A DNA stretch of 64,000 bases, taken from positions 1-64,000 of the forward strand of contig NMRA01000400.1 of NCBI GenBank assembly GCA_002633005.1. The letters run 5' to 3'. This DNA is from Phoronis australis. Its lineage: Eukaryota; Animalia; Phoronida. Each line of letters starts with the position of its first letter. Within the stretch, counting starts at the first letter, position 1. The notes under the pieces are model-generated. The model had not been told where the DNA came from. It did not search any database and saw only the letters and a program-made list of their open reading frames with translations. The position numbers and the translations under genes are program-made. Positions 1-64,000 of this stretch are shown piece after piece.

Positions 1-87
1 GCAGGCACAATAGGGTAAGGTATACAAAATCAGATAAGAGATAATGATCCCCTATAGCAGTTCTGAACAGGCTGACCGATATGTAAA

Positions 88-305
88 ATATAAGGGGGAT
101 CGAACTTTTGACAGTTTGGACCTTTTACTTACAAAAAACAGGGACTAAAAAGGGGGTACCACGGTCAGAGCTATGAATTATTTATCTGCGCCTTTTATCT
201 CGTTTTCTTGGACTTTTTGTTTCTCTAAGGCGAACCTTTTTACCCACCTCTCCAAATGTTGGGCTCGTTTGAGCCCCCGGAGCCTCCCCCCCTGGGTGCG
301 CTCAT
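88..305 (-). repeat. Copy of a ~240-bp interspersed repeat family
   Basis: Reverse complement aligns with 46643-46886 and 48709-48948 (shared blocks gcgcacccagggg, ccgcctcagag, gtacccc, taaaaggtcca, ttcgagcccct). Confidence 0.75.
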
Positions 306-309
306 GGTC

Positions 310-568
310 TATGTTCGATGTTGGACATGTGTTGAGCATAAAGTGGTTTAGTGTTCGAGTTGGTACACCAATCATGCAGTGGCAACTGCATTACAGCAAA
401 AGTGTTCAAAGACCCAGAATTCCCCGCCATAACGACTGGATGGAAACCGAATTCATCGCCATAGTCTTCCATGAAGTATGACCGAGAATGAAGGGAAAAC
501 CGGAAAGTTAGAAAGGTGTCTAATAGGTTTTGTAAATACAATTTTGTCGCCCTAGTAGTTATTACCAC
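310..568 (-). pseudogene. Possible highly decayed LINE reverse-transcriptase fragment
   Basis: Translation TKLYLQNLL...DEFGFHP...TFAVMQLPLHDW loosely resembles the LINE RT 'QxGF' region; no YADD motif seen. Confidence 0.25.
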
Positions 569-1891
569 TCAATTTTGCTGTTAATTAGCTGTCGTGACTG
601 GAAAACGGTTTTTTTGTTTTTCACAGTACAAAAAACGGATTTTTATGAATGAATTCTTGTACTTTGGATCGGAGTAAAACAGAAAACCTCTGTTGCATCA
701 AAAATGTGATCTTGAGAAACCTTAACGTGGAATACGTTATGAATGATACGTTTCCATTGAGAACCAACATATGCTCAAAGTCTCGGACCGAATAAAAGCA
801 GGGATGGAGAGCTTGAAATGGTATGCTCTTAAATGATCGACAGAGTTAGCAAGCCTGAACACAGAGGTGCGTTCCATAGACTCGAGAACCACGTGGAAAT
901 TCAAGATCACGCAACACTTCTCGAGATATTGTAATTTATGATTACAAGCAAAACACGTGATCTGTTTTTATTACTGCAAGAGGTTCTTGCGTGTGGGGAA
1001 CTATGCAGCTCAGAATCGATATTGTTTACGCTGCCAACCAGTTGTAAAATGCGTTAAGGTGCCATTATTAGCGAGAAATGTGGGTTTGTGAGATGAGTCG
1101 TGACGTGGGTCTGAACTCAAAACCTTAGCGGTTAAGTCCAAAGCTCTAATGGCGGATCTAAGCACCACGTGATGGCATAAAATCATCGGCCTTGATTTGA
1201 AATTATGGGATAGACAACGGTGAGAATTGGCGATTTGCAATAAAATCACATTATCTGCGGATTTTGTTGTTTCTCTTGTAGCTCTGACCAAAGTTGACAA
1301 CTTCAAGAAGTCTATATCACCAAATTATAATCCTAAACTCGCATTTTTCACCCGTAAAAGTTATTACTGTATTTTTAAGGTTATGTTGGACCCTCGAAAC
1401 CCCGTTGAACTTAGGCCAACTTCGGAAAACTCTGTGGCACGTAATTTAAGATAATATGTCTCATACATTGTTCTCCGAAAGTCTGGTTTTTAAAATGTTC
1501 CGCTTTTGCACGAGGGGCTATCAAAAACGAAGACTCGGAAGATGTTGATGAAAGCTGTTTTTAAACTTTGAAAAATTGATAAAGGCAAACGAAACGATAA
1601 TTTAGAAAATTGAAACAGCGGTTTTGAGATTCTATCTTGAACAATTATCTTACACCAAATTTTGTGGTGTTATTTATCCTGTTGTTTTGCTATGATTGTA
1701 CCTTTCATGTTGCTAAGTTTCTAAAAAAGCAATATCCCGTGACCTATTCACTGGCAGATTGGTACACTAAAGTCAAAAATCAAATTTTACGTACTTGACG
1801 ATAGGGTCCTGCATAACCACAAAAAAACTTTTATAAATCACCTGGATCAAAAAAATTCGTGAGAGACTTCATTAAAGTGGAACTTGCACGC

Positions 1892-2612
1892 TGTCAGAAT
1901 ATAGACAGTTATAGTTGTATTGTTTTGTTTTGTTGTTCTGTTTGATTGGCATGACCCCTGATTTAAGTACAGTGATGTTGAATTTGTTTACTACAATATA
2001 GTGTGGAACTTTCCAGAAGACTAAGGTCAGAACCATGATGAGGTCATTTGTTTACTACCAGAGTGTGGAACTTTCCAGAAGACTATAGCATGACAGTGAC
2101 TAATGCAGTCTGGAATATTTTAGAGACTAGTTCATGTTTGTAGAATTATTGGGTAGATTCCGGAAAGTTCTGGTATGTGCTTGAATTGAAGGAAAGTTCT
2201 AAAACAATGCATTAGGCTATAAATACACAGGCATGGGTTTGTGTTAGATCAGATCAAGTCAGTTCAAGAAAGTTTATCAGAAGAATTACGGTTGCGTTGC
2301 AGTGAAGAGACTCAGCAGTTACAGCGATAGTCAATAGAGAGCCAGCTATAGAGACAGCAGGTTATTGAATCAACGAGTGTAACAGTTGCTGAACTTGTCT
2401 CAGAAGTTCATCACAAGTCAAGGCTTCGCAGCAATGGCTGGAGCATAAACAGACATTGCGTCGGGCGTTTTGTTTGAGTAGGCTTGTGAACGTACGGTCG
2501 GGATTAATAAAGGATTAACTCGAACCAGTCTTCAGTCAATTGTTGCACTGAAAGCTATGAGCACTTGTCTGTAACAACCTGTGCCTACCCACACACGGGT
2601 AAAAACGTGACA
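1892..2612 (+). repeat. 5' LTR (721 bp)
   Basis: TGTCAGAATA...ACGTGACA; internal TATAAA (~2218) and AATAAA (~2506); colinear with the solo LTR at 49892-50645. Confidence 0.95.
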
Positions 2613-2614
2613 AT

Positions 2615-2632
2615 TGGAGAGCAAGCCAGGAG
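2615..2632 (+). promoter_or_regulatory. Primer-binding site, tRNA-Arg(ACG)-like
   Basis: TGGAGAGCAAGCCAGGAG lies 2 nt after the LTR and differs at 2 positions from TGGCGAGCCAGCCAGGAG, the complement of the tRNA-Arg(ACG) 3' end as recalled. Confidence 0.7.
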
Positions 2633-2687
2633 TTTACTGACGGTAACGAGGTGTGATAAAGTGGACTGTTGGAAGTAGCGACTCACT

Positions 2688-3780
2688 ATGGACACAAGAT
2701 CTCGGCTAAAGGAGTTGATGGCCCTCGGACAAGAAATGGGTCTGCAGGGAGACGACCTTAGACAGTTTGTGGAAAAACAGCAAGCTGAGGCGCGTGCTGA
2801 GGCTGAGGCTGAGGCTGAGGAGAGAAGGCAAGCTCGTGAAGCTGAAGAGAGAGTGCGAGAGGCAGAAGAGAGAAGGCAAGCGCGAGAGGCTGAGGCGGAA
2901 GAGAGACAACAAGCTCGTAAGGCTGAGGAGAAGAGGCAAGCCCGCGAAGCCGAACAACAGATGGAGGGAGAAAGAATAGAACACGTGAGGGCGCTAGCAA
3001 CGCTTAAAGCTGAACATGCTGCAGCGGAGGGTAACAATATTAGACTAACTGGTGGCGTAAAGCCAAAGCTACCAAAGTTTGATGAAAAGCTGGATGATAT
3101 GGACAACTTCCTGGAAAGGTTTGAAAGGTACGCAGAGAGCCAGGGCTGGACCCAGAGTAAATGGGCACATAGTCTCATTCCGCTGTTAACAGGTAAGGGC
3201 ATGTAGGTATACTGTAGCCTTCCTATGGATGATGCACTAGGTTATGTTACACTCAAAAGAGCCTTGCTGAAGCGGTACGAGCTGACAGAGGAGGGCTTTC
3301 GCTGACAGTTCCGGGAAGCGAGGGCTGAGAACGGTGAGACAGCTAACCAGTTTGCGGCCCGCATACAGCGTTACCAAGGCAGGTGGATAGACATGTCCGA
3401 CTGTGGCAAAGACTTTGCTGAGTTAAGAGATCTGATAGTGCGTGAGCAGTACGTGAACACCTGTACTAAGGACTTGGCTTTGTTCCTGCGAGAGCGGACA
3501 CCCAAGTCTGTTCCAGAGATGGTGGGTTTAGCAGAGAGATATACTGAAACCCATGGAGTGGATATAACGAGCACTCAGTCGAAAACGTCCCAAGAACGAC
3601 CAATCAAGACAGACAACCAGAGAGTCGACCAGAAGAAAACTGACCTCGCAGAGGAAAGATGTTTCTTCTGTCACAAAACTGGACACCTGGCTAGAGACTG
3701 TTGGAAACGGACACAAGGGATGCAACACCAAAAGTCAGCAGCGGTCAACCACCGACGTTCCCAGCATAAGGAGGATTCGG
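2688..3780 (+). pseudogene. gag: Gag (coiled-coil repeats, capsid/SCAN-like region, CCHC zinc knuckle), interrupted by stops
   Basis: EAEERRQAR repeats; PKLPKFDE..D.DNFLERFER; LRDLIVREQY; CFFCHKTGHLARDC. Confidence 0.85.
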
Positions 3781-3819
3781 GGAAGTGTGCTAACCCTGAA
3801 CGCGCCGTCAAAGGAAGGC

Positions 3820-4110
3820 TGCGTCTGAAGGAGGGTTATGTTGGCACGAAGAGAGTCTTAGTATTGAGAGACACAGGCTGAACGACCACTGTGGTTCGAT
3901 CCAGTCTAGTCAAACCAGGAGATATGACCTGCCGGAAGTGGTCATGCGAGTTGGCGGACTCTACCAAGAGGTGACTGTCTGTAGCCAAGATCAACATCAA
4001 GACACCGTACTACACGGGAGAAGTGTTTGCAATGTGTATGGAGCATCCAGTGGCCGATTTGATTATCGGGGACATACCTGGCGCCTTGGACCCAGGCGAT
4101 GTTGAGCGAC
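3820..4110 (+). pseudogene. Aspartic protease domain
   Basis: VLVLRDTG* catalytic motif with DLIIGD downstream. Confidence 0.8.
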
Positions 4111-5209
4111 AGCAGAGAGCAACAATTGCCAACGAGGACAATACAGGCAATAGTCTTGTGGAGGGTCCGAAAGATGACTCTCAGAAGGGTACTACTTCCC
4201 AAGAGGAAAACCCAGTGACCTCAGCTCCAGTTTAAGGAAGCCCAGCATGAAGATTCATCAATGAAAAAGCTGTGGGAGCAAGCTGAAGTCAAAGTTCAAC
4301 GACAGACCAAAAACAAGGGGTCATACGTGATGGAGGTTCAACGAGGAATACTCTATCGGATATTCAAGAAGAAAGACGGTGGCGAGGTGAAACAAGTTGT
4401 CGTGCCGAGCAGTTTACGGAAGTCCGTGATGAGTCTTGCTCATGAGTCTATACTCGGTGGATGCCTCGGTGTTAGGAAGACAACTGACCGTATCACCAGC
4501 AACTTCTATTGGCCAGGCGTGGCATCAGAAGTGACTCGATTCTGCAGATCATGCGACATCTGCCAGAAGACAATTCCAAAAGGTTGAGTGAACAAGGTAC
4601 CACTAGGAGAGATGCTTTGATGGAGGAACCTTTCAAGAGGATTGCGATCGATCTGATTGGCCCTACAGCTCCAGTTTCCGACAAGGGAAACATACATTCT
4701 CACGGTGGTAGATTTCGCTACCAGATACCCGGAAGCAGTGGCGTTACCGAAGATTGAGACAGAGCGTGTGGCTGAAGCATTATTAAAAGTCTTCAGTAGA
4801 GTAGGGATCACACGAGAGATCCTGAGTGATCGTGGAACGCAGTTCACAGCGGAACTGGTGAAGGAGGTCAGCAGGCCTGTGAGTGCACAGCAGCTATGCA
4901 CGACCCCTTACAATCTACGCTGTAACGGTCTCTGTTAAAGAATCAACGGAGTTCTAAAAGACATGATGAAGAACATGTGTCAAGAAAGACCAAAGGATTG
5001 GGACCGGTGTCTGCCAGCTGGCCTGTTTGCTTACCGGGAAGTCCGGCAATCAAGCACAGGATTTTCACCCATTGAGTTGTTATACGGCAGGACAGTAGAA
5101 GGTCCAATGCAAATACTGAGCGAACTCTGGACTGGGGAAGACAGCAACGAAGTTCGTAATACTCACCAGTATGTCTTCGAGCTCAGGAACCGCTTAGAGG
5201 AGACCTTAA

Positions 5210-6168
5210 ACAGAACACACCATGGATTTTTGCACATTTTGAATTACCGGTGGCCACAGACTAAATGTATGACGTAAAATTTAGCTAAACCCATGTTTAC
5301 TTTGTGTAATTAGCTCAAATTTTTTATTTTTCTTTCAATTTTGCCAATTTTCACATTTCCCGCCATGTGACGTCATGGGTTGAACACAAGAGATCAGTGA
5401 CTAGCGTTGAACAATGGCGGAGACCAGGGAATTTGAAAGTGACGACGATTATGAGCAAGAACTGAACGAATACTATGAAGAAACGTATGAGAATGGTGGC
5501 CAGGATGAGGAAATGGGGTTGCACGAAAGCGAGAACAAGTTTAATGTGCTTCCGGCTGCGTACTTTTCTACTTTGAGCCTTATGAACTGGATCCTCCCGC
5601 GAGAGAAGCGCCCTCGGGCTCGGCGAGTCAACCCAGTCATCCAACAGACAATCCTGAATTAAGAGCTGATGTTTCTGAATGATAAATATTGTCCTTTATT
5701 GAACCAGGCCTTCATCGTCTCCTGTGACTGGAGTCGAAACACGAGTCCTCAAAGTGGGCAGAACACAGAGTGGCCCCGGACCGAATCGCTTGGTCCACGA
5801 TGACGTCCCACACTCTCGTTCGGCGCACGAAGTCATGCCACTTCTGCGCAACTTTGGTGTCTTTCGGAACACCGAGACGTTTTCCGCCTGGCTGCTGTTG
5901 CTGCAGCCTCCGGAAACACATCTTTTGATCCCTCTACGAACCTTCTCGACGCTAAATGTACTTTGCATTCTCTTCACTCTATACACTTTGTCTCTGATCC
6001 GAACGGTATGGCGACTGACCTGGGTTCAACCCATGACGTTGTACATAATTATTATTTTTTTTCAATTTTTGCGTGTTACTTTATGAGCTGTGCACTAAAG
6101 GCACTGAAATCAAGTAAGATATAATAATAAAATTTATTTTGAGGTACTAGAGTCATGTTGTGTACACT
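5210..6168. mobile_element. Non-autonomous Kolobok-type DNA transposon (959 bp)
   Basis: TTAA at 5206-5209 and 6169-6172; imperfect ~15-bp TIRs (acagaacacaccatg / catgttgtgtacact); contains a THAP remnant and a convergent acidic ORF start. Confidence 0.85.
5712..5930 (-). pseudogene. THAP zinc-finger domain remnant
   Basis: RCVSGGCSN (frameshift) PKDTKVAQKWHDFVRR...LCSAHFEDSCFD gives the C2CH THAP signature with conserved P, W and F. Confidence 0.85.
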
Positions 6169-6549
6169 TTAAAGTTGGCTAGAAAAAGTCTGTGCAATGC
6201 ACAAGGTATTCACAAGCATTACTACGACAAGAAGGCCAGAGGTAGTCAGTTTCAAGTGGGACAAAGAGTGTTGGTATTACTTCCCACAGAACACAACAAG
6301 CTTACTCTGCAGTGGAAGGGGTCTTATTAGATTACAGAAAAAGTCAATTGTATGGACTTCAGAAACAATATGAACGGCAAGATTAAGATCTCCCATGCCA
6401 ATCTGTTGAAGGCGTATCACAAACGCGAAGCTAACAACATCACAGGTAAAGATGAAGCGATCGGTGCTGTGTTAATTGAGGAGTGTGTGACTGACGAAGC
6501 GACCCTTCTTGATGGAGGCAGTTTAGAGCTTCGACCGGAGGTTCACAGT

Positions 6550-7832
6550 GAAACATACAAGGACGTTAAGCTGTGCGATTCCTTGACGTCAGAGCAGCGT
6601 GAACAGGCACGACAGCTCCTACGTTACTACCGAGATATTTTCACCAATCAGCCTGGAGAGACCGATTTGGCCGGCCACGTCATCGACAGAACAACCAGTG
6701 AGAGTGCGGCCACGTCAGATGTCGTACACTACTCAGGACCTAGTGAAGAAGGAAGCACAGGAGAGTTTGAAAACGAGCCTATGGGTAACCCAGAAGCTAT
6801 TATGGCTACTCTGCATGGTCAGCGTTTCTTCTCGAAGTTCGACTTCACGAAGGGCTACTGGCAAATTCCCATGGATGAAGCTAATAGAGAGAAAACCGCA
6901 TTTGTGACTCTGCGAGGCTGTTACCAGTTCCGCAGAATGTCGTTTGGCTTGGTGAATTCAGCGGCCACGTTCAACAGGATGATCAGAAGAATGCTAGCTG
7001 ACTCAGATAATATCGAGCACTATGTCGACGATGTGCTACTCCACACCGTCACCTGGGAAGAACATCTCCGTACACTGAGAGACTTGTTTCAGAGAATAAA
7101 ACGAGCAGGCTTGACAGTAAGACCGTCAACGTGCAGCATTGGCTATCAGGAGGTGGAGTTCCTTGGACATCAGGTTGAAACATACAAGATAGCAATGGAC
7201 GAGCAAAAGCTATTGATCCAGGATGCACCAACACCATCTACTGAGACGGAAGTACGGTCATTCCTAGGACTTAGAGAGTACTACCGAAAGTTTGTGCCTA
7301 ACTATGCACAGATAGCCACACCGTTGACGGATTTGCTGAAGAAGGGCCAACCAAAGAAAGTCGTGTGGACCGATATTCATGAACAGGCATTCAAGAAGTT
7401 AAAGCAAGCACTTGGAAGCAGCCCGATCCTGCGAGTGCCTGACTTCACTCAGAGATTTATCGTCAGAACAGACGCATCTAACGATGGTTTATGGGCAGTT
7501 TTACTGCAGGAGATTGACGATGGGATATTTCCTATTGCGTATGCCAGCCGGAAGCTTAAAGAGAACGAGCGGCATTACTTTACAGAAGAGAAAGAGTGTT
7601 TGCTGTTAAACGTTTTCAGTTTTATCTCTATGGGACAGAATTCGTGGTGCAAACAGACCACAAACCACTGGTATATATTCAGCGTTGTAAGATTGAAAGT
7701 CCCAGAGTTATGCGATGGGCTATAGCGCTGCAAAATTATAAATTCCATGTGGCGGATATTCCAGGAAAATCTAATGTCGGCGCAGACTACTTAAGTCGAC
7801 TTGCAGAGCCTGCAAGTCAAGTAGCACCTTAG
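6550..7832 (+). pseudogene. pol: Reverse transcriptase and RNase H, with internal deletion and frameshifts
   Basis: FSKFDFTKGYWQIP, KTAF, FGLVNS, YVDD, FLGH, RSFLGL, TDAS, IAYASRKL, TDHKPL, ADYLSR. Confidence 0.93.
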
Positions 7833-7918
7833 AGACGGATACTGAGTCAGATTATGTATGCCAGATGATTTTGTGTTAGAAAATTATAAGAGTAATTTTC
7901 TCTTTGGCAGGGGTGTGT

Positions 7919-8089
7919 TGTCAGAATATAGACTGACAGTTTTAGTTGTATTGTTTTGTTCTGTTTTGTTTTGTTGCTCTGTTTGATTGGCATGACCCCT
8001 GATTTAAGTACCAGTCTTCAGTCAATCGTCGCTATTAGCACCGGTCTGTAACAACCTGTGCCCACCCACACACGGGGAAAAACGTGACA
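7919..8089 (+). repeat. 3' LTR, internally deleted (171 bp), preceded by a PPT
   Basis: Matches 5' LTR 1892-1970 joined to ~2525-2612; G-rich ggcaggggtgtg immediately upstream. Confidence 0.9.
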
Positions 8090-9761
8090 CACTCTAAGTC
8101 ATTATCTCTGTGATTACTTGGTCAAACCAGTTAGAAACACAACACATAGCGATAATGTGAATATGAAGTACGTTGAAAATTACCAACTGTTTTAAAGAAC
8201 AATTTTTGTGTCCGAAATGATCCGCCGTAAGTCGCTCAACCGTGTCCAGTAAGTATCGTAATGTTGGAGAATAACACTGCATGACGCGTGCTATGTGAGC
8301 CGCCAAGGCACGTCATTATTACAAAGGCCACCTTTTTTGCAGAATTGTTCGTTTTTACATTAGTTGTCAGTGAATACAACTGCCTTTTGTTTAGCATAGA
8401 TTTTGTTAAAATAGCATTGTCGTTTAGTTCGTGCTATACATTAGCATAGGAGCATGCGAATAAATCCTTAAATAAGGTACAACAAATTATTGACGTCTTT
8501 TAGCGAACAAAAGCCTAATTTAAAAATTACGTAGATGTGAAATACATTCTGAAATGAAAACACGGTGTGAACAACGAGTTCCCTCTTTTAATTATTTTAA
8601 TTACTTTCAGAGATGGCCAACATGCAACAGAATACATCAATTAAAGAAGACGAGTGTTGATTTGGAGAAGTGGTTCCCAAATTTTTGCTTTTCGACAATT
8701 CTCCACTTTCCTTGCAGAAGAGCAGAGTAGTTGCCAAGGTTCTCATTTTACATTTTTCAATGTCTAATTACCTTGTAACAAAGAGTGCGGGCTTCATTAA
8801 GTACTCTTTAAGGCATGGAAAACGAGTTAACAGGTTACAATCATGTTCACAATCCTATCCTTTTTTGTGGTGCTCAATTGGACAAAACAAAATGTTGTCT
8901 GCCATATAGCGTGATAAATAGATGGAATTAGCATAGACTCCAAGGAAGTGTGTGTCTTGGAAATTACGTACTACACCAGTGAAGAGACAAAGTAGAGCCT
9001 CTGAAGTTACTGTGACGATGTATACCATCGCATCATTAAAACGTAACCGATCACATGGTTCACCCATTTATGCTACAGCCAGAGGTAACGTACGAACCAT
9101 ATAGAAATAGGCAACCACGCCAATAGATGTCACGCGTAGTGTAACAAAGAGCATGTGCAAAACAAAGCAAGTGAACTCCTACGTCATTTTCAAAGGTTAC
9201 CTACAATATGCAGAAGCTGGAGGTGTTGCATGACCCGCACGCGTGGTAACCCAACCACCAGACCCGGTGGGCATCATCGTTTGGTCACGTGATAATGTCA
9301 AAAATATGCAGGCGTAACGGCAACGTACGTGCTCCTAGTTTGTGACGGAGGATGGATTTGTTCAATACGAATGCTCGTTTATGTGGTGAACGTCAAAACG
9401 GTGTAACAGGTGAAACAATCTTCCTTTCTTTGCTCCATATATTTAAAAACTGCCTGGCAATTGAAATATAAAACGATTTTTCTATGCATGAGCTTCTCAG
9501 GCAAAGATACAAGTCACCAGAATGATACCATTAAACTTGTTCAGTACAAGGTAGTAACAGTAAGCAGACAACAGACAATATTCCATGTCATGTTTACGAT
9601 GCACTGTGTCATAATAGAAATGGCCTTACAGTTTGCTCACGCATTGTAATTGGGTGCATGAATATTCATGAAAATGGCATAAAAATATTTCTTGAAATCT
9701 TCGCGTCGATTCTGAGCATTGAAAAATGCTTTATCATCATGGATTTTGCAATATGACCACT

Positions 9762-9817
9762 TAAGGGGCTTTGGCCACTCATAAGGGGCTTTGGTCACTC
9801 ATAAGGGGCTTTGGCCA
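9762..9817. repeat. 20-bp tandem repeat (~3 copies)
   Basis: taaggggctttggccactca repeated about three times. Confidence 0.85.
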
Positions 9818-9855
9818 GTTCTCTCCGCTAAAAACATGCACGGAACTTCCCTTAA

Positions 9856-11545
9856 AGGAGCATGCCACCCAAAAAACAACCTAATTTGTATCAATTTAGA
9901 TCGAGTAGTTCTACTCCATCATTAACGACAAGTGCGGTTGCGTTACCTGACACCTGACGGCAGACGGAGGTGTTGAAATTATCCAATTACGTCATCGGTT
10001 TCACACGCATTCTGTTCAGCAGTTCACAACACGGGTTACTGGTGTCAGCTTATCGCTTGGAATCATCGTTTAGCACCAATAAATCATCAAACTTCGATGT
10101 AAAACCCTTAAAAATACACCGAGTTCTTACAAAAACGTGTTGTTTTATTTCGCTCTTACGGATTTATTGGTATTTGGACACACTGTAGCCTACAAACTTC
10201 GGCAGGCCAATAAGGTCCGTAGCAGGAGTTTGGGGTGTGTTCGGATATAATTTCGAAGTATTTTCCGTGAGATACAGACAGGAGAACCTAGATCTGTGTT
10301 GTTTAGACTTGTGATTTTCTGAGTTCTAAACACAAAACGCTTGTTATCCTGGCCAGTGGCTCGGAGCCCGATCAGGACCGTCACGGCCGGCCGGATTGAC
10401 TTTTATCCCGGCCAGTGGCTCGGAAACTGATCAGACCATCACGAACAAACCAGCCAAAGTTCAGTGGAAACTAAACTTCCAGTCAAGAAAATACTATACT
10501 AGTGAGCCAAAATAATGTGCACGTGATTATGTTGGTGAATTAGCCACGAAACTGCAAATCTACTTACTCGTCGGGGGCCGCGAATTCAGTTCCGCTTTGG
10601 CCACAGCACCGTCAGGGCAGAAGTTGTACATTGACAATCAGTATTTGAGTAATGTTAATGTAAATAAAGATTCCCCTAACACCTGGTCGTGGGGTAGAAA
10701 TCGAGTTGTTTCACAACAGTCTCTGCCAGCAAACACTAAATTAGCATGAGCTCACACGGCCTCGCGGTGTCCCGTTAATTAGTTTTATTGCACCTAAAGC
10801 CGGTAACGCAGTGATTTATTCATTGCTGGCTTCTCAAATCATTTCGTGCACTCACGAACACTCCAAAGGCATTACAAATTGCATCTAATGAGACAGATTT
10901 TGTTTCAGTTTTATATAAGTATTGGTTAGAGTGAGAATAATTCATTTTGAAACAGAACGCTCAGTAATAAACGCCAACACGGCAACTCGCAATCCCGACT
11001 TAGGACGAGCTAGAGCGGCTCATCAATACCGACTTCGCAGGCGGATCGTTAAGTTTTACAGGCTATCAATTCGAACAGGAATACAGTGATGAAGAAATAC
11101 TAGAGAGGCGACGTGAACAAGCTCAGACAACGGAACGTATGGAGTTATTTGGTAAGCCGCCATTCGTGAGGCACTGTCGACGTCGTCTGCAGGCCACAGA
11201 CAGGGAGATGTTTTACGGCCTCATACTTGCTATTTACAGCGTACATTTCATTTTTCACTACCATGAGCCACTTTCTAAGCATTTCGGACTCTCGAGGAAG
11301 TAAAAAAACACGATGTACTCGCTTTCTTCGCGGCTGCTTAGTTCGGACAAGCGGAACGATATACCGCAACATAGCGGCATTCACTCTGCTTATGAACCGT
11401 TGACGTCGGTAGCGTCGTTTCTCACCTTCCTCACAGGTTAACGCGACACCTCTTGGCAAGGTAAGGTCGACCATATGCGAGGCGATGTGGAAATAGACCG
11501 ATTAAGATGGCAAAAAAGACTAATTAAATCGGGTGGCATTCGCCT
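9856..11545. mobile_element. Non-autonomous Kolobok-type DNA transposon (1690 bp)
   Basis: TTAA at 9852-9855 and 11546-11549; TIR aggagcatgccaccc / gggtggcattcgcct. Decayed THAP on - (LPRESEMLRKWL...VC, 11145-11372) faces GYQFEQEYSDEE on + (~11060-11100). Confidence 0.85.
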
Positions 11546-12199
11546 TTAAATAGAGAGAGAGAGAGAGAGAGAAAACGCTTTTATTTACATTACACAATAA
11601 TAATACATTGATTAAAATATGATTTCAATTAGGAGGCCTTCTAAAGATTATTGACCGCTAATAAGAAGGTCCCCTGTACAAGATAAACAAATGGAAAGGC
11701 AAAAATTAGTAGGAATACTTAAGAAAACAGTGAATTAGTGCTGAAAACGACCGACACGCCAGGAACCAAAAAGTAAAGACACTATTTCCTACACAATCAC
11801 CAATTTAGAATTACCTTCAAAAGATGTCACTAAAATATGAACTTGTGATTTCTTTCAGTCCTGTTAGTGTCTTTTGTTGCCTTATCCTCTTACTAATTTA
11901 CCCTCTTACTAATTTATCCTCTTACTAATTGATTATTTAGTGCCATTTGCGGAAAATGCACCATACATGCAACGAAAAATTAACCAGCTAGACACCTATT
12001 GTACACATGTAATTGGTAGGTCTATCAGGGTAACATCACCAGGCCCACGTATCATCTTCTTATGGAGGGGCACCCACGACAGATCTTAGTAGTGATGTCG
12101 AGAGAGGAAAGACTAGAGAGAAGGTATACTTGCTCTAAATAGGATCTTGTCAGGTTTCAATGTAGGTGTCCTTGGATTTCTTTATTACTTAGATGCGAC

Positions 12200-13064
12200 G
12201 TAGAATAGCGTGTACAGCTGTATGCTTGTTTTTTCTATACCTCTTCAAAGGAGCAATTGGGGATTTTGTCGTTCAACCAATAAGTTGTAAAATGACCAGA
12301 GTCTAATAATTCACCGCGGTAGACAATCACTGCCACAAGGGAGTAGGACTCGGCAGAGCTTGTGCAGTTGAAAGTGCGGCTCTTTGGTCGAAGAATGATC
12401 TTCTTATAAAACATACAAGCAACTGTAACTTTTTCAGTGCGTTTCATAGTTTGGTAGATTCTCTGCACATGGAAGATGAAGACATGAGGTGACGATATCA
12501 TGGACCTGTGGTTGTTGAACTGCTTGACCGAACTTTCAGATGACATGTTTTAGAGGTTTTATCAGTCAATCGTTTAATTCTGGTGAAGTTGTCCATCGAT
12601 TCAGAGATGAAAGGTACTTGCCTAGGTCCATTATCATGATGTATAGCTGATCCGAAAATGGTAATGTGATGGTGAGCAAAGGATTTACAATGTACCGGGC
12701 GTTGCCACTCTGAAACACGATACCTGTACTGGCGACAATCCTTGAGATTGGTCAGTGATGGTAGAGTCTTTCTTTTCCATTTCCACACTGTTCAGTAGAT
12801 CACAATAGAATTTGTGGCAGTCCTCTTGCATTCCAATCGTTGGTAATGTTCTTGAATTGCACAAATCAGCTTTTGAGGGCTCTTTTTTGATTTAGAAGGT
12901 CTGTTTTTGTACTCGAAGAGTTCCGATATTTCTTTCAGTATTGGGATTGTCTTTGTTTCACGGACGTTGTTTTTGAAGCCTAGTACATTTCTAAGAGGCG
13001 GTAGCTCTGAGTTGGCAAAGCACAAGTTGTCAAGATTGTAGAGTATCAATATGAAAAAGTACAA
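12200..13064 (-). pseudogene. Intronless, frameshifted USP (peptidase C19)-like domain
   Basis: Cys-box-like YNLDNLCFANS and His-box-like YSLVAVIVYRGELLDSGHFTTY, in the correct order on the same strand. Confidence 0.7.
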
Positions 13065-16000
13065 AGAACCGGTGTTGAGATGGTTATCTCAGAGAACACG
13101 AGAAGCGAAATTCGAATGGTGTACGGAAAAATACAACTTCATAGGATACCATTATTTGAGATTGACTATTCTTACTGGCCTGGACAAAGGCACATAAATA
13201 TCTTGCTGGTCAAGCCTCTAACGAGATGTTCATTATGAAGCACCATATGTGAAAGTTTCAAGGTCTACCTTTTGCAATAGATCGACAGGAAAATCGTCCC
13301 AGTTCTTAATTACGGTGAAGAGATCTGTGACGCCTGCTTTCATCGCGGGAAACTTGTGGAAGTTGTTCAAAATAAGTATTGTAACTTCTTACTCAAACTA
13401 GGAAAGAATGTGCCAAATGTGGCAGCAAGGGGGAATTTGGAAGACGCACAATGCGTTCTCAGAGACAATGCAATACAATGAAATATCGGTAACCGAAGAC
13501 GAGGCCAGATATATTACATAGACATATAAATTTCAATATTAAATGACAGAGAACAACAAAGATTTTGGTGGACTTTGGGGAAGTGTGATTCAACCAAAGT
13601 GTGGGAAAATAAGACTCGTCTGTATTTCTTGAGGCTTTTAAGCAGCCTTGTGTTGACGTTGATAATCAAAGCTGGCTTAAGGATGTATTATCAACAAGTA
13701 AATTTAGTATGTACGCACGTTTTAAGAAACAAAACTGTCAGGGAGATGTGTGTTAGAGCAATACACGAGTCTGTGAATGCGCGAGAAGGAGAGACAGTTG
13801 GGAATTATACAGGTCAAAGAACGTGTACTTTTGTAAAGGAAATGCTTTAGAGTACGACCTTGAATTTTTGTTGGAATGTACAATGTATAAAGATTTACGA
13901 AACCTGGTTTTACTAAATGTTGGACGCGCTTTGGCACTGTAACAGAGCTGCGAATTATTGCCAATTTTTGTTGAGGGTTGATCAAGGTTAGAGATCGTAC
14001 AAAGTGCCTACAATTTTATTGAAATTGTTAAAGAGGTCAGTGACCTGTTTTCTTTGACCAAATACATATCTGTAGTATTCATAGGGCCGTCCCGGATTAC
14101 ACGACGACAGAACTCTCTTTCGTTCCGGAGAAAAGACAGCGCGTGACCTCATTTTGGAAATCAGACACATTTTTGTGTCTCTAATTGATGTCGGGAAGGC
14201 GTCACACATCAACGGGTATTCATTCAGTTTAGGGCCTATCAGACTTTCTCACGTCGGAGTTGCAGCCCAAAGTACATAGTACTACTTCGTTGACATTGGA
14301 AGCATGATTAGAATAATGCCACTGAGACTGAAAAAAACTGTAAAGTATCAGAAAACAAAAACAATTCTTAAAACTCCAATGGCACGAACACGAGGCAGCA
14401 AATGTACCTGACGGATGTTAACGGTATTGTGGGTAATTACAGCGAGATCTGTGTGTCACTGTGTAATCCTGGACGGCCCTGTTGGTGTAGAAGAAAAAAC
14501 AAATTGTTACAAGCCACTTTTCTGTGAATTTGTTTCCCTGATTACAGTGTGTAAGTATTTGAATGTGACTGTCGTTACCTTTGGGACGACCCTGTACTTG
14601 TACATGTACAAACGTCATCTGTGGAAACGAAACAGAAAGCAATTTAAACAACCCATCGGTCAATGCATCGCAGTCAAACTGACCAGAGACACACATGTTT
14701 TTTATTATGAGTTTAAGAAATGTGTCACTTCACATGACACAGTCGGGGAGAGAAATGTTTTATTGAGACCTGTCCAGAAATTTTGTATGTGGTGCTTAGA
14801 CTTGAGTCTCAGTTGTGTTACATACAGAATGGTGCGATTCTGCCCCTGGACAGGTTCGCTCACTCCCATGATTTCAAATATTGTGCAAACCCAAGTACCT
14901 TTCCGCTGCAGAAGTTGCATGATTGCTTCCAGGCCAATGACATTAAAAAAGAAGTCTTAAAAATGTTCTGTCGATTCAGGAAATAACGCTTTTACATGAG
15001 CAAGTAACATTTGATCGTATCGTGGCGTGTTTTTTCGCTGTAATATCTACAGGTTCAAGCTCAATATTTTACTAGTGGAATTTGTTAACGGGGTGAGTCA
15101 AACACAGGATTGCGTGACATCGTCCCGAAAATGTCCAACCACAGTTGCAAAACAGAGTAACCAACCAGTAATTCAAAGTTAACTGTTTTCTTGGACACCT
15201 CTTTAGTTTATACCGAAGTTCATTGTTACCCGTAGTGGAGTGTTACGCTTTCTGATGCTTATTTACATTTTTTTGTAATTTAGATTATGTTTAAACTTTT
15301 CAGTTCTTTAGATAAGGTAATTTTTGTTAAATAAATAACAAATGGTCCAATTGATTTGCGAATTTCTTTCAATTATACTATATCCTCACCAAGGACGGGG
15401 TGAACTGGTTACGGGGGTCAAGTTTTTCCTATTGAATTCAACACTTCATAAGTGAAAATACGTCAACAATTTACTTCGCGCATTCTTTGAATGTTTGTCA
15501 TAAGTAAGCCACTTAAGTAGATTTAAAACCCATGACATTCTATACACCTTCCACCCTACGACAAGTTTAAGGCGTTAAACTTGCTCCACTCTCCTATACA
15601 CGTAACCTTTCTCAATAGATCAAGTTAGCGCTTTGGCCATACTTGTCTCAGAAAAAAATGCGAACGGAAAAACTGAAACCGCGTGAGCCAAAAATTGAGA
15701 AGTTGTGTGTGACTTTTCACTGAAACCAGGTGTGCCAACAATATGTGATCTTTGGAAAAGATTATGTCTTTCGAGGGCTAGAAGACATTTTCGCAAGCTC
15801 CCTTATCACAATTGGCTGTGATGAAGCAAAAGATTATTCTCCAAATGTTTGATAAACTACAATATCCCACTTGGCAATTTCCACCTGGTCTGCCACTAGG
15901 TGTCTCCGTGTTTGTTGTTTTATAAAAATCATACTTGCGCGAAAATCCACGCACTCATTAGGCTGTGTACCAACTTAGCCCGAATGTTTTTCGAGTGCTG

Positions 16001-16750
16001 GGCAGACTGACAGCAGATTATTTTACTGCTAATTATCCAGTTTGACAGTTGATGAGTCACCTTACATAAGGTAACTTTCAGTAATATATCCGTTTGCTCA
16101 TAGCAACATTTCTTGCATGAGGTGGTTGTGATGTGTGCCAACGTCGACCATATGCATGTACTGGAAGCACTCCGGCAATGTTATTGTTATTGTTTTGTTA
16201 TGAGTTACACTAATTTCTCAGAAAAAGTCGTCGAGTCAATAGCCGTGCTTGCGTGCGTCAATAAAACCTTTTATTTGATACTTGATGAATTTCTTACCGA
16301 TGTTTTTAAAACCAGGTAAATAAGTTCTACATCAGAGTCTACAAACTTGATTGTATCGATTACTGACACGGAGTTAGCATAGAACAATAGCGGACAATCG
16401 TTGGATTAATATGTAAGTATGCATTTGAAGTAAATTGAAAAAATCGCCTCTTTACTTGATATCGATTTGGTAGAAATATAAACACGGTCGGTCTCTTTCT
16501 GTCGCGAAGTGAAATCAATACGCCAACTGCGCTTTACATATTCGCTGCATTTCTACGGTAGTTCTTCGTCGTTTTTGACATTTTAACGCGAATTTAGTTT
16601 CCCGATATTCAGCTTTCACCAGCATTGCTGGACCATCGCCGTACATCGTGGAATTCGTATTTCCATAAGCTCGTGTGCTTGGAAGACCTAGTTTACTGTA
16701 ACTGGTTACGCTTTCCCTGAAAGGTGAGTTCAACTGTAGTTACTGTACGA
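12200..16750 (-). mobile_element. Heavily decayed MULE/Rehavkus(NOF)-like transposase region with PHD, Ulp1-like and USP cargo domains
   Basis: Ordered minus-strand remnants: VYI-STKSI, LLFYA, FIDAS, LPECFQ..NHLMQ (core-like); VTCSCK..IGL..WVCT (PHD-like); FPQM..HIQILTH..SGTFAA (Ulp1-like); then the USP boxes. No termini found. Confidence 0.4.
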
Positions 16751-19620
16751 TCCTCACTTTCTAAGCTCTATTCTTTTACTAAAAATGACCGCCACTTATT
16801 CCTTTCAAACGGCAATTCTAGCTACCAGGTTTGTCTCGCAAAAATAATGCAACGTCCTTTCTACAAGGCATACGGGCAATGAATGTTGGATTTACTATTA
16901 TGATAAGAAAAATTGTAGGGTAACTCAAGTATTTCCCCGTTACATGTTAAACCAAAGAGGTCATATCATTCTAGCTGTCTTTTTGTCGGGTTTCACCTGT
17001 CGTTTTTTTCTCGGTTATTTTCAACGATTGCACAAGTTGCGTTATTCTGAGGGTGCAACCTTTTTGTCTGCACTAAAAACATAAGGTGACACGACCTCTT
17101 AAACAAAATGCTGCTTTTTGAAGACGGGTTTCAAGCCGACGTAGCATATTTCAGACTCAAATTAATGTCAATTGAATGCAGAAGCACGTGCAACTTGTGT
17201 TGAAGCAGTCAGTGAACTTGATTCCGTTCATTCGTTTAACGTGTATTATTAGTAGCAGCGCTAAGACCACGTATTTAAAACCAAAGCACATGGTTCCGTC
17301 TCAAAACAAATAGCGATTTTCAAAGTTAGTGCTGCATAGGTTGTCCTAGTTCAAAAGCATTTTTTACTTTCATGTGACGAAATTAAAAATCAAGACCCGA
17401 GGTCTGATAGCAGTACTTGAAATTGAACTTTGAATTAATTTCGACGTTTTCCCGCTTGTTATTCATTCATATAGGCCTATACGACCACAAGATAAGATTT
17501 TTTTGTGTGTTCAACAAAAGTTTGCTCTTGACTGATGAACCCTAGATTTGAGCTATAAACTCGAGCAAAAACTCCACGATGTATTAGAAAATTTTCGCCT
17601 TGAACAGATCATTCAGCCCTTTGGGAAGTGTACGGTCATGTTGCACACTCATGGTTGCCGTATGTGATTTTAGTTTTTTGGTCTGCATAGACAGCGGTCG
17701 GGTCCAATTATCCTGGGGCTTCAAAATGGGACATGCTCTCTATCTCAACTGAAATATAATGTAGCAAACTACGTCATTTTAACTCGAAAAGACGCATTTC
17801 AAAGCATGCCTTCAGACTTAACCCTCCGACTAGTCATAAACGACAGTCGTCAATGAAGTCGTTCGCGGCACGTAAAAAAAGTGCTAAAGTGCTACTTTTC
17901 GGTTCTGAGAGTGAGGGTCTCAACATAGACTATTCTTCACAGGTTGATCACATTTACATTTATAGTTACACCGGAATTTGACAATTCCATACCAAATGTA
18001 GTAGTAATACACTTTATTCACTTTAAGTCAAAAAACAAAAAATACAGTTGATACAGATTTACGCTTATGGAGACTCCGTGAAGGACCCGTAAGACTCCGT
18101 GAAGGACCATTTAGACTAATAGCTGTTGAATAAGAAAATTCGATGACGTAATGTTATTCAAAGTGTGTCCAGATTTTCTCGTTAGGATGCATGTGGAAAG
18201 ATGATCCCTTTCACTACTACTATTCCAGTGAAGCGTAGTCCGGCAGTTTGAAACATAAACATTTCCAGACAGGCGGCTTAACGTCAATATTATGGGCTCT
18301 CGGGCACCGTAGTAATTACTGGCCGTGGGCCACTGAAGATTAATAGCAATAAAAACGTAAATTGTGGACTAAGGAGTACATGTGTATTTAGTGATAGGCT
18401 ACCGTTACGCCATCAACAGTGCGCATGAATAATTGACGAAAACGGTTCAAAGTGTGAACAATATTAATTAATGGAGTGCTTTTCAAAATACAAGTTAAGC
18501 AAGGAAATGACAATCAGACGATAGGGCCACGAACCATGTTATTGGACATGTCTTCCCTAGAATTCGTCAAAGACAAGTTTTGTTAAGGGGCACAGAATAG
18601 TCCTCACTGGGGTTTGCACACGTCAATGGACTCGTCATCTTTTCTTTATTCTGTTGAAATATGTATGAAAAGAATGAAAAGTTTTGAGTCATTTCATATC
18701 ACAAGCCCTACAGATGAGCACAAAAACTTTATTCTCTCTTGTATTTTTGACCCTTTCACTCCTACTGAAGAGCAAGGTGGACTGAACAAAGGGACAAAAA
18801 CACAAAATCGGCTCTTTTCATTCCAAAACCACCACTTACCTGCCGATGCACGACATAAGTCAACATTAGATTCTAAAAACAAAATTTCCTACAGATTCAA
18901 AAGGTGTGATTTAAAAGTACCCTCAACCAACTATTTTTTTTTGCTATCCTGGCTTGCTTGAGGGCTACCTGAAATTGCAGCCAATTTCTCAGTCGTTACC
19001 CAGCAACCCACAAATGAAACAAGGGGTCGCCATCTTGAAGAAGAGTGCAGCTAGAAGTCTTTTCTCATTCTCAGACTGTTCACACACAAAAACAAACCAC
19101 ATTCGATGAGCCTAAAAACTGCCCCCAAGCCTGGCCTACCCTAGATTTTAATATTTTTAAGACTGCAAATTGGCCGCGGCCTAAGCCTAACTGTTCAGTG
19201 CCACCTTAGAAGATTTGGTATATAGTGACTTTCGGCTAGTGGGTTATAAGCATAGATCGTGCATTAAAGACACTTGTTTGAATACAACGTTGATATGACA
19301 TAACAAGATTTGTTTATTTCTTGTAACAAACCACGGATGCGAAAATGGCACAGTGTTAACTAAATTGCCTTTTTAGTAAATTAGTGATCCGACTGCAGCG
19401 ACGGGTACTTTGCTAATTCTTTCTACTCGGATTACACTTGGAACATCCGGTTTAGTCTATGGCGAAATCCACAGTTTTGATTACGTTTTCTGGTTTATGC
19501 TGTGATCAGAATAGAGCCCAAATAGTTTCAAAAACGTTTGCATTTTAGTGAGTCAGACGATTTATCCGCGAAGGGGTTGTATTCGTCAACAGTGTCTCTC
19601 ACCACCCGCGTCGCTATTAA

Positions 19621-21549
19621 GGTAGGTGTATACACTGGTCAAATCTCCAGGTTCCTAACTAAAATGAGTGAAAAGAGAGTTTTAACTAGTTAGACATGAC
19701 TCTGAAAGTGACAAAAATCGAAAAAAAAGCTTTTTTTGAAGTTCTTTTTTTAAAAATCGTATTTTTTTTTAATTTTCAAAAAATCCAATTTTACCTCGAA
19801 TTGTTTTTCAAAATGCACAGGGATCATCATCAACTGTTTCCTTACGCAATATTCTACTTATCCATACCAAATACATGTACAAAATCATTATAATCTTGAT
19901 TTTGTGGCATTTTTTGTGTGTGAGTTGGGGCAAGCACGCCACTTTTTGTCATTTGGTCACTTTCCGTCTAATAACTAAAAATCTGGACCATGTATCAAAA
20001 AACCCTGGCACGCGATTTTACTTCAGTCCAAGAGGATTTCAAATTTGCAAATTTCGTAAAAACTGACCTACGTGTTGTGGAAAAATATGCCAGAGAATCT
20101 TGTCGCTATCATGAAATCACGAGCCGAGAAAAACGGCTTTGAAGTTAAGCGGTCATCGATTGCCACTTGAGATCAAATTTCGTTCCGAATGCGTGGTCAT
20201 GATGTTCCAATTTTTGTTGAAGTACTAGAAATAAAGCTGATATTTACTTCATGTTTAGAAAATGTGACATACCTGTTTGTTTACAGCGTAATTTTAATCA
20301 TTTTTTCGAACAAATATGGATGTCACGCGGGCGGAGCTTAGCGTTGATCTATTGTCTGCTGTACTGGTGTGCCGACTGCACATTAAAACCATGTGTTGAT
20401 TGTTATACGATTCATCTGAACTCTCCACTCAGTGTCGTAAAAGACTCTCTAACTATATTACACAGACCTATTTGTTAGTATTCCAATATTATCATCAACC
20501 AATATATGTGTTATATCAAATCGTCGCGTTACTGTCTACATAACAATATTGGCGACGAGGATAAAGAACTACTTTCATGGTAATGGTTCAACATTTTTAC
20601 TTGCCTGTACCGAATGGACTTTGGGATAAGAAAATATCACTTTCTGCGCAAATAGTGTCGCTTGGGTGAGATTCTCAAGTTACCAAAGTTTCTTATATTG
20701 CTTTCCTCTATAATCGTATAATATCATGAGTTTTAATTCAGGGTTACGTTTGAATCTATGCACTAGAAAAATTTTGTTATGTTGAACACTGGGTCATTTC
20801 TCTAATTCTTTGGGTTACGGCCAGTGGCAAGTTAGAAAATCCTCTGGGTTTGACAGCCTAGTTTCTCCACGTTGCGTTCCCAGCACAGAAGCACGGTTTA
20901 TCTGCAAAGACTCTACTCTGACGGCATGTAGTTGTCCATGTGTCGCGCGCGAGGCTTGTCTTCACAGCGCGTGCATGCACTCTCACCGAATCGTGCAACA
21001 CCACCCACGTCGACGCTCAGCGTCCTCTCGCAAGACACCTCACCTCACCGACTTCTCTTATACACGCACAATTTCTGCACTGACTCCTCAAGCTGAGTTC
21101 AGTGATGGCTTCGGTAGGACTTAGCGTACTCAACTTTTTTGCAGAAAAACAAACAGGCTCAGGCTCGGAACAGGAGCTAGTTCACAATTTCACTACCAAC
21201 TTTCACATGGTCAAAAATAGAATTATTTTATTCTTGGTCTTGCTACAACATCAATATCAGCTGGTACAGCACTCTCGATTGCCCGGTTACGCAATGTTTG
21301 TTGACAGGGTTAGATTAGAGCTAGTGTCCTTGTATATAAGCTCCGCCCCAGTTGTCAGTCACTGAGCTGGTGAGCACTCAAGCCACATGACTTACTGAGG
21401 CTTGGTCAAATATAGCTAAAAAAACAACTTTGGATTTTCAGAATGATTTTATTTTTCTTCAGTATACTGTGCATCAAGAATTAAAGATTAGGATGACATA
21501 AAAATGTAAAAACAGTCAAAATTAATTTTTTTTTGTGTATCCACTTACC
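19621..21549. mobile_element. Non-autonomous Kolobok-type DNA transposon (1929 bp)
   Basis: TTAA at 19617-19620 and 21550-21553; TIR ggtaggtgtatacac / gtgtatccacttacc (13/15 match). Confidence 0.8.
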
Positions 21550-23363
21550 TTAAGAGAAAATTCATCAGCCTCTGCCATAAATTGATTGATATCACAATAA
21601 AACATAGGCCTCTCACTCTTGCCCTTATGTGCCCTTTGAAGTAAGCTGTCTTGCTATCGTGGAAAGTGCTAACAAAAACGCCAGCACTTTTGGAGTAATT
21701 CAACCACCACCAAAACGCCAGCGTTTTATCCAGCAAGTGACCCGGGTACTGGTGTCAAGCCGAAGCGTGTTTCGGCTTGACAAGGGTAGGAGGACCATTT
21801 GCTGAATGGTTTGCACAGATGGTAACATAACTTCTATGTGTCCCGTACGGCAGATGCTCTTTGTGAACAAGTTGCAAAAACTCATCTAATAGTCGGCATT
21901 TGCAAACTTTACGTGTAGCGAGTGCGCACTTAAGCTATGTCTCGGACATTGTTGGCCTCAAATTGCATTTACTTCAATTTTAAACAAATCTGGTCGTTAC
22001 AATCAGATTAAAAAACCGTCGTAACATAAATCCAGTGTTTGAAATTTTGGAATGCCAATTTTGTTAAATTAAGTTGAAACCCGAAAGTGTTCCACGTCGA
22101 AAAGGTATGATTAGCTTCAACTGGATTTCCACTCACTGTTTTAAGTTTCCATGAAACCATATCTCTTCCAAAACATTAAAACCAGTTTTAAACAAAATGT
22201 TTAAGAGTCATTGTGGAATGTTGTCAAGAGCGTCTCAAACAGGAAAGGCAAATAGTGGCGATGTGGTATCCAAAAGCAAGAGGGGCAAATGAAAGAATGC
22301 CTTTGAAAGCTGAATCATACGGCCTTGTTGCTTTTATTTTTTGCACGAACGAATTTCTGGCGCACCCCAAAAGTGTTGCCCAAAGAGTGTTTGAAGTCCC
22401 AAAAAAGCGCCACTGGTCATCCTCTCCCTAAAAGGCCTTGCTAGAGAGGACCAGTGCCCCCTCGGCCCCCCGCCTTCCACACAGACACTGCAGCTTTCTA
22501 TGCCAGGAAAGGCATTTGTCGGAAAAGGATGTCACACTGACATTGTATCGTTACAAAATTGCCACAGTCTGAGCACGTAATTGTTCCTTATAGAAAGTTT
22601 GAACCTTTAAAGCCATTTTGATCGACATAACTTTCAAAATACAAATAACACCATGCATTTTTTAAATATCACGACAATGAATGTTGTGAGTGCAAGATTT
22701 GGGCCCTCGTTTTGTGATGGCACGCCTTTCGTTTTAGCTTAAAGGTACTCGTTGCCCATTAGTATATCCGGTGTGGTAGTTGAGAATATCCCTGTAGAAT
22801 TTGAATGCTAGAATGTGGGTCCGTTATTTAGTGAATTACTTGGATGCTCCATCTATGCTGGGATGACATATTACAGGGGCACATTCTTTACTTTTACACT
22901 GGCACCAAGCCCGTAAGGTTTTGGTAAAGAAGGCACTGTATCCAGTTAATTGTAAACAACATTGGGTGAGTCGCTACCATCGCTACCCCACTGAAAGTAT
23001 GCGACGCTTTTAACAAGCTCCTTTTTGCGGCGACACAACAGTAACAGGTCCCACCTCACAATGAAACTTTTCATGCAATGACCACCGGCACATATGGTCA
23101 CCCCATCAGTGCCGGTAGCGACTACTCACCGTACTGATTTTGTGGCACATAGACGGAGCCAGAGAGAGGCACAGGAAACTGTAAGAAAGACCAAAACGAG
23201 GCTGTAGCATATTGAAGAGGGAAAGAGTCGGTACATGGCTAGTGATGATGTGAACCTCTCCTTATGCCAGTCTCGTTTGCGTGAGTGTAGATTTCGTAAA
23301 CAATAACTGTGAGACGATAAAGACGTGTCTTACACTCATCAACTTCCAACAGCCCCCCCCCCC

Positions 23364-23395
23364 NNNNNNNNNNNNNNNNNNNNNNNNNNNNNNNN
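23364..23395. other. Assembly gap within a poly-C tract
   Basis: Run of N flanked by C homopolymers. Confidence 0.99.
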
Positions 23396-24959
23396 GCCCC
23401 CCCCCCCACTCGAACTCTGGATCCGCATATCGACCCACTGAAGTATCTGCTTCGTCTACCAGGAGAGTACTTCGATCGTCGAAGTTTAGTCCCCCCCGTC
23501 TTCACCACGGCCAACGCGCAGTACAGCATAAGCCTACCTGTGCATAGCAATGCAATTTCCCTTAAAAGGCAGATGCTTTTGGGGACGACAATTTTAGTCG
23601 CACTCGTCGCATATTGTCGCCCCTTGAAGGTGATAATGTGTGTCGATTGTGCCAATACAATTCAGCTTCGCTTTCAACGTGAGGTAACTAGACGGGCTTT
23701 GAGTTTAATTTTATGTGTTTCGCTTTTAGCAAGGACCCTGATACCGACGTTGACAATGCATGCAGTTTCTGCTGTTAAGATAGCATTTTTAATGAATTAT
23801 TGCCTTTCAGTTTATGAATAGCCGTATTCACAAAACCATCAATTTTAAACGTTTTGGCTAAAACGTTTTAAGATGCTCGTGTGAATGCAGCCACAATTAT
23901 ACAAAAACGTGCAATTCAGAGGTGCGATGTGACTGGAATTTATTATTTGTATTAATTGAACAGCTACTTGAAATCGGTAATTTTGTAAGCTTGGGATAAG
24001 TTGATTGCAGACATGCGGCTTGCATTTAGCACAGAATCGCAGCTCTTACGGGTTCTGTTCGGTAAAGTCGTTCCAGCTATTGTTATACAATGCATTGATT
24101 ATAACGCCATTTAGAAATGCCTGGCATAAACTGTTAAACTTTCAGTGTTTACCCAAACGTGGGGGTATAATTATGTTGCAATGAGATCAATATCTCTTTT
24201 TTCGCTTTTCAGAATTGCTTTGCGATTATTAGTTTAGAATTCCTGGGTTGAAAAATGGAACATATTAATTTGCTTCGATACTGTCTGTCTCGTGAAAGGT
24301 GATCGCAATGAAAAAATCGTGGTTAAACAAGCAGTAGTTGGATGCATAGTATTGATGAAATGTTTTAACATTATCTGATTGACTCCTTTCCGAAACGTCA
24401 CAAGTTTGAAAGCACATTAGTGCCCTAATATTATAATAATAGACGTTGAAATAAATGAGTGTTCATTGTTCATAAAACACCATTGAAGAAATGTCTTAAC
24501 TGCATTAGTAAAGTTTGATTTGTTTCAAATTTTCTGCAATCAATATTCCAAACACTCCAGCATTTTCAGTAAATTTAATTACGCTGAATCTATAGATGTC
24601 TCTGGTAAATTGCATTGCGTTCTTGAAGGGCCCAATCCCCCGGGCTTGATTACGCCGCAGTATTATTTCCTTGTGTAAATGTCAGCATTGAAAATCGATG
24701 ATATATTTTTTACAAGTTAGGTAAATAGAGTTATTTTCACTTCCGAAATTTACTATGACGGTTGTTAGGCGAGTGCACTCGACATTATTAATTGGTAATT
24801 AGGATAACTTATACATACATACATTGCTGTACCTGATATATACATATATACACATACAGGCACTCATGAATACATACTTACATACATACATACATACATC
24901 ACTATAATTTGGCGGTAATCTTTCTCGTATACAGATTTCATTGAAAACACGACTTTGAT

Positions 24960-25085
24960 CTGTTTTTACTAGTTTGGATTTTTATTGCACTGTTGTGATG
25001 TAAAGACAAGATCTCTATTTAGAGAGTTTGAAAGAACTGAAATTAAACTACTAAAAACCGATCAAAGTCGTGTCTTCAATGAAAT
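24960..25085 (+). mobile_element. Penelope-like element 5' ORF fragment embedded in ATAC microsatellite
   Basis: KTRSLFREFERTEIKLLKTDQSRVFNEI resembles the Penelope N-terminal R..E....K.......FN motif; (ATAC)n on both sides. Confidence 0.45.
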
Positions 25086-28000
25086 ACATACAAACATACA
25101 TGCAAACATACATACACGTATTTTGTGCTGCAATAGACACGTTCTGGTGTTAAAGAAAATTTGTGTAAATCGTGTGGAACAACTTTGAAACCTCTTTACA
25201 AAATGCCTCCTTAATCAGCACTGAGGCGCCTTAAGCAAGTTAATCGACTGCTATAGACAAACAGCTCTAATCAAACAACAGTTTGCATCTTCTTCGAGAT
25301 GCTGCAACAATTGTTTTTACCGTCTCAACTTTGGATCGAATTCTTCATTATGCGATAACTGGAATGGCAAACAGTTTTGGGTGAAATACTTCAACGGGTT
25401 CTCAGTGTCCATGAAACTTGTAACTGCGCGCTCATGAACACCACAATGATATCAAAAAGATTTTTGTTTAATAATATAGTCATTAGTTAAGTCTATTTGC
25501 CATATCTCCAAAAAACCTGAAGAATTGTCCACCTGATCTGCATCTACATCCCAACAAGAAGCCAACTGATAACGTGCCAGGTAGTGATGGTAGCTCCGCG
25601 CTTTTCAAAAGCGGATCACTTGTTATACATTCCTTTGAACGCCATCGATTGGGTCGCTGTTCTTCACCGTTGTCTCCGTTGCTGGAACGTTACCATGACA
25701 AAGTTACTTCTTTCTCATAACATGCACAGTCATCCAAATCGTTTTCTAATCTCATCAGCTGATTCCTCAACACAGAGTGGTGCGAAATCACTAGCGGAGT
25801 CAGTTTTGGACCAAAGAAGAGATAAATCTTTCAACGCGTCAACGGTGTAGCAAAACAGCATACTAAGTAAAATGGTCTCAAATACCTAAACGCTTTTAAA
25901 CGTGTAGATTTAAATCTATAAGTTACTTGTTATGCAGTTTCGCGTACATGAGTTACTCGCGATCGTATAACTTTGCAATGGACAAATGAATAGTTTACAA
26001 GACAAGAATATTATATTAAAAAGTTAAAAGGTTTAAGAGTAACAAGTGCACATGTTTATTTTGACATATAATGAATTTGTTATCATTCCTACTTGTTCGT
26101 ATTACAATATTTAAAGAAGTCAAACTGAACAAATATCAACCGTGTATTCAAATAGGACAAAAAGTACACTCCACTCGTGCTACTTAACTCAAATATCGAC
26201 CCGAAACACTCATTATTTGTTAGAAGACTCAATTTTCTGGCTCTCTCCTAACACATACGTATTGCTTTTGTTTTATAAAATCTCAACCTGCAGCACAAGA
26301 ATTTCCATCAAATAAATTCGAATACATACCTCTCGAAATTTTAGATTGCGTGATGATAATACCCTGAAAATGTAACTTTAAGGAACTCTCTCCGCAAAAG
26401 AGTTTTATTTTACATATATGTACACGTGTACGGTACAATACTCCGAACTCCTTAAAATTTGTCTGAAAAAACCCAGGCATTTGTATCATGCACTCAGGTC
26501 GTTGTCACAGGAATGCTAGACTTGCAAGTGCACCTTCAAATTCCAAGATCGTTAGTTTACGAAATTGATACGTTTTGGACACTCCTTTGTCGAATGTTAT
26601 TGATTCGAAAATATCCATAATGAAATAAAATGTCCGTGACTACAGTACACCCGTTTTCAAATTGTCCCTTGTCGGTGGAATGTAGAATTCAACTGTGTCT
26701 CTTAAAGTAAGTGTATGACATCATAAGTGTCTCTTACAGTAAGTGTATGACGTCATAAGTGTGTCACTATCATCACATCTCTGCCATATTCGCGTGAGAT
26801 CATTGACCTTGTGCAAGAATTTTATGACCTTGAAACAAAAATGACCCATTTTTCAGTCAAAACCACCACGAGGGAAGCCGTGTACCACAAAGAGTTTCCC
26901 TGGACGCAGTTCTAACATAAAAGGCAACTAGCATAATGTCAACAGTCTTCCAGATCTCCTCGAGTATTTTTGTAGCCTCAGATTGTATTTCGAAGTCTTT
27001 TCATAGCTGTGAGTGTGCGAAGTTTAACTATTGAAGCGCGACTTTCAAATTGAAGGCTTATCCGTCGAATGTGCCGGAACTTTGCCGTCCCTTGGCTTGT
27101 GACCAAATCTCTTTTGTGAGGTGATTTTGAAATCATTTAAAAACTCGCTGAAATGACTGCAGAACTCGAAATTCTCAGGTGCAGTAACTGAGGCAAGTAA
27201 CCTTCCAATGGAAATGCCTGCAGCCAGGGGTGACCCACCTGAGTACCTTATCACATAGCTCTCAAGCTACAGATTACAAAAAGGGGCTTATCCATTAGCG
27301 CCACCTAATGGATATCGAGTCGCCCATCGCAATAACCATAACTTCAGATAATCATCATATAGACACTTAGTAGTACCGGAATAACCATGACCCAGATATT
27401 TATGCGCAATTGTGAAGTCAAATTGCTCAATCTAGTGTGTCGTTGTCTGACCAAAATGGCTAAATATCAAGACTGTGAACATGCATTTTTCTTACTCCAT
27501 ATGAAATTCAAATGTATCAACGTAAAGCAATTAAATGAATTGAAGCTTTTTTTGTAGAAGCCAAAACGATCGGGGTATTCGAAATTCAGAAAAAAACGCT
27601 TTTTCAAGCCATCGACGCAAGAATGTCAGTAAAACTGGAATACAATTAAAACTTACAACATGTCGCAAAATTAATGCTTTCAAAAGGATTTGAATCATTA
27701 ACTTTCAGCAACCCATGTAAATTTCACATTTTTCCTAGTGGTGGGGCTCCGTTTAAGCTCAGTTGCTTAAAAAAACATTAATTTTTGTAGATTTGTAGTC
27801 AACAAAGGCCAAAATACAAAATCAGTTATAACTGCAAACGTTGTGGAAACTCCCTAAATATGAAATTTCTAACAAACTCACTTTTTAATCAGACCCCAGT
27901 GCCGGGTTTCATGGAAGAATTCTACATGTAAGTACAGACTTAACTAAGTTCCCTGAATCTTCTGTCTGTTGATATCTGGACGTCCTTTGAATTAGAAACC

Positions 28001-30520
28001 GCTGCCGTCTGGTGTTGAAAAACGAACGGGAGGTTTTTGTGGTGGAGAGAGAATGGAATTATAATAGATAACCTTAAACGTTCAATTCCTTGTGCTACAA
28101 ATCTCTGCGTTTGTATTATTGAGGCTTGCCGTACAAAGAAAATGTACCTGAAAGTCGTCAACGCCATAATGATTAATTTTCATGGTGAGTGGATGCATCT
28201 ACATGTGTGCTAGGCCTCTTCCGCCTGACACGGTGGAAAGTGCGCTCATGAGAATATTTCCGGTAAAAATGAGTTATTTTAATCTTGTTTGACTGCAAGC
28301 CGAGAAATGAGCCACAGAACAGCTGAAACGGAATATTCTGTGCGACTTCCGATTCATGTAGACAATAATGAAGAATAGACGCGAGGGTGACTTTTCATTC
28401 GTAAACTGTAGATGAACACGTGCTCAACTTTACTAGTGAGACGATATCGTCACTTCTTTTTTGTAATTCTGTAAAAATCCGGTGTTGTGAACAGTCAAGC
28501 CCTATCTAAGTGGACATTGGTAAGAGTAAATTCCTTGAACTCACGACACCCACTATGTTTTGTTTTTAAATAAATTCATTTCCCATCTTTGTCATCAACT
28601 CTCAGAATTAAGTTTATCCAGGAAACTGAGTCTGTCACAAAATCCCAGAAATCGATACATATACTTTGTATGCCGGTAATAAAGCCCCAGACTTTATAAT
28701 CCGACTTTTTTCATTTTCTTTTGTTCTCTTCAAGTAATTAAGCACTCGAGTTTTGATCCGGATGTTGCGAGAATAACTTGGCAACCAAAGTGTCGCCATA
28801 GAATTTTATTTCAACAAAGTTCGATTGCGAAACTTCTAAAAAAACATTCCACGTTTGAAACCATGTCTTTGCGTGGACCCGCGGGAATTCACTTTCCTGT
28901 CATCGAATGGGAAACAAGAACAGCGTAATACCTCGTTGATCGCGAAAATAGGCACCTGAAAGACAGGGCAAATCTTGAAATTCCTCTCAGTGTCACCACC
29001 TTTTTCGTTTACTCACCGAACTGATACTAGGAAGCCCAATTACCCAAGACTATTCAGTACACGGCAAGCATTTGCCCTCTGACGTGATCATTGTCTGCAA
29101 AAGTGCAAACTTCAGTTCGAAAGATACATGACTTGATTGGTGTATGACTGTTGTCTGCACATGCGCAAATAAAGTTCACTTTCTATGATGACTTTAGTCT
29201 TCGAAAATATCCAAGATGTTCCGGAAGGAGATGAAATCTGCGAGGGACGCATGCTCGACCACACGTACATGTACCTACCAATAATATCTCAGGTTTTATG
29301 GATAGCGGAAAAAGGCAAAGAACATAAGGTTGTGGGATTGCAGTAATCTCGCGATATCTAGAAGTCACTTTATTTTATTAGTCAACGATTGAGAATGGTG
29401 GAAAAGCTTGAAATCGATATTATTCATACAATTTCAACTAAAAAGTCCATGCCCTGAGGAAATGTTGCCTGTGGTTTGCATCCTAAAGTATTGAGAGAAT
29501 CGAATTTCAACGATATTACTTATAGTTCTACATGCCGTGAACACTATTGTGGTATACATTAAATTGACCAATTTGTAGAAACATAGAATTACGAACTTAA
29601 TAATGGACATTTTGTGTTATAAAACAGATATGCATGCTAGTTTTCAGATTGAGCGCACAATGTGGAGAACATGTGATTTTTTGATAAAATTTCTTTATTT
29701 CTTTAAAAAAATAAAAATACAGTTATTAGTATTTTTCCTTGCTGAGTAGGGACGTCATGAAATAAAATTTAGCAAATTTTTCTTTGCAGCAAGGTAGTCG
29801 GACATTGAATGCAGAAACATGACAATTGCAATTATTATCTTTTGCGAAAGTAGTGAACAATTACCGTAACGTGTAAAATTTATTTCGTAATACCAGTCAA
29901 TTTTCATTGCAGACTAAATTGATAGTCAGTAAACGTACTTTGATTAACTTACATAGCCATGACGTTGTACTGAGGATTTTGCGCAAGATTTCAGTCAGCT
30001 GCTAAGTCCATTTACAACAATAGCAGTATCGATCTCCTCCGTCACAAGCGACATTGTTTCCCGATAAAATACAGTCGCTTAAAAATTCAGTCTGCTCATG
30101 AATAAATGACACCACCAGTTGCACTCAACTGCGTGATTGAACATATTTGTAGGTTAATTCTTGTTAAATATACATGGGATAAGACCAACTGTTCACAGGT
30201 TTATGGTGATACTGTCGGCGCTTAAATGGCGCATTTTTGCCCCCAAAAATGCTGGTGCATTTGGTCGCCATCGTGTCCGTCTTTTCGTCCGCCTGTTCAT
30301 CCGTCCATTTTTCTGTTCGTTTTTACTGCTACTCGTCAGCTCATTTATTGTGAATATTTCATAAACCATTTGTCTAGGAATTCTAATTTATTAAATTCTC
30401 GACGCCATTTCATGAATGGCGACTTAATGGGCTAAGATGGTTTGAGACTATACATGTGTTAACATCCTTTTAAAATCTATTGATCTATTTGTATGTGCAG
30501 ACACCTTTATAGTCCTGTTA

Positions 30521-30710
30521 CACTGTAAGTCACTGGTACGATGTTTCCGTCGAAAAGTTTTCGTCATTGGCCATTGACCAGAAAATGATCGAAGATATGA
30601 TTGATCAAGCATCGGGTCAACGATTTGGAGGACCGTTTTTCGACAAAGTTCAGGTCAGTGGTTAATTATGGGCATTTTTCGGCCAGAAGTTGTGCCAGTG
30701 ATGTACAGTG
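30521..30710. mobile_element. 190-bp MITE with CACTG termini and TA flanks
   Basis: TIR cactgtaagtcactggtac / gtgccagtgatgtacagtg, with TA on both sides. Confidence 0.8.
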
Positions 30711-33700
30711 TAGTTAAGTAGGCTGAAAATAAATGGTGGCAATAGACCAATAAATGTAAGAAATGAGGTTAATTTATCACCACCTCAAAGCGTTTTCACG
30801 AAGTTATTGCGAGATTAATCAGTTTTCCTGGTAAACTTGCAAAGCACCAGGACAACCGGAACAAATTCTACACGTGTACGGCTTTCTATAGGGTTTTTAT
30901 ATTTCGGGTCCTCTATGTCGTTGATGAACGGGAGTTCCGTAGGGATCGCCTCAGTGCGAGTAATTGCGCTCCATTTAAACCATCTCTCTGGGTCTCGTGT
31001 CAGAAAATAAAATACAGTCCAAGCTCAGCCGAACTAAAATCGGAACAAAATCGAGCATGCTTTATCTCAAACGTACCCGATTTTGGCAGGAAATTTGTAC
31101 AAGAACACCTGACGTCACATTCCACTATTTCGTATACGACGTCGTCAGTTTGTAGACAAGGCTTAATCGGCCAAAATGCAAAGCATCCAACAATATAAAT
31201 CCTCTAGACATTCGCTAACAACCGTTATAGCATCAGCAAACCCTAAGGTCACCATAAATAACTAAGTTGGCATGCAAAAACAGTTAATTAGCTTAAAAAT
31301 ACATGTAGGTTGCAACAGAACTTGAACAAGTGATTTTTGTGATTTTATGCATAGAATTCGAGTTGACATAATTTGAAATCGCCGTGTACCATACCGCTCT
31401 GTGGCTTCCGGCAGTTTATTCTGTGTTTATGTTTGTGTATCGCCGCGCTTTTGACAGGTGTTATCTAAGAACAAGTCAAGGACTAAATCAGAAGAAAAAA
31501 ATCCATTAACGCTGTTAAATATCCACAAGAATGTTCGAAAGCTCAGTAAAGGTATCCCATGGCCGGTAAAAAACGTGTTGTTTTAGAAATCCTAGTGTGT
31601 TTCACCCGGACATTCGCTCTATAAAGGCTCCGTACATGTATGTTTACAGTCTGACAAGTGTCAGTTAGGCTTTCGTAATTGATCGTGTTAATAATTTTAT
31701 CAGGTAACGAAATTTACCAGCAGAACGACTACGTTTCTAGGAGTCAACGCCCTTGTTTAACCATTTATCGACGACATTAAATCTAATATTTATCGCTTTT
31801 TAACGCGTTTTGCATGCCATTTCATGCACAAATAATTAATTTCATCAGATGATTTTAAAGGGCAATCAACAATCCTTTTGTGTTTTCATTGATTTGCATG
31901 CTTAGTTGCGAAATTATTATTGATTCATTGACGTCATGAAAGATAACTGATTGAGGTAATTGTAGACACGGGATTGATATCCATATCCATTCCATTGTTT
32001 AGGCTGGGAACTAGGAAATGCCGTTGCTCAGCAAAACTTGTAGCTTTGTTCTTGTATTAGTCCTTGTCTGCTGAATAAAAAGCAAAAAGTCCATGTACTT
32101 ATAATAATCATAATATTTTTACCAAGGCAGGGCGCTATTACCGTTGCCAACTTAAGTCACACACAACGCGTACATGCGCCGTTTTCGAATTCGCAATTTT
32201 AGTGCTAGCCAATCCCAATAAACTATGATGCGTTTTGGAGTCGCTGATGGCTTTGATGTCTTTGTTTGTAACGAAAATAGAAACCTATCACGGTAAGGAT
32301 TATTACGAGACGTATTTATGAAAGTAAAAGCTCTGATTTTGTTATCTTAGCCACCTACACAGGGAAAAAGATGTCTTTAAATGAACTGCCTAAAATACAG
32401 TTTTCACGAATTAATACAATTATAAACCAATACGATAGTCATCAGCCTTGTACTAGCACTATAAGTAACGGAACGCATTTCAATATTTGATAAGCGTGAC
32501 TACAAACAAGGTTACGAGCACAACTCTCGGGTAGGGACAAGTGTTAGACGCAAAAAGAGCAAAGCGTGATTAGTAGGCCTACTTTTTAGAATTGTATGGT
32601 CCTATCTGAAAATGCTCTCTAACAAACGATTGCCCAAACGAGTACTGGCGGAGGTGCCTACGCAAAAATAAGAGGAGATATTCTTTATAAAGTCACCTCC
32701 GTCAAAATTTATGGTTGGTCTGTCAGATTGAACTCCTTGTTATAAACCTGACTTAGCTTTACGCCGCTGATATTTGCTGATGTTTAGGCTTCAAATCACT
32801 ATTCTGAGTAGGGAACAATTTGAGACCACCTTTAAACTTATAGGCTCAATGTTAAACATCCTTAAATTAGGAAATTATGACTAGAGAATCCTCATACATT
32901 TATAGGATAGACGAACCTCTTCTAAACAACGCTACAGCTCACGAGTAACGCGTTGTATAAATAGACAATCTACTAAGTAGATTCGTCATGAACGGACAAC
33001 TTTGATTAATCGGTGTGAGGGCACTGATACGCCGTAAAATGTAACAATTTCGTAGCAATTGTTACATTTTATGTCATTGTTACATTTTACGCTGCTAGGC
33101 CTCTCCTAAAATGTAACAAGTTGTTACATTTTATGCAATTGTTACAATTTATGTCGAATGCACAAAAATTAATGAGACATTGCTACATTTTACGAAAGCC
33201 ACGTCATATTTCATGAGTTTTTATGGTATTTGTCACACGGAGGAAAACCGTTGACACACTTAACGCCTTCTGTCTCGGATAGTGTGAATGAAATACTATC
33301 AAATGTGCCAGGTCGACTTGATAGATGTGTCCCTATGCACTTTCCGTGTTTTTTAACATGAGTAGTTTTATGGTATAGTCAAAAATGTTCAGCGTACAGT
33401 TTCAAATCCACACGAAAGGAGTTTTACAGGATCAGGTAACAAGTTTTTTGTCGTTAAAGCGTTCTTGCAATCTTTTGTTGGCGCTCATAAACCAACTGAG
33501 TATCCGACATTACAGTAAACACACTTACCTCGGTAAGAAAAATAATGACATCGTATTTAGCTGATATTTATCGTATTTTTTGGGAACAAACGACAATAAC
33601 AAAATTTCTCATGGAGAATTTAATTTCGGAAGCCAATTTGATAGAAAAAAGACAAGTTTTAGTCCACGATAGTTTATTTCGACCAGTGTTTTATTGCCTT

Positions 33701-34322
33701 GGAGTCATCGCTAATGCGGTAATTGCCCTGCTCCACACAAAATTTGCTGATGCCGACAGGTTCTGTCTACCATCTTAGTTACGAATGACAATTTCTTAAA
33801 CACATTGTGATGGAAGGAAATAAAAGCACGCATTTATTTGCCGGCAGGTTGAAAGACTTTGCCAAAGCAACAGTAAAATGCCGCCTTTGAGCACAGCGAG
33901 CCAATAGTGTAAAAAAGTGGCGGCATAATAACGTGTGTTATACAACTTTAACGCTGAAAGAAAGTTCCTATGATGTCTAACCTGGCTGAAATAGCGGTGG
34001 TAACAACAGATGAAACCGTGACGTGTATACGTAAAAATGGGATGCCTAGCTTGGGAAATAAAAAATGTTTTGCAGTCTGAAAGGACATAATCATTTTGCT
34101 CAAACCTGGTCAAGGTCGATAATGTAAAGGATCAATAGTCCAAAGAAGCTGATTGGACGTGAAGTCACGTGTCTCATGAGGAGCCACTTTTTGTGTTGCA
34201 GCTCGCAGATAAGGGAATTTGGCACATTACTCCTTTTGATGCATTGCATTAAGGTTATCTCCAACCTTATTTAGTGGCCTCCATTCTAACTCGTATATCA
34301 AAAAACTAGGCTAGGGTACAAA

Positions 34323-34940
34323 AATTGAGCTACATCAATCCAAGAGGTAACCGCTTGAATCCAGTCGCAAAATATTCACCGTAAGCCCAGGTATCACGAA
34401 TGAACACTGCCAGACAAATCTAGTGGTGGGTTACCCCCGCCAGACACGCCCAAATACCAGAATTGAGCTAGATCAACCCATCAGGTAACCGTTTGAAACC
34501 AATTGCACGATGTTCAGCATCACTGAACATGGAACAACAGTTAGATGCCAGACAATTTCAGTGGTGGGGTGGCCCTGCCAGACGATTATCAAAAAGGGTT
34601 AAAAATTGAGCTAGATCAATCCAAGAGGTAACCGCCTAAAACTAGTTCCAAAATATTCACCGTAAGCCCAGGTATCACGAATAAACACTGCCAGACAAAT
34701 CTAGTGGTGGGTTAGCCCCGCCAGACACGCCCAAATACATGAATTGAGGTAGATCAACCCTGAGGTAACCACATAAAACCAGTTGCAAAATATTCGCCGT
34801 AAGCCCAGGTTTGAAGAATAGATACTACCAGACAAATATAGTGGTGGGTTATCCTCGCCAGACACGCCCAAGTACCTGAGTTGAGCTAGATCAACCCGGC
34901 AGGTAACAGCTTGAAACCATTTGCATAATGTCGAGCAACA
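34323..34940 (+). repeat. ~138-bp tandem repeat (~4.5 units) with an inverted partial copy at 38817-38960
   Basis: Units start at aattgagctagatcaa near 34323, 34461, 34604, 34742 and 34880; share gccagacaaatctagtggtggg. Confidence 0.85.
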
Positions 34941-37178
34941 TTCTGCATGCAAAAAAAGATACTTTACAGACATTTTTAGCGGTGGGGCAGGAGAGTGCAG
35001 AGGTTTGGTCGNTGTTAGGAATTTTCGATTAGTCTGTTCGTTTGGTTTCTATGACAAGGTATCTTTGTAAAAAAATTGAAGTTTTATTCGTCTTCGTCAC
35101 ATTAAGCAAAAACTAGGCTTTTATATCAAAAATCCTAAAACTATTTTTGAGATTGATGACTAAATATTAAGTTTGGAAAGTTTCAGCGAAATCCATCCAG
35201 CCGTTTTTCAGAACTAAAGTTGCTAAGTTCAAATAAAGTCGATTTGCCGAAGCCGAGAAAAAGCCGATTAAACTGGGACAAGTGAAAATCTCAAAGTCTT
35301 CGGTTAATTATTCGGTAAAAACTTGTTTTCGGTTCACATAACCTATACAATCCTTAACTATGTTAGCTATTTCAACGTTCACTCGCAATGTCAACTGATT
35401 TTGCAGTGCGTAACTAACTTAATTATCATTAAAACCTCAAATAGACTTTTAGTTCCCAGCCAACTTTTACTGTTGTTTACCCCCTACTTTCTACATGTAA
35501 GTAGGTCACAGTTCATAGCCTGTACACGTCACGGGATGGGAGACTGGTACGAAACCAAGTAAGAAATGGAATACAAAAATCGAATCAGTGGCTAAAGTAT
35601 GTCGTTAGCATGAGGTCGAAACATCGAAATGTCAACTTATTATTTGAATTAAGGAATTAGGGTAAGGATTTATCTCTTTTCACAACTTTCTGTGTTCATG
35701 ACCAGAAAGGCCTGAGGCGACTCGTAGCATTCATTTTCAACGCCAACGGTCGCATACATGTAGACGCACAACTCCCTTTGGATCAAAATTACGTTTTGTC
35801 TTTGTTTTCCCCGGCACCATTATATCGTAAGTACACCTCGTTGGCTCAATGTTATGGCGACTTTGTGAATGAAAGGACTGAGGGTATACGAAGCTGTTCT
35901 GTACCTGGCGGGAGATTCGCTTTAATTGACAGCCCTTTAACCTTTGACCTTGGTTAAGTAGTAATCAAATATCCACGCTGTTGTGCGGTTCCAAAGTGGT
36001 TCTGCAAAATCTTTTATTTCTCGCTACGCGTTAGGTATTTTGTATTTGAAGTTCCCCGAGAAAGAAGATAAGGTATTTTGCTAGACACAAATGAAATATT
36101 GTAAAAATGGCCAGCTTTTGTGAATAACGTTGGAGATAACCTTAAATGCTCGTATTAAACATCACTGCTTCAGGCGGTTTTTGTTCCATGCAATCCACTT
36201 TCAATGAAACCTAGTTCAAGTCATTTTGTTAAACTTTTTGCGCTTTTCTAAGAATATTGGGGGTCCATTCCACGTAAAATCGTTGCGTGTTTTGTATGTC
36301 CGTTACCAACTATTCTAATGACCCGGTGACCGCAGGCGACTAGTCGTTAGTTGTCGAAAAATGTCTGCCTCCAGAGTTCAACTTAACGCAATTTTTGAAC
36401 TTGCACATCATCGTGGAACGATCCCCAGTTCTTTGAAAAGGAATGTTTTCAACAAGTCAGAGACAATATTGCGGTCTGAATTCAGTTGTTTGTGGCAAAC
36501 TACAGATGAATGTAGTTATATTTACAAACAATACAGTACTTGCCAATAGTTCAGAAATATTCAATGTTTGAAGTTGGTGCACGCCTAAACAAGATTTTAA
36601 ATCTCAACCTCCTCGTTTCCAAAAAGTAGGCCTACTCTGCATCCACAGCTCCCAAGACGTTCCTCGCAATATCGTTAAAGCTGAACATAGGAGCCCCTTT
36701 AAAATCCTTCTGGAACAGCACTGGCCGTCCACTATGGAAAGCCCGATGACAACACTGAACCATAAATGAGATGATTTTAAAATCTTTGAGGACCATGATG
36801 TATCGGGAAATTGCTAAACATGTATTGTGTCCTCAATAAATAAATTTAAAAATATTATTATTAATAATAATAATAATAACGATAACTAAAACGAAGCGAT
36901 AACGAGTAATGCTAGTGATAGCAGTAACATTAATAGCAGTGACAGTAGTGATAGTAATGTAATACTAATAAAAATGATAATAGGTAGCCAAATTCATGTC
37001 GTGTCAGCCCGTCTCATTCCTATAGAAGATGTATACGAAAAGCGCAGCCCAAAAGGGTGTTTTTTCACAGAAAAAAATAACAAAATGGTGCCATTTCCGA
37101 AAAAATATATCTAAAAGGTGGCTTTCAGTTGCAACAGTTGTTACATTTTACGAAATTATTACATTTTACGGCGTATCA

Positions 37179-37394
37179 GGGCGCACACGGCTGAGCCAAG
37201 AGTTGCGACAATTCGGCTATCTCCCTGAGTTACCTAACGATCCCGTATAAGGTCTTCAGCTTAGTTCGTGTCTAATGGAGCTTAGGGGCTAGAAACCCGA
37301 CTCAAGGGTCCAACGGTGTGCCTCAGTGGGACTCGAACCAACGACTTTGAATAGAGGAAGCAGACACTTATCCCATCAGGCCATACTGCATCCG
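37179..37394 (-). mobile_element. tRNA-derived SINE
   Basis: Minus strand has A box TGGCCTGATGG and B box GGTTCGAGTCCC, then cccttgagtcgggtttctagcccct, which is shared with other copies. Confidence 0.75.
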
Positions 37395-38186
37395 GTAAAC
37401 AGCCTAAATCAAGTTTGTCTTTGTGAAGATAGACATGCAGCAGCTTTAAAAATAGACCGGGGATTTCCCTTGCTTTACAAACGTGCAAATTAATAAATTT
37501 GTAATGTGATTAAAAATCATCCCACCAACTATCCGTTTACGTCACCAGAGCACATTAACACCGGTAAAGCTTATTGTGAGATCAAAAGTAGATTAAGTCC
37601 TTTGAAGAATGTCCTTAAGAACGCTGCCACAGACACACATCACCTATCAATTTGTTGTCCGTCCATGACGTCATGAAGTGACAATCTCCGAGGTAACTAC
37701 CTGCAGGTTGTGTTGTTGCAGAGTTGTCACGTTGGTTTGACGTGGTTTTTCTATCAATTATGCGCCTCTTCAAATATTAATCTGAGGCTGTTTAACATGT
37801 AGTCTCAATTCTCCTTGGACAGACAAAGTCTGATGGTTTCGATCAAGTTTTGGAGATATACGATGCATTCCGTCAGTGACCCTCCAACCAAAAGTTTTTT
37901 TGGTCTCTTTCAAATCTTCGAGCTTGTATACGGTGTTTATATATAATTCGTTAGTGACTGGTCGAATAAGCTGAAACAATAGACTTTCACGTTCGGTGAC
38001 GTGTGTATGCTCATAAATTATTCTATGCTTGATTTGTTCTGATGTTTTTTCTTCGTAAGTCAACAGGATCGTTTAAATGCTGAGGATATAGCTTTGTTCT
38101 GATGTTTTCTCTTCGTAGGTCAACAGGACCCGTTTAAATGCTGAGAATATAGCTAGCTGCATGCTAAAGTTTGGTCACTCGCCGTC

Positions 38187-38815
38187 ATGGGAGTACCCAT
38201 TAGCATGCTTAGATGTGGCTGGTTCACGGAGGACGACATAGAAACATGGCTGAAAAGCGACTCCAAGCCCAAGATATTTGGGGAAAAGGGCAATATGTCG
38301 TACACAGAATACGCCAGAAAGGTAACGGTGCACTTGTCTTCGATGAAGTTAGACGAAAAACACAAGGGAAAAATAATCTGCTACGAGAAAGTTAAAGGGG
38401 ACCGTATATCGCGGACGAATTACGTCGATAGAGTCGACGAAGGAGTACTTGTCACCAATACGTCCAAGAACCTATTCGGTCGTGCATTCTTGCGAATGAG
38501 TCCAAAGCTCTATCCATTAGGTGTTCAGAAGCATAGTGAATACGGCAAATGCTTGGTTTCAGCGCCAGCAAAAATCATAACAATTTCTGTAAGATTAGAC
38601 GGCATTCCACAGCGTTTGTGTCGGCAGCATGGTCACACTCAGCACGTGCCCGATTCTTTCTTCTCGTGGTTAGTCTCCAACGAAAACGAGACCGTAACGA
38701 TAGACATTCCGATATGGAATCCAGGTGAACCCACGTCAAGTATAACACCAGATATTCATAGTGTAGGTGATAATAAGTCAATTGACGGCACGCCTCGTGG
38801 AACACCAACTGGACG
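38187..38815 (+). CDS. Gap-truncated duplicate of the 316-aa orphan ORF
   Basis: Protein identical to 42569-43519 for ~209 aa, then ends at the N at 38816. Confidence 0.7.
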
Positions 38816-41561
38816 NGCGGGTACTCCCCACCACTGAAATTGTCTGGCAGTGACCAATTTTGATACAATGGATGACGTAGCAGGTATTGAAGGCAGTTTT
38901 AAGTGGTTACCAGAAAAGTTGATCTAGCTCAATTTTTTAGTGCAATTCTCTTGGCTCCCCTGACCACACCCACCAGAGCGAACCTGCCAGACGGCCATTT
39001 CCAAGCATCAGGATACGCATAGAGCACTGTGGCACCAAAGAAAATTGGTTACCTTTTCATGCCCAAAAAAGCTCTGGGATCCCGGTCTATAACCCCTCCG
39101 TCGATTTTAATGAAACCCTTTTAAACGAAAACTTCACCAGTTACCTCAAAAATGGTGTTAGGAATTTTCGATTAGTCTGTACGTTTGGTTTCTATGACAA
39201 GGTATCTTTGTAAAAAAATTGAAGTTTTATTCGTCTTTGTCACATTAAGTAAAAACTAGGCTTTTATATCAAAAATCCTAACAGCACTTTTGAGATCGAT
39301 GACTAAATATTTAGTTTGGAAAGTATCAGCGAAATCCATCCAGTCGTTTTTGAGAACTAATGTTCCTAAGTTCAAATAAAGTCGATTTGCCGAAGCCGAG
39401 AAAAAGCCGATTAAACTGGGACAAGTGAAAATCTCAAAGTCTTCGGTTAATTATTCGGTAAAAAATGTTTTCGGTACACATAACCAATACAATCCTTAAC
39501 TATGTTAGTTATTTCAACGTTCACTCACAATGTCAACTGATTTGGCAGTGTGTAACTAACTTAATTATCATTAAAACCTCAATAGACTTTTTTCCCAGCC
39601 AACTTTTACTGTTGTTTACCCACTACTTTCTACGTAAGTCACAGTTCATAGCCTGTACACGTCACGTGATGGGAGAGTGTTACGAAACCAAGTATGAAAT
39701 GGATTACAAAAATCGAATCAGTGGCTAAAGTATGTCGTTAGCATGAGGTCGAAAAATCGAAATGTCAACTTATTATTTGAATTAAGGAATTAGGGTAAGG
39801 ATTTATCTCTTTTCACAACTTTCTGCGTTCATGACCACAGAGGCCTGAGGCGACTCGTAGCATTTCGTTTTCAACGCCAACGGTCGCATGCATGTAGACG
39901 CACAACTCCCTTTGGATCAAAACTACGTTTTGTCTTTGTTTTCCCCGGCACCATTATATCGTAAGTACACCTCGTTGGCTCAATGTTATGGCGACTTTGT
40001 GAATGAAAGGACTGAGGGTATACGAAGCTGTTCTGTACCTGGCGGGAGATTCGATTTAATTGACAGCCCTTTAACCTTTGACCTTGGTTAAGTAGTAAAC
40101 AAATATCCATGCGGTTGTGCGGTTCCAAGGTGGTTCTTCTAAATCTTTTTTTCTCGCTACGCGTTAGGTATTTTGTATTTGAAATTCCCCGAGAATGAAG
40201 ATAAGGTATTTTGCTAGACACAAATGAAATATTATAAAAATGGCCAGCTTTTGTGAATAAAGTTGGAGATAACCTTAAATGGTCGTATTAAACATCACTG
40301 TCTTCAGGCGGTTTTTGTTCCATGCAATCCACTTTCAATGAAACCTAGTTCAACAACTTTTTGCGCTTTTCTAAGAATATTGGGGGTCCATTCCACGCAA
40401 AATCGTTGCGTGTTTTGTATGTCCGTTACCAACTATTCTAATGACCCGGTGACCGCAGCCCACTAGTCGTTAGTTGTCGAAAAATGTCTGCCTCCAGAGT
40501 TCAACTTTACGCAATTTTTGAACTTGCACATCATCGTGGAACGATCCCCAGTTCTTTGACAAGGAATGTTTTCAACAAATCAGAGACAATATTGCGGTCT
40601 GAATTCAGTTCTTTGTGGCAAACTACAGATGAATACAGTTATATTTACAAACAATACAGTGTTTGCCAATAGTTCAGAAATATTCAATTTTTGAAGTTGG
40701 TGCACGCCTAAACAAGATTTTAAGGCTCAGTGTCCTCGTTTCCAAAAAGTAGGCCGACTCTGCATCCACAGCTGTCAAGAAATTCCTCGCAATAGTGTTA
40801 AAGCTGAACATAGGAGCCCCTTAAAATCCTTGTGGAACAGCACTGGCCGTCCACTTTGGAAAGTCCGATGATAACACTGAACCATAAATGAGATGATTTT
40901 AAAATCTTTGAGGACTATAATGTATCGGGACTTTGCTAAACATGTATTGTGTCCTCAATAAATAAATTTAAAAATATTAATAATGATTTTAATAATAATA
41001 ACGATAACGAAAACGAAGCGATAACGAGTAATGCTAGTGATAGCAGTAACATTAATAGCAGTGACAGTAGTGATGGTAATGTAATACTAATAAAAATGAT
41101 AATAGGTAGCAAATTCATGTCGTGTCAGCCCGTCTCATTCCTATAGAAGATGTATACGAAAAGCGCAGCCCAAAAGGGTGTTTTTTCACAGAAAAAAAAT
41201 CTCCAAAATGGCGCCATTTCCGAAAAAAATATATCTAAAAGGTGGCTTTCCTGAATTTCCGAAACAAAAGTGAGAGAATTTTTACACAAATTAGTCTCTA
41301 AATGGGTCACTTTTTTGTTCGAGCCCACTCTCTAAACGGGTCGGTATTCAAATTTATTTGGGCGGCACTCCTCATCTAAAAATATTCCAGTACCCCTCGG
41401 CCGTGTCAGACACCACTTGTTCGTGATTTTGGTAATTTTCTTTGCAATATGACGTGGGTTTCGTAAAATGTAACAATGGCACATTTCTCGCATGTGCGTC
41501 ATTGACGTAAAATGCAACAGTTGTTACATTTTACGAAATTGTTACATTTTACGGCGTATGA

Positions 41562-41774
41562 GGGCGCACACGGCTGTGCCAAGAGTCCCCACAAGTCGGC
41601 TATCTCCCTGAGTTACCTAACGATCCCGTATAAGGTCTTCAGCTTAGTTCGTGTCTGATGGAGCTTAGGGGCTAGAAACCCGACTCAAGGGTCCACAGTG
41701 TGCCTCAGTTGGACTCAAACCAACGACTTTGAATAGAGGAAGAGACACTTATCCCATCAGGCCATACTGCTTCC
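41562..41774 (-). mobile_element. tRNA-derived SINE (counterpart of 37179-37394)
   Basis: Same A/B boxes and body. Confidence 0.75.
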
Positions 41775-42568
41775 GGTAAATAGCTTAAATCAAGTTTGTC
41801 TTTGTGAAGTTAGACATGTAGCAGCTTTAAAAATAGACCCGGGATTTCCCTTGCTTTACAAACGTGCAAGTTAATAAAGTTGTAATGTGATTAAAAATCA
41901 TCCCACCAACTATCCGTTTACGTCACCAGAGCACATTAACACCGGTCAAGCTTATTGTGAGATTAAAAGTAGATTAAGCAAGTCCTTTGAAGAATGTCCT
42001 TAAGAATGCTGCCACAGACACATCACCTATCAATTTGTTGTCCGTTCATGACGTCATGAAGTGACAATCTCCGAGATAGCTACCTGCAGGTTGTGTTGTT
42101 GCAGAGTTGTCACGTTGGTTTGACGTGGTTTTTCTATCAATTATGCGCCTCTTCAAATATTAATCTGAGGCTGTTTAACATGTAGTCTCAATTCTCCTTG
42201 GACAGACAAAGTCTGATGGTTTCGATCAAGTTTTGGAGATATACGGTGCATTCCGTCAGTGACTCTCCAACCAAAAGGTTTTTTAGTCTCTTTCAAATCT
42301 TCGAGCTTGTATACGGTGTTTATATACAATTCGTTAGTGACTGGTTGAATAAGCTGAAACAATAGACTTTCACGTTCGGTGACGTGTGTATTCTCATAAA
42401 TTATTCTAAGCTTGATTTGTTCTGATGTTTTCTCTTCGTAAGTCAACAGGATCGTTTAAATGCTGAGGATATAGCTTTTTTCTGATGTTTTCTCTTCGTA
42501 GGTCAACAGGACCGTTTAAATGCTGAGAATATAGCTAGCTGCATGCTAAAGTTTGGTCACTCGCCGTC

Positions 42569-43519
42569 ATGGGAGTACCCATAAGCATGCTTAGATGTGG
42601 CTGGTTCACGGAGGACGACATAGAAACATGGCTGAAAAGCGACTCCAAGCCCAAGATATTTGGGGAAAAGGGCAATATGTCGTACACAGAATACGCCAGA
42701 AAGGTAACGGTGCACTTGTCGTCGATGAAGTTAGACGAAAAACACAAGGGAAAAATAATCTGCTACGAGAAAGTTAAAGGGGACCGTATATCGCGGACGA
42801 ATTACGTCGATAGAGTCGACGAAGGAGTACTTGTCACCAATACGTCCAAGAACCTATTCGGTCGTGCATTCTTGCGAATGAGTCCAAAGCTCTATCCATT
42901 AGGTGTTCAGAAGCATAGTGAATACGGCAAATGCTTGGTTTCAGCGCCAGCAAAAATCATAACAATTTCTGTAAGATTAGACGGCATTCCACAGCGTTTG
43001 TGTCGGCAGCATGGTCACACTCAGCACGTGCCCGATTCTTTCTTCTCGTGGTTAGTCTCCAACGAAAACGAGACCGTAACGATAGACATTCCGATATGGA
43101 ATCCAGGTGAACCCACGTCAAGTATAACACCAGATATTCATAGTGTAGGTGATAATAAGTCAATTGACGGCACGCCTCGTGGAACACCAACTGGACGATT
43201 GTCACGTAAAGGGCGCTGGGTCTCCACTTTGTCGCACGGTAGCGCATGTGCTAAAGCGTTCCATGACTTCATCAACTCGATTCCGAACGGATACCACGAA
43301 ATAGTCATAGAAGTCGGTTTCATGTATAATTGCGACGAGCTGCTGTTGTTACCGCTCGAGAAATATAACTCCTCGGTGGGTCAAAGCGGACATGTTTGGA
43401 TGAAGGAATACTTCAGCGGGACAGAGTTCGTAACAGCAGGTGCTTCAAAGGAAAGGGGGTTGAAAGCGTATCCTATTGTTCTTGCGAGTGGCACACTTAA
43501 ATTGCACAAGTCTGAATAG
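42569..43519 (+). CDS. Intronless 316-aa protein of unknown function, possibly bacterial-like
   Basis: Long clean ORF in repeat-rich DNA; strong Kozak context GCCGTCATGG; in-frame upstream stop; acceptor-like ttttctcttcgtag upstream; AATAAA near 44103 and 44191; the two differences seen versus the duplicate are synonymous. Confidence 0.85.
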   Translation: MGVPISMLRCGWFTEDDIETWLKSDSKPKIFGEKGNMSYTEYARKVTVHLSSMKLDEKHKGKIICYEKVKGDRISRTNYVDRVDEGVLVTNTSKNLFGRAFLRMSPKLYPLGVQKHSEYGKCLVSAPAKIITISVRLDGIPQRLCRQHGHTQHVPDSFFSWLVSNENETVTIDIPIWNPGEPTSSITPDIHSVGDNKSIDGTPRGTPTGRLSRKGRWVSTLSHGSACAKAFHDFINSIPNGYHEIVIEVGFMYNCDELLLLPLEKYNSSVGQSGHVWMKEYFSGTEFVTAGASKERGLKAYPIVLASGTLKLHKSE

Positions 43520-45193
43520 AGTTTTCAAGATTTCATTAATTTCCTTAACCATGCATATTTTGTAAAGTGCTTTGGGTGAAATGAGGGGTGCTTTTTCAGG
43601 AATGGTCTTGATAAAAGGGTACCAGACCCGGTTTTGGATTATTAACAAATATTCAAAACGTCTTTCCTGTCTATTTTTGTGAAATAATATAATACTATGT
43701 AACCATCGACAACCTATATGTGACACAGAGAGTGTGGGCTTTCAGTTGAATCCTGCTTATATCACTCAAGTGGTTGGCAGGTGACACAACGATGATTGTT
43801 TGAAATCACTAAAACTAGGTTTAGTATCCTTTCAAGGCAGGTGAGGTGTTTGAAGGAATGTTCCTTTGCTCTGCCAAGTCTGAAAAGAATTTCTCCTCCT
43901 GAGCTCTACGTACAGGACATGTATGTCCCGTGAATGTCCTAAATTAGTACATGGTCAGCTCGTGGTCACTCACTAGGACATTAGTTTCCTTCTGGTGGTA
44001 TCTTGTCGTACACTAATACAAACAGCTTGACAAAGAACATACAGAGTGACATGGTCAACCTAATGTGTAGATCTAGGTCCAAACTATATGTGAAATCAAG
44101 CTAATAAATGGATCCTCAAAGGCCTTTATTTTCATAGCGAACTTTATTCCATCCAACCAAATCATACTGTCCAAAGCAACTCAGTGTACAAATAAAGAAT
44201 TGTTTCCACGTCACGTGACACCCTGCACTGAGCAAACAAAGCAGCTTATTTTACATATAACTATCTTTGAACAAGTCTCATGTAGTAATCAATTGAATTT
44301 ATATGTCTCCGTGGAGAATCTACTTTCATCCGTGTTCTCACAGACAAATGTGTGACTTCATTCCACCAGGTGGTGCGTCAGTTAACATAAGCCTTCCATG
44401 ACTAAATACATCAAATTTAAACTTAATTTTGACTATTTTTGCAATTTTGTACAATGCCATTATGACGGTCTAACTCATCCCAGGTTTAGCGGTACGTATG
44501 GTTAGTGGTAATACTGAGGGACTGCCCACCTTCAGTTATTGATCCAAACTTATGTAGACAGACAACCTAATTTCACTAAAATTCTACGTTTTCTAAAATT
44601 GTGTTATGAGCAACAATAAACAGTGTTAAATTGGGGCTAACATCGGAAGGTTATTTCTCAGAAATGGGTAGCGTGATTTAAATTTAAGATAGTTTGATAT
44701 ATGCAATCTACCCCAAAATTCCTTTATAGAATTGCATTTTAGATGTTTCAATTTTACATTAGGTGTTTTCAGTCGAAAATTTTGATTCTTACACAAAAAT
44801 CAAAACGTTGCGCGAGGCAAAGACCAATCAATCACTAAAGAAGAAATATTTAATCAAAAGATTTTTGACTCTTTTGTTTTGCTATGAATATAATTTTCAC
44901 TTTTTTGCCAACTATAACTAAAATGCATGACCACTAACAGGTTGTTCTAATATTTTAAAATTAAATTATATACATTTTTAACTCCAGAACGTACTTGCTT
45001 CAATTCAGTTTTGTACCTTAATACACAAACAGGCCGATACACGTATTCCTAATCCTAACGAAAATTCAAACATATGACCTTAAACATATACGGTATTTTA
45101 TTTGGTCAATAAACTCATAAAAGTAACCAATAAATTTCACGCTGACAATAAAATTTTCATCAACTGGTACATGAATTTTGATTCATGCCCCGG

Positions 45194-45392
45194 TTATCCC
45201 TTTCTGCTACAAACTTCCAGGACTTTATACGCGGCAAGAAAATTCATTGGGTAACAGGCGCAATAGTTGCGATAGGCATAGACAAAACGAGGCCTCATCT
45301 CTCCACGGCATCTGGCCCAACGCTTCTGTCGCCACCGATACTGGCGGCACTGTCCCCACAAACACCGGCAGCGACACCAACGGCAGCTTTGT
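45194..45392 (-). CDS. Terminal exon of a secreted Cys/Arg-rich peptide precursor
   Basis: Acceptor ttattcttcag; phase-2 reading QSCRWCRCRCLWGQCRQYRWRQKRWARCRGEMRPRFVYAYRNYCACYPMNFLAAYKVLEVCSRKG*; minus-strand AATAAA at 45097-45102. Confidence 0.8.
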
Positions 45393-45664
45393 CTGAAGAA
45401 TAACAGAAAACAGCACGTTTGATTTCATACCATGTATATACAATGCATTATACAGGTCTTCATTGGTTTGACAAAGAAGGTCTTTAGAACGTATTTCGTA
45501 TTACGCAGATCCTAATTGCACAAGACAAAGAACGTCAGAATAATGCACTGTATAAAGGTCCTCATTTCACAAGACAAAGACAGTATGTAAAATGCACTGC
45601 GTATTCTACAGATCTCATTGCACAATACACACATTGAACTTCTTTTTAGGGCCAAAGGTAAGCC

Positions 45665-45740
45665 GCATCCCTTCCAATTAGGAATACTGTGACCACTATA
45701 TTGTTTCAAATCTACCCCTGCCAAGAGTTATAAAATGCCA
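45665..45740 (-). mobile_element. Tyrosine-recombinase (DIRS/Ngaro-like) remnant in an intron
   Basis: AGVDLKQYSGHSI-(frameshift)-IG resembles the YR motif YSGHSFRIG. Confidence 0.5.
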
Positions 45741-45897
45741 CTGCTTAATCTCAACTTCTGTCACAAAAATAAGGTTTTGAGACTACTTTCATTTGGTCTC
45801 AAATTGCTCCTTATTGAGATTAGAAGTGGTTTCTCAACTATGTAACTACTGACAGTTCGTTATGTCTTGCCACACAAGGCTCAGTATCTTGGCTTAC

Positions 45898-45972
45898 CTT
45901 CGACGAGTCACTTCGTCGGCTATACGTGTAGGTATAGACAGAAACAAACCACTGCAAGTATGTCCAAAATTT
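45898..45972 (-). CDS. Internal exon (75 nt) of the Cys/Arg-rich precursor
   Basis: Acceptor attatcag, donor AAG|gtaagc; phase 2-2; encodes NFGHTCSGLFLSIPTRIADEVTRR. Confidence 0.75.
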
Positions 45973-46097
45973 CTGATAATCTGACCAAGGAACACGTTGA
46001 AGCGTCATTAAACATATTACGTGGTCTAATTTGAAAGACTCTTGTTCTTTGGAGCTACAATGGTTGTCAAAGTACATGGATATCGGCAAAACCGACT

Positions 46098-46312
46098 TTC
46101 CATTACGTTGAGACATTCCTTTGTAAGAAAAGAGTGGAATTCCATTACGTTGAGACATTCTTTTGTAAGAAAAGAGTGGAATTCCATTACGTTGAGACAT
46201 TCCTTTGTAAGAAAAGAGTGGAATTCCATTACGTTGAGACATTCCTTTGTAAGAAAAGAGTGGAATTCCATTACGTTGAGACATTCCTTTGTAAGAAAAG
46301 AGTGGAATTCCA
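46098..46312. repeat. 42-bp minisatellite, 5 nearly identical copies (intronic)
   Basis: ttccattacgttgagacattcctttgtaagaaaagagtggaa x5, with no spacers. Confidence 0.97.
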
Positions 46313-46642
46313 GCATTCCGTGTGTATTTGTAAACACTTACGCATTGAAAATTGTATGTTTTTCTACACTTGGCCAAAATTCACTTGATGGTGCAGAGGA
46401 AAACCGTGTTAACTTTTCACTCTCTGAATAGTATTTGACAAAAGGAAATTGGATGCGCGTTTTGTAAACCCAAGACATTCTCGAGAAACTTGTGGACCCA
46501 AACAGTTGACACTTATGAAACAAAAATGTGAACTCTGCATGTATGTATAATGCGACGCTTTAGCCTTACCGATCCAACTACTCGGTGGAATATATTTCGT
46601 AATTTTATTCGAGCAAGGTTCCGAATTTACTTTCAAAACCCT

Positions 46643-46886
46643 GCGCGCACCCATGGGGGAGGGGGCAGCTCGGAGATACATGTAGAAACAGGTCCCCCTT
46701 TGGCGAAGTGGGCAAAAAAGTCCGCCTCAGAGAAATAAAAAGTCCGAGAAAACGACACAAAAGACCACCAAAAAGGCGCGAAAGCACTATTCATAGCCCG
46801 GGACGCGCTACCCCAGTTTTTTAGTCCCCGTTTTTTTGTTACTAAAAGGTCCACATTGGTAAAAATTCGAGCTTCCCCTATATTTT
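46643..46886 (+). repeat. Copy of the ~240-bp interspersed repeat family
   Basis: Aligns with 48709-48948 and with the reverse complement of 88-305. Confidence 0.75.
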
Positions 46887-47111
46887 AGGCTGGGTGTGCG
46901 GATAGAAACATTCACTTGTATAATTTTGTGTGGTTATGCAGAACATCCCTTTTCGAGCAAGAAATCTGCTTTACGGATCGAGGTCTTGTTTACTTGCATG
47001 GACACGTAAATAGAGCAAAAATTGCGTTTGACGTTAATGTATTCAAGTTACACACTGCTTCACTAGCGCCACCAAATGAACTTCGAGATTGTTACAGCAG
47101 GAAAGACCTAC

Positions 47112-47452
47112 CCAGGGTGGTTGCAGTGGGTGTTCGTGAATGGGTACAAGAAACGGCACAGCCTGTTACCGATAAACTGTTGAGAAATTCTGATAGCGGT
47201 GGCACAGCAATGTCCGTATATACACCTTCCAATTTGTGCCAAATCCCTGCCGCTAGGTGTCCACCTTAGTTTCCTTGTTGCAACATCGGAATCTTTCGAG
47301 TCGTCCCCGATCTCGTCGTTTAAGGAGTCACCAACGCCTTCGCCACTCAGCGCGTTGGGTTGAGCACGTGCATTAACGAGTAAGGCGTCATTTTCTAAGT
47401 TCGACTCCAGCTGACTCACAGCAGAAGCCAAGATGGCGACGGAACTGATAAC
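47112..47452 (-). CDS. Exon encoding signal-peptide end, acidic propeptide, furin site and mature N-terminus of the Cys/Arg-rich precursor
   Basis: Acceptor atttgtag, donor GG|gtaggt; VISSVAILASAVS-QLESNLEND...DDSKDSDVAT-RKLR-WTPSGRDLAQIGRCIYGHCC...THCNHPG. The initiating exon was not located. Confidence 0.8.
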
Positions 47453-47739
47453 CTACAAATATTTCAATTAAGTTGTGCCATAAAAAATAGATTGTTGGCT
47501 TTAGGAAATACACTTGGACAACAAAAATCACCAATTTCCCCAAAAAGTATGGGAATGACTCCAAACAGCGTCTGTGTTACTGCTGTCCAAGGTAAAAAAC
47601 GTTAACATGCATTAAGTCGTTGCTTCAGATAGTATCAACACTTTCACTTAATTCCCATCTCCGGTGGTCCAAATATATGATACGCATTTTCCGACATCTG
47701 CATGTATAAATTTGCTTTAAAACCTTGTTTGCTCTTTTC

Positions 47740-49860
47740 CACCCGGTAAGAAAGCATTACCGTCCTGGTGAAAAATATTACCGCCCTGGTGGGAAATGTT
47801 ACCGTCCTGGTGGAAAACATTTCCACCTGATTGGAAATGTATTGTTTTTACACGAACTTTGATCACCTAGGATTGCTGGCATGGCCATATACGGAGCGAT
47901 ATCATCACGTGGTGTGATACTTCACATTAAATCGCTTTAAGTAAGATACATGTATTTCTAACTCCCTGTTAGACTCAGAATTGATCCCCATGTGTTTCTC
48001 AAATCTCTCACATTGCTAGCGCAATCTCTGGTACGCTTGATTACCTTCCACAAGATTGACGGAAGCAGGAATGGTATGACTGACAGGTACCATAATCAAG
48101 GATTCAAACATATGGACATTATCTTGTTGCAAACGAATCATGGCCGCACTATCAGTGTTAACACATTTGAGACGCATCTTAAAAACTCGATACCTATTTA
48201 GGCGAAATACCAAACATGACAGAGGTGATATTTGCCGAACGACAACTGTCAAGAACTGCTTAGCAAAGATACTAAGGCAAATGAAGTAGTAACATACACA
48301 GCAGGAAACCGTGCGCCAGGTGTTTCATTTCTTGGACATTGAAAGGAGTGCAGTTTCGATGGCAGAAAAGATCAGTTAGGCAAGACTTGCTGCGACTTTT
48401 CTGTATCGACAGGAAATTCATACATGTCGGAACTGTTTGGCGGTGAGGAGTCGCAGTTTACGAAGCATCATCAGGGTAAACTCGATATCTTACGTGGCTT
48501 TCTTACGCGTGCAGAACATATACCAAATAATACAAAGAACACTTTGACTTGTTGCGTCATGAAAATGACCCTTACCTGCCAATCAACAGCCTGACCGAGG
48601 CCAGTGGACCTTTCGTACGGTTTCTAAATTTCGTTGATAATTACTGACTAAGTAGGCTGAATTGCAATTACTGCATATTTGCGGTGTACTCTTTTTTAAC
48701 TTAACTAAGCATGCGCGCACCCAGGGGAGGTGGGGATACGGGTGGCTCCTTACCCATTTGGCGAAGTGGTCAAAAAGGTCCGCCTCAGAGGAACAAAAGT
48801 CCGAGAAAACGAGACAAAAGTGCGCTAAAAAGGCGCGAATGCACAATTCACAGCTCTGAACGTGGTACCCCATTTTTGTAGTCCCCCGATTTTTTGTTAG
48901 TAAAAGGTCCACATTGTCAAGAATTCGAGCCCCTCTATATTTTAGACTGGTTGGTCGCATGCTAAGCATTGGTTTTCATCAAAAATATATTACAGCGATC
49001 GGAAAAACGCTACAGAATCCACGATTAATAAATCTAGCCGCTTGTTGCATCGAGGAGCACTCATTGAAACCGGTGATTAAAGTCCGTCGGTTAAAAATCC
49101 AACTGCATAAAAATCAAACAGCTTAAGCAACACGAATTTAAAGCGGCCTCCTTTGTACATGCAACACCGGATTCAAGTTTTTCTTTTTTTGAAGAACTAA
49201 ATTCTGTAACCCAATGGCAAAAACAGCAATTACGTAAACTGAGGTGCGTTTTAATGGTGTCTTTTTCTTGCTTCGGCTGTAGTGCTACTGTCACATGCTG
49301 AGAATGCGTCAGTTTTTATGTAAAATATTGTGACAGAAGATTTAGTTCCGTTTTAAGCACAATTTTGGCGCCTAAAAGTTTGGAGAAGTAAACAGTGTTC
49401 GGAACAGGCCAAGGAGCGGGCGTTCAAGGGCAACAATGCTGCAACAAGATTTATTTAACAAAACGTTCAATTTTGCAACTTCTTCTTCCACACCTAGGCT
49501 TATTTAAAATTTAATACAGTTTGAAAGGGGAATGAATGAACTATTCGATAAATGTAGCAACAAGCCCTGTTTACCTGCACATCATTTCGACTTAAAAATG
49601 AGTTGCACTGACAAGTGATCCAAAAAAGGGCTAAGTGAAGTTTCCTATGATAAGTAGAGCTATATAATTACATGCAAAATAATAAAGCCATTAACCATGT
49701 CAAAGCCAAGTGAAATTAGAATTTTAAAGTCCATTGCTATCACCATAAAGTCTTCGCGATTCATCACTTGGCGATGTAGGTACAGTTAGAAGTCATGTGC
49801 CAAGTGGTAGTGTTTTCACCCGAGTGGAAATGTTTTCAACCCAAGCGGTAACACTTCACA
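47740..49860. mobile_element. Decayed DNA element bounded by inverted 21-bp subterminal repeats
   Basis: Tandem ttaccgtcctggtggaaaacatttccac near 47750-47830, with an inverted counterpart near 49810-49858. Confidence 0.4.
48709..48948 (+). repeat. Copy of the ~240-bp interspersed repeat family
   Basis: Aligns with 46643-46886. Confidence 0.75.
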
Positions 49861-49891
49861 CCAACAATTAAATAAAATAAAATAATGACAT

Positions 49892-50645
49892 TGTCAGAAT
49901 ATGGTCTGACACTATTTTTAGTTGTATTGTTTTGTTATTCTGCTTGACTGGCATGACTCCTGAGTTAAGTACAGTGATGATGTAATTTGTTTACTACAAA
50001 ATAGTGTGGAACTTTCTAGAAGACTGAGGTCAGAACAGTGATGATGTAATTTGTTTACTGCAGTATAGTGTGGAACTTTCTAGAAGACTCTAGCATGACA
50101 GTGATTAGTGCAGTCTGGAATATTCTAGAGACTAGTATATGTTTGTAAAATGGTTGGGTAGATTCAGGAAAGTTCTAGAATGTGCTTGTCGTAAAGTTCC
50201 AGAACAATGCATTAGGCTATAAATACACAAGCACGGGTTTGTGTTAGTGAGATCAAGTCGGGAGATCAAGTCAGTTCAAGAGAAGACCAAGTAAGTTCAA
50301 GAAAGTTAATCAGGAGAACTACAGTTGAGTTTCAGTGAAGAGAATCAGCAGTTACAGCGATAGTCAATAGAGAGCCAGCTATAGAGACAGCAGGTCATTG
50401 AATCGACGAGTGTAACAGTTACTGAACGTGTCTCAGAAGTTCATCACAAGTCAAGGCTTCGCAGCACTGGCTGGAGCATAAACAGACATTACGTCGGGCG
50501 TTTTGTTTGAGTAGGCTTGCGAACGCACGGTCGGGATTAATAAAGGATTAACTCGAACCAGTCTTCAGTCAATCGTCGCACCGAAAGCTATTAGCACCGG
50601 TCTGTAACAACCTGCGCACACCCACACATGGGGAAAAACGTGACA
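49892..50645 (+). mobile_element. Solo LTR of the Gmr1-like family
   Basis: Colinear with 1892-2612; TGTCA...TGACA ends; perfect 5-bp TSD GACAT. Confidence 0.96.
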
Positions 50646-51303
50646 GACATGATTTTTAAAACGTTGGCGAGATTTTTTCAAAATGTTCCCAAGAATTTTT
50701 GAAAAAGTTGGCAACATTTTAGTATAATACTTAACGATTTTTTGTCCTTGGCAACATTCAAAAAAAGTTGACAATTTTTTTAAAGTATTGTCAAAGTCTT
50801 AAACGTTGATGTTGATATTTTCATGATCTTGGAGTGTAAAACTGTGTTGAATTTCATTCGCCTTGGGATTCCACAGTAACGACCAAAACAAAAGGAACAT
50901 TTGTAAATGTCCGAAAGAATGCACGACACCTCTGACCACCTCAGTTACAGCTAAAGCATGCAATTGCAAAACTGATCCACGTTCTTGTTTCTCATCCTCA
51001 CTTACACAATTTATGTGCGATAGTCACAATACACATGTTCTACTAAGCAGAGAGTACCGAAAGATTTCAAGTCGTGTGTTGGCAAAATTAAGCTACAAGA
51101 ACGTCACACCCAGCTCTTTCTCGGAATATCTCGAAGAAACAAGGCTGGAAATTAGAGGAAACAAATTTAAAAACTTTCCTCGAACGAGACACCCTGCACG
51201 AGCGAGCTTATTATTGTGCAACGCTTGGTTGTTTCCAAGTCGTATTTTCATGTGTCTGATTTGGACGTTTTACTGGGAATTGCATTGTTTTTGCAAAGCC
51301 CTG

Positions 51304-51729
51304 TGTCCGGTTGCATGAAACAGTCCCTAATAGGGACTCAACTAAGTTCACTAAAACCTAAGGCGTATTTTTGGACTTGTGAAAACATCGATTGCCCTTT
51401 CTTGTATTGTTTTACTTTCATTACTAAATCAACTTTTGACTTTGATACATATCGAAAGTCAACTCTACGTTGAAATGTCAATATTATCGAAAATAATTAG
51501 GGATCTTTTCATGCAACACCCCCAATTTAAGGACAGAGTCCCTAATTACTTTCGATGAACTCTTGGCTCGGTTTTTAATTATATTATTAGAAAATGTCAT
51601 TTATCAAAGAGGAGCCCGTAATAAAGATGAAATGATAGAAATATATTGCACTTGTGAGTCCATAAAGACACAAATAGTAAAAAGACCTTAGTTGAGACCC
51701 TATTTGGGAATGTTTCATGCAACCGGCTA
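51304..51729. mobile_element. PIF/Harbinger-like MITE
   Basis: ~40-bp TIR ccggttgcatgaaacagtccctaatagggactcaactaag (37/40 match); CTG on both flanks. Confidence 0.75.
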
Positions 51730-52957
51730 CTGAAATCCCATATAAAATGGACTTACTTACCAAAACGAACACGTCGGTCTTCATCTCAATTGAGTAAACT
51801 AGTTTCTGGCCACATAACTCGCTTTTTATGCCGTATATTTCTACATGTACTGTAACTGCGCAATATATAAATGTACTCCAGGCGTGTCATGTGTAGTTGT
51901 TTTTTGTAGGGCTTCTTTAGCTAAGTACGCACATTTAGGTTATTTTTAATCAACTATACATTTTCTATTCTCTTCATTTTGTTGAATGTCCTATTGTTAA
52001 TTGAGGCGTTTAAAACTACACCACAGCTGTATATGAGAACAAAAATATAAACTGAAGATCATTACAATTTGTGTGACAGCAATGCCATGAATGCCTCTTT
52101 TTTGATCACGAACAAAACATAAATCATACTGCACGAACTAGGCGACAAAAGCACAAACCTAAAGAACAATAACTTCTTTAATGCATACGTGCCTTCATAC
52201 ACGACACTATAGATTGGGGCAGAAAGGGACGATAAGGGGAAAGTCGCCACTGAACACCGGGAATTTATTCTCTTTCGGGCGGAGCCACGTGTGAATGTCA
52301 TTAAAAGCAATTTGCCCAACGTAATAAATTACGACTTTTACTGCTGGTACATAAACGATAGGTGTGAGATCTGAACTGATTCATTCTTTATGAACCACAA
52401 ACAGGGTTCTTTTAGTTTCAACTTTGCCTAGACAAGTCATTTATTAAAAACGCTGCTATGACAACAATACTTTACCTAAAATCAACTTTTTAAGCAATTT
52501 TTGTACATTATATAAATATTGAAACAAAAACACAATGAGGTGGTTTACGTCAAAATAAAACTGCTAAGTGAAAGTTCTTACGCTTTTTTTAAAACTTCTA
52601 CAGCTCAGGGTCAACTGACAATCACGCTGTTGACCGCGGTAATGTAATCCCAAGATAGAGGCGTCTCTCGTTTCGCAATGGGCGATTCCGGCAAACGCAA
52701 TAAGGACAAGCTTAGCATATTAGGCATGCAAAAGGTTATGAACGATATGTTTTTGGTTATTTTTCTCCAAAACATTTTGAGCAGTATCATCAAGATGGGC
52801 CCTGAAGATGCGAACAACTGCTCCACCCAGCGGCATATTCAAAGATTATCGGAAGCTCATTTATAGGTTACAGCAACCCACTGATACAATAAATTTTCGT
52901 TCAGACAAGATATTGGCTACGCTTACTGGTTCGCAATGTGCCACAGCACAAAAAACA

Positions 52958-53063
52958 ATGGCAAATACTACTTCCGCGCAATTTTACTTTTTTCAAAGTC
53001 TTTTATTGACCGATGGTGTTCTAGTGTTAAGTGTCTTGGTTGACGTTTCCGTAAGTCACGCAG
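52958..53063 (+). CDS. Putative first exon with a signal-peptide-like sequence
   Basis: aaaacaATGG; MANTTSAQFYFFQSLLLTDGVLVLSVLVDVSVSHA; donors TCC|gtaagt (53050) and CAG|gtgagt (53063). Confidence 0.45.
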
Positions 53064-54239
53064 GTGAGTGGTACTTGACATTAGATGGTTAGGAAAAAAG
53101 ATAATGTGAAGCGTTGAGAGGATAAATTTCTTTCATTTTGTGCTTGATAATCCAGAAATCAATCGATGATGCTTTGCACAGGCGTATATTCATCTAATCG
53201 TAACCCTTAAGTTTACAAGATGCTTTTATTGCGCTCAGTATATCGTTGATATGCATTGCAAGTGCACTCCCGTTCACAACCATAGTTTGTGGGACAAAGA
53301 TGACGGACTATCGATTTGACAGGAATTATTAGCTTGAGTGACACGATGGAACTACCCATTGTTACAGTGAGCTTTTCAAACGTATTTTACAGGTCTAAAA
53401 TATACTTATATAAGTGACGAAATCAAAAAGTTTACATTACACACAAAATTTATTGTTGACAAGAGAATACAATACAATACAATACAATAACATTACAATA
53501 ATTAACTGCTTAGAGTCTAAAAATGATAAGAGACCTGCCAAACATCAGATACATCTAGAAAAATTAAAACTTAAATATAATGAAAAAGATAGATGATAAA
53601 AACGTCGTATCAACACTAAAACAAAGTTTCGGTATTAAATTTCCAAGTTTAACTAATGGCACCCGTGAAACTAAAATTGACAGTCATGCAGAGATAACGT
53701 CCATGCGCGATCATTAGTCATAGGGCAAATCGTGTGAATTTCAGTCTGGAAAGTGATTAGCCGTATGGCTGGAGCTAATTCGTGCGCAGACTGTGGATAC
53801 CTACAAGTAAAGGCAAGATTTGGCGCTACGAAAATGACAAAAGTGTTCCGGAAAAGGCGCACGAACTTCGTTGGCGGAAGCAATATCAAATTTGGTGGCC
53901 AATATACAAGTCCATCATTTTGAATATGACAGAGTGAACAAACCACTTCACGTGCATTGTAAGTGGACCAGAGAGTAATTGCTGTTAAAAAGTCGCAATA
54001 TTAAGCCATTCCCAAAATGTTCACGAATGCCACAAACTCGTTTTTCTTGAGAACCACCTAATATGCTCAGTTTCAATACCTTGAAAGGTCCGCCACGTTT
54101 TCACAAAATGCACACTTGTGTCAGTACTGCATCTATACTGTTAGTTAGCCCTCGATATACAGAAGTCTTTACATAATTTCATTAAAATTATCATTATTAT
54201 TATTATTATCATTATTATTATTATTATTATTATTATTAC

Positions 54240-55480
54240 AAGGGCATCATTATTCCCCAGTCGATGCAGCTGGAAGGGCTCAGCCAACTCCACCAAGGTC
54301 ATTTAGATGTAACAAAATGCCGAGAAAGAGCCCAAGAATCGATCTGGTGGCCACTCATCAGCAAACAGAATGAGACAGTGTACAAACAGGGCTTACCCTG
54401 TGCTCTTCACAGGCCTGAGGTGAAGGAACCTCAGGTGCCTTCATCCTTTCCAACCCGACCATGGGAAAGCGATGGAACAGACTTGTTCGAACTGAGCTAA
54501 CAAACGTACAATCCTTGTAGTAGACTACTACTCACGTTGGATCAAAGTCCAAAGACGTACTCAGACAACAGCACAATATGCTATAGAAGCCTTGAAGTCG
54601 ATCTTTAGCCCTCATGGGATTCCCGACATAGTAGTGTCTGACAATGGTCCCCAGTATTCCTGCAAAAGGTTCGAGAGATTCGCTAAAGATTACGGTTTCG
54701 TTCACGTAACGTCTTCGCCTCTCTACCCGCACTCCAACGGAGAAGCCGAGCGCCCTGTCCAAGCTGCAAAGGACATCGTGTGGAAAAATACAGAACCCCA
54801 TCTACGGTTCCTTGCATACCGATCAACACCCATTCACAACAGAAAATCGACGAGTCAACTGCTCATGTTCAGACGTATCTGAACGACTTTGCCGATAATT
54901 CCTATAGCCTTCCTCCAAAGTTCCACTGATGATCAGCCCATAAGAGCAAAAGAAGCTCAACTTAACAAAAGTAAAAAAGCGAATTTTGATCGCTGACACT
55001 GAACAGTGTCCCTCCCATTATTGGATGTTGGAGACCAGGTCTGTGTACGCGACCAAGAGAAATTCGGAGAGGGGAGAGTTCTGCAAACCCGAGGTCTTAG
55101 TTCGTCGTCACCGAATCCGGCTTTACAATTCGCCGTAAAAGATCAACCCTGATCCATGCTGGAAATATGAGTAACGCTACACCGGAATTGAAAACAACCA
55201 TCGAGACTACCCCACCACCACCTTCAACCCCGGTACTAGCTCAACTAGAGGTTAACTCCCCTCCTACTCAAGAACTACGACGCTTTCAACGTGTTATCAA
55301 ACCAGTGGACTGGCTGAATCTTTAAACATTTGTGAAGTGACAATCGTTGACTCTAGTTTCAAGGAAACACATTTGATTAATTTTAAGCACTCAGTGATGA
55401 GGACATTAACTTAGTTTAAAGTCTTTAAAGACATTTATTACTTATAGTCTTAACATATGTTCTTAAACTATCTTGGGGAG
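54240..55480 (+). mobile_element. Gypsy integrase 3' remnant (canonical, K02A2.6/Mag-like)
   Basis: LHQGHL..KCRERAQESIWWP; RPWE..GTDLF; VDYYS; VSDNGPQY; SSPLYPHSNGEAER; ends in a PPT-like ggggag. Confidence 0.85.
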
Positions 55481-56099
55481 TATTATATCTCTCTAGAGTT
55501 TAGAGATAAATATATTGAGTTCCAGTTCGACCTCCATGAATGTTGTTTATACATTCAGGTACTTTCAGTGAAATTACTGTAATTTTATGTGTTCTACCGA
55601 CAGAGTCTTGGAGAGTCCAATTTGGATAAGGACCGTCAAATGGGTTTTGAAGGCGTTGTTCTGTGGAGTTGGCAATTCGTTCGTGGGCATGAAGAACCCT
55701 CAGTCTGAGCAAAAGGTAGTAAGTACTCTTGCCCAGCAATGCTACTACTAGCTCGGGGAGTTCACTACAGAAGAAACAAAGTGCTACGAAAGGCTGGTTT
55801 ACCCGGACCAGTAACGACATCGTTGCAGCATGTCACGAGGTCCATGTTGACAAAATAACTGTTGAAAGTCTGTTACGTGAATTTGGCAAAATATAGCATT
55901 TGACGAGTGTGCAGATAAATATTTCGAACATATCGACAACGAACAACTTGGCGCCAAAATGGAATCACTGGCGGCTTACCGAAAAGCTAGTTTCCAATAT
56001 GTAAAGGGGAGACCTTGCAAAGTCTGAATCTAGGTCAAGATAAAAATAGTGACGACCACAGTGAACACAGCATGTCGGGTTCAACAGGTGAAGATAATA

Positions 56100-57043
56100 G
56101 CAATTTAAAGAAGGTTGCGTTTTGTTAAAGTTGCCGAAGTTCAGCGGTAACGCCTAAGAGTGGCAGCCATTTTCTGACAAGTTTGAGGCTATTATTTATC
56201 AGAACACAAGTTTCCAGAGGTTAGTAACTTTTCATATTTGAAAAGTTTATTGGAAAGCCAGGCATTAGCACTGACGTCAAAAATCATGGACACGCCCTTA
56301 AAATGTTGGACAGTCCTTATGGCAGAAAGGAAAAACTAATTTTTCCCACATGCTAGATTTGTTAATTTTGTCTATAGCATCACAGAACGCCAACAACGCC
56401 ACCACTTTGGCGTCCCATACGATAAGCAGGGTTGGTATTTTACCGCGAAGAAGCATAAAATGTAAAAAAGAAGAGTCGGTAGTATCCGAAACAGGGGAAA
56501 AGAAGACAAAATGGCGGCGCACGTGTCGGCCATGCTTCTACGGGGTTGCCAACAGCAAAAACTCAACAAGTGAAGTTGCCAAAGATAGAATTACCACGGT
56601 TCGGTGGTGACTTAACTGCATGGAAGTCCTTTTGGGATCAGTTCACGGCAGTAATCCATGAGAACAATAGTGTTCCAGTCATCAGTCAACAAATTTTCCT
56701 ACCTTCAGAGTTTACTGGAAGACGAGGCAAAGCAAGTCATAGAAAGACTACTTCTGACTCAGGAACACTATGACATTGCGAGAAAGTTATGTCAGACAGA
56801 TACGGAAAACCAGAGAGGATTATATTTGCACTTATTGAGGCATTGTTGGCTCTTTATCCGCCACCCGTGGCGAGGCTTGACCTGCTTAGAAAAATGCAGA
56901 ACAGTCTCTTAGGACATGTAAGGAGTTTAGAAGCCCTTGGAGCAGATGGTGCTTCGTATGGTCTTATTCTAAATCCTCTCTTACTCTCTCGCCTGCCCTC
57001 GGAGCTACGGATGGAGTGGGCGAGAGACGGAGATTCTTGTAAC
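56100..57043 (+). mobile_element. Two tandem BEL/Pao gag (DUF1759-like) remnants
   Basis: LPKFSGNA*EWQPFSDKFEAII and KLPKIELPRFGGDLTAWKSFWDQFTAVIH..KFSYLQSLL..RYGKPERII..LLSRLP. Confidence 0.8.
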
Positions 57044-57779
57044 TGACCCCCAAAAGTTAGGATACAATGTTCCGATCATAGACTCTTAAGGTCACGTGAT
57101 ACATATCCAGACTCCTTAATTTCTGTTATATTTTTTATTTTGAAATAAAGATCAAGCCACACTTTTTTCTTTTACTTTAGCATTAACACTACAAATACTT
57201 TCAGTCACTCGTGTGATAACTTCGACGTTGTAGTTGCACAAGTAAAGCATTTGCGAAATTAATTCAGCGGAAAGTGGAAACAGATTGGACTTGAATTCAC
57301 TAACAAGCTAATCTTAAAACAATACAGTAGTGGTTGTGATTGCCAAGAGCTTCAAATAATCGTTTACCTGTCAATTATCCCCGAATCACGAATATATTGT
57401 GGTAAGATGGAGTTCCTAGTTGTCTCTTTTGTTTAATTTTACCGCATATGTACACATTTTGATGCTTGCTTCTAAATGTGAATCTGGTGCGCCTGTATTT
57501 CAATGCTTGAACTTGTGAACAAAGATTATACTTGGAGACAAAATATTATGCATGTTTCCCCATTGATGAACAGTGACTCACTAAAGCGCCACGTTAAATC
57601 ATAATTAGTCTTCTGCTCAATGCTGGCTGTTCAGTTACAAAGAAAATATTTATGATCCCTTGTCGAGGGATAAGGTATTTGCATATACCCAAATTAAGGC
57701 ACCTGCACCTATATGCGAAAACTTAAGCAAAAACTAAAGAAAAATACACTCTATTACTGTCTCTTAAAAATTGTTTCAG

Positions 57780-58043
57780 GACATCCCTGATGATGACATC
57801 CGCGAAAATCTAACAACAAAGGCAAACGATGCTCCAAAGATAGTATTGTTTATGCATGCAGATAGTCACAGACCTCTTTATTGTGTACGGCACAGTGCAT
57901 ATAGAGCTGGACAAGGGTGGTCTCCTTGCTGCTCTTTTTACCTGTTGGCTACCTTAGTCTTGGCTCCTCTCCAGCAGTTTGTAACGGAGGAACCTTATAG
58001 AAAGAAATCGAGTAAGGATTTAAAGTTGTGTGACGTGATTTGA
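57780..58043 (+). pseudogene. Putative terminal exon with a degenerate knottin-like motif
   Basis: Acceptor ttgtttcag; acidic pro-like DIPDDDIREN; CVRHSAYRAGQGWSPCC; further Cys in shifted frames (FTCW, PAVCNGG); AATAAA at 58126. Confidence 0.35.
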
Positions 58044-58358
58044 TGAAATAGAAGTATTTCTTGGCTACATTTATGTCTTGTGACATGATATTGATGCACA
58101 CTTCTCAGTATTTAATGGCTTGTTTAATAAAGATGACATATGTGCGATCCATGGTGTCTTCAACTTTAATTAGTGTCCATCTTGACTATCAGCACGAGCT
58201 TATTATTACAATAGAATGTCTTTTTTATGATTAGTCCTCTTCGTAGTTGCATGACACCTTGGTAGCCCTGGCATGCAGTGTTTATATTCGAGTTTCTGTG
58301 AAAACCTAATTGTGTATGAACATGGGCAAACCTAAATTATATTCACCACCATTGGAAT

Positions 58359-61170
58359 TGTTATGCTCGTGGTTTTCACTAGAATTGCAGAGTTCAAAAC
58401 ATAACCTTATATGGCACTCGTAGCTAGAATCATATATTGTTCACGTCAAGTTGCACAAAACAATTCTCTCTCAGGAGCCAATGGTCTCTAGTTCTGACAA
58501 ACAAGTTTTCAGTTGAGAGTTAGACAGCATAGATGTACGGTATCTTGTAGATCTCTCGAATATACCCAGTTAAAACCGTAACACAGAGTTGTGTTAGAGG
58601 TTTTCATACAAGGCGACAGCGAACTCATTGGTTTTAGAGTTAAAACCAGTGGCACACTGATTAGTGTTGGAGACATTCTTCAATGGTATCGACATGAATA
58701 CAGGAACTGACAAATTCCTATCTGCAAGCAAACCACCACAGACACTGGATTTGTCCGCCGCTGACAGAATCGGAAAGTGGGAACTGTGGAGACAACAGTG
58801 GACTAATTATGCCCTTTTGTCGAAGCTCAATGGACAATCTGGAGAGTACAAACTGGCAATGTTTATAAACTGCATTGGCACGGACGCTCTGAGAACTTAC
58901 GACAGCTTTACATTCTATGGCGAGAAGACCGTCGCAACAACCATTACCCGCATTGATGACCGCATCATTGGTCAGAAAAACGTCACATATGTAAGGTATT
59001 TGTTCAACTCTTTGAAGCAACAAGATTTTTTCTTGACAAACCTACGACATTTGCAGAGCACCTGTCAATTTTGCTACTGCATGAAAGACACCTTGCTCAG
59101 AGACAGAATTGTAACGGGCATTGACAATGATGAACTGAGAAAAACTTTGTTAGAAGTTCAAGATTTGAGCCGATAGCATTTGCGAGCAGAGCATTGAGTG
59201 ACGTAGAAACACGACATGCACAACTAGAAAAGGAAATGCTTGCGATAACCTGGAGTGTGGAGATATTCCATCAGTACACGTTTGGGAGAACGACTTAGTC
59301 AGCGATCATAAACCACTTGAGAGCATCATGAAGAAAAGCCTTGCCTGTGTACCGAAACGACTTCAAGGCATAATGATGCGGCTACAGAAGTATGATCTAG
59401 TCGTAACATACTGCCAAGGAGAGCAAATGTATCTCGCTGATACTTTATTTAGAGTATATATGCCTACCACAGAGGGGCGCAACAAGAATGAGTTTGAATG
59501 TGTGAATGCCACACAGCTCTTCGGAATAACTGATTCGAGACTAGAACCGATCAGAAGAGCAACAGAGGCTGATCAAAGTTTGACTGCTTTGAAATCAGTC
59601 ATCCAAGAAGGCTGGCCTGACGAAAAGGCACGAGTATCACCACTGGCGCAACCGTATTTCTCTGTCAGAGATGAGCTAGCTATACATGAAGGTATAATTT
59701 TCCGACGTGAACGTGTCGTGGTGCCAGCCAGCCAAAGGCGTACACTCAAAGAAAAGATTCACTCCTCACATCTTGGAATAGATGGATGCCTGAGACGGAC
59801 GAGAGAATCTATCTACTACTGAGCCGAGTATGACAGCAGAGATAAGAGAATATATTTCTGGCTGCGACACATTCAGAAAATTCGAGACGGCAAACTCCCA
59901 AGAACCATGGATGAGCCATGATCTGCCTGACAGACAATGGGACAAGTTGCAACTTTTTTGTTCACATTCAATGGCAGAGAATATTTGATAGTTGTCGATT
60001 ATTACAGTAATTTCTGGGAAGTACGACGACTTCACAGCACGAGCGCAACAGCTGTAATTGAGAAGCTGAGTAGAAGAACCAAAACTTTGCTGCCAACAGC
60101 CACTTGATTAGTCAAACCTGAAGTAGTTAGTCAGAAGCACACCGATCGTGACCTGAAGCATAAACAACACAGACAAGCACATTATTACAACAAATGCGCG
60201 AAGGACTTGTCTGTTTTGGAAGAGGGAGATTCTGTGCATTTGCAACCCTTTACACTTGGTCAGAAAGAATGGACCAAAGGTACCATTTTGAAATGGCTTG
60301 ACGAGCGATAGTACTCTATTCAAAAGATGAAACCCCGACACTAAATGTAGTTCGCCGAAATCGCCAACAAATAAAGCCATCAAAAGAAGTCAGACAGGCT
60401 GAGCCTACAGACAACAAGTCAGAAAACAGGGTTGATGAAAAATCAATCAAAGAGAGATCCGACCCACACACCAACATCAAAACTGAAGTAAGACATAACC
60501 AGCCTGTGACCACCAGATCTGGGAGAGTGATTAAACCACTTGTGAAATACACACAGCCGAGGAAACTGGTCAGAATAATACCAATCACTGTAATTGTTTT
60601 TGTCACCCTGACAGTATACCAGAGTTGACTGAATGATCCTCAGAAGCTATTTACTACTGTTTACTAGGATGATCCATTAGTACCCTGTGTTTGTTTTGAT
60701 TCCAGAACACTGACACTATCCCTTAATGGAATTAAGCAGTTTGCTTACTAACACTAATTTGTAGCTATGCTTGAATTTGTATCTTATGATAAACCAAATA
60801 CATCTGTCTTCTATTAACCAAACTGGACACCACTGTATAATCTGTACTGTGATTGAAGACTGAATGAAGAACTTTAGATATAAACACTGGACCGTAAGTA
60901 AGAACTTTCAGAGAAGGGAGAATGTTATATTGGTGGTTTTCACAAGAATTGCAGAGTTTAAAACATAACCTTATATGGCACTGGTAGCTTGAATCATAGA
61001 TTGCGTAAGTTGTGCAAAACAATTATCTGAAAACTAATTATGACTCATGACCATATGATCTCTAGTTCTGACAAACAAGTTTTCAGTAGAGAGTTAGACA
61101 GCATAGTGAATAGATGTAGTAGATCTTTCGAATGTACCCACCTAAAACTGTAACACAAGAGTTGTGAACA
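58359..61170 (+). mobile_element. Internally deleted Gypsy LTR element (LTRs ~58359-58610 and ~60923-61170)
   Basis: Two related ~250-bp LTRs starting TGTTAT; PPT agagaagggagaa; gag (WELWRQQW..LRDRIVTGI) joined directly to the RNase H end (PIAFASRAL..EKEMLAI), then the integrase zinc finger. Confidence 0.85.
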
Positions 61171-61964
61171 ATTAAGAACAACACACAATAGGCAGTTGTT
61201 TTCAGTGACTGACAGCTCTGTCAGTGGTCCATCAGTTGAACACCTCCAGTCAATGAAAACATGATTAATGACATGACAATGAATTTAAATACTATTGGCA
61301 ATATATAACTGAAATTAAGTGATTCCAAGCTCAATAAGACAAGGAATACATGTCCCAGGCTCAATGACGTAAGTCTAAAGACATAGAGTTCGAATGAAGT
61401 GAAATTTGGAACATGGAATCATGTTCCAGAATTAAATTAGAACACTATGACTGAAATGAAAGGACACTGAATGTTGAAGCTCACCAATTTCTGACTTGCA
61501 TATCTGGGTTGGCTTTCAGGTCCTTAACCAGATGTCATTTATGTTTGTTTACACTTAGTTGCTATGGCAATTTGGACAATCAAAATTGTCTACCTTGCAT
61601 TAACTTTAGATAAACCCTGGCCACTGGTTGTGTGTTACTCAGCTCAACACTACATTATAAATAATTGATAATATAATACGATGTTAATACTATAGCAATG
61701 GTGCATATTGCTGCTTGGCTGCCAGTGCTTAGAGCGTGGACGCCGGCTTCTAACATGGCTCTGTCGTCAAACCTAAAATTACACTGATACCGGTTGAATG
61801 ACCATAAGTCTTCATTTTACACAACATTTAAATGAAACAGAATCTAAGAAAAATAAGATCTTAACTTCTTCAGGGCTTGGAAATAAGCATGACAATTTAA
61901 AATAAGCATAAAGTTTCACATACACACATGATTTTTCCAACACGGCCACACAACCAGAGCACTA

Positions 61965-62146
61965 TCAGCAGCGAACTGTGGCGCAGATTTTGAATGGATC
62001 AGGCACGAATGTTATAGATGTGGCCCCTTCTTCTGACAGCTTTTCTACGCCAGGAGGTGGCGTTATACGGAAGCGATGGATGATACTTGTGAAAAAGAGA
62101 AACAGCTCCTGTTTTGCCAACTGTTGGCCGAGACAAACCCGAGGCC
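61965..62146 (-). CDS. Cytochrome P450 (clan 2-like), last exon
   Basis: Acceptor ttccctttcag; G-PRVCLGQQLAKQELFLFFTSIIHRF...PFKICATVRC*; completes the heme motif FGLGPRVCLG. Confidence 0.95.
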
Positions 62147-62582
62147 CTGAAAGGGAAGAAAGATGCCACCTTAAACAGGCTACTTTGTTTGATCATTTTT
62201 ATCACGATAAAAGATTAGTTAATATATGAACATGTCAACAATTTTTATCATCAGTATGACAGTTTTACACCATATTGAAAACAAATGCACCAACAACGAC
62301 ATTTCAATATTAGGCAAAATATCATCTTCAGACACAATAATCACACAGAATGGAGCACAATATGGTGCTCATTCCATCAACACTGGCAACACAGCATGGT
62401 TTACTGAGGTCAAACTTCTTGATTGTGGCAATTACGATGTCCAACAACTGGTGACGCAGCTAACATATACGCACTCCCTGCTGAGCATACAGGCTGGAGT
62501 TGTGATAGACAGTTGTTACTTGACAGATACTAGGTGCACCATGTTGTAAAGTGAGCAATCTGTTTATGGTATTCTGTGAAGT

Positions 62583-62670
62583 GGCAGTGTTGCCTGGTGT
62601 GAGGCCATGAGTTCGAGTCCTACTGGGTCACACTGCTAAACCCTTGAGTCAGGTTTCTAGCTCCTCAGCT
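62583..62670 (+). mobile_element. Truncated tRNA-SINE copy in a CYP intron
   Basis: B box GTTCGAGTCC, then cccttgagtcaggtttctagctcct as in the SINE at 37179-37394. Confidence 0.65.
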
Positions 62671-62949
62671 TGGTTTTAACTGTATGTCAATCAAACATAA
62701 ATGGTTCCAGCTTATCAGCACAATGGGCCCACATGCCCGGCCTGTGCACGTCTGGTACAACATAGTATTCAGTTCTACTCAGTTTGACTATTGTATCTGA
62801 GGATGATGCACGCCTAACACCGAAACTAATCTGGTGGCGAATTTGGCTTCTGCCCAGCCGTCATACGGGCAATTCCATGTCATTTTATAACCTGGTGAAT
62901 ACTTTTGGCTTGCACTGTATGCGTCATTAAAACACAGCAACTGCATTAC

Positions 62950-63088
62950 CTAAACCAAACAGTATCAGGCGATCTGACTCTGCTCGGAGGAGAGTGCCAT
63001 CTTCTCCTAAAAATCTCTCGGGTCGAAGCATCTCAGGTTCAGGAAACGTGGCAGCATTGTGATTTACCGAATACAGGTTACAAGAAAT
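62950..63088 (-). CDS. Cytochrome P450, penultimate exon
   Basis: ISCNLYSVNHNAATFPEPEMLRPERFLGEDG...LILFGL; PERF motif; AG/GT boundaries in compatible phase. Confidence 0.95.
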
Positions 63089-63458
63089 CTGAAAAGAGCA
63101 ATTTATTATCTGAAAGTTTCATGTAAATCAGAACAGTCATTTCTGAGATATGATGTTCCAAAATTACCCAAATTTGGACAATTTATAGTATGATCCTACA
63201 TGTTGCCAATCTGTTATTGATTGGGTTTCTTGACCACGATTGTGTTTAAAAAGTCCAGTTTAGAAAAAACGTACAGTTAATAGTAAACATATCTATTCAA
63301 GGCCTGGTTAAAACTTTTGAGTCTTACCAAGGCCGCAAATTTGACATATTAAGTGACCACGCCTCGGTAAATTGCACACATCCTGTTTTAAAAACTGGAT
63401 ATCAATTAACATATACCGTAGTCACAATTCCTAATGCAGTCAAAACCATGAGACCTAC

Positions 63459-63595
63459 TACTTGTCCCTTGGTGACAGGCAACCCCATGACTTCTGTGTC
63501 TTCTAACACCAAGTGCATGGGAGTCAAGGGCACGACACTGGAGAGGCGCTGGATCTCAAGAAGTACAGCCTCTGTGTATGGCAGGCGATGCCTCT
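63459..63595 (-). CDS. Cytochrome P450, K-helix exon (gene continues beyond the window)
   Basis: RHRLPYTEAVLLEIQRLSSVVPLTPMH...KGQV; ExxR motif; acceptor ttacag, donor gtaggt. Confidence 0.93.
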
Positions 63596-64000
63596 CTGTA
63601 AGCAGATAACGTCAGCTTTAGGTTGACAAGGGTGTGATTTAAACCTGTACTAGACATGCTAAAGATGACATCAAGCCACCTGCAGTCTTTTTATTTGCTA
63701 AAGGTGGAACATTTTTGGTAATAAATTTGGTAATTTCAGTAATGTTTTGAAAGGCTTTTCGATTCTGTTTAAATTAGCTGGATAAACATTCAAAATAACA
63801 AATCTTCAAGTGTGACACTGTGAGAAAGTTGCACAATGCAAACACAAGGAGAATCACTGTAAATATTAGTTTAATTACGAGTTTTGTCATCATAGCTCAT
63901 GTCAAAAGTTCCAAGTGATCAGTGAAATGGGCCCACATGCACGGCCTGCACACATCTGGTACAACGTGTACCAGACCGCCTGCAATTATCTTTTATATTG

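Follow-up and report, generated by a model that had tools for sequence, protein, structure and literature searches.

A weakly transcribed gene of Phoronis australis as a probable remote relative of an unnamed bacterial domain

Positions 1-64,000 of the forward strand of Phoronis australis contig NMRA01000400.1 (GCA_002633005.1), a stretch of 64,000 nucleotides that is referred to here as the window, harbor a single-exon coding sequence for 316 amino acids (aa). We give a probability of roughly 55% to the reading as a whole, namely that this is an integrated, weakly transcribed and constrained gene, that its product is a remote homologue of a bacterial domain, and that the domain was likely transferred and now acts as a cytosolic binding module. 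The original prediction had described the gene as an intronless orphan with a bacterial-looking domain and as a candidate for horizontal transfer.

The gene, its transcript and its upstream copy

The coding sequence lies on the forward strand, and the features that surround it are as follows.

42569..43519, + strand: uninterrupted coding sequence, 316 aa, without an internal stop; sense-only RNA reads in runs X6, X7 and X8
42563..42572, + strand: Kozak-like start context GCCGTCATGG, from the sequence
42416..42536, + strand: 60-bp tandem duplication, in whose second unit the AG at 42500-42501 resembles a splice acceptor, from the sequence; splicing not observed
43520..44108, + strand: likely 3' untranslated region, with a high-copy repeat stretch at ~43670-43855 and AATAAA at 44103, from sequence and depth
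44151..47452, - strand: convergent spliced host gene with a Cys-rich product; exons 47112-47452, 45898-45972 and a last one starting at 45392, coding part 45194-45392
35013..38815, + strand: duplicate of the upstream region together with the first 629 coding bases, with single-N gaps at 35012 and 38816

Open frames of this kind are expected by chance around 1.4e-4 times per 64 kb, against the one seen at 42569-43519. The sequence features on which the original prediction had drawn are all present: the frame has zero internal stops, the start lies in a good, Kozak-like context, the acceptor-like AG is found upstream, and AATAAA follows as the first after the stop, 584 nt downstream. All six of the motifs that it had quoted are contained in the protein, and its remark that no signal peptide is apparent agrees with an N-terminus that is devoid of a hydrophobic stretch (maximum 11-residue Kyte-Doolittle mean 1.05). 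The composition of the ORF (GC 0.46, GC3 0.51) matches that of host exons. An Rfam search gave no match.

Transcription was assessed in X6, X7 and X8, which are raw RNA runs from another study and of which around 18-19% each was read. Approximately 7, 8 and 10 reads, respectively, fall on the ORF; the first mate is always on the minus strand, with none in the opposite orientation, and the minus-strand neighbor shows the reverse arrangement. This amounts to low-level transcription of the sense strand only in three of three raw RNA runs. X5, a contig-only run, gave nothing over the ORF, and no RNA reads fall on 41846-42311 in X6, X7 or X8. Coverage starts in the bin 42446-42539 and, for the sense RNA of X8, stops near ~44050. 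Within the 60-bp duplication the first unit bears a donor-like GTAAGT and the second an acceptor-like TAG/GT, an arrangement that could yield a 64-nt candidate intron. The 5' UTR intron suggested in the original prediction was not observed: among the RNA joints listed none lies on the 5' side of the ORF, where depth is mostly below the 3-read limit. Since an in-frame stop lies 10 codons 5' of the start, splicing of an exon onto position 42501 would leave the protein no longer than it is.

The claim that the gene is integrated into the host genome is upheld, and expression has been added to it. A single X3 contig of 4,050 bases covers 42080-44400, spanning the ORF and entering the 3' end of the convergent spliced gene; it is unbranched and has a depth of 44.2, as compared with 800-3,300 in repeat bins. 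Continuous contigs of both X1 and X3, runs that may derive from the assembly's own sample, connect the ORF with host repeats and with the spliced gene. Read depth across the ORF is even and stays low beside that of nearby repeats, so the gene is not a multi-copy element. The convergent gene has three exons with AG/GT borders and a frame that stays open over 204 codons, with 15 cysteines, and its linkage to the ORF through the X3 contig shows that the latter is host-integrated. The first exon of this neighbor was not found, and two of its exons, searched singly, gave no useful Pfam match; its Cys pattern may reflect a secreted, cystine-knot-like protein. Its depth is 300-650 in X5 and ~1 in X6-X8.

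The wider setting includes broken Gypsy-like ORFs at 2688-7725 on the + strand, which we take to be those of a retrotransposon, as well as the following.

12235-12549, - strand: fragment matching the UCH ubiquitin hydrolase model PF00443 (E 3.4e-9), possibly transposon-borne
34317-34929: tandem array, 137 bp x 4.4
41600-41780, also 37279-37338 and 62611-62670: high-copy element, compatible with a tRNA-derived SINE in minus-strand orientation
46098-46312: tandem array, 42 bp x 5.1, 98% alike, in an intron of the convergent gene
61965-62192, - strand: final exon of a gene for a cytochrome P450, PF00067 (E 4.8e-12)

The Gypsy-like ORFs, the high-copy repeats and the cytochrome P450 exon bear out the original description of an animal transposon setting; its SINE is a candidate, known only by the B-box-like motif at 41711 and by high depth. 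The high-copy element carries this B-box-like motif at 37329 as well as at 41711. At 49892-50645 there is an 85% copy of an LTR-like stretch that lies at 1892-2612.

The region 35013-38815, which had gone unmentioned in the original prediction, duplicates 39156-43197 at 94-97% identity. It includes a partial coding copy, 38187-38815, that lies 4.4 kb upstream of the ORF and ends at a single-N gap. In X3 the upstream region is represented by contig pairs, with depths of 28.9 + 16.7 and 15.9 + 23.4, and one contig of each pair bears the letters of the upstream copy. These pairs, taken with the one contig of depth 44.2 over the ORF, fit two alleles of one locus, and the two copies are most probably such alleles, assembled separately; a larger tandem duplication is a possible alternative. 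The allelic reading implies a non-coding heterozygosity of ~3-4%.

The two copies differ at 35/1056 non-coding sites beside the gene and at 88/2,090 further out, against only 2/629 coding sites, both of them synonymous (non-coding versus coding, Fisher p 8.6e-6). At the flank rate around 16 replacement changes are expected and 0 are seen; reads may have collapsed near the gap, and if only the first 51 codons are trusted then 4 replacements are expected (P 0.017). The coding sequence is under constraint between the two copies, and the 316-aa ORF is a real, constrained and weakly expressed gene. That the ORF could be bacterial contamination mis-assembled into the scaffold, or else a dead relic, is brought to mind by the single-N gaps, the duplicated segment and the low expression. 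Such an origin is very improbable, given that X1 and X3 contigs run without a break from the ORF into host repeats and into a spliced gene, that sense reads occur in three runs of another study, and that the copies differ only silently.

Resemblance to an unnamed bacterial domain

Direct searches with the protein returned no relative. A word-index search gave 0/1,041 candidates, phmmer found 0 homologues among 1.84 billion representatives, and Pfam, NCBIfam and PHROGs held nothing at a meaningful E; in PDB sequences there was one row only, at E 0.22. No match to the protein or to the bacterial family described below was obtained by tblastn in phages and plasmids, and no confirmed relative of either by the patterns used in IMG/VR. 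When 301 Flavobacteriales-order genomes were searched with the single protein, 7 weak rows appeared, of which the 6 inspected were unrelated. The exact protein is absent from a collection of 15 billion sequences, which suggests that the lineage of this animal may be poorly sampled; the collections searched are mostly prokaryotic by design. The Atlas offered two clusters from Bacteroidota (184 and 166 aa) that are leads only, with scores of 0.89 and 0.87 (below 0.9) and a recognition value of 1678, under the mark of 2300. An Atlas cluster carries a 13% label for DUF6267 (PF19782), a candidate that was rejected: there is no Pfam match to it for the animal protein or in the hits listed for 68 alignment rows, and a search for PF19782 was uninformative, the model being absent from 201 genomes and also from 14 controls. 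A literature search that covered few subscription papers turned up no account of either the gene or the domain.

The resemblance emerged instead from a bacterial domain that the original prediction had named. A first short motif of it retrieves 120 loci, almost all of which code for proteins of ~550 aa that have the domain at their N-terminus; both of the full-length ones that were scanned carry the serine hydrolase domain PF00144. A second motif retrieves a more diverse group that is homologous to the serine-hydrolase group (hhalign 99.6%). With an alignment from which the animal protein was left out, members were found in 4/12, 17/351 and 27/301 genomes. The members fetched are mostly from Bacteroidota, and most start with what looks, by eye, like a signal peptide. 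The domain occurs once or twice, followed by a serine hydrolase in some proteins and by a conserved ~110-aa domain in others, and in one locus (L188) it stands nearly alone, in a 221-aa frame. Most of the non-hydrolase proteins (L147, L149, L191, L205, L284, P0053, P0055) have this ~110-aa domain C-terminal to the shared one, and it has no Pfam match at E 1e-4. Neither Pfam nor NCBIfam, in the versions searched, has a model for the family delimited here: proteins of 35 loci gave no Pfam match at E 1e-4, and NCBIfam gave 0/3 tested. Weak Pfam rows for its members involve carbohydrate-binding or Ig-like models, with AMPK1_CBM in 7/68 (best E 0.0037, below a useful threshold). The simplest reading, weakly suggested, is that the bacterial domain may be an accessory binding domain. 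A LytTR regulator lies within ~1.5 kb in 7/35 loci scanned, a count without a background control. Other neighbors, likewise counted without such a control, include TPR proteins (4/35 loci) and LuxR regulators (2/35); L255, L280, L288, L305, L307, L308 and L159 are among the loci in this regulator and TPR set.

Profile C, built from 56 bacterial domains at <60% identity with the animal protein left out, matches residues 91-264 of that protein with 15.6 bits and a pairwise E of 7.3e-7, the best shuffle reaching 5.9. The animal protein ranks first of 2,002 (2,000 shuffles, the reversal and the protein itself; hhalign 80.5%), and also first against 778 real ORFs, the next best having 7.9 bits. As the bacterial-only profile is broadened the pairwise E drops from 0.03 to 0.005, 6.6e-4 and then 7.3e-7. 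Removal of the N-terminal motif by which members had been fished leaves an E of 4.2e-7, and half-samples give 2.8e-4 or better in 20/20. The signal lies with the 40 non-hydrolase members, which alone give E 9.9e-7, whereas the 16 hydrolase members alone give E 0.034; profiles of the serine-hydrolase subgroup did not match the protein (E 0.03, 0.028 and 0.034, with 66th place of 2,002 in one test). The bacterial domain named in the original prediction exists, and the six motifs lie in order on its conserved blocks; what matches the protein, though, is the family at large and not the serine-hydrolase subgroup mentioned there. Taken one at a time, none of the 56 bacterial proteins gives a significant match, the best E being 0.011.

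The scale of this match calls for care. The best chance match of a related profile among 177,635 PDB sequences has 15 bits (E 0.19), so the 15.6-bit score is no better than that benchmark; scaled to ~25,000 families, the HMM E would be roughly 0.02, and the family was picked by its motifs after the animal protein had been seen. An ordered-block test of our own construction, with blocks taken from the bacterial alignment and gaps left free, gives the protein a score of 68.3, against 18.5 +/- 5.6 (maximum 49.0) for 100,000 shuffles. This score was reached by 0/20,000 block permutations and by 0/50,000 controls with both fished blocks removed. It was also reached by 0/2,057 windows of real protein from 778 Bacteroidota ORFs (best 44.4), decoys that had not been selected as beta-sandwiches and from which none was dropped; in a smaller decoy set, 291/757 windows were excluded as family members before counting. 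Six of the eight blocks fall in order on the six named motifs, with the first block and the helix block poorly placed. Identity to the members is 10-21%. The conserved residues G61, G241-x-H243 and G308 are kept, and around the GKI motif the near-invariant Phe of the family is replaced by C65 and the upstream His by D56.

On these comparisons the protein is likely a remote homologue of the unnamed bacterial domain. The opposing view, in which it is a lineage-specific orphan beta-sandwich and the motif match combines convergence with a post hoc choice of family, draws on the borderline HMM score at database scale, the want of a pairwise match and the Atlas values below their marks. We consider it unlikely, since six blocks lie in order, far beyond all controls even when the fished motifs are left out, and since the signal strengthens as independent members join the profile.

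A structural model divides the protein into two parts.

42569..42733, + strand: N-terminal extension, residues 1-55, with two predicted helices and without a signal-peptide-like stretch, from the model and hydropathy
42734..43510, + strand: predicted Ig-like beta-sandwich core, residues 56-314, with the bacterial-domain blocks and insertions at ~145-165, 182-225 and 255-300

The mean AlphaFold pLDDT rises from 33 for the single sequence to 62.5 with 67 bacterial rows (pTM 0.61); being built with the bacterial alignment and confident only in the aligned strands, the model is not independent of the homology claim. Confident strands occupy residues 62-67, 96-101, 130-137, 171-177, 241-252 and 303-314, and the core strand blocks have a pLDDT of 76-94. 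In total 110/316 residues are below pLDDT 50, and the insertions are of low confidence. A cluster of C145, H148, H150 and H153 (43001-43027) in the first insertion, a region of low model confidence, could be a candidate metal site. The fold is predicted to be an Ig-like beta-sandwich, the best matches being the Ig-like sandwiches 6oe6, 2lfe, 8iu8, 3n6y and 7bcj (Z 6.7, 6.5, 6.1, 5.6 and 5.3), over 86-126 residues at an rmsd of 2.8-3.8. The best Z, 6.7, is in a range common without kinship, and among 48,161 chains no match reached Z of at least 8. Foldseek, which the original prediction had named as a check on an AlphaFold model, returned nothing at E 0.001 from the PDB.

Origin of the gene

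All of the relatives found are prokaryotic, or are metagenome contigs with bacterial architectures. A mixed profile gave 4 matches among 3,113 candidates, each with a bacterial architecture, and no animal homologue was seen in the direct searches or among these mixed-profile matches. The finding of only prokaryotic-type relatives, with no animal relative and an intronless coding sequence, favors transfer. Phylogeny, which the original prediction had proposed as a check, gives no supported nesting: a quick IQ-TREE run on 68 rows leaves the animal protein unplaced, on the longest branch (2.96). For the alien index, the other check proposed with it, neither the bacterial nor the animal side offers a match at BLAST level. 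With the protein unplaced and its GC and GC3 host-like, a transfer would be either old or one that passed through an unsampled carrier. Horizontal acquisition from bacteria, either directly or through such a carrier, is accordingly a plausible origin, and on the distribution of relatives somewhat better than an even prospect; the original candidacy for transfer is thus favored by distribution, and left without the backing of tree or composition.

A gene that is homologous to the bacterial domain could also have descended vertically, from an old eukaryotic family that divergence or poor annotation keeps from being recognized. The very low identity, the long branch and the host-like composition are compatible with such descent, and the libraries, which lack the protein itself, give no statement of how far they cover eukaryotes. 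Against this, an old gene under constraint should leave orthologues, of which none was seen in 1.84 billion representatives; the mixed-profile matches are all of bacterial architecture, and the coding sequence is intronless. We hold vertical descent to be decidedly unlikely.

Delivery by a mobile carrier such as a large DNA virus, with the gene then retained as one host gene, would make the bacterial likeness indirect and is similarly improbable. The intronless coding sequence would suit it, as would the structural comparison, in which ranavirus ICP-18 leads the viral rows (E 7.8e-3, prob 0.75) ahead of weak ones from nudiviruses and baculoviruses. However, 0/415 BFVD matches reach E 0.001, the ICP-18 superposition has TM-scores of 0.26/0.36 and an rmsd of 18.7, and the viral, phage and plasmid searches described above were without a relative. 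The depth is moreover that of a single copy, and no other long virus-like ORF was seen nearby. A gene borne at present by a transposon or a virus was rejected on the flat single-locus depth, the lack of a confirmed relative in the IMG/VR, phage and plasmid sets and a single weak structural row.

Proposed role and comparison with known systems

In the favored reading, a bacterial domain that forms part of mostly signal-peptide-bearing proteins would have been transferred into the animal lineage. The animal protein would have kept only the shared domain, with a helical N-terminal extension in place of the signal peptide, and would have acquired three insertions relative to the bacterial domain. 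The animal and bacterial members share glycines and positions of the hydrophobic core, and no set of catalytic residues. A lone domain with neither a hydrophobic N-terminus nor a catalytic set points to a cytosolic binding or adaptor protein rather than an enzyme, and such a protein would bind a ligand, either protein or glycan, inside the cell and without catalysis. A cytosolic, non-catalytic binding module is our guess, and a tentative one. Equally speculative is the fuller account, in which a Bacteroidota envelope domain, often found beside LytTR genes, may have been transferred, stripped of its partners and domesticated as an intracellular sensor or binding protein.

The transfer of genes from bacteria to animals is already well known. 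If the present reading is true, a gene that routine searches call an orphan is a domesticated bacterial domain, and transfer screens based on BLAST can miss such cases. The domain would be invisible to standard homology searches, and would stand for an unrecognized group among animal orphans, made up of old bacterial acquisitions. Without a function on either side, the finding answers no biological question yet.

The closest comparison is with the bacterial proteins themselves. The Bacteroidota serine hydrolases (~550 aa, with a C-terminal PF00144 domain) belong to the wider family whose profile matches the animal protein and have the same block order. They differ in that their subgroup profile fails to match it, and in that the animal protein has neither a PF00144 match nor a signal-peptide-like stretch. 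The non-hydrolase proteins (for example L147, L191, L262, L188, P0053 and P0055) have a 40-member profile that does match, and they too have insertions before the last strand. They are, however, mostly multi-domain proteins with signal-peptide-like N-termini, and their domain encompasses 145-200 aa as against ~260 aa in the animal. The Ig-like domains recovered by structure (6oe6, the HECW2 N-terminal domain 2lfe, the GH66 N-terminal domain 8iu8, PA1606 3n6y and RoxP 7bcj) are alike in predicted overall fold; the resemblance is one of fold only, and function is not transferable.

Finally, Drosophila is described as harboring prokaryote-derived genes that include hemolysin E-like, cdtB and aip56 genes (PMC11731912). 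As is proposed for Phoronis, a prokaryotic domain has been retained there and is expressed by the animal (PMC11731912). The donors of the Drosophila genes have named families whose activities are known, and secretion is reported for the hemolysin E-like products (PMC11731912). In contrast, the proposed donor family of the Phoronis gene is unnamed, its product is predicted to be cytosolic, and its origin is without phylogenetic support.

What the first reader, a model, noticed from the sequence alone, without database searches (positions are those of the whole stretch)
45194..47452. Hidden three-exon gene for a furin-processed, 15-cysteine, highly cationic secreted peptide (candidate new antimicrobial or toxin family)
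Seen: three minus-strand exons (47452-47112, 45972-45898, 45392-45194) have canonical splice sites and compatible phases (0/2/2), followed by a poly(A) signal. They join into the hydrophobic segment VISSVAILASAVS, a ~50-aa acidic propiece, RKLR, and a 141-aa mature chain: WTPSGRDLAQIGRCIYGHCCATAIRISQQFIGNRLCRFLYPFTNTHCNHPGNFGHTCSGLFLSIPTRIADEVTRRRQSCRWCRCRCLWGQCRQYRWRQKRWARCRGEMRPRFVYAYRNYCACYPMNFLAAYKVLEVCSRKG. By hand count it has 15 Cys, ~22 Arg plus 3 Lys, and only 5 acidic residues. The ORF track misses exons 2-3 in this frame. Established: an anionic propiece masking a cationic Cys-rich mature peptide behind an RxxR site is typical of defensin and toxin precursors. Inference: the C..CS....SC..C...GxC...C...CxCY spacing loosely recalls macin/CS-alpha-beta peptides, but I recognise no family. 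An internal RRR could give a second cleavage, the terminal Gly could be amidated, and the odd Cys count may allow dimerisation. The ATG exon was not found.
Basis: partly seen in the sequence, partly recalled or inferred. Interest (0 to 1): 0.85.

Follow-up and report, generated by a model that had tools for sequence, protein, structure and literature searches.

The report
Orphan secreted 14-cysteine cationic animal protein
A real, spliced animal gene, with a different exon set than first proposed, encodes a 187-residue precursor that is likely secreted and cut to a strongly positive 14-cysteine protein with no relative found in the searches run, possibly a growth-factor-type cystine knot serving as a defence molecule.

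Summary
RNA contigs join a newly found ATG exon (51862-51761) to 47452-47112 and then directly to 45392; the 75-nt 'exon 2' has no RNA support. The corrected product is a 187-aa precursor: signal-like N-terminus, about 50-aa acidic propiece, RKLR, and a 116-aa mature chain with 14 Cys (not 15), net charge +18, pI 9.9. The odd cysteine and internal RRR, and the dimer and second-cut ideas built on them, vanish. No homologue was found in any library, though only single exons could be searched. The CS-alpha-beta/macin pattern is not met. Once the false exon is removed, eight cysteines fit growth-factor cystine-knot spacing (0.6% of shuffles, chosen after the fact), but low-confidence half-models do not show that fold. 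Two transcript variants differ at 8 listed sites, all inside the Arg/aromatic segment. Best reading: fast-evolving secreted polycationic effector, probably host defence, probably on a cystine-knot scaffold; fold and function are untested.

The parts
51761..51862 (-). Exon 1 (new): 5' leader as far as the RNA contig reaches, ATG at 51784, 8 codons that start the signal-like segment, GTAAGT donor, phase 0
   Evidence: a contig cannot show the true start
47453..51760 (-). Intron 1, 4308 nt, GT..AG, holds dispersed repeats
   Evidence: joint in X1 contig (depth 231) and 2 reads of X2
47112..47452 (-). Exon 2: rest of signal-like segment, acidic propiece, RKLR, mature residues 1-50 with Cys14, 19, 20, 36, 47
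47264..47275 (-). RKLR, minimal RxxR convertase site; predicted mature N-terminus at 47263
   Evidence: sequence; cleavage inferred
45393..47111 (-). Intron 2, 1719 nt, phase 2, GT..AG
   Evidence: joint in X1 contig; loose end
45898..45972 (-).
   Evidence: zero X1 depth and no joint; chance count
45194..45392 (-). Exon 3 coding part: mature residues 52-116 with Cys54, 57, 59, 61, 66, 79, 95, 97, 112; ends in Gly then TAA
45281..45358 (-). Segment where two transcript variants differ (8 listed sites, 5 change a residue, none a Cys); covers the Arg/aromatic-rich region
45320..45331 (-). Internal R-x-K-R motif (mature 72-75), kept as R-x-R-R in the minor variant; possible second cut or charge patch
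   Evidence: use untested
44700..45193 (-). 3' UTR, continues below 44700; AATAAA at 45102 is read through; further AATAAA at 44148 and 44130

Best explanation
A three-exon, spliced gene encodes a 187-residue precursor that is predicted to be secreted and cut by a furin-type convertase, releasing a 116-residue, 14-cysteine, strongly cationic protein that likely folds as a growth-factor-type cystine knot and likely acts as a fast-evolving host-defence effector by binding anionic surfaces. Shown: gene structure, transcription, composition, two variants. Inferred: signal cleavage after residue 19 or 21; seven disulfides; knot I-IV Cys20-Cys66, II-V Cys47-Cys95, III-VI Cys54 (or Cys57)-Cys97, with a finger-tip bond Cys36-Cys79; the second finger (residues 66-94: 10 Arg/Lys, 7 aromatic, 1 acidic) as the binding surface; the acidic propiece as a partial charge mask (11 acidic residues against net +18); possible C-terminal amidation at the final Gly. 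My odds by step: gene model 0.93, secreted and RKLR-processed 0.8, cystine knot 0.45, defence role 0.45.
For: Splice joints and exon-only depth in X1, strand-consistent reads in X2-X4. Hydrophobic N-terminus, acidic propiece, pI 9.86, even Cys count. Ring size would be 14 (as NGF, PMC3592873) or 11. Both putative fingers centre on Gly turns and put Cys66 opposite Cys95. Signal + pro-domain + knot is the layout of the neurotrophin/Spaetzle group (PMC3790821), some cut by furin-like proteases (PMC9427763). Effector reading: no homologue found and all 8 listed variant differences lie in 78 of 564 coding bases (P about 1e-5 under uniform placement), inside the cationic segment, with Cys untouched.
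Against: Single-sequence AlphaFold of the N-half gives two helices (pLDDT 67), not a beta-hairpin; the C-half (pLDDT 50) gives a different strand pairing plus a helix. The spacing test was designed after seeing the sequence, fails at +/-1, and a loose six-Cys version matches 10% of shuffles; several families were tried. No CxGxC, no neurotrophin consensus, no Spaetzle-type extra Cys. Residues 6-16 have a strong helical moment. 5 of 8 changes being non-synonymous is no sign of positive selection. Both candidate cut sites are followed by Trp, and RKLR is only a minimal site. No tissue, induction or activity data.
Confidence: 0.33

Rival explanations
1. Same secreted precursor, but the mature chain has an unrelated alpha/beta disulfide-rich fold (N-terminal helices, central beta region with the CxCxC strand, C-terminal helix tied back by Cys112) and is an antimicrobial or other defence protein of a new lineage-specific family, perhaps cut a second time at R72-R75 into two disulfide-linked chains.
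For: Helical half-models; helical moment at 6-16; a full R-x-K/R-R motif at 72-75 kept in both variants; no family hit.
Against: Half-models lack their partner and any alignment; the eight-Cys knot spacing would be a 0.6-3% coincidence.
Confidence: 0.27
2. A divergent cystine-knot signalling ligand or ligand trap (hormone, Spaetzle/neurotrophin-like cytokine, BMP-antagonist-like), whose positive charge tethers it to sulphated matrix glycans rather than to microbes.
For: Same spacing and precursor layout; cystine knots tolerate much sequence change (PMC11087794); cationic, heparin-binding members such as GDNF-family ligands and noggin are recalled, not checked here.
Against: Conserved ligands normally have detectable relatives; none found; family motifs absent; localised variation between variants.
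Confidence: 0.2
3. An extended macin/CS-alpha-beta antimicrobial peptide.
For: GxC at 64-66, terminal CxC followed by a tail Cys as in theromacin (C31:C73 bond, PMC6780910), one CxxxC at 57-61, cationic.
Against: CS-alpha-beta pattern not matched; only 4 residues from the CxxxC to the GxC Cys and 28 from there to CxC, against a gamma-core of 8-16 residues and 8-12 Cys in macins (PMC5116183); the CxxxC region is modelled as strand (low confidence).
Confidence: 0.08
4. A venom or mucus toxin, or a gamete-recognition, adhesive or structural secreted protein.
For: Pre-pro layout, orphan status and local variation are also typical of these classes (general knowledge); expression differs strongly between runs (depth is a poor measure).
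Against: No paralogue cluster in the 64 kb; no toxin-family hit; tissue unknown.
Confidence: 0.12

Closest known systems
Cystine-knot growth factor superfamily (neurotrophin/Spaetzle/coagulogen; glycoprotein hormone/bursicon/DAN; TGF-beta/GDNF)
   Same: Signal + pro-domain + Cys-rich C-terminal domain; terminal CxC; six-Cys spacing; a Cys 10 before knot Cys II and a Cys 15 before knot Cys V, as in LH-beta 23-72; an N-terminal C-x4-CC like the C..CC of TGF-beta/activin (recalled).
   Different: No CxGxC, no neurotrophin consensus, no Spaetzle dimer Cys; three or four Cys packed between knot II and IV; a C-terminal helical tail with one more Cys; no sequence hit; fold not shown.
Macins / CS-alpha-beta defensins (hydramacin, theromacin, mytimacin)
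   Same: Secreted, cationic, Cys-rich, GxC, terminal CxC, tail Cys.
   Different: 14 Cys and 116 aa against 8-12 Cys; pattern not met; long acidic RxxR propiece.
Invertebrate pre-pro antimicrobial peptides with acidic propiece (big defensins, coral damicornin, Hydra periculin; the last two recalled)
   Same: Signal, acidic propiece, basic cleavage site, cationic Cys-containing product.
   Different: Different Cys framework and about twice to three times the size; no sequence similarity found.

Membership tests
Cystine-knot growth factor superfamily | Six Cys spaced to form bonds I-IV, II-V, III-VI, with terminal CxC | tested here: met
   Spacing only: (10% of shuffles for six Cys, 0.6% for eight Cys at +/-2; post hoc; not met at +/-1)
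Cystine-knot growth factor superfamily | Actual knotted disulfide connectivity | not testable with these tools
   needs a full-length model or mass-spectrometric mapping
Cystine-knot growth factor superfamily | Two pairs of antiparallel beta-strands (fingers) | tested here: inconclusive
   half-models pLDDT 50 and 67, N-half helical; fold searches uninformative
Cystine-knot growth factor superfamily | Signal peptide, pro-domain, proteolytic release of the mature domain | tested here: met
   sequence features only; cleavage itself untested
TGF-beta / glycoprotein hormone / DAN (8-residue ring) | CxGxC ring motif | tested here: not met
Neurotrophins | Consensus motif quoted in PMC2772990 | tested here: not met
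Spaetzle | Seventh Cys for the covalent dimer (PMC8637286), beside knot Cys V (PMC2772990) | tested here: not met
Any Pfam cystine-knot or defensin family | Profile match | tested here: inconclusive
   no such hit for single exons; the spliced chain could not be scanned
CS-alpha-beta / macin | CxxxC ... GxC ... CxC core with gamma-core of 8-16 residues | tested here: not met
CS-alpha-beta / macin | CxxxC lies in a helix | tested here: inconclusive
   strand in a pLDDT-50 model
CS-alpha-beta / macin | 8-12 cysteines | tested here: not met
   14 Cys against PMC5116183
Antimicrobial peptide or toxin (functional class) | Measured activity | not testable with these tools
   bench assay needed

The most novel reading that the evidence does not exclude
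Founding member of an undescribed family in which a growth-factor-type cystine knot, locked by four extra disulfides, has been turned into a polycationic defence effector whose Arg/Trp-rich second finger is a locally diversifying target-binding surface: a second recruitment of this fold to direct defence, after coagulogen.
Probability: 0.2. Interest if true: 0.72.

Novelty: new variant of a known kind. Interest (0 to 1): 0.42.

Why it matters
It gives an RNA-checked model for a secreted protein that no searched library recognises. If the knot reading holds, it extends a signalling fold into direct host defence or marks a very divergent ligand, and offers a stable disulfide scaffold with a natural variable finger. 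If not, it is one more lineage-specific Cys-rich secreted protein, which invertebrate genomes hold in numbers. It also shows how a by-eye gene model picked up a pseudo-exon that changed the cysteine count and hid the pattern.

Full report
Setting. The window is repeat-rich animal DNA (40% GC, long introns, LTR retrotransposon remains). No whole genome is held. The organism was not identified; 'invertebrate' is my inference.

Observation. Reading upstream by eye gave a candidate ATG exon at 51784-51761 with a GTAAGT donor in phase 0. Four public runs were laid on 46400-53000 and 44700-47600. Run X1 (contigs; RNA by guess, but its depth lies on exons and repeats and is zero in the unique intron bins) has one 471-letter contig, depth 231, that joins 51761 to 47452, covers exon 2 with no difference, and joins 47112 to 45392. 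The first joint is also in 2 reads of X2. The second is in 1 of 4 runs, with 26 letters on the short side, under the tool's 31-letter rule; all 26 equal the start of the last exon and the intron is GT..AG in frame. The 75-nt middle stretch has zero X1 depth and no joint in any run. X2-X4 are too shallow here (about 3 or less, first mates on + only over exon 2, in keeping with a minus-strand RNA) to exclude rare inclusion. Stop-free in-phase AG..GT stretches are common: 25 (loose donor) or 2 (strict) in this intron; 68 of 68 and 22 of 68 comparable stretches hold one. The 3' contig reads through AATAAA 45102 to beyond 44700.

Corrected anatomy. Precursor 187 aa. Hydropathy peaks over residues 3-15; a cut after 19 or 21 is inferred from the -3,-1 rule (no SignalP run). 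Propiece about 50 aa with 11 Asp/Glu and 5 Lys/Arg, ending in RKLR. Mature chain 116 aa, 13.9 kDa, pI 9.86, 18 Arg, 3 Lys, 3 acidic, Cys at 14, 19, 20, 36, 47, 54, 57, 59, 61, 66, 79, 95, 97, 112; no N-glycan sequon; final Gly. Residues 66-94 hold 10 Arg/Lys and 7 aromatic residues, and a full R-x-K-R motif at 72-75.

Variation. X1 holds two versions of the last exon (depth 147 and 60), while exons 1-2 and the 3' part are single contigs. The two differ at 8 listed sites (one more difference of the minor form from the genome is not listed), all within 78 of 564 coding bases; P about 1.2e-5 under uniform placement, assuming unbranched contigs mean no differences elsewhere, and contigs drop rare variants. 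Five change a residue (positions 63, 74, 76, 83, 86), three are silent, none touches a Cys. This is a divergent block (allele or converted paralogue), not proof of selection.

Relatives. None found; see Tried and rejected for counts. Every remote search used one exon, since the spliced chain is not a contiguous stretch, so each saw half a domain. Orphan status is therefore probable, not shown.

Fold. CS-alpha-beta: PMC5116183 (passages) defines the core, a gamma-core of 8-16 residues and 8-12 Cys for macins; PMC6780910 (passages) gives the theromacin tail bond. The chain has a GxC, a terminal CxC and a tail Cys, but the core pattern is not matched. Cystine knot: PMC4079206 (passages and section 5), PMC11087794 (passages), PMC3592873 (passages, ring sizes 8, 10, 14), PMC3790821, PMC9427763, PMC8637286, PMC2772990, PMC2586362 (passages and, for PMC2772990, sections 14-15) describe a signal + pro-domain + six-Cys knot that tolerates wide divergence and extra cysteines. 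A loose six-Cys spacing fits the RNA model but also 10% of 200,000 shuffles; an 11-ring version 2.3%. The patterns were chosen after seeing the sequence. Against: no CxGxC, neurotrophin consensus or Spaetzle dimer Cys, and alignment-free AlphaFold models of the halves show two helices for residues 1-50 (pLDDT 67) and a strand bundle plus helix for 52-116 (pLDDT 50); their fold searches are noise. Likenesses to TGF-beta/activin, GDNF ligands, vWC and pacifastin are recalled, not tested. PMC3527400 (passages) added nothing on the sequence. I put the knot at about 0.45.

How it most likely works. Inferred: ER entry, seven disulfides, convertase cut at RKLR, release of a rigid polycation whose Arg/aromatic segment binds anionic surfaces; the propiece would mask only part of the charge. 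Lack of relatives and variation confined to that segment favour an interface under ecological pressure, hence host defence over a conserved hormone; matrix-tethered ligand, unrelated alpha/beta fold, macin and toxin or gamete protein remain as rivals with the odds given.

Verdict. Real gene, corrected model, no family. New variant of a known kind (pre-pro, Cys-rich secreted effector). Interest 0.42; 0.72 if the knot-as-defence-effector reading (probability 0.2) is true.

Noticed in passing
window 38157-38837 and 42539-43519 (+), within duplicated blocks 35013-38815 / 39156-43197: Tandem duplication (94-97% identity) carrying a 326-codon open frame with no Pfam hit near cut-off and 0 of 1119 homologue candidates; the first copy matches 220 of 226 residues and ends near an N at 38816. 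Unexplained; may be a mobile element or an orphan gene.
   Followed up: partly
window about 1892-8092: Decayed LTR retrotransposon: gag-like, integrase-like and reverse transcriptase/RNase H frames (RVT_1 E 2.7e-24), with end pieces similar to each other.
   Followed up: partly
window 49892-50645: A 759-bp element 85% like 1892-2612, probably a solo LTR, sits in intron 1 of the gene; related copies are transcribed.
   Followed up: no
window 51846 and 51815 (-): Two out-of-frame upstream ATGs in the leader reached by the RNA contig: 1 codon and 9 codons, the second stopping one base before the main ATG; possible translational control.
   Followed up: no
window 46695-46896, 48753-48953, 84-306: Copies of a short dispersed repeat (about 200 bp, 73-84% alike), abundant in RNA reads from other loci.
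   Followed up: no
window 46098-46312: 42-bp tandem repeat, 5.1 copies, 98% matches, in intron 2.
   Followed up: no
window 54186-54929 (-), 56302-57046 (+), 58661-60628 (+): Further retrotransposon remains (integrase-like and gag/pol-like frames).
   Followed up: no
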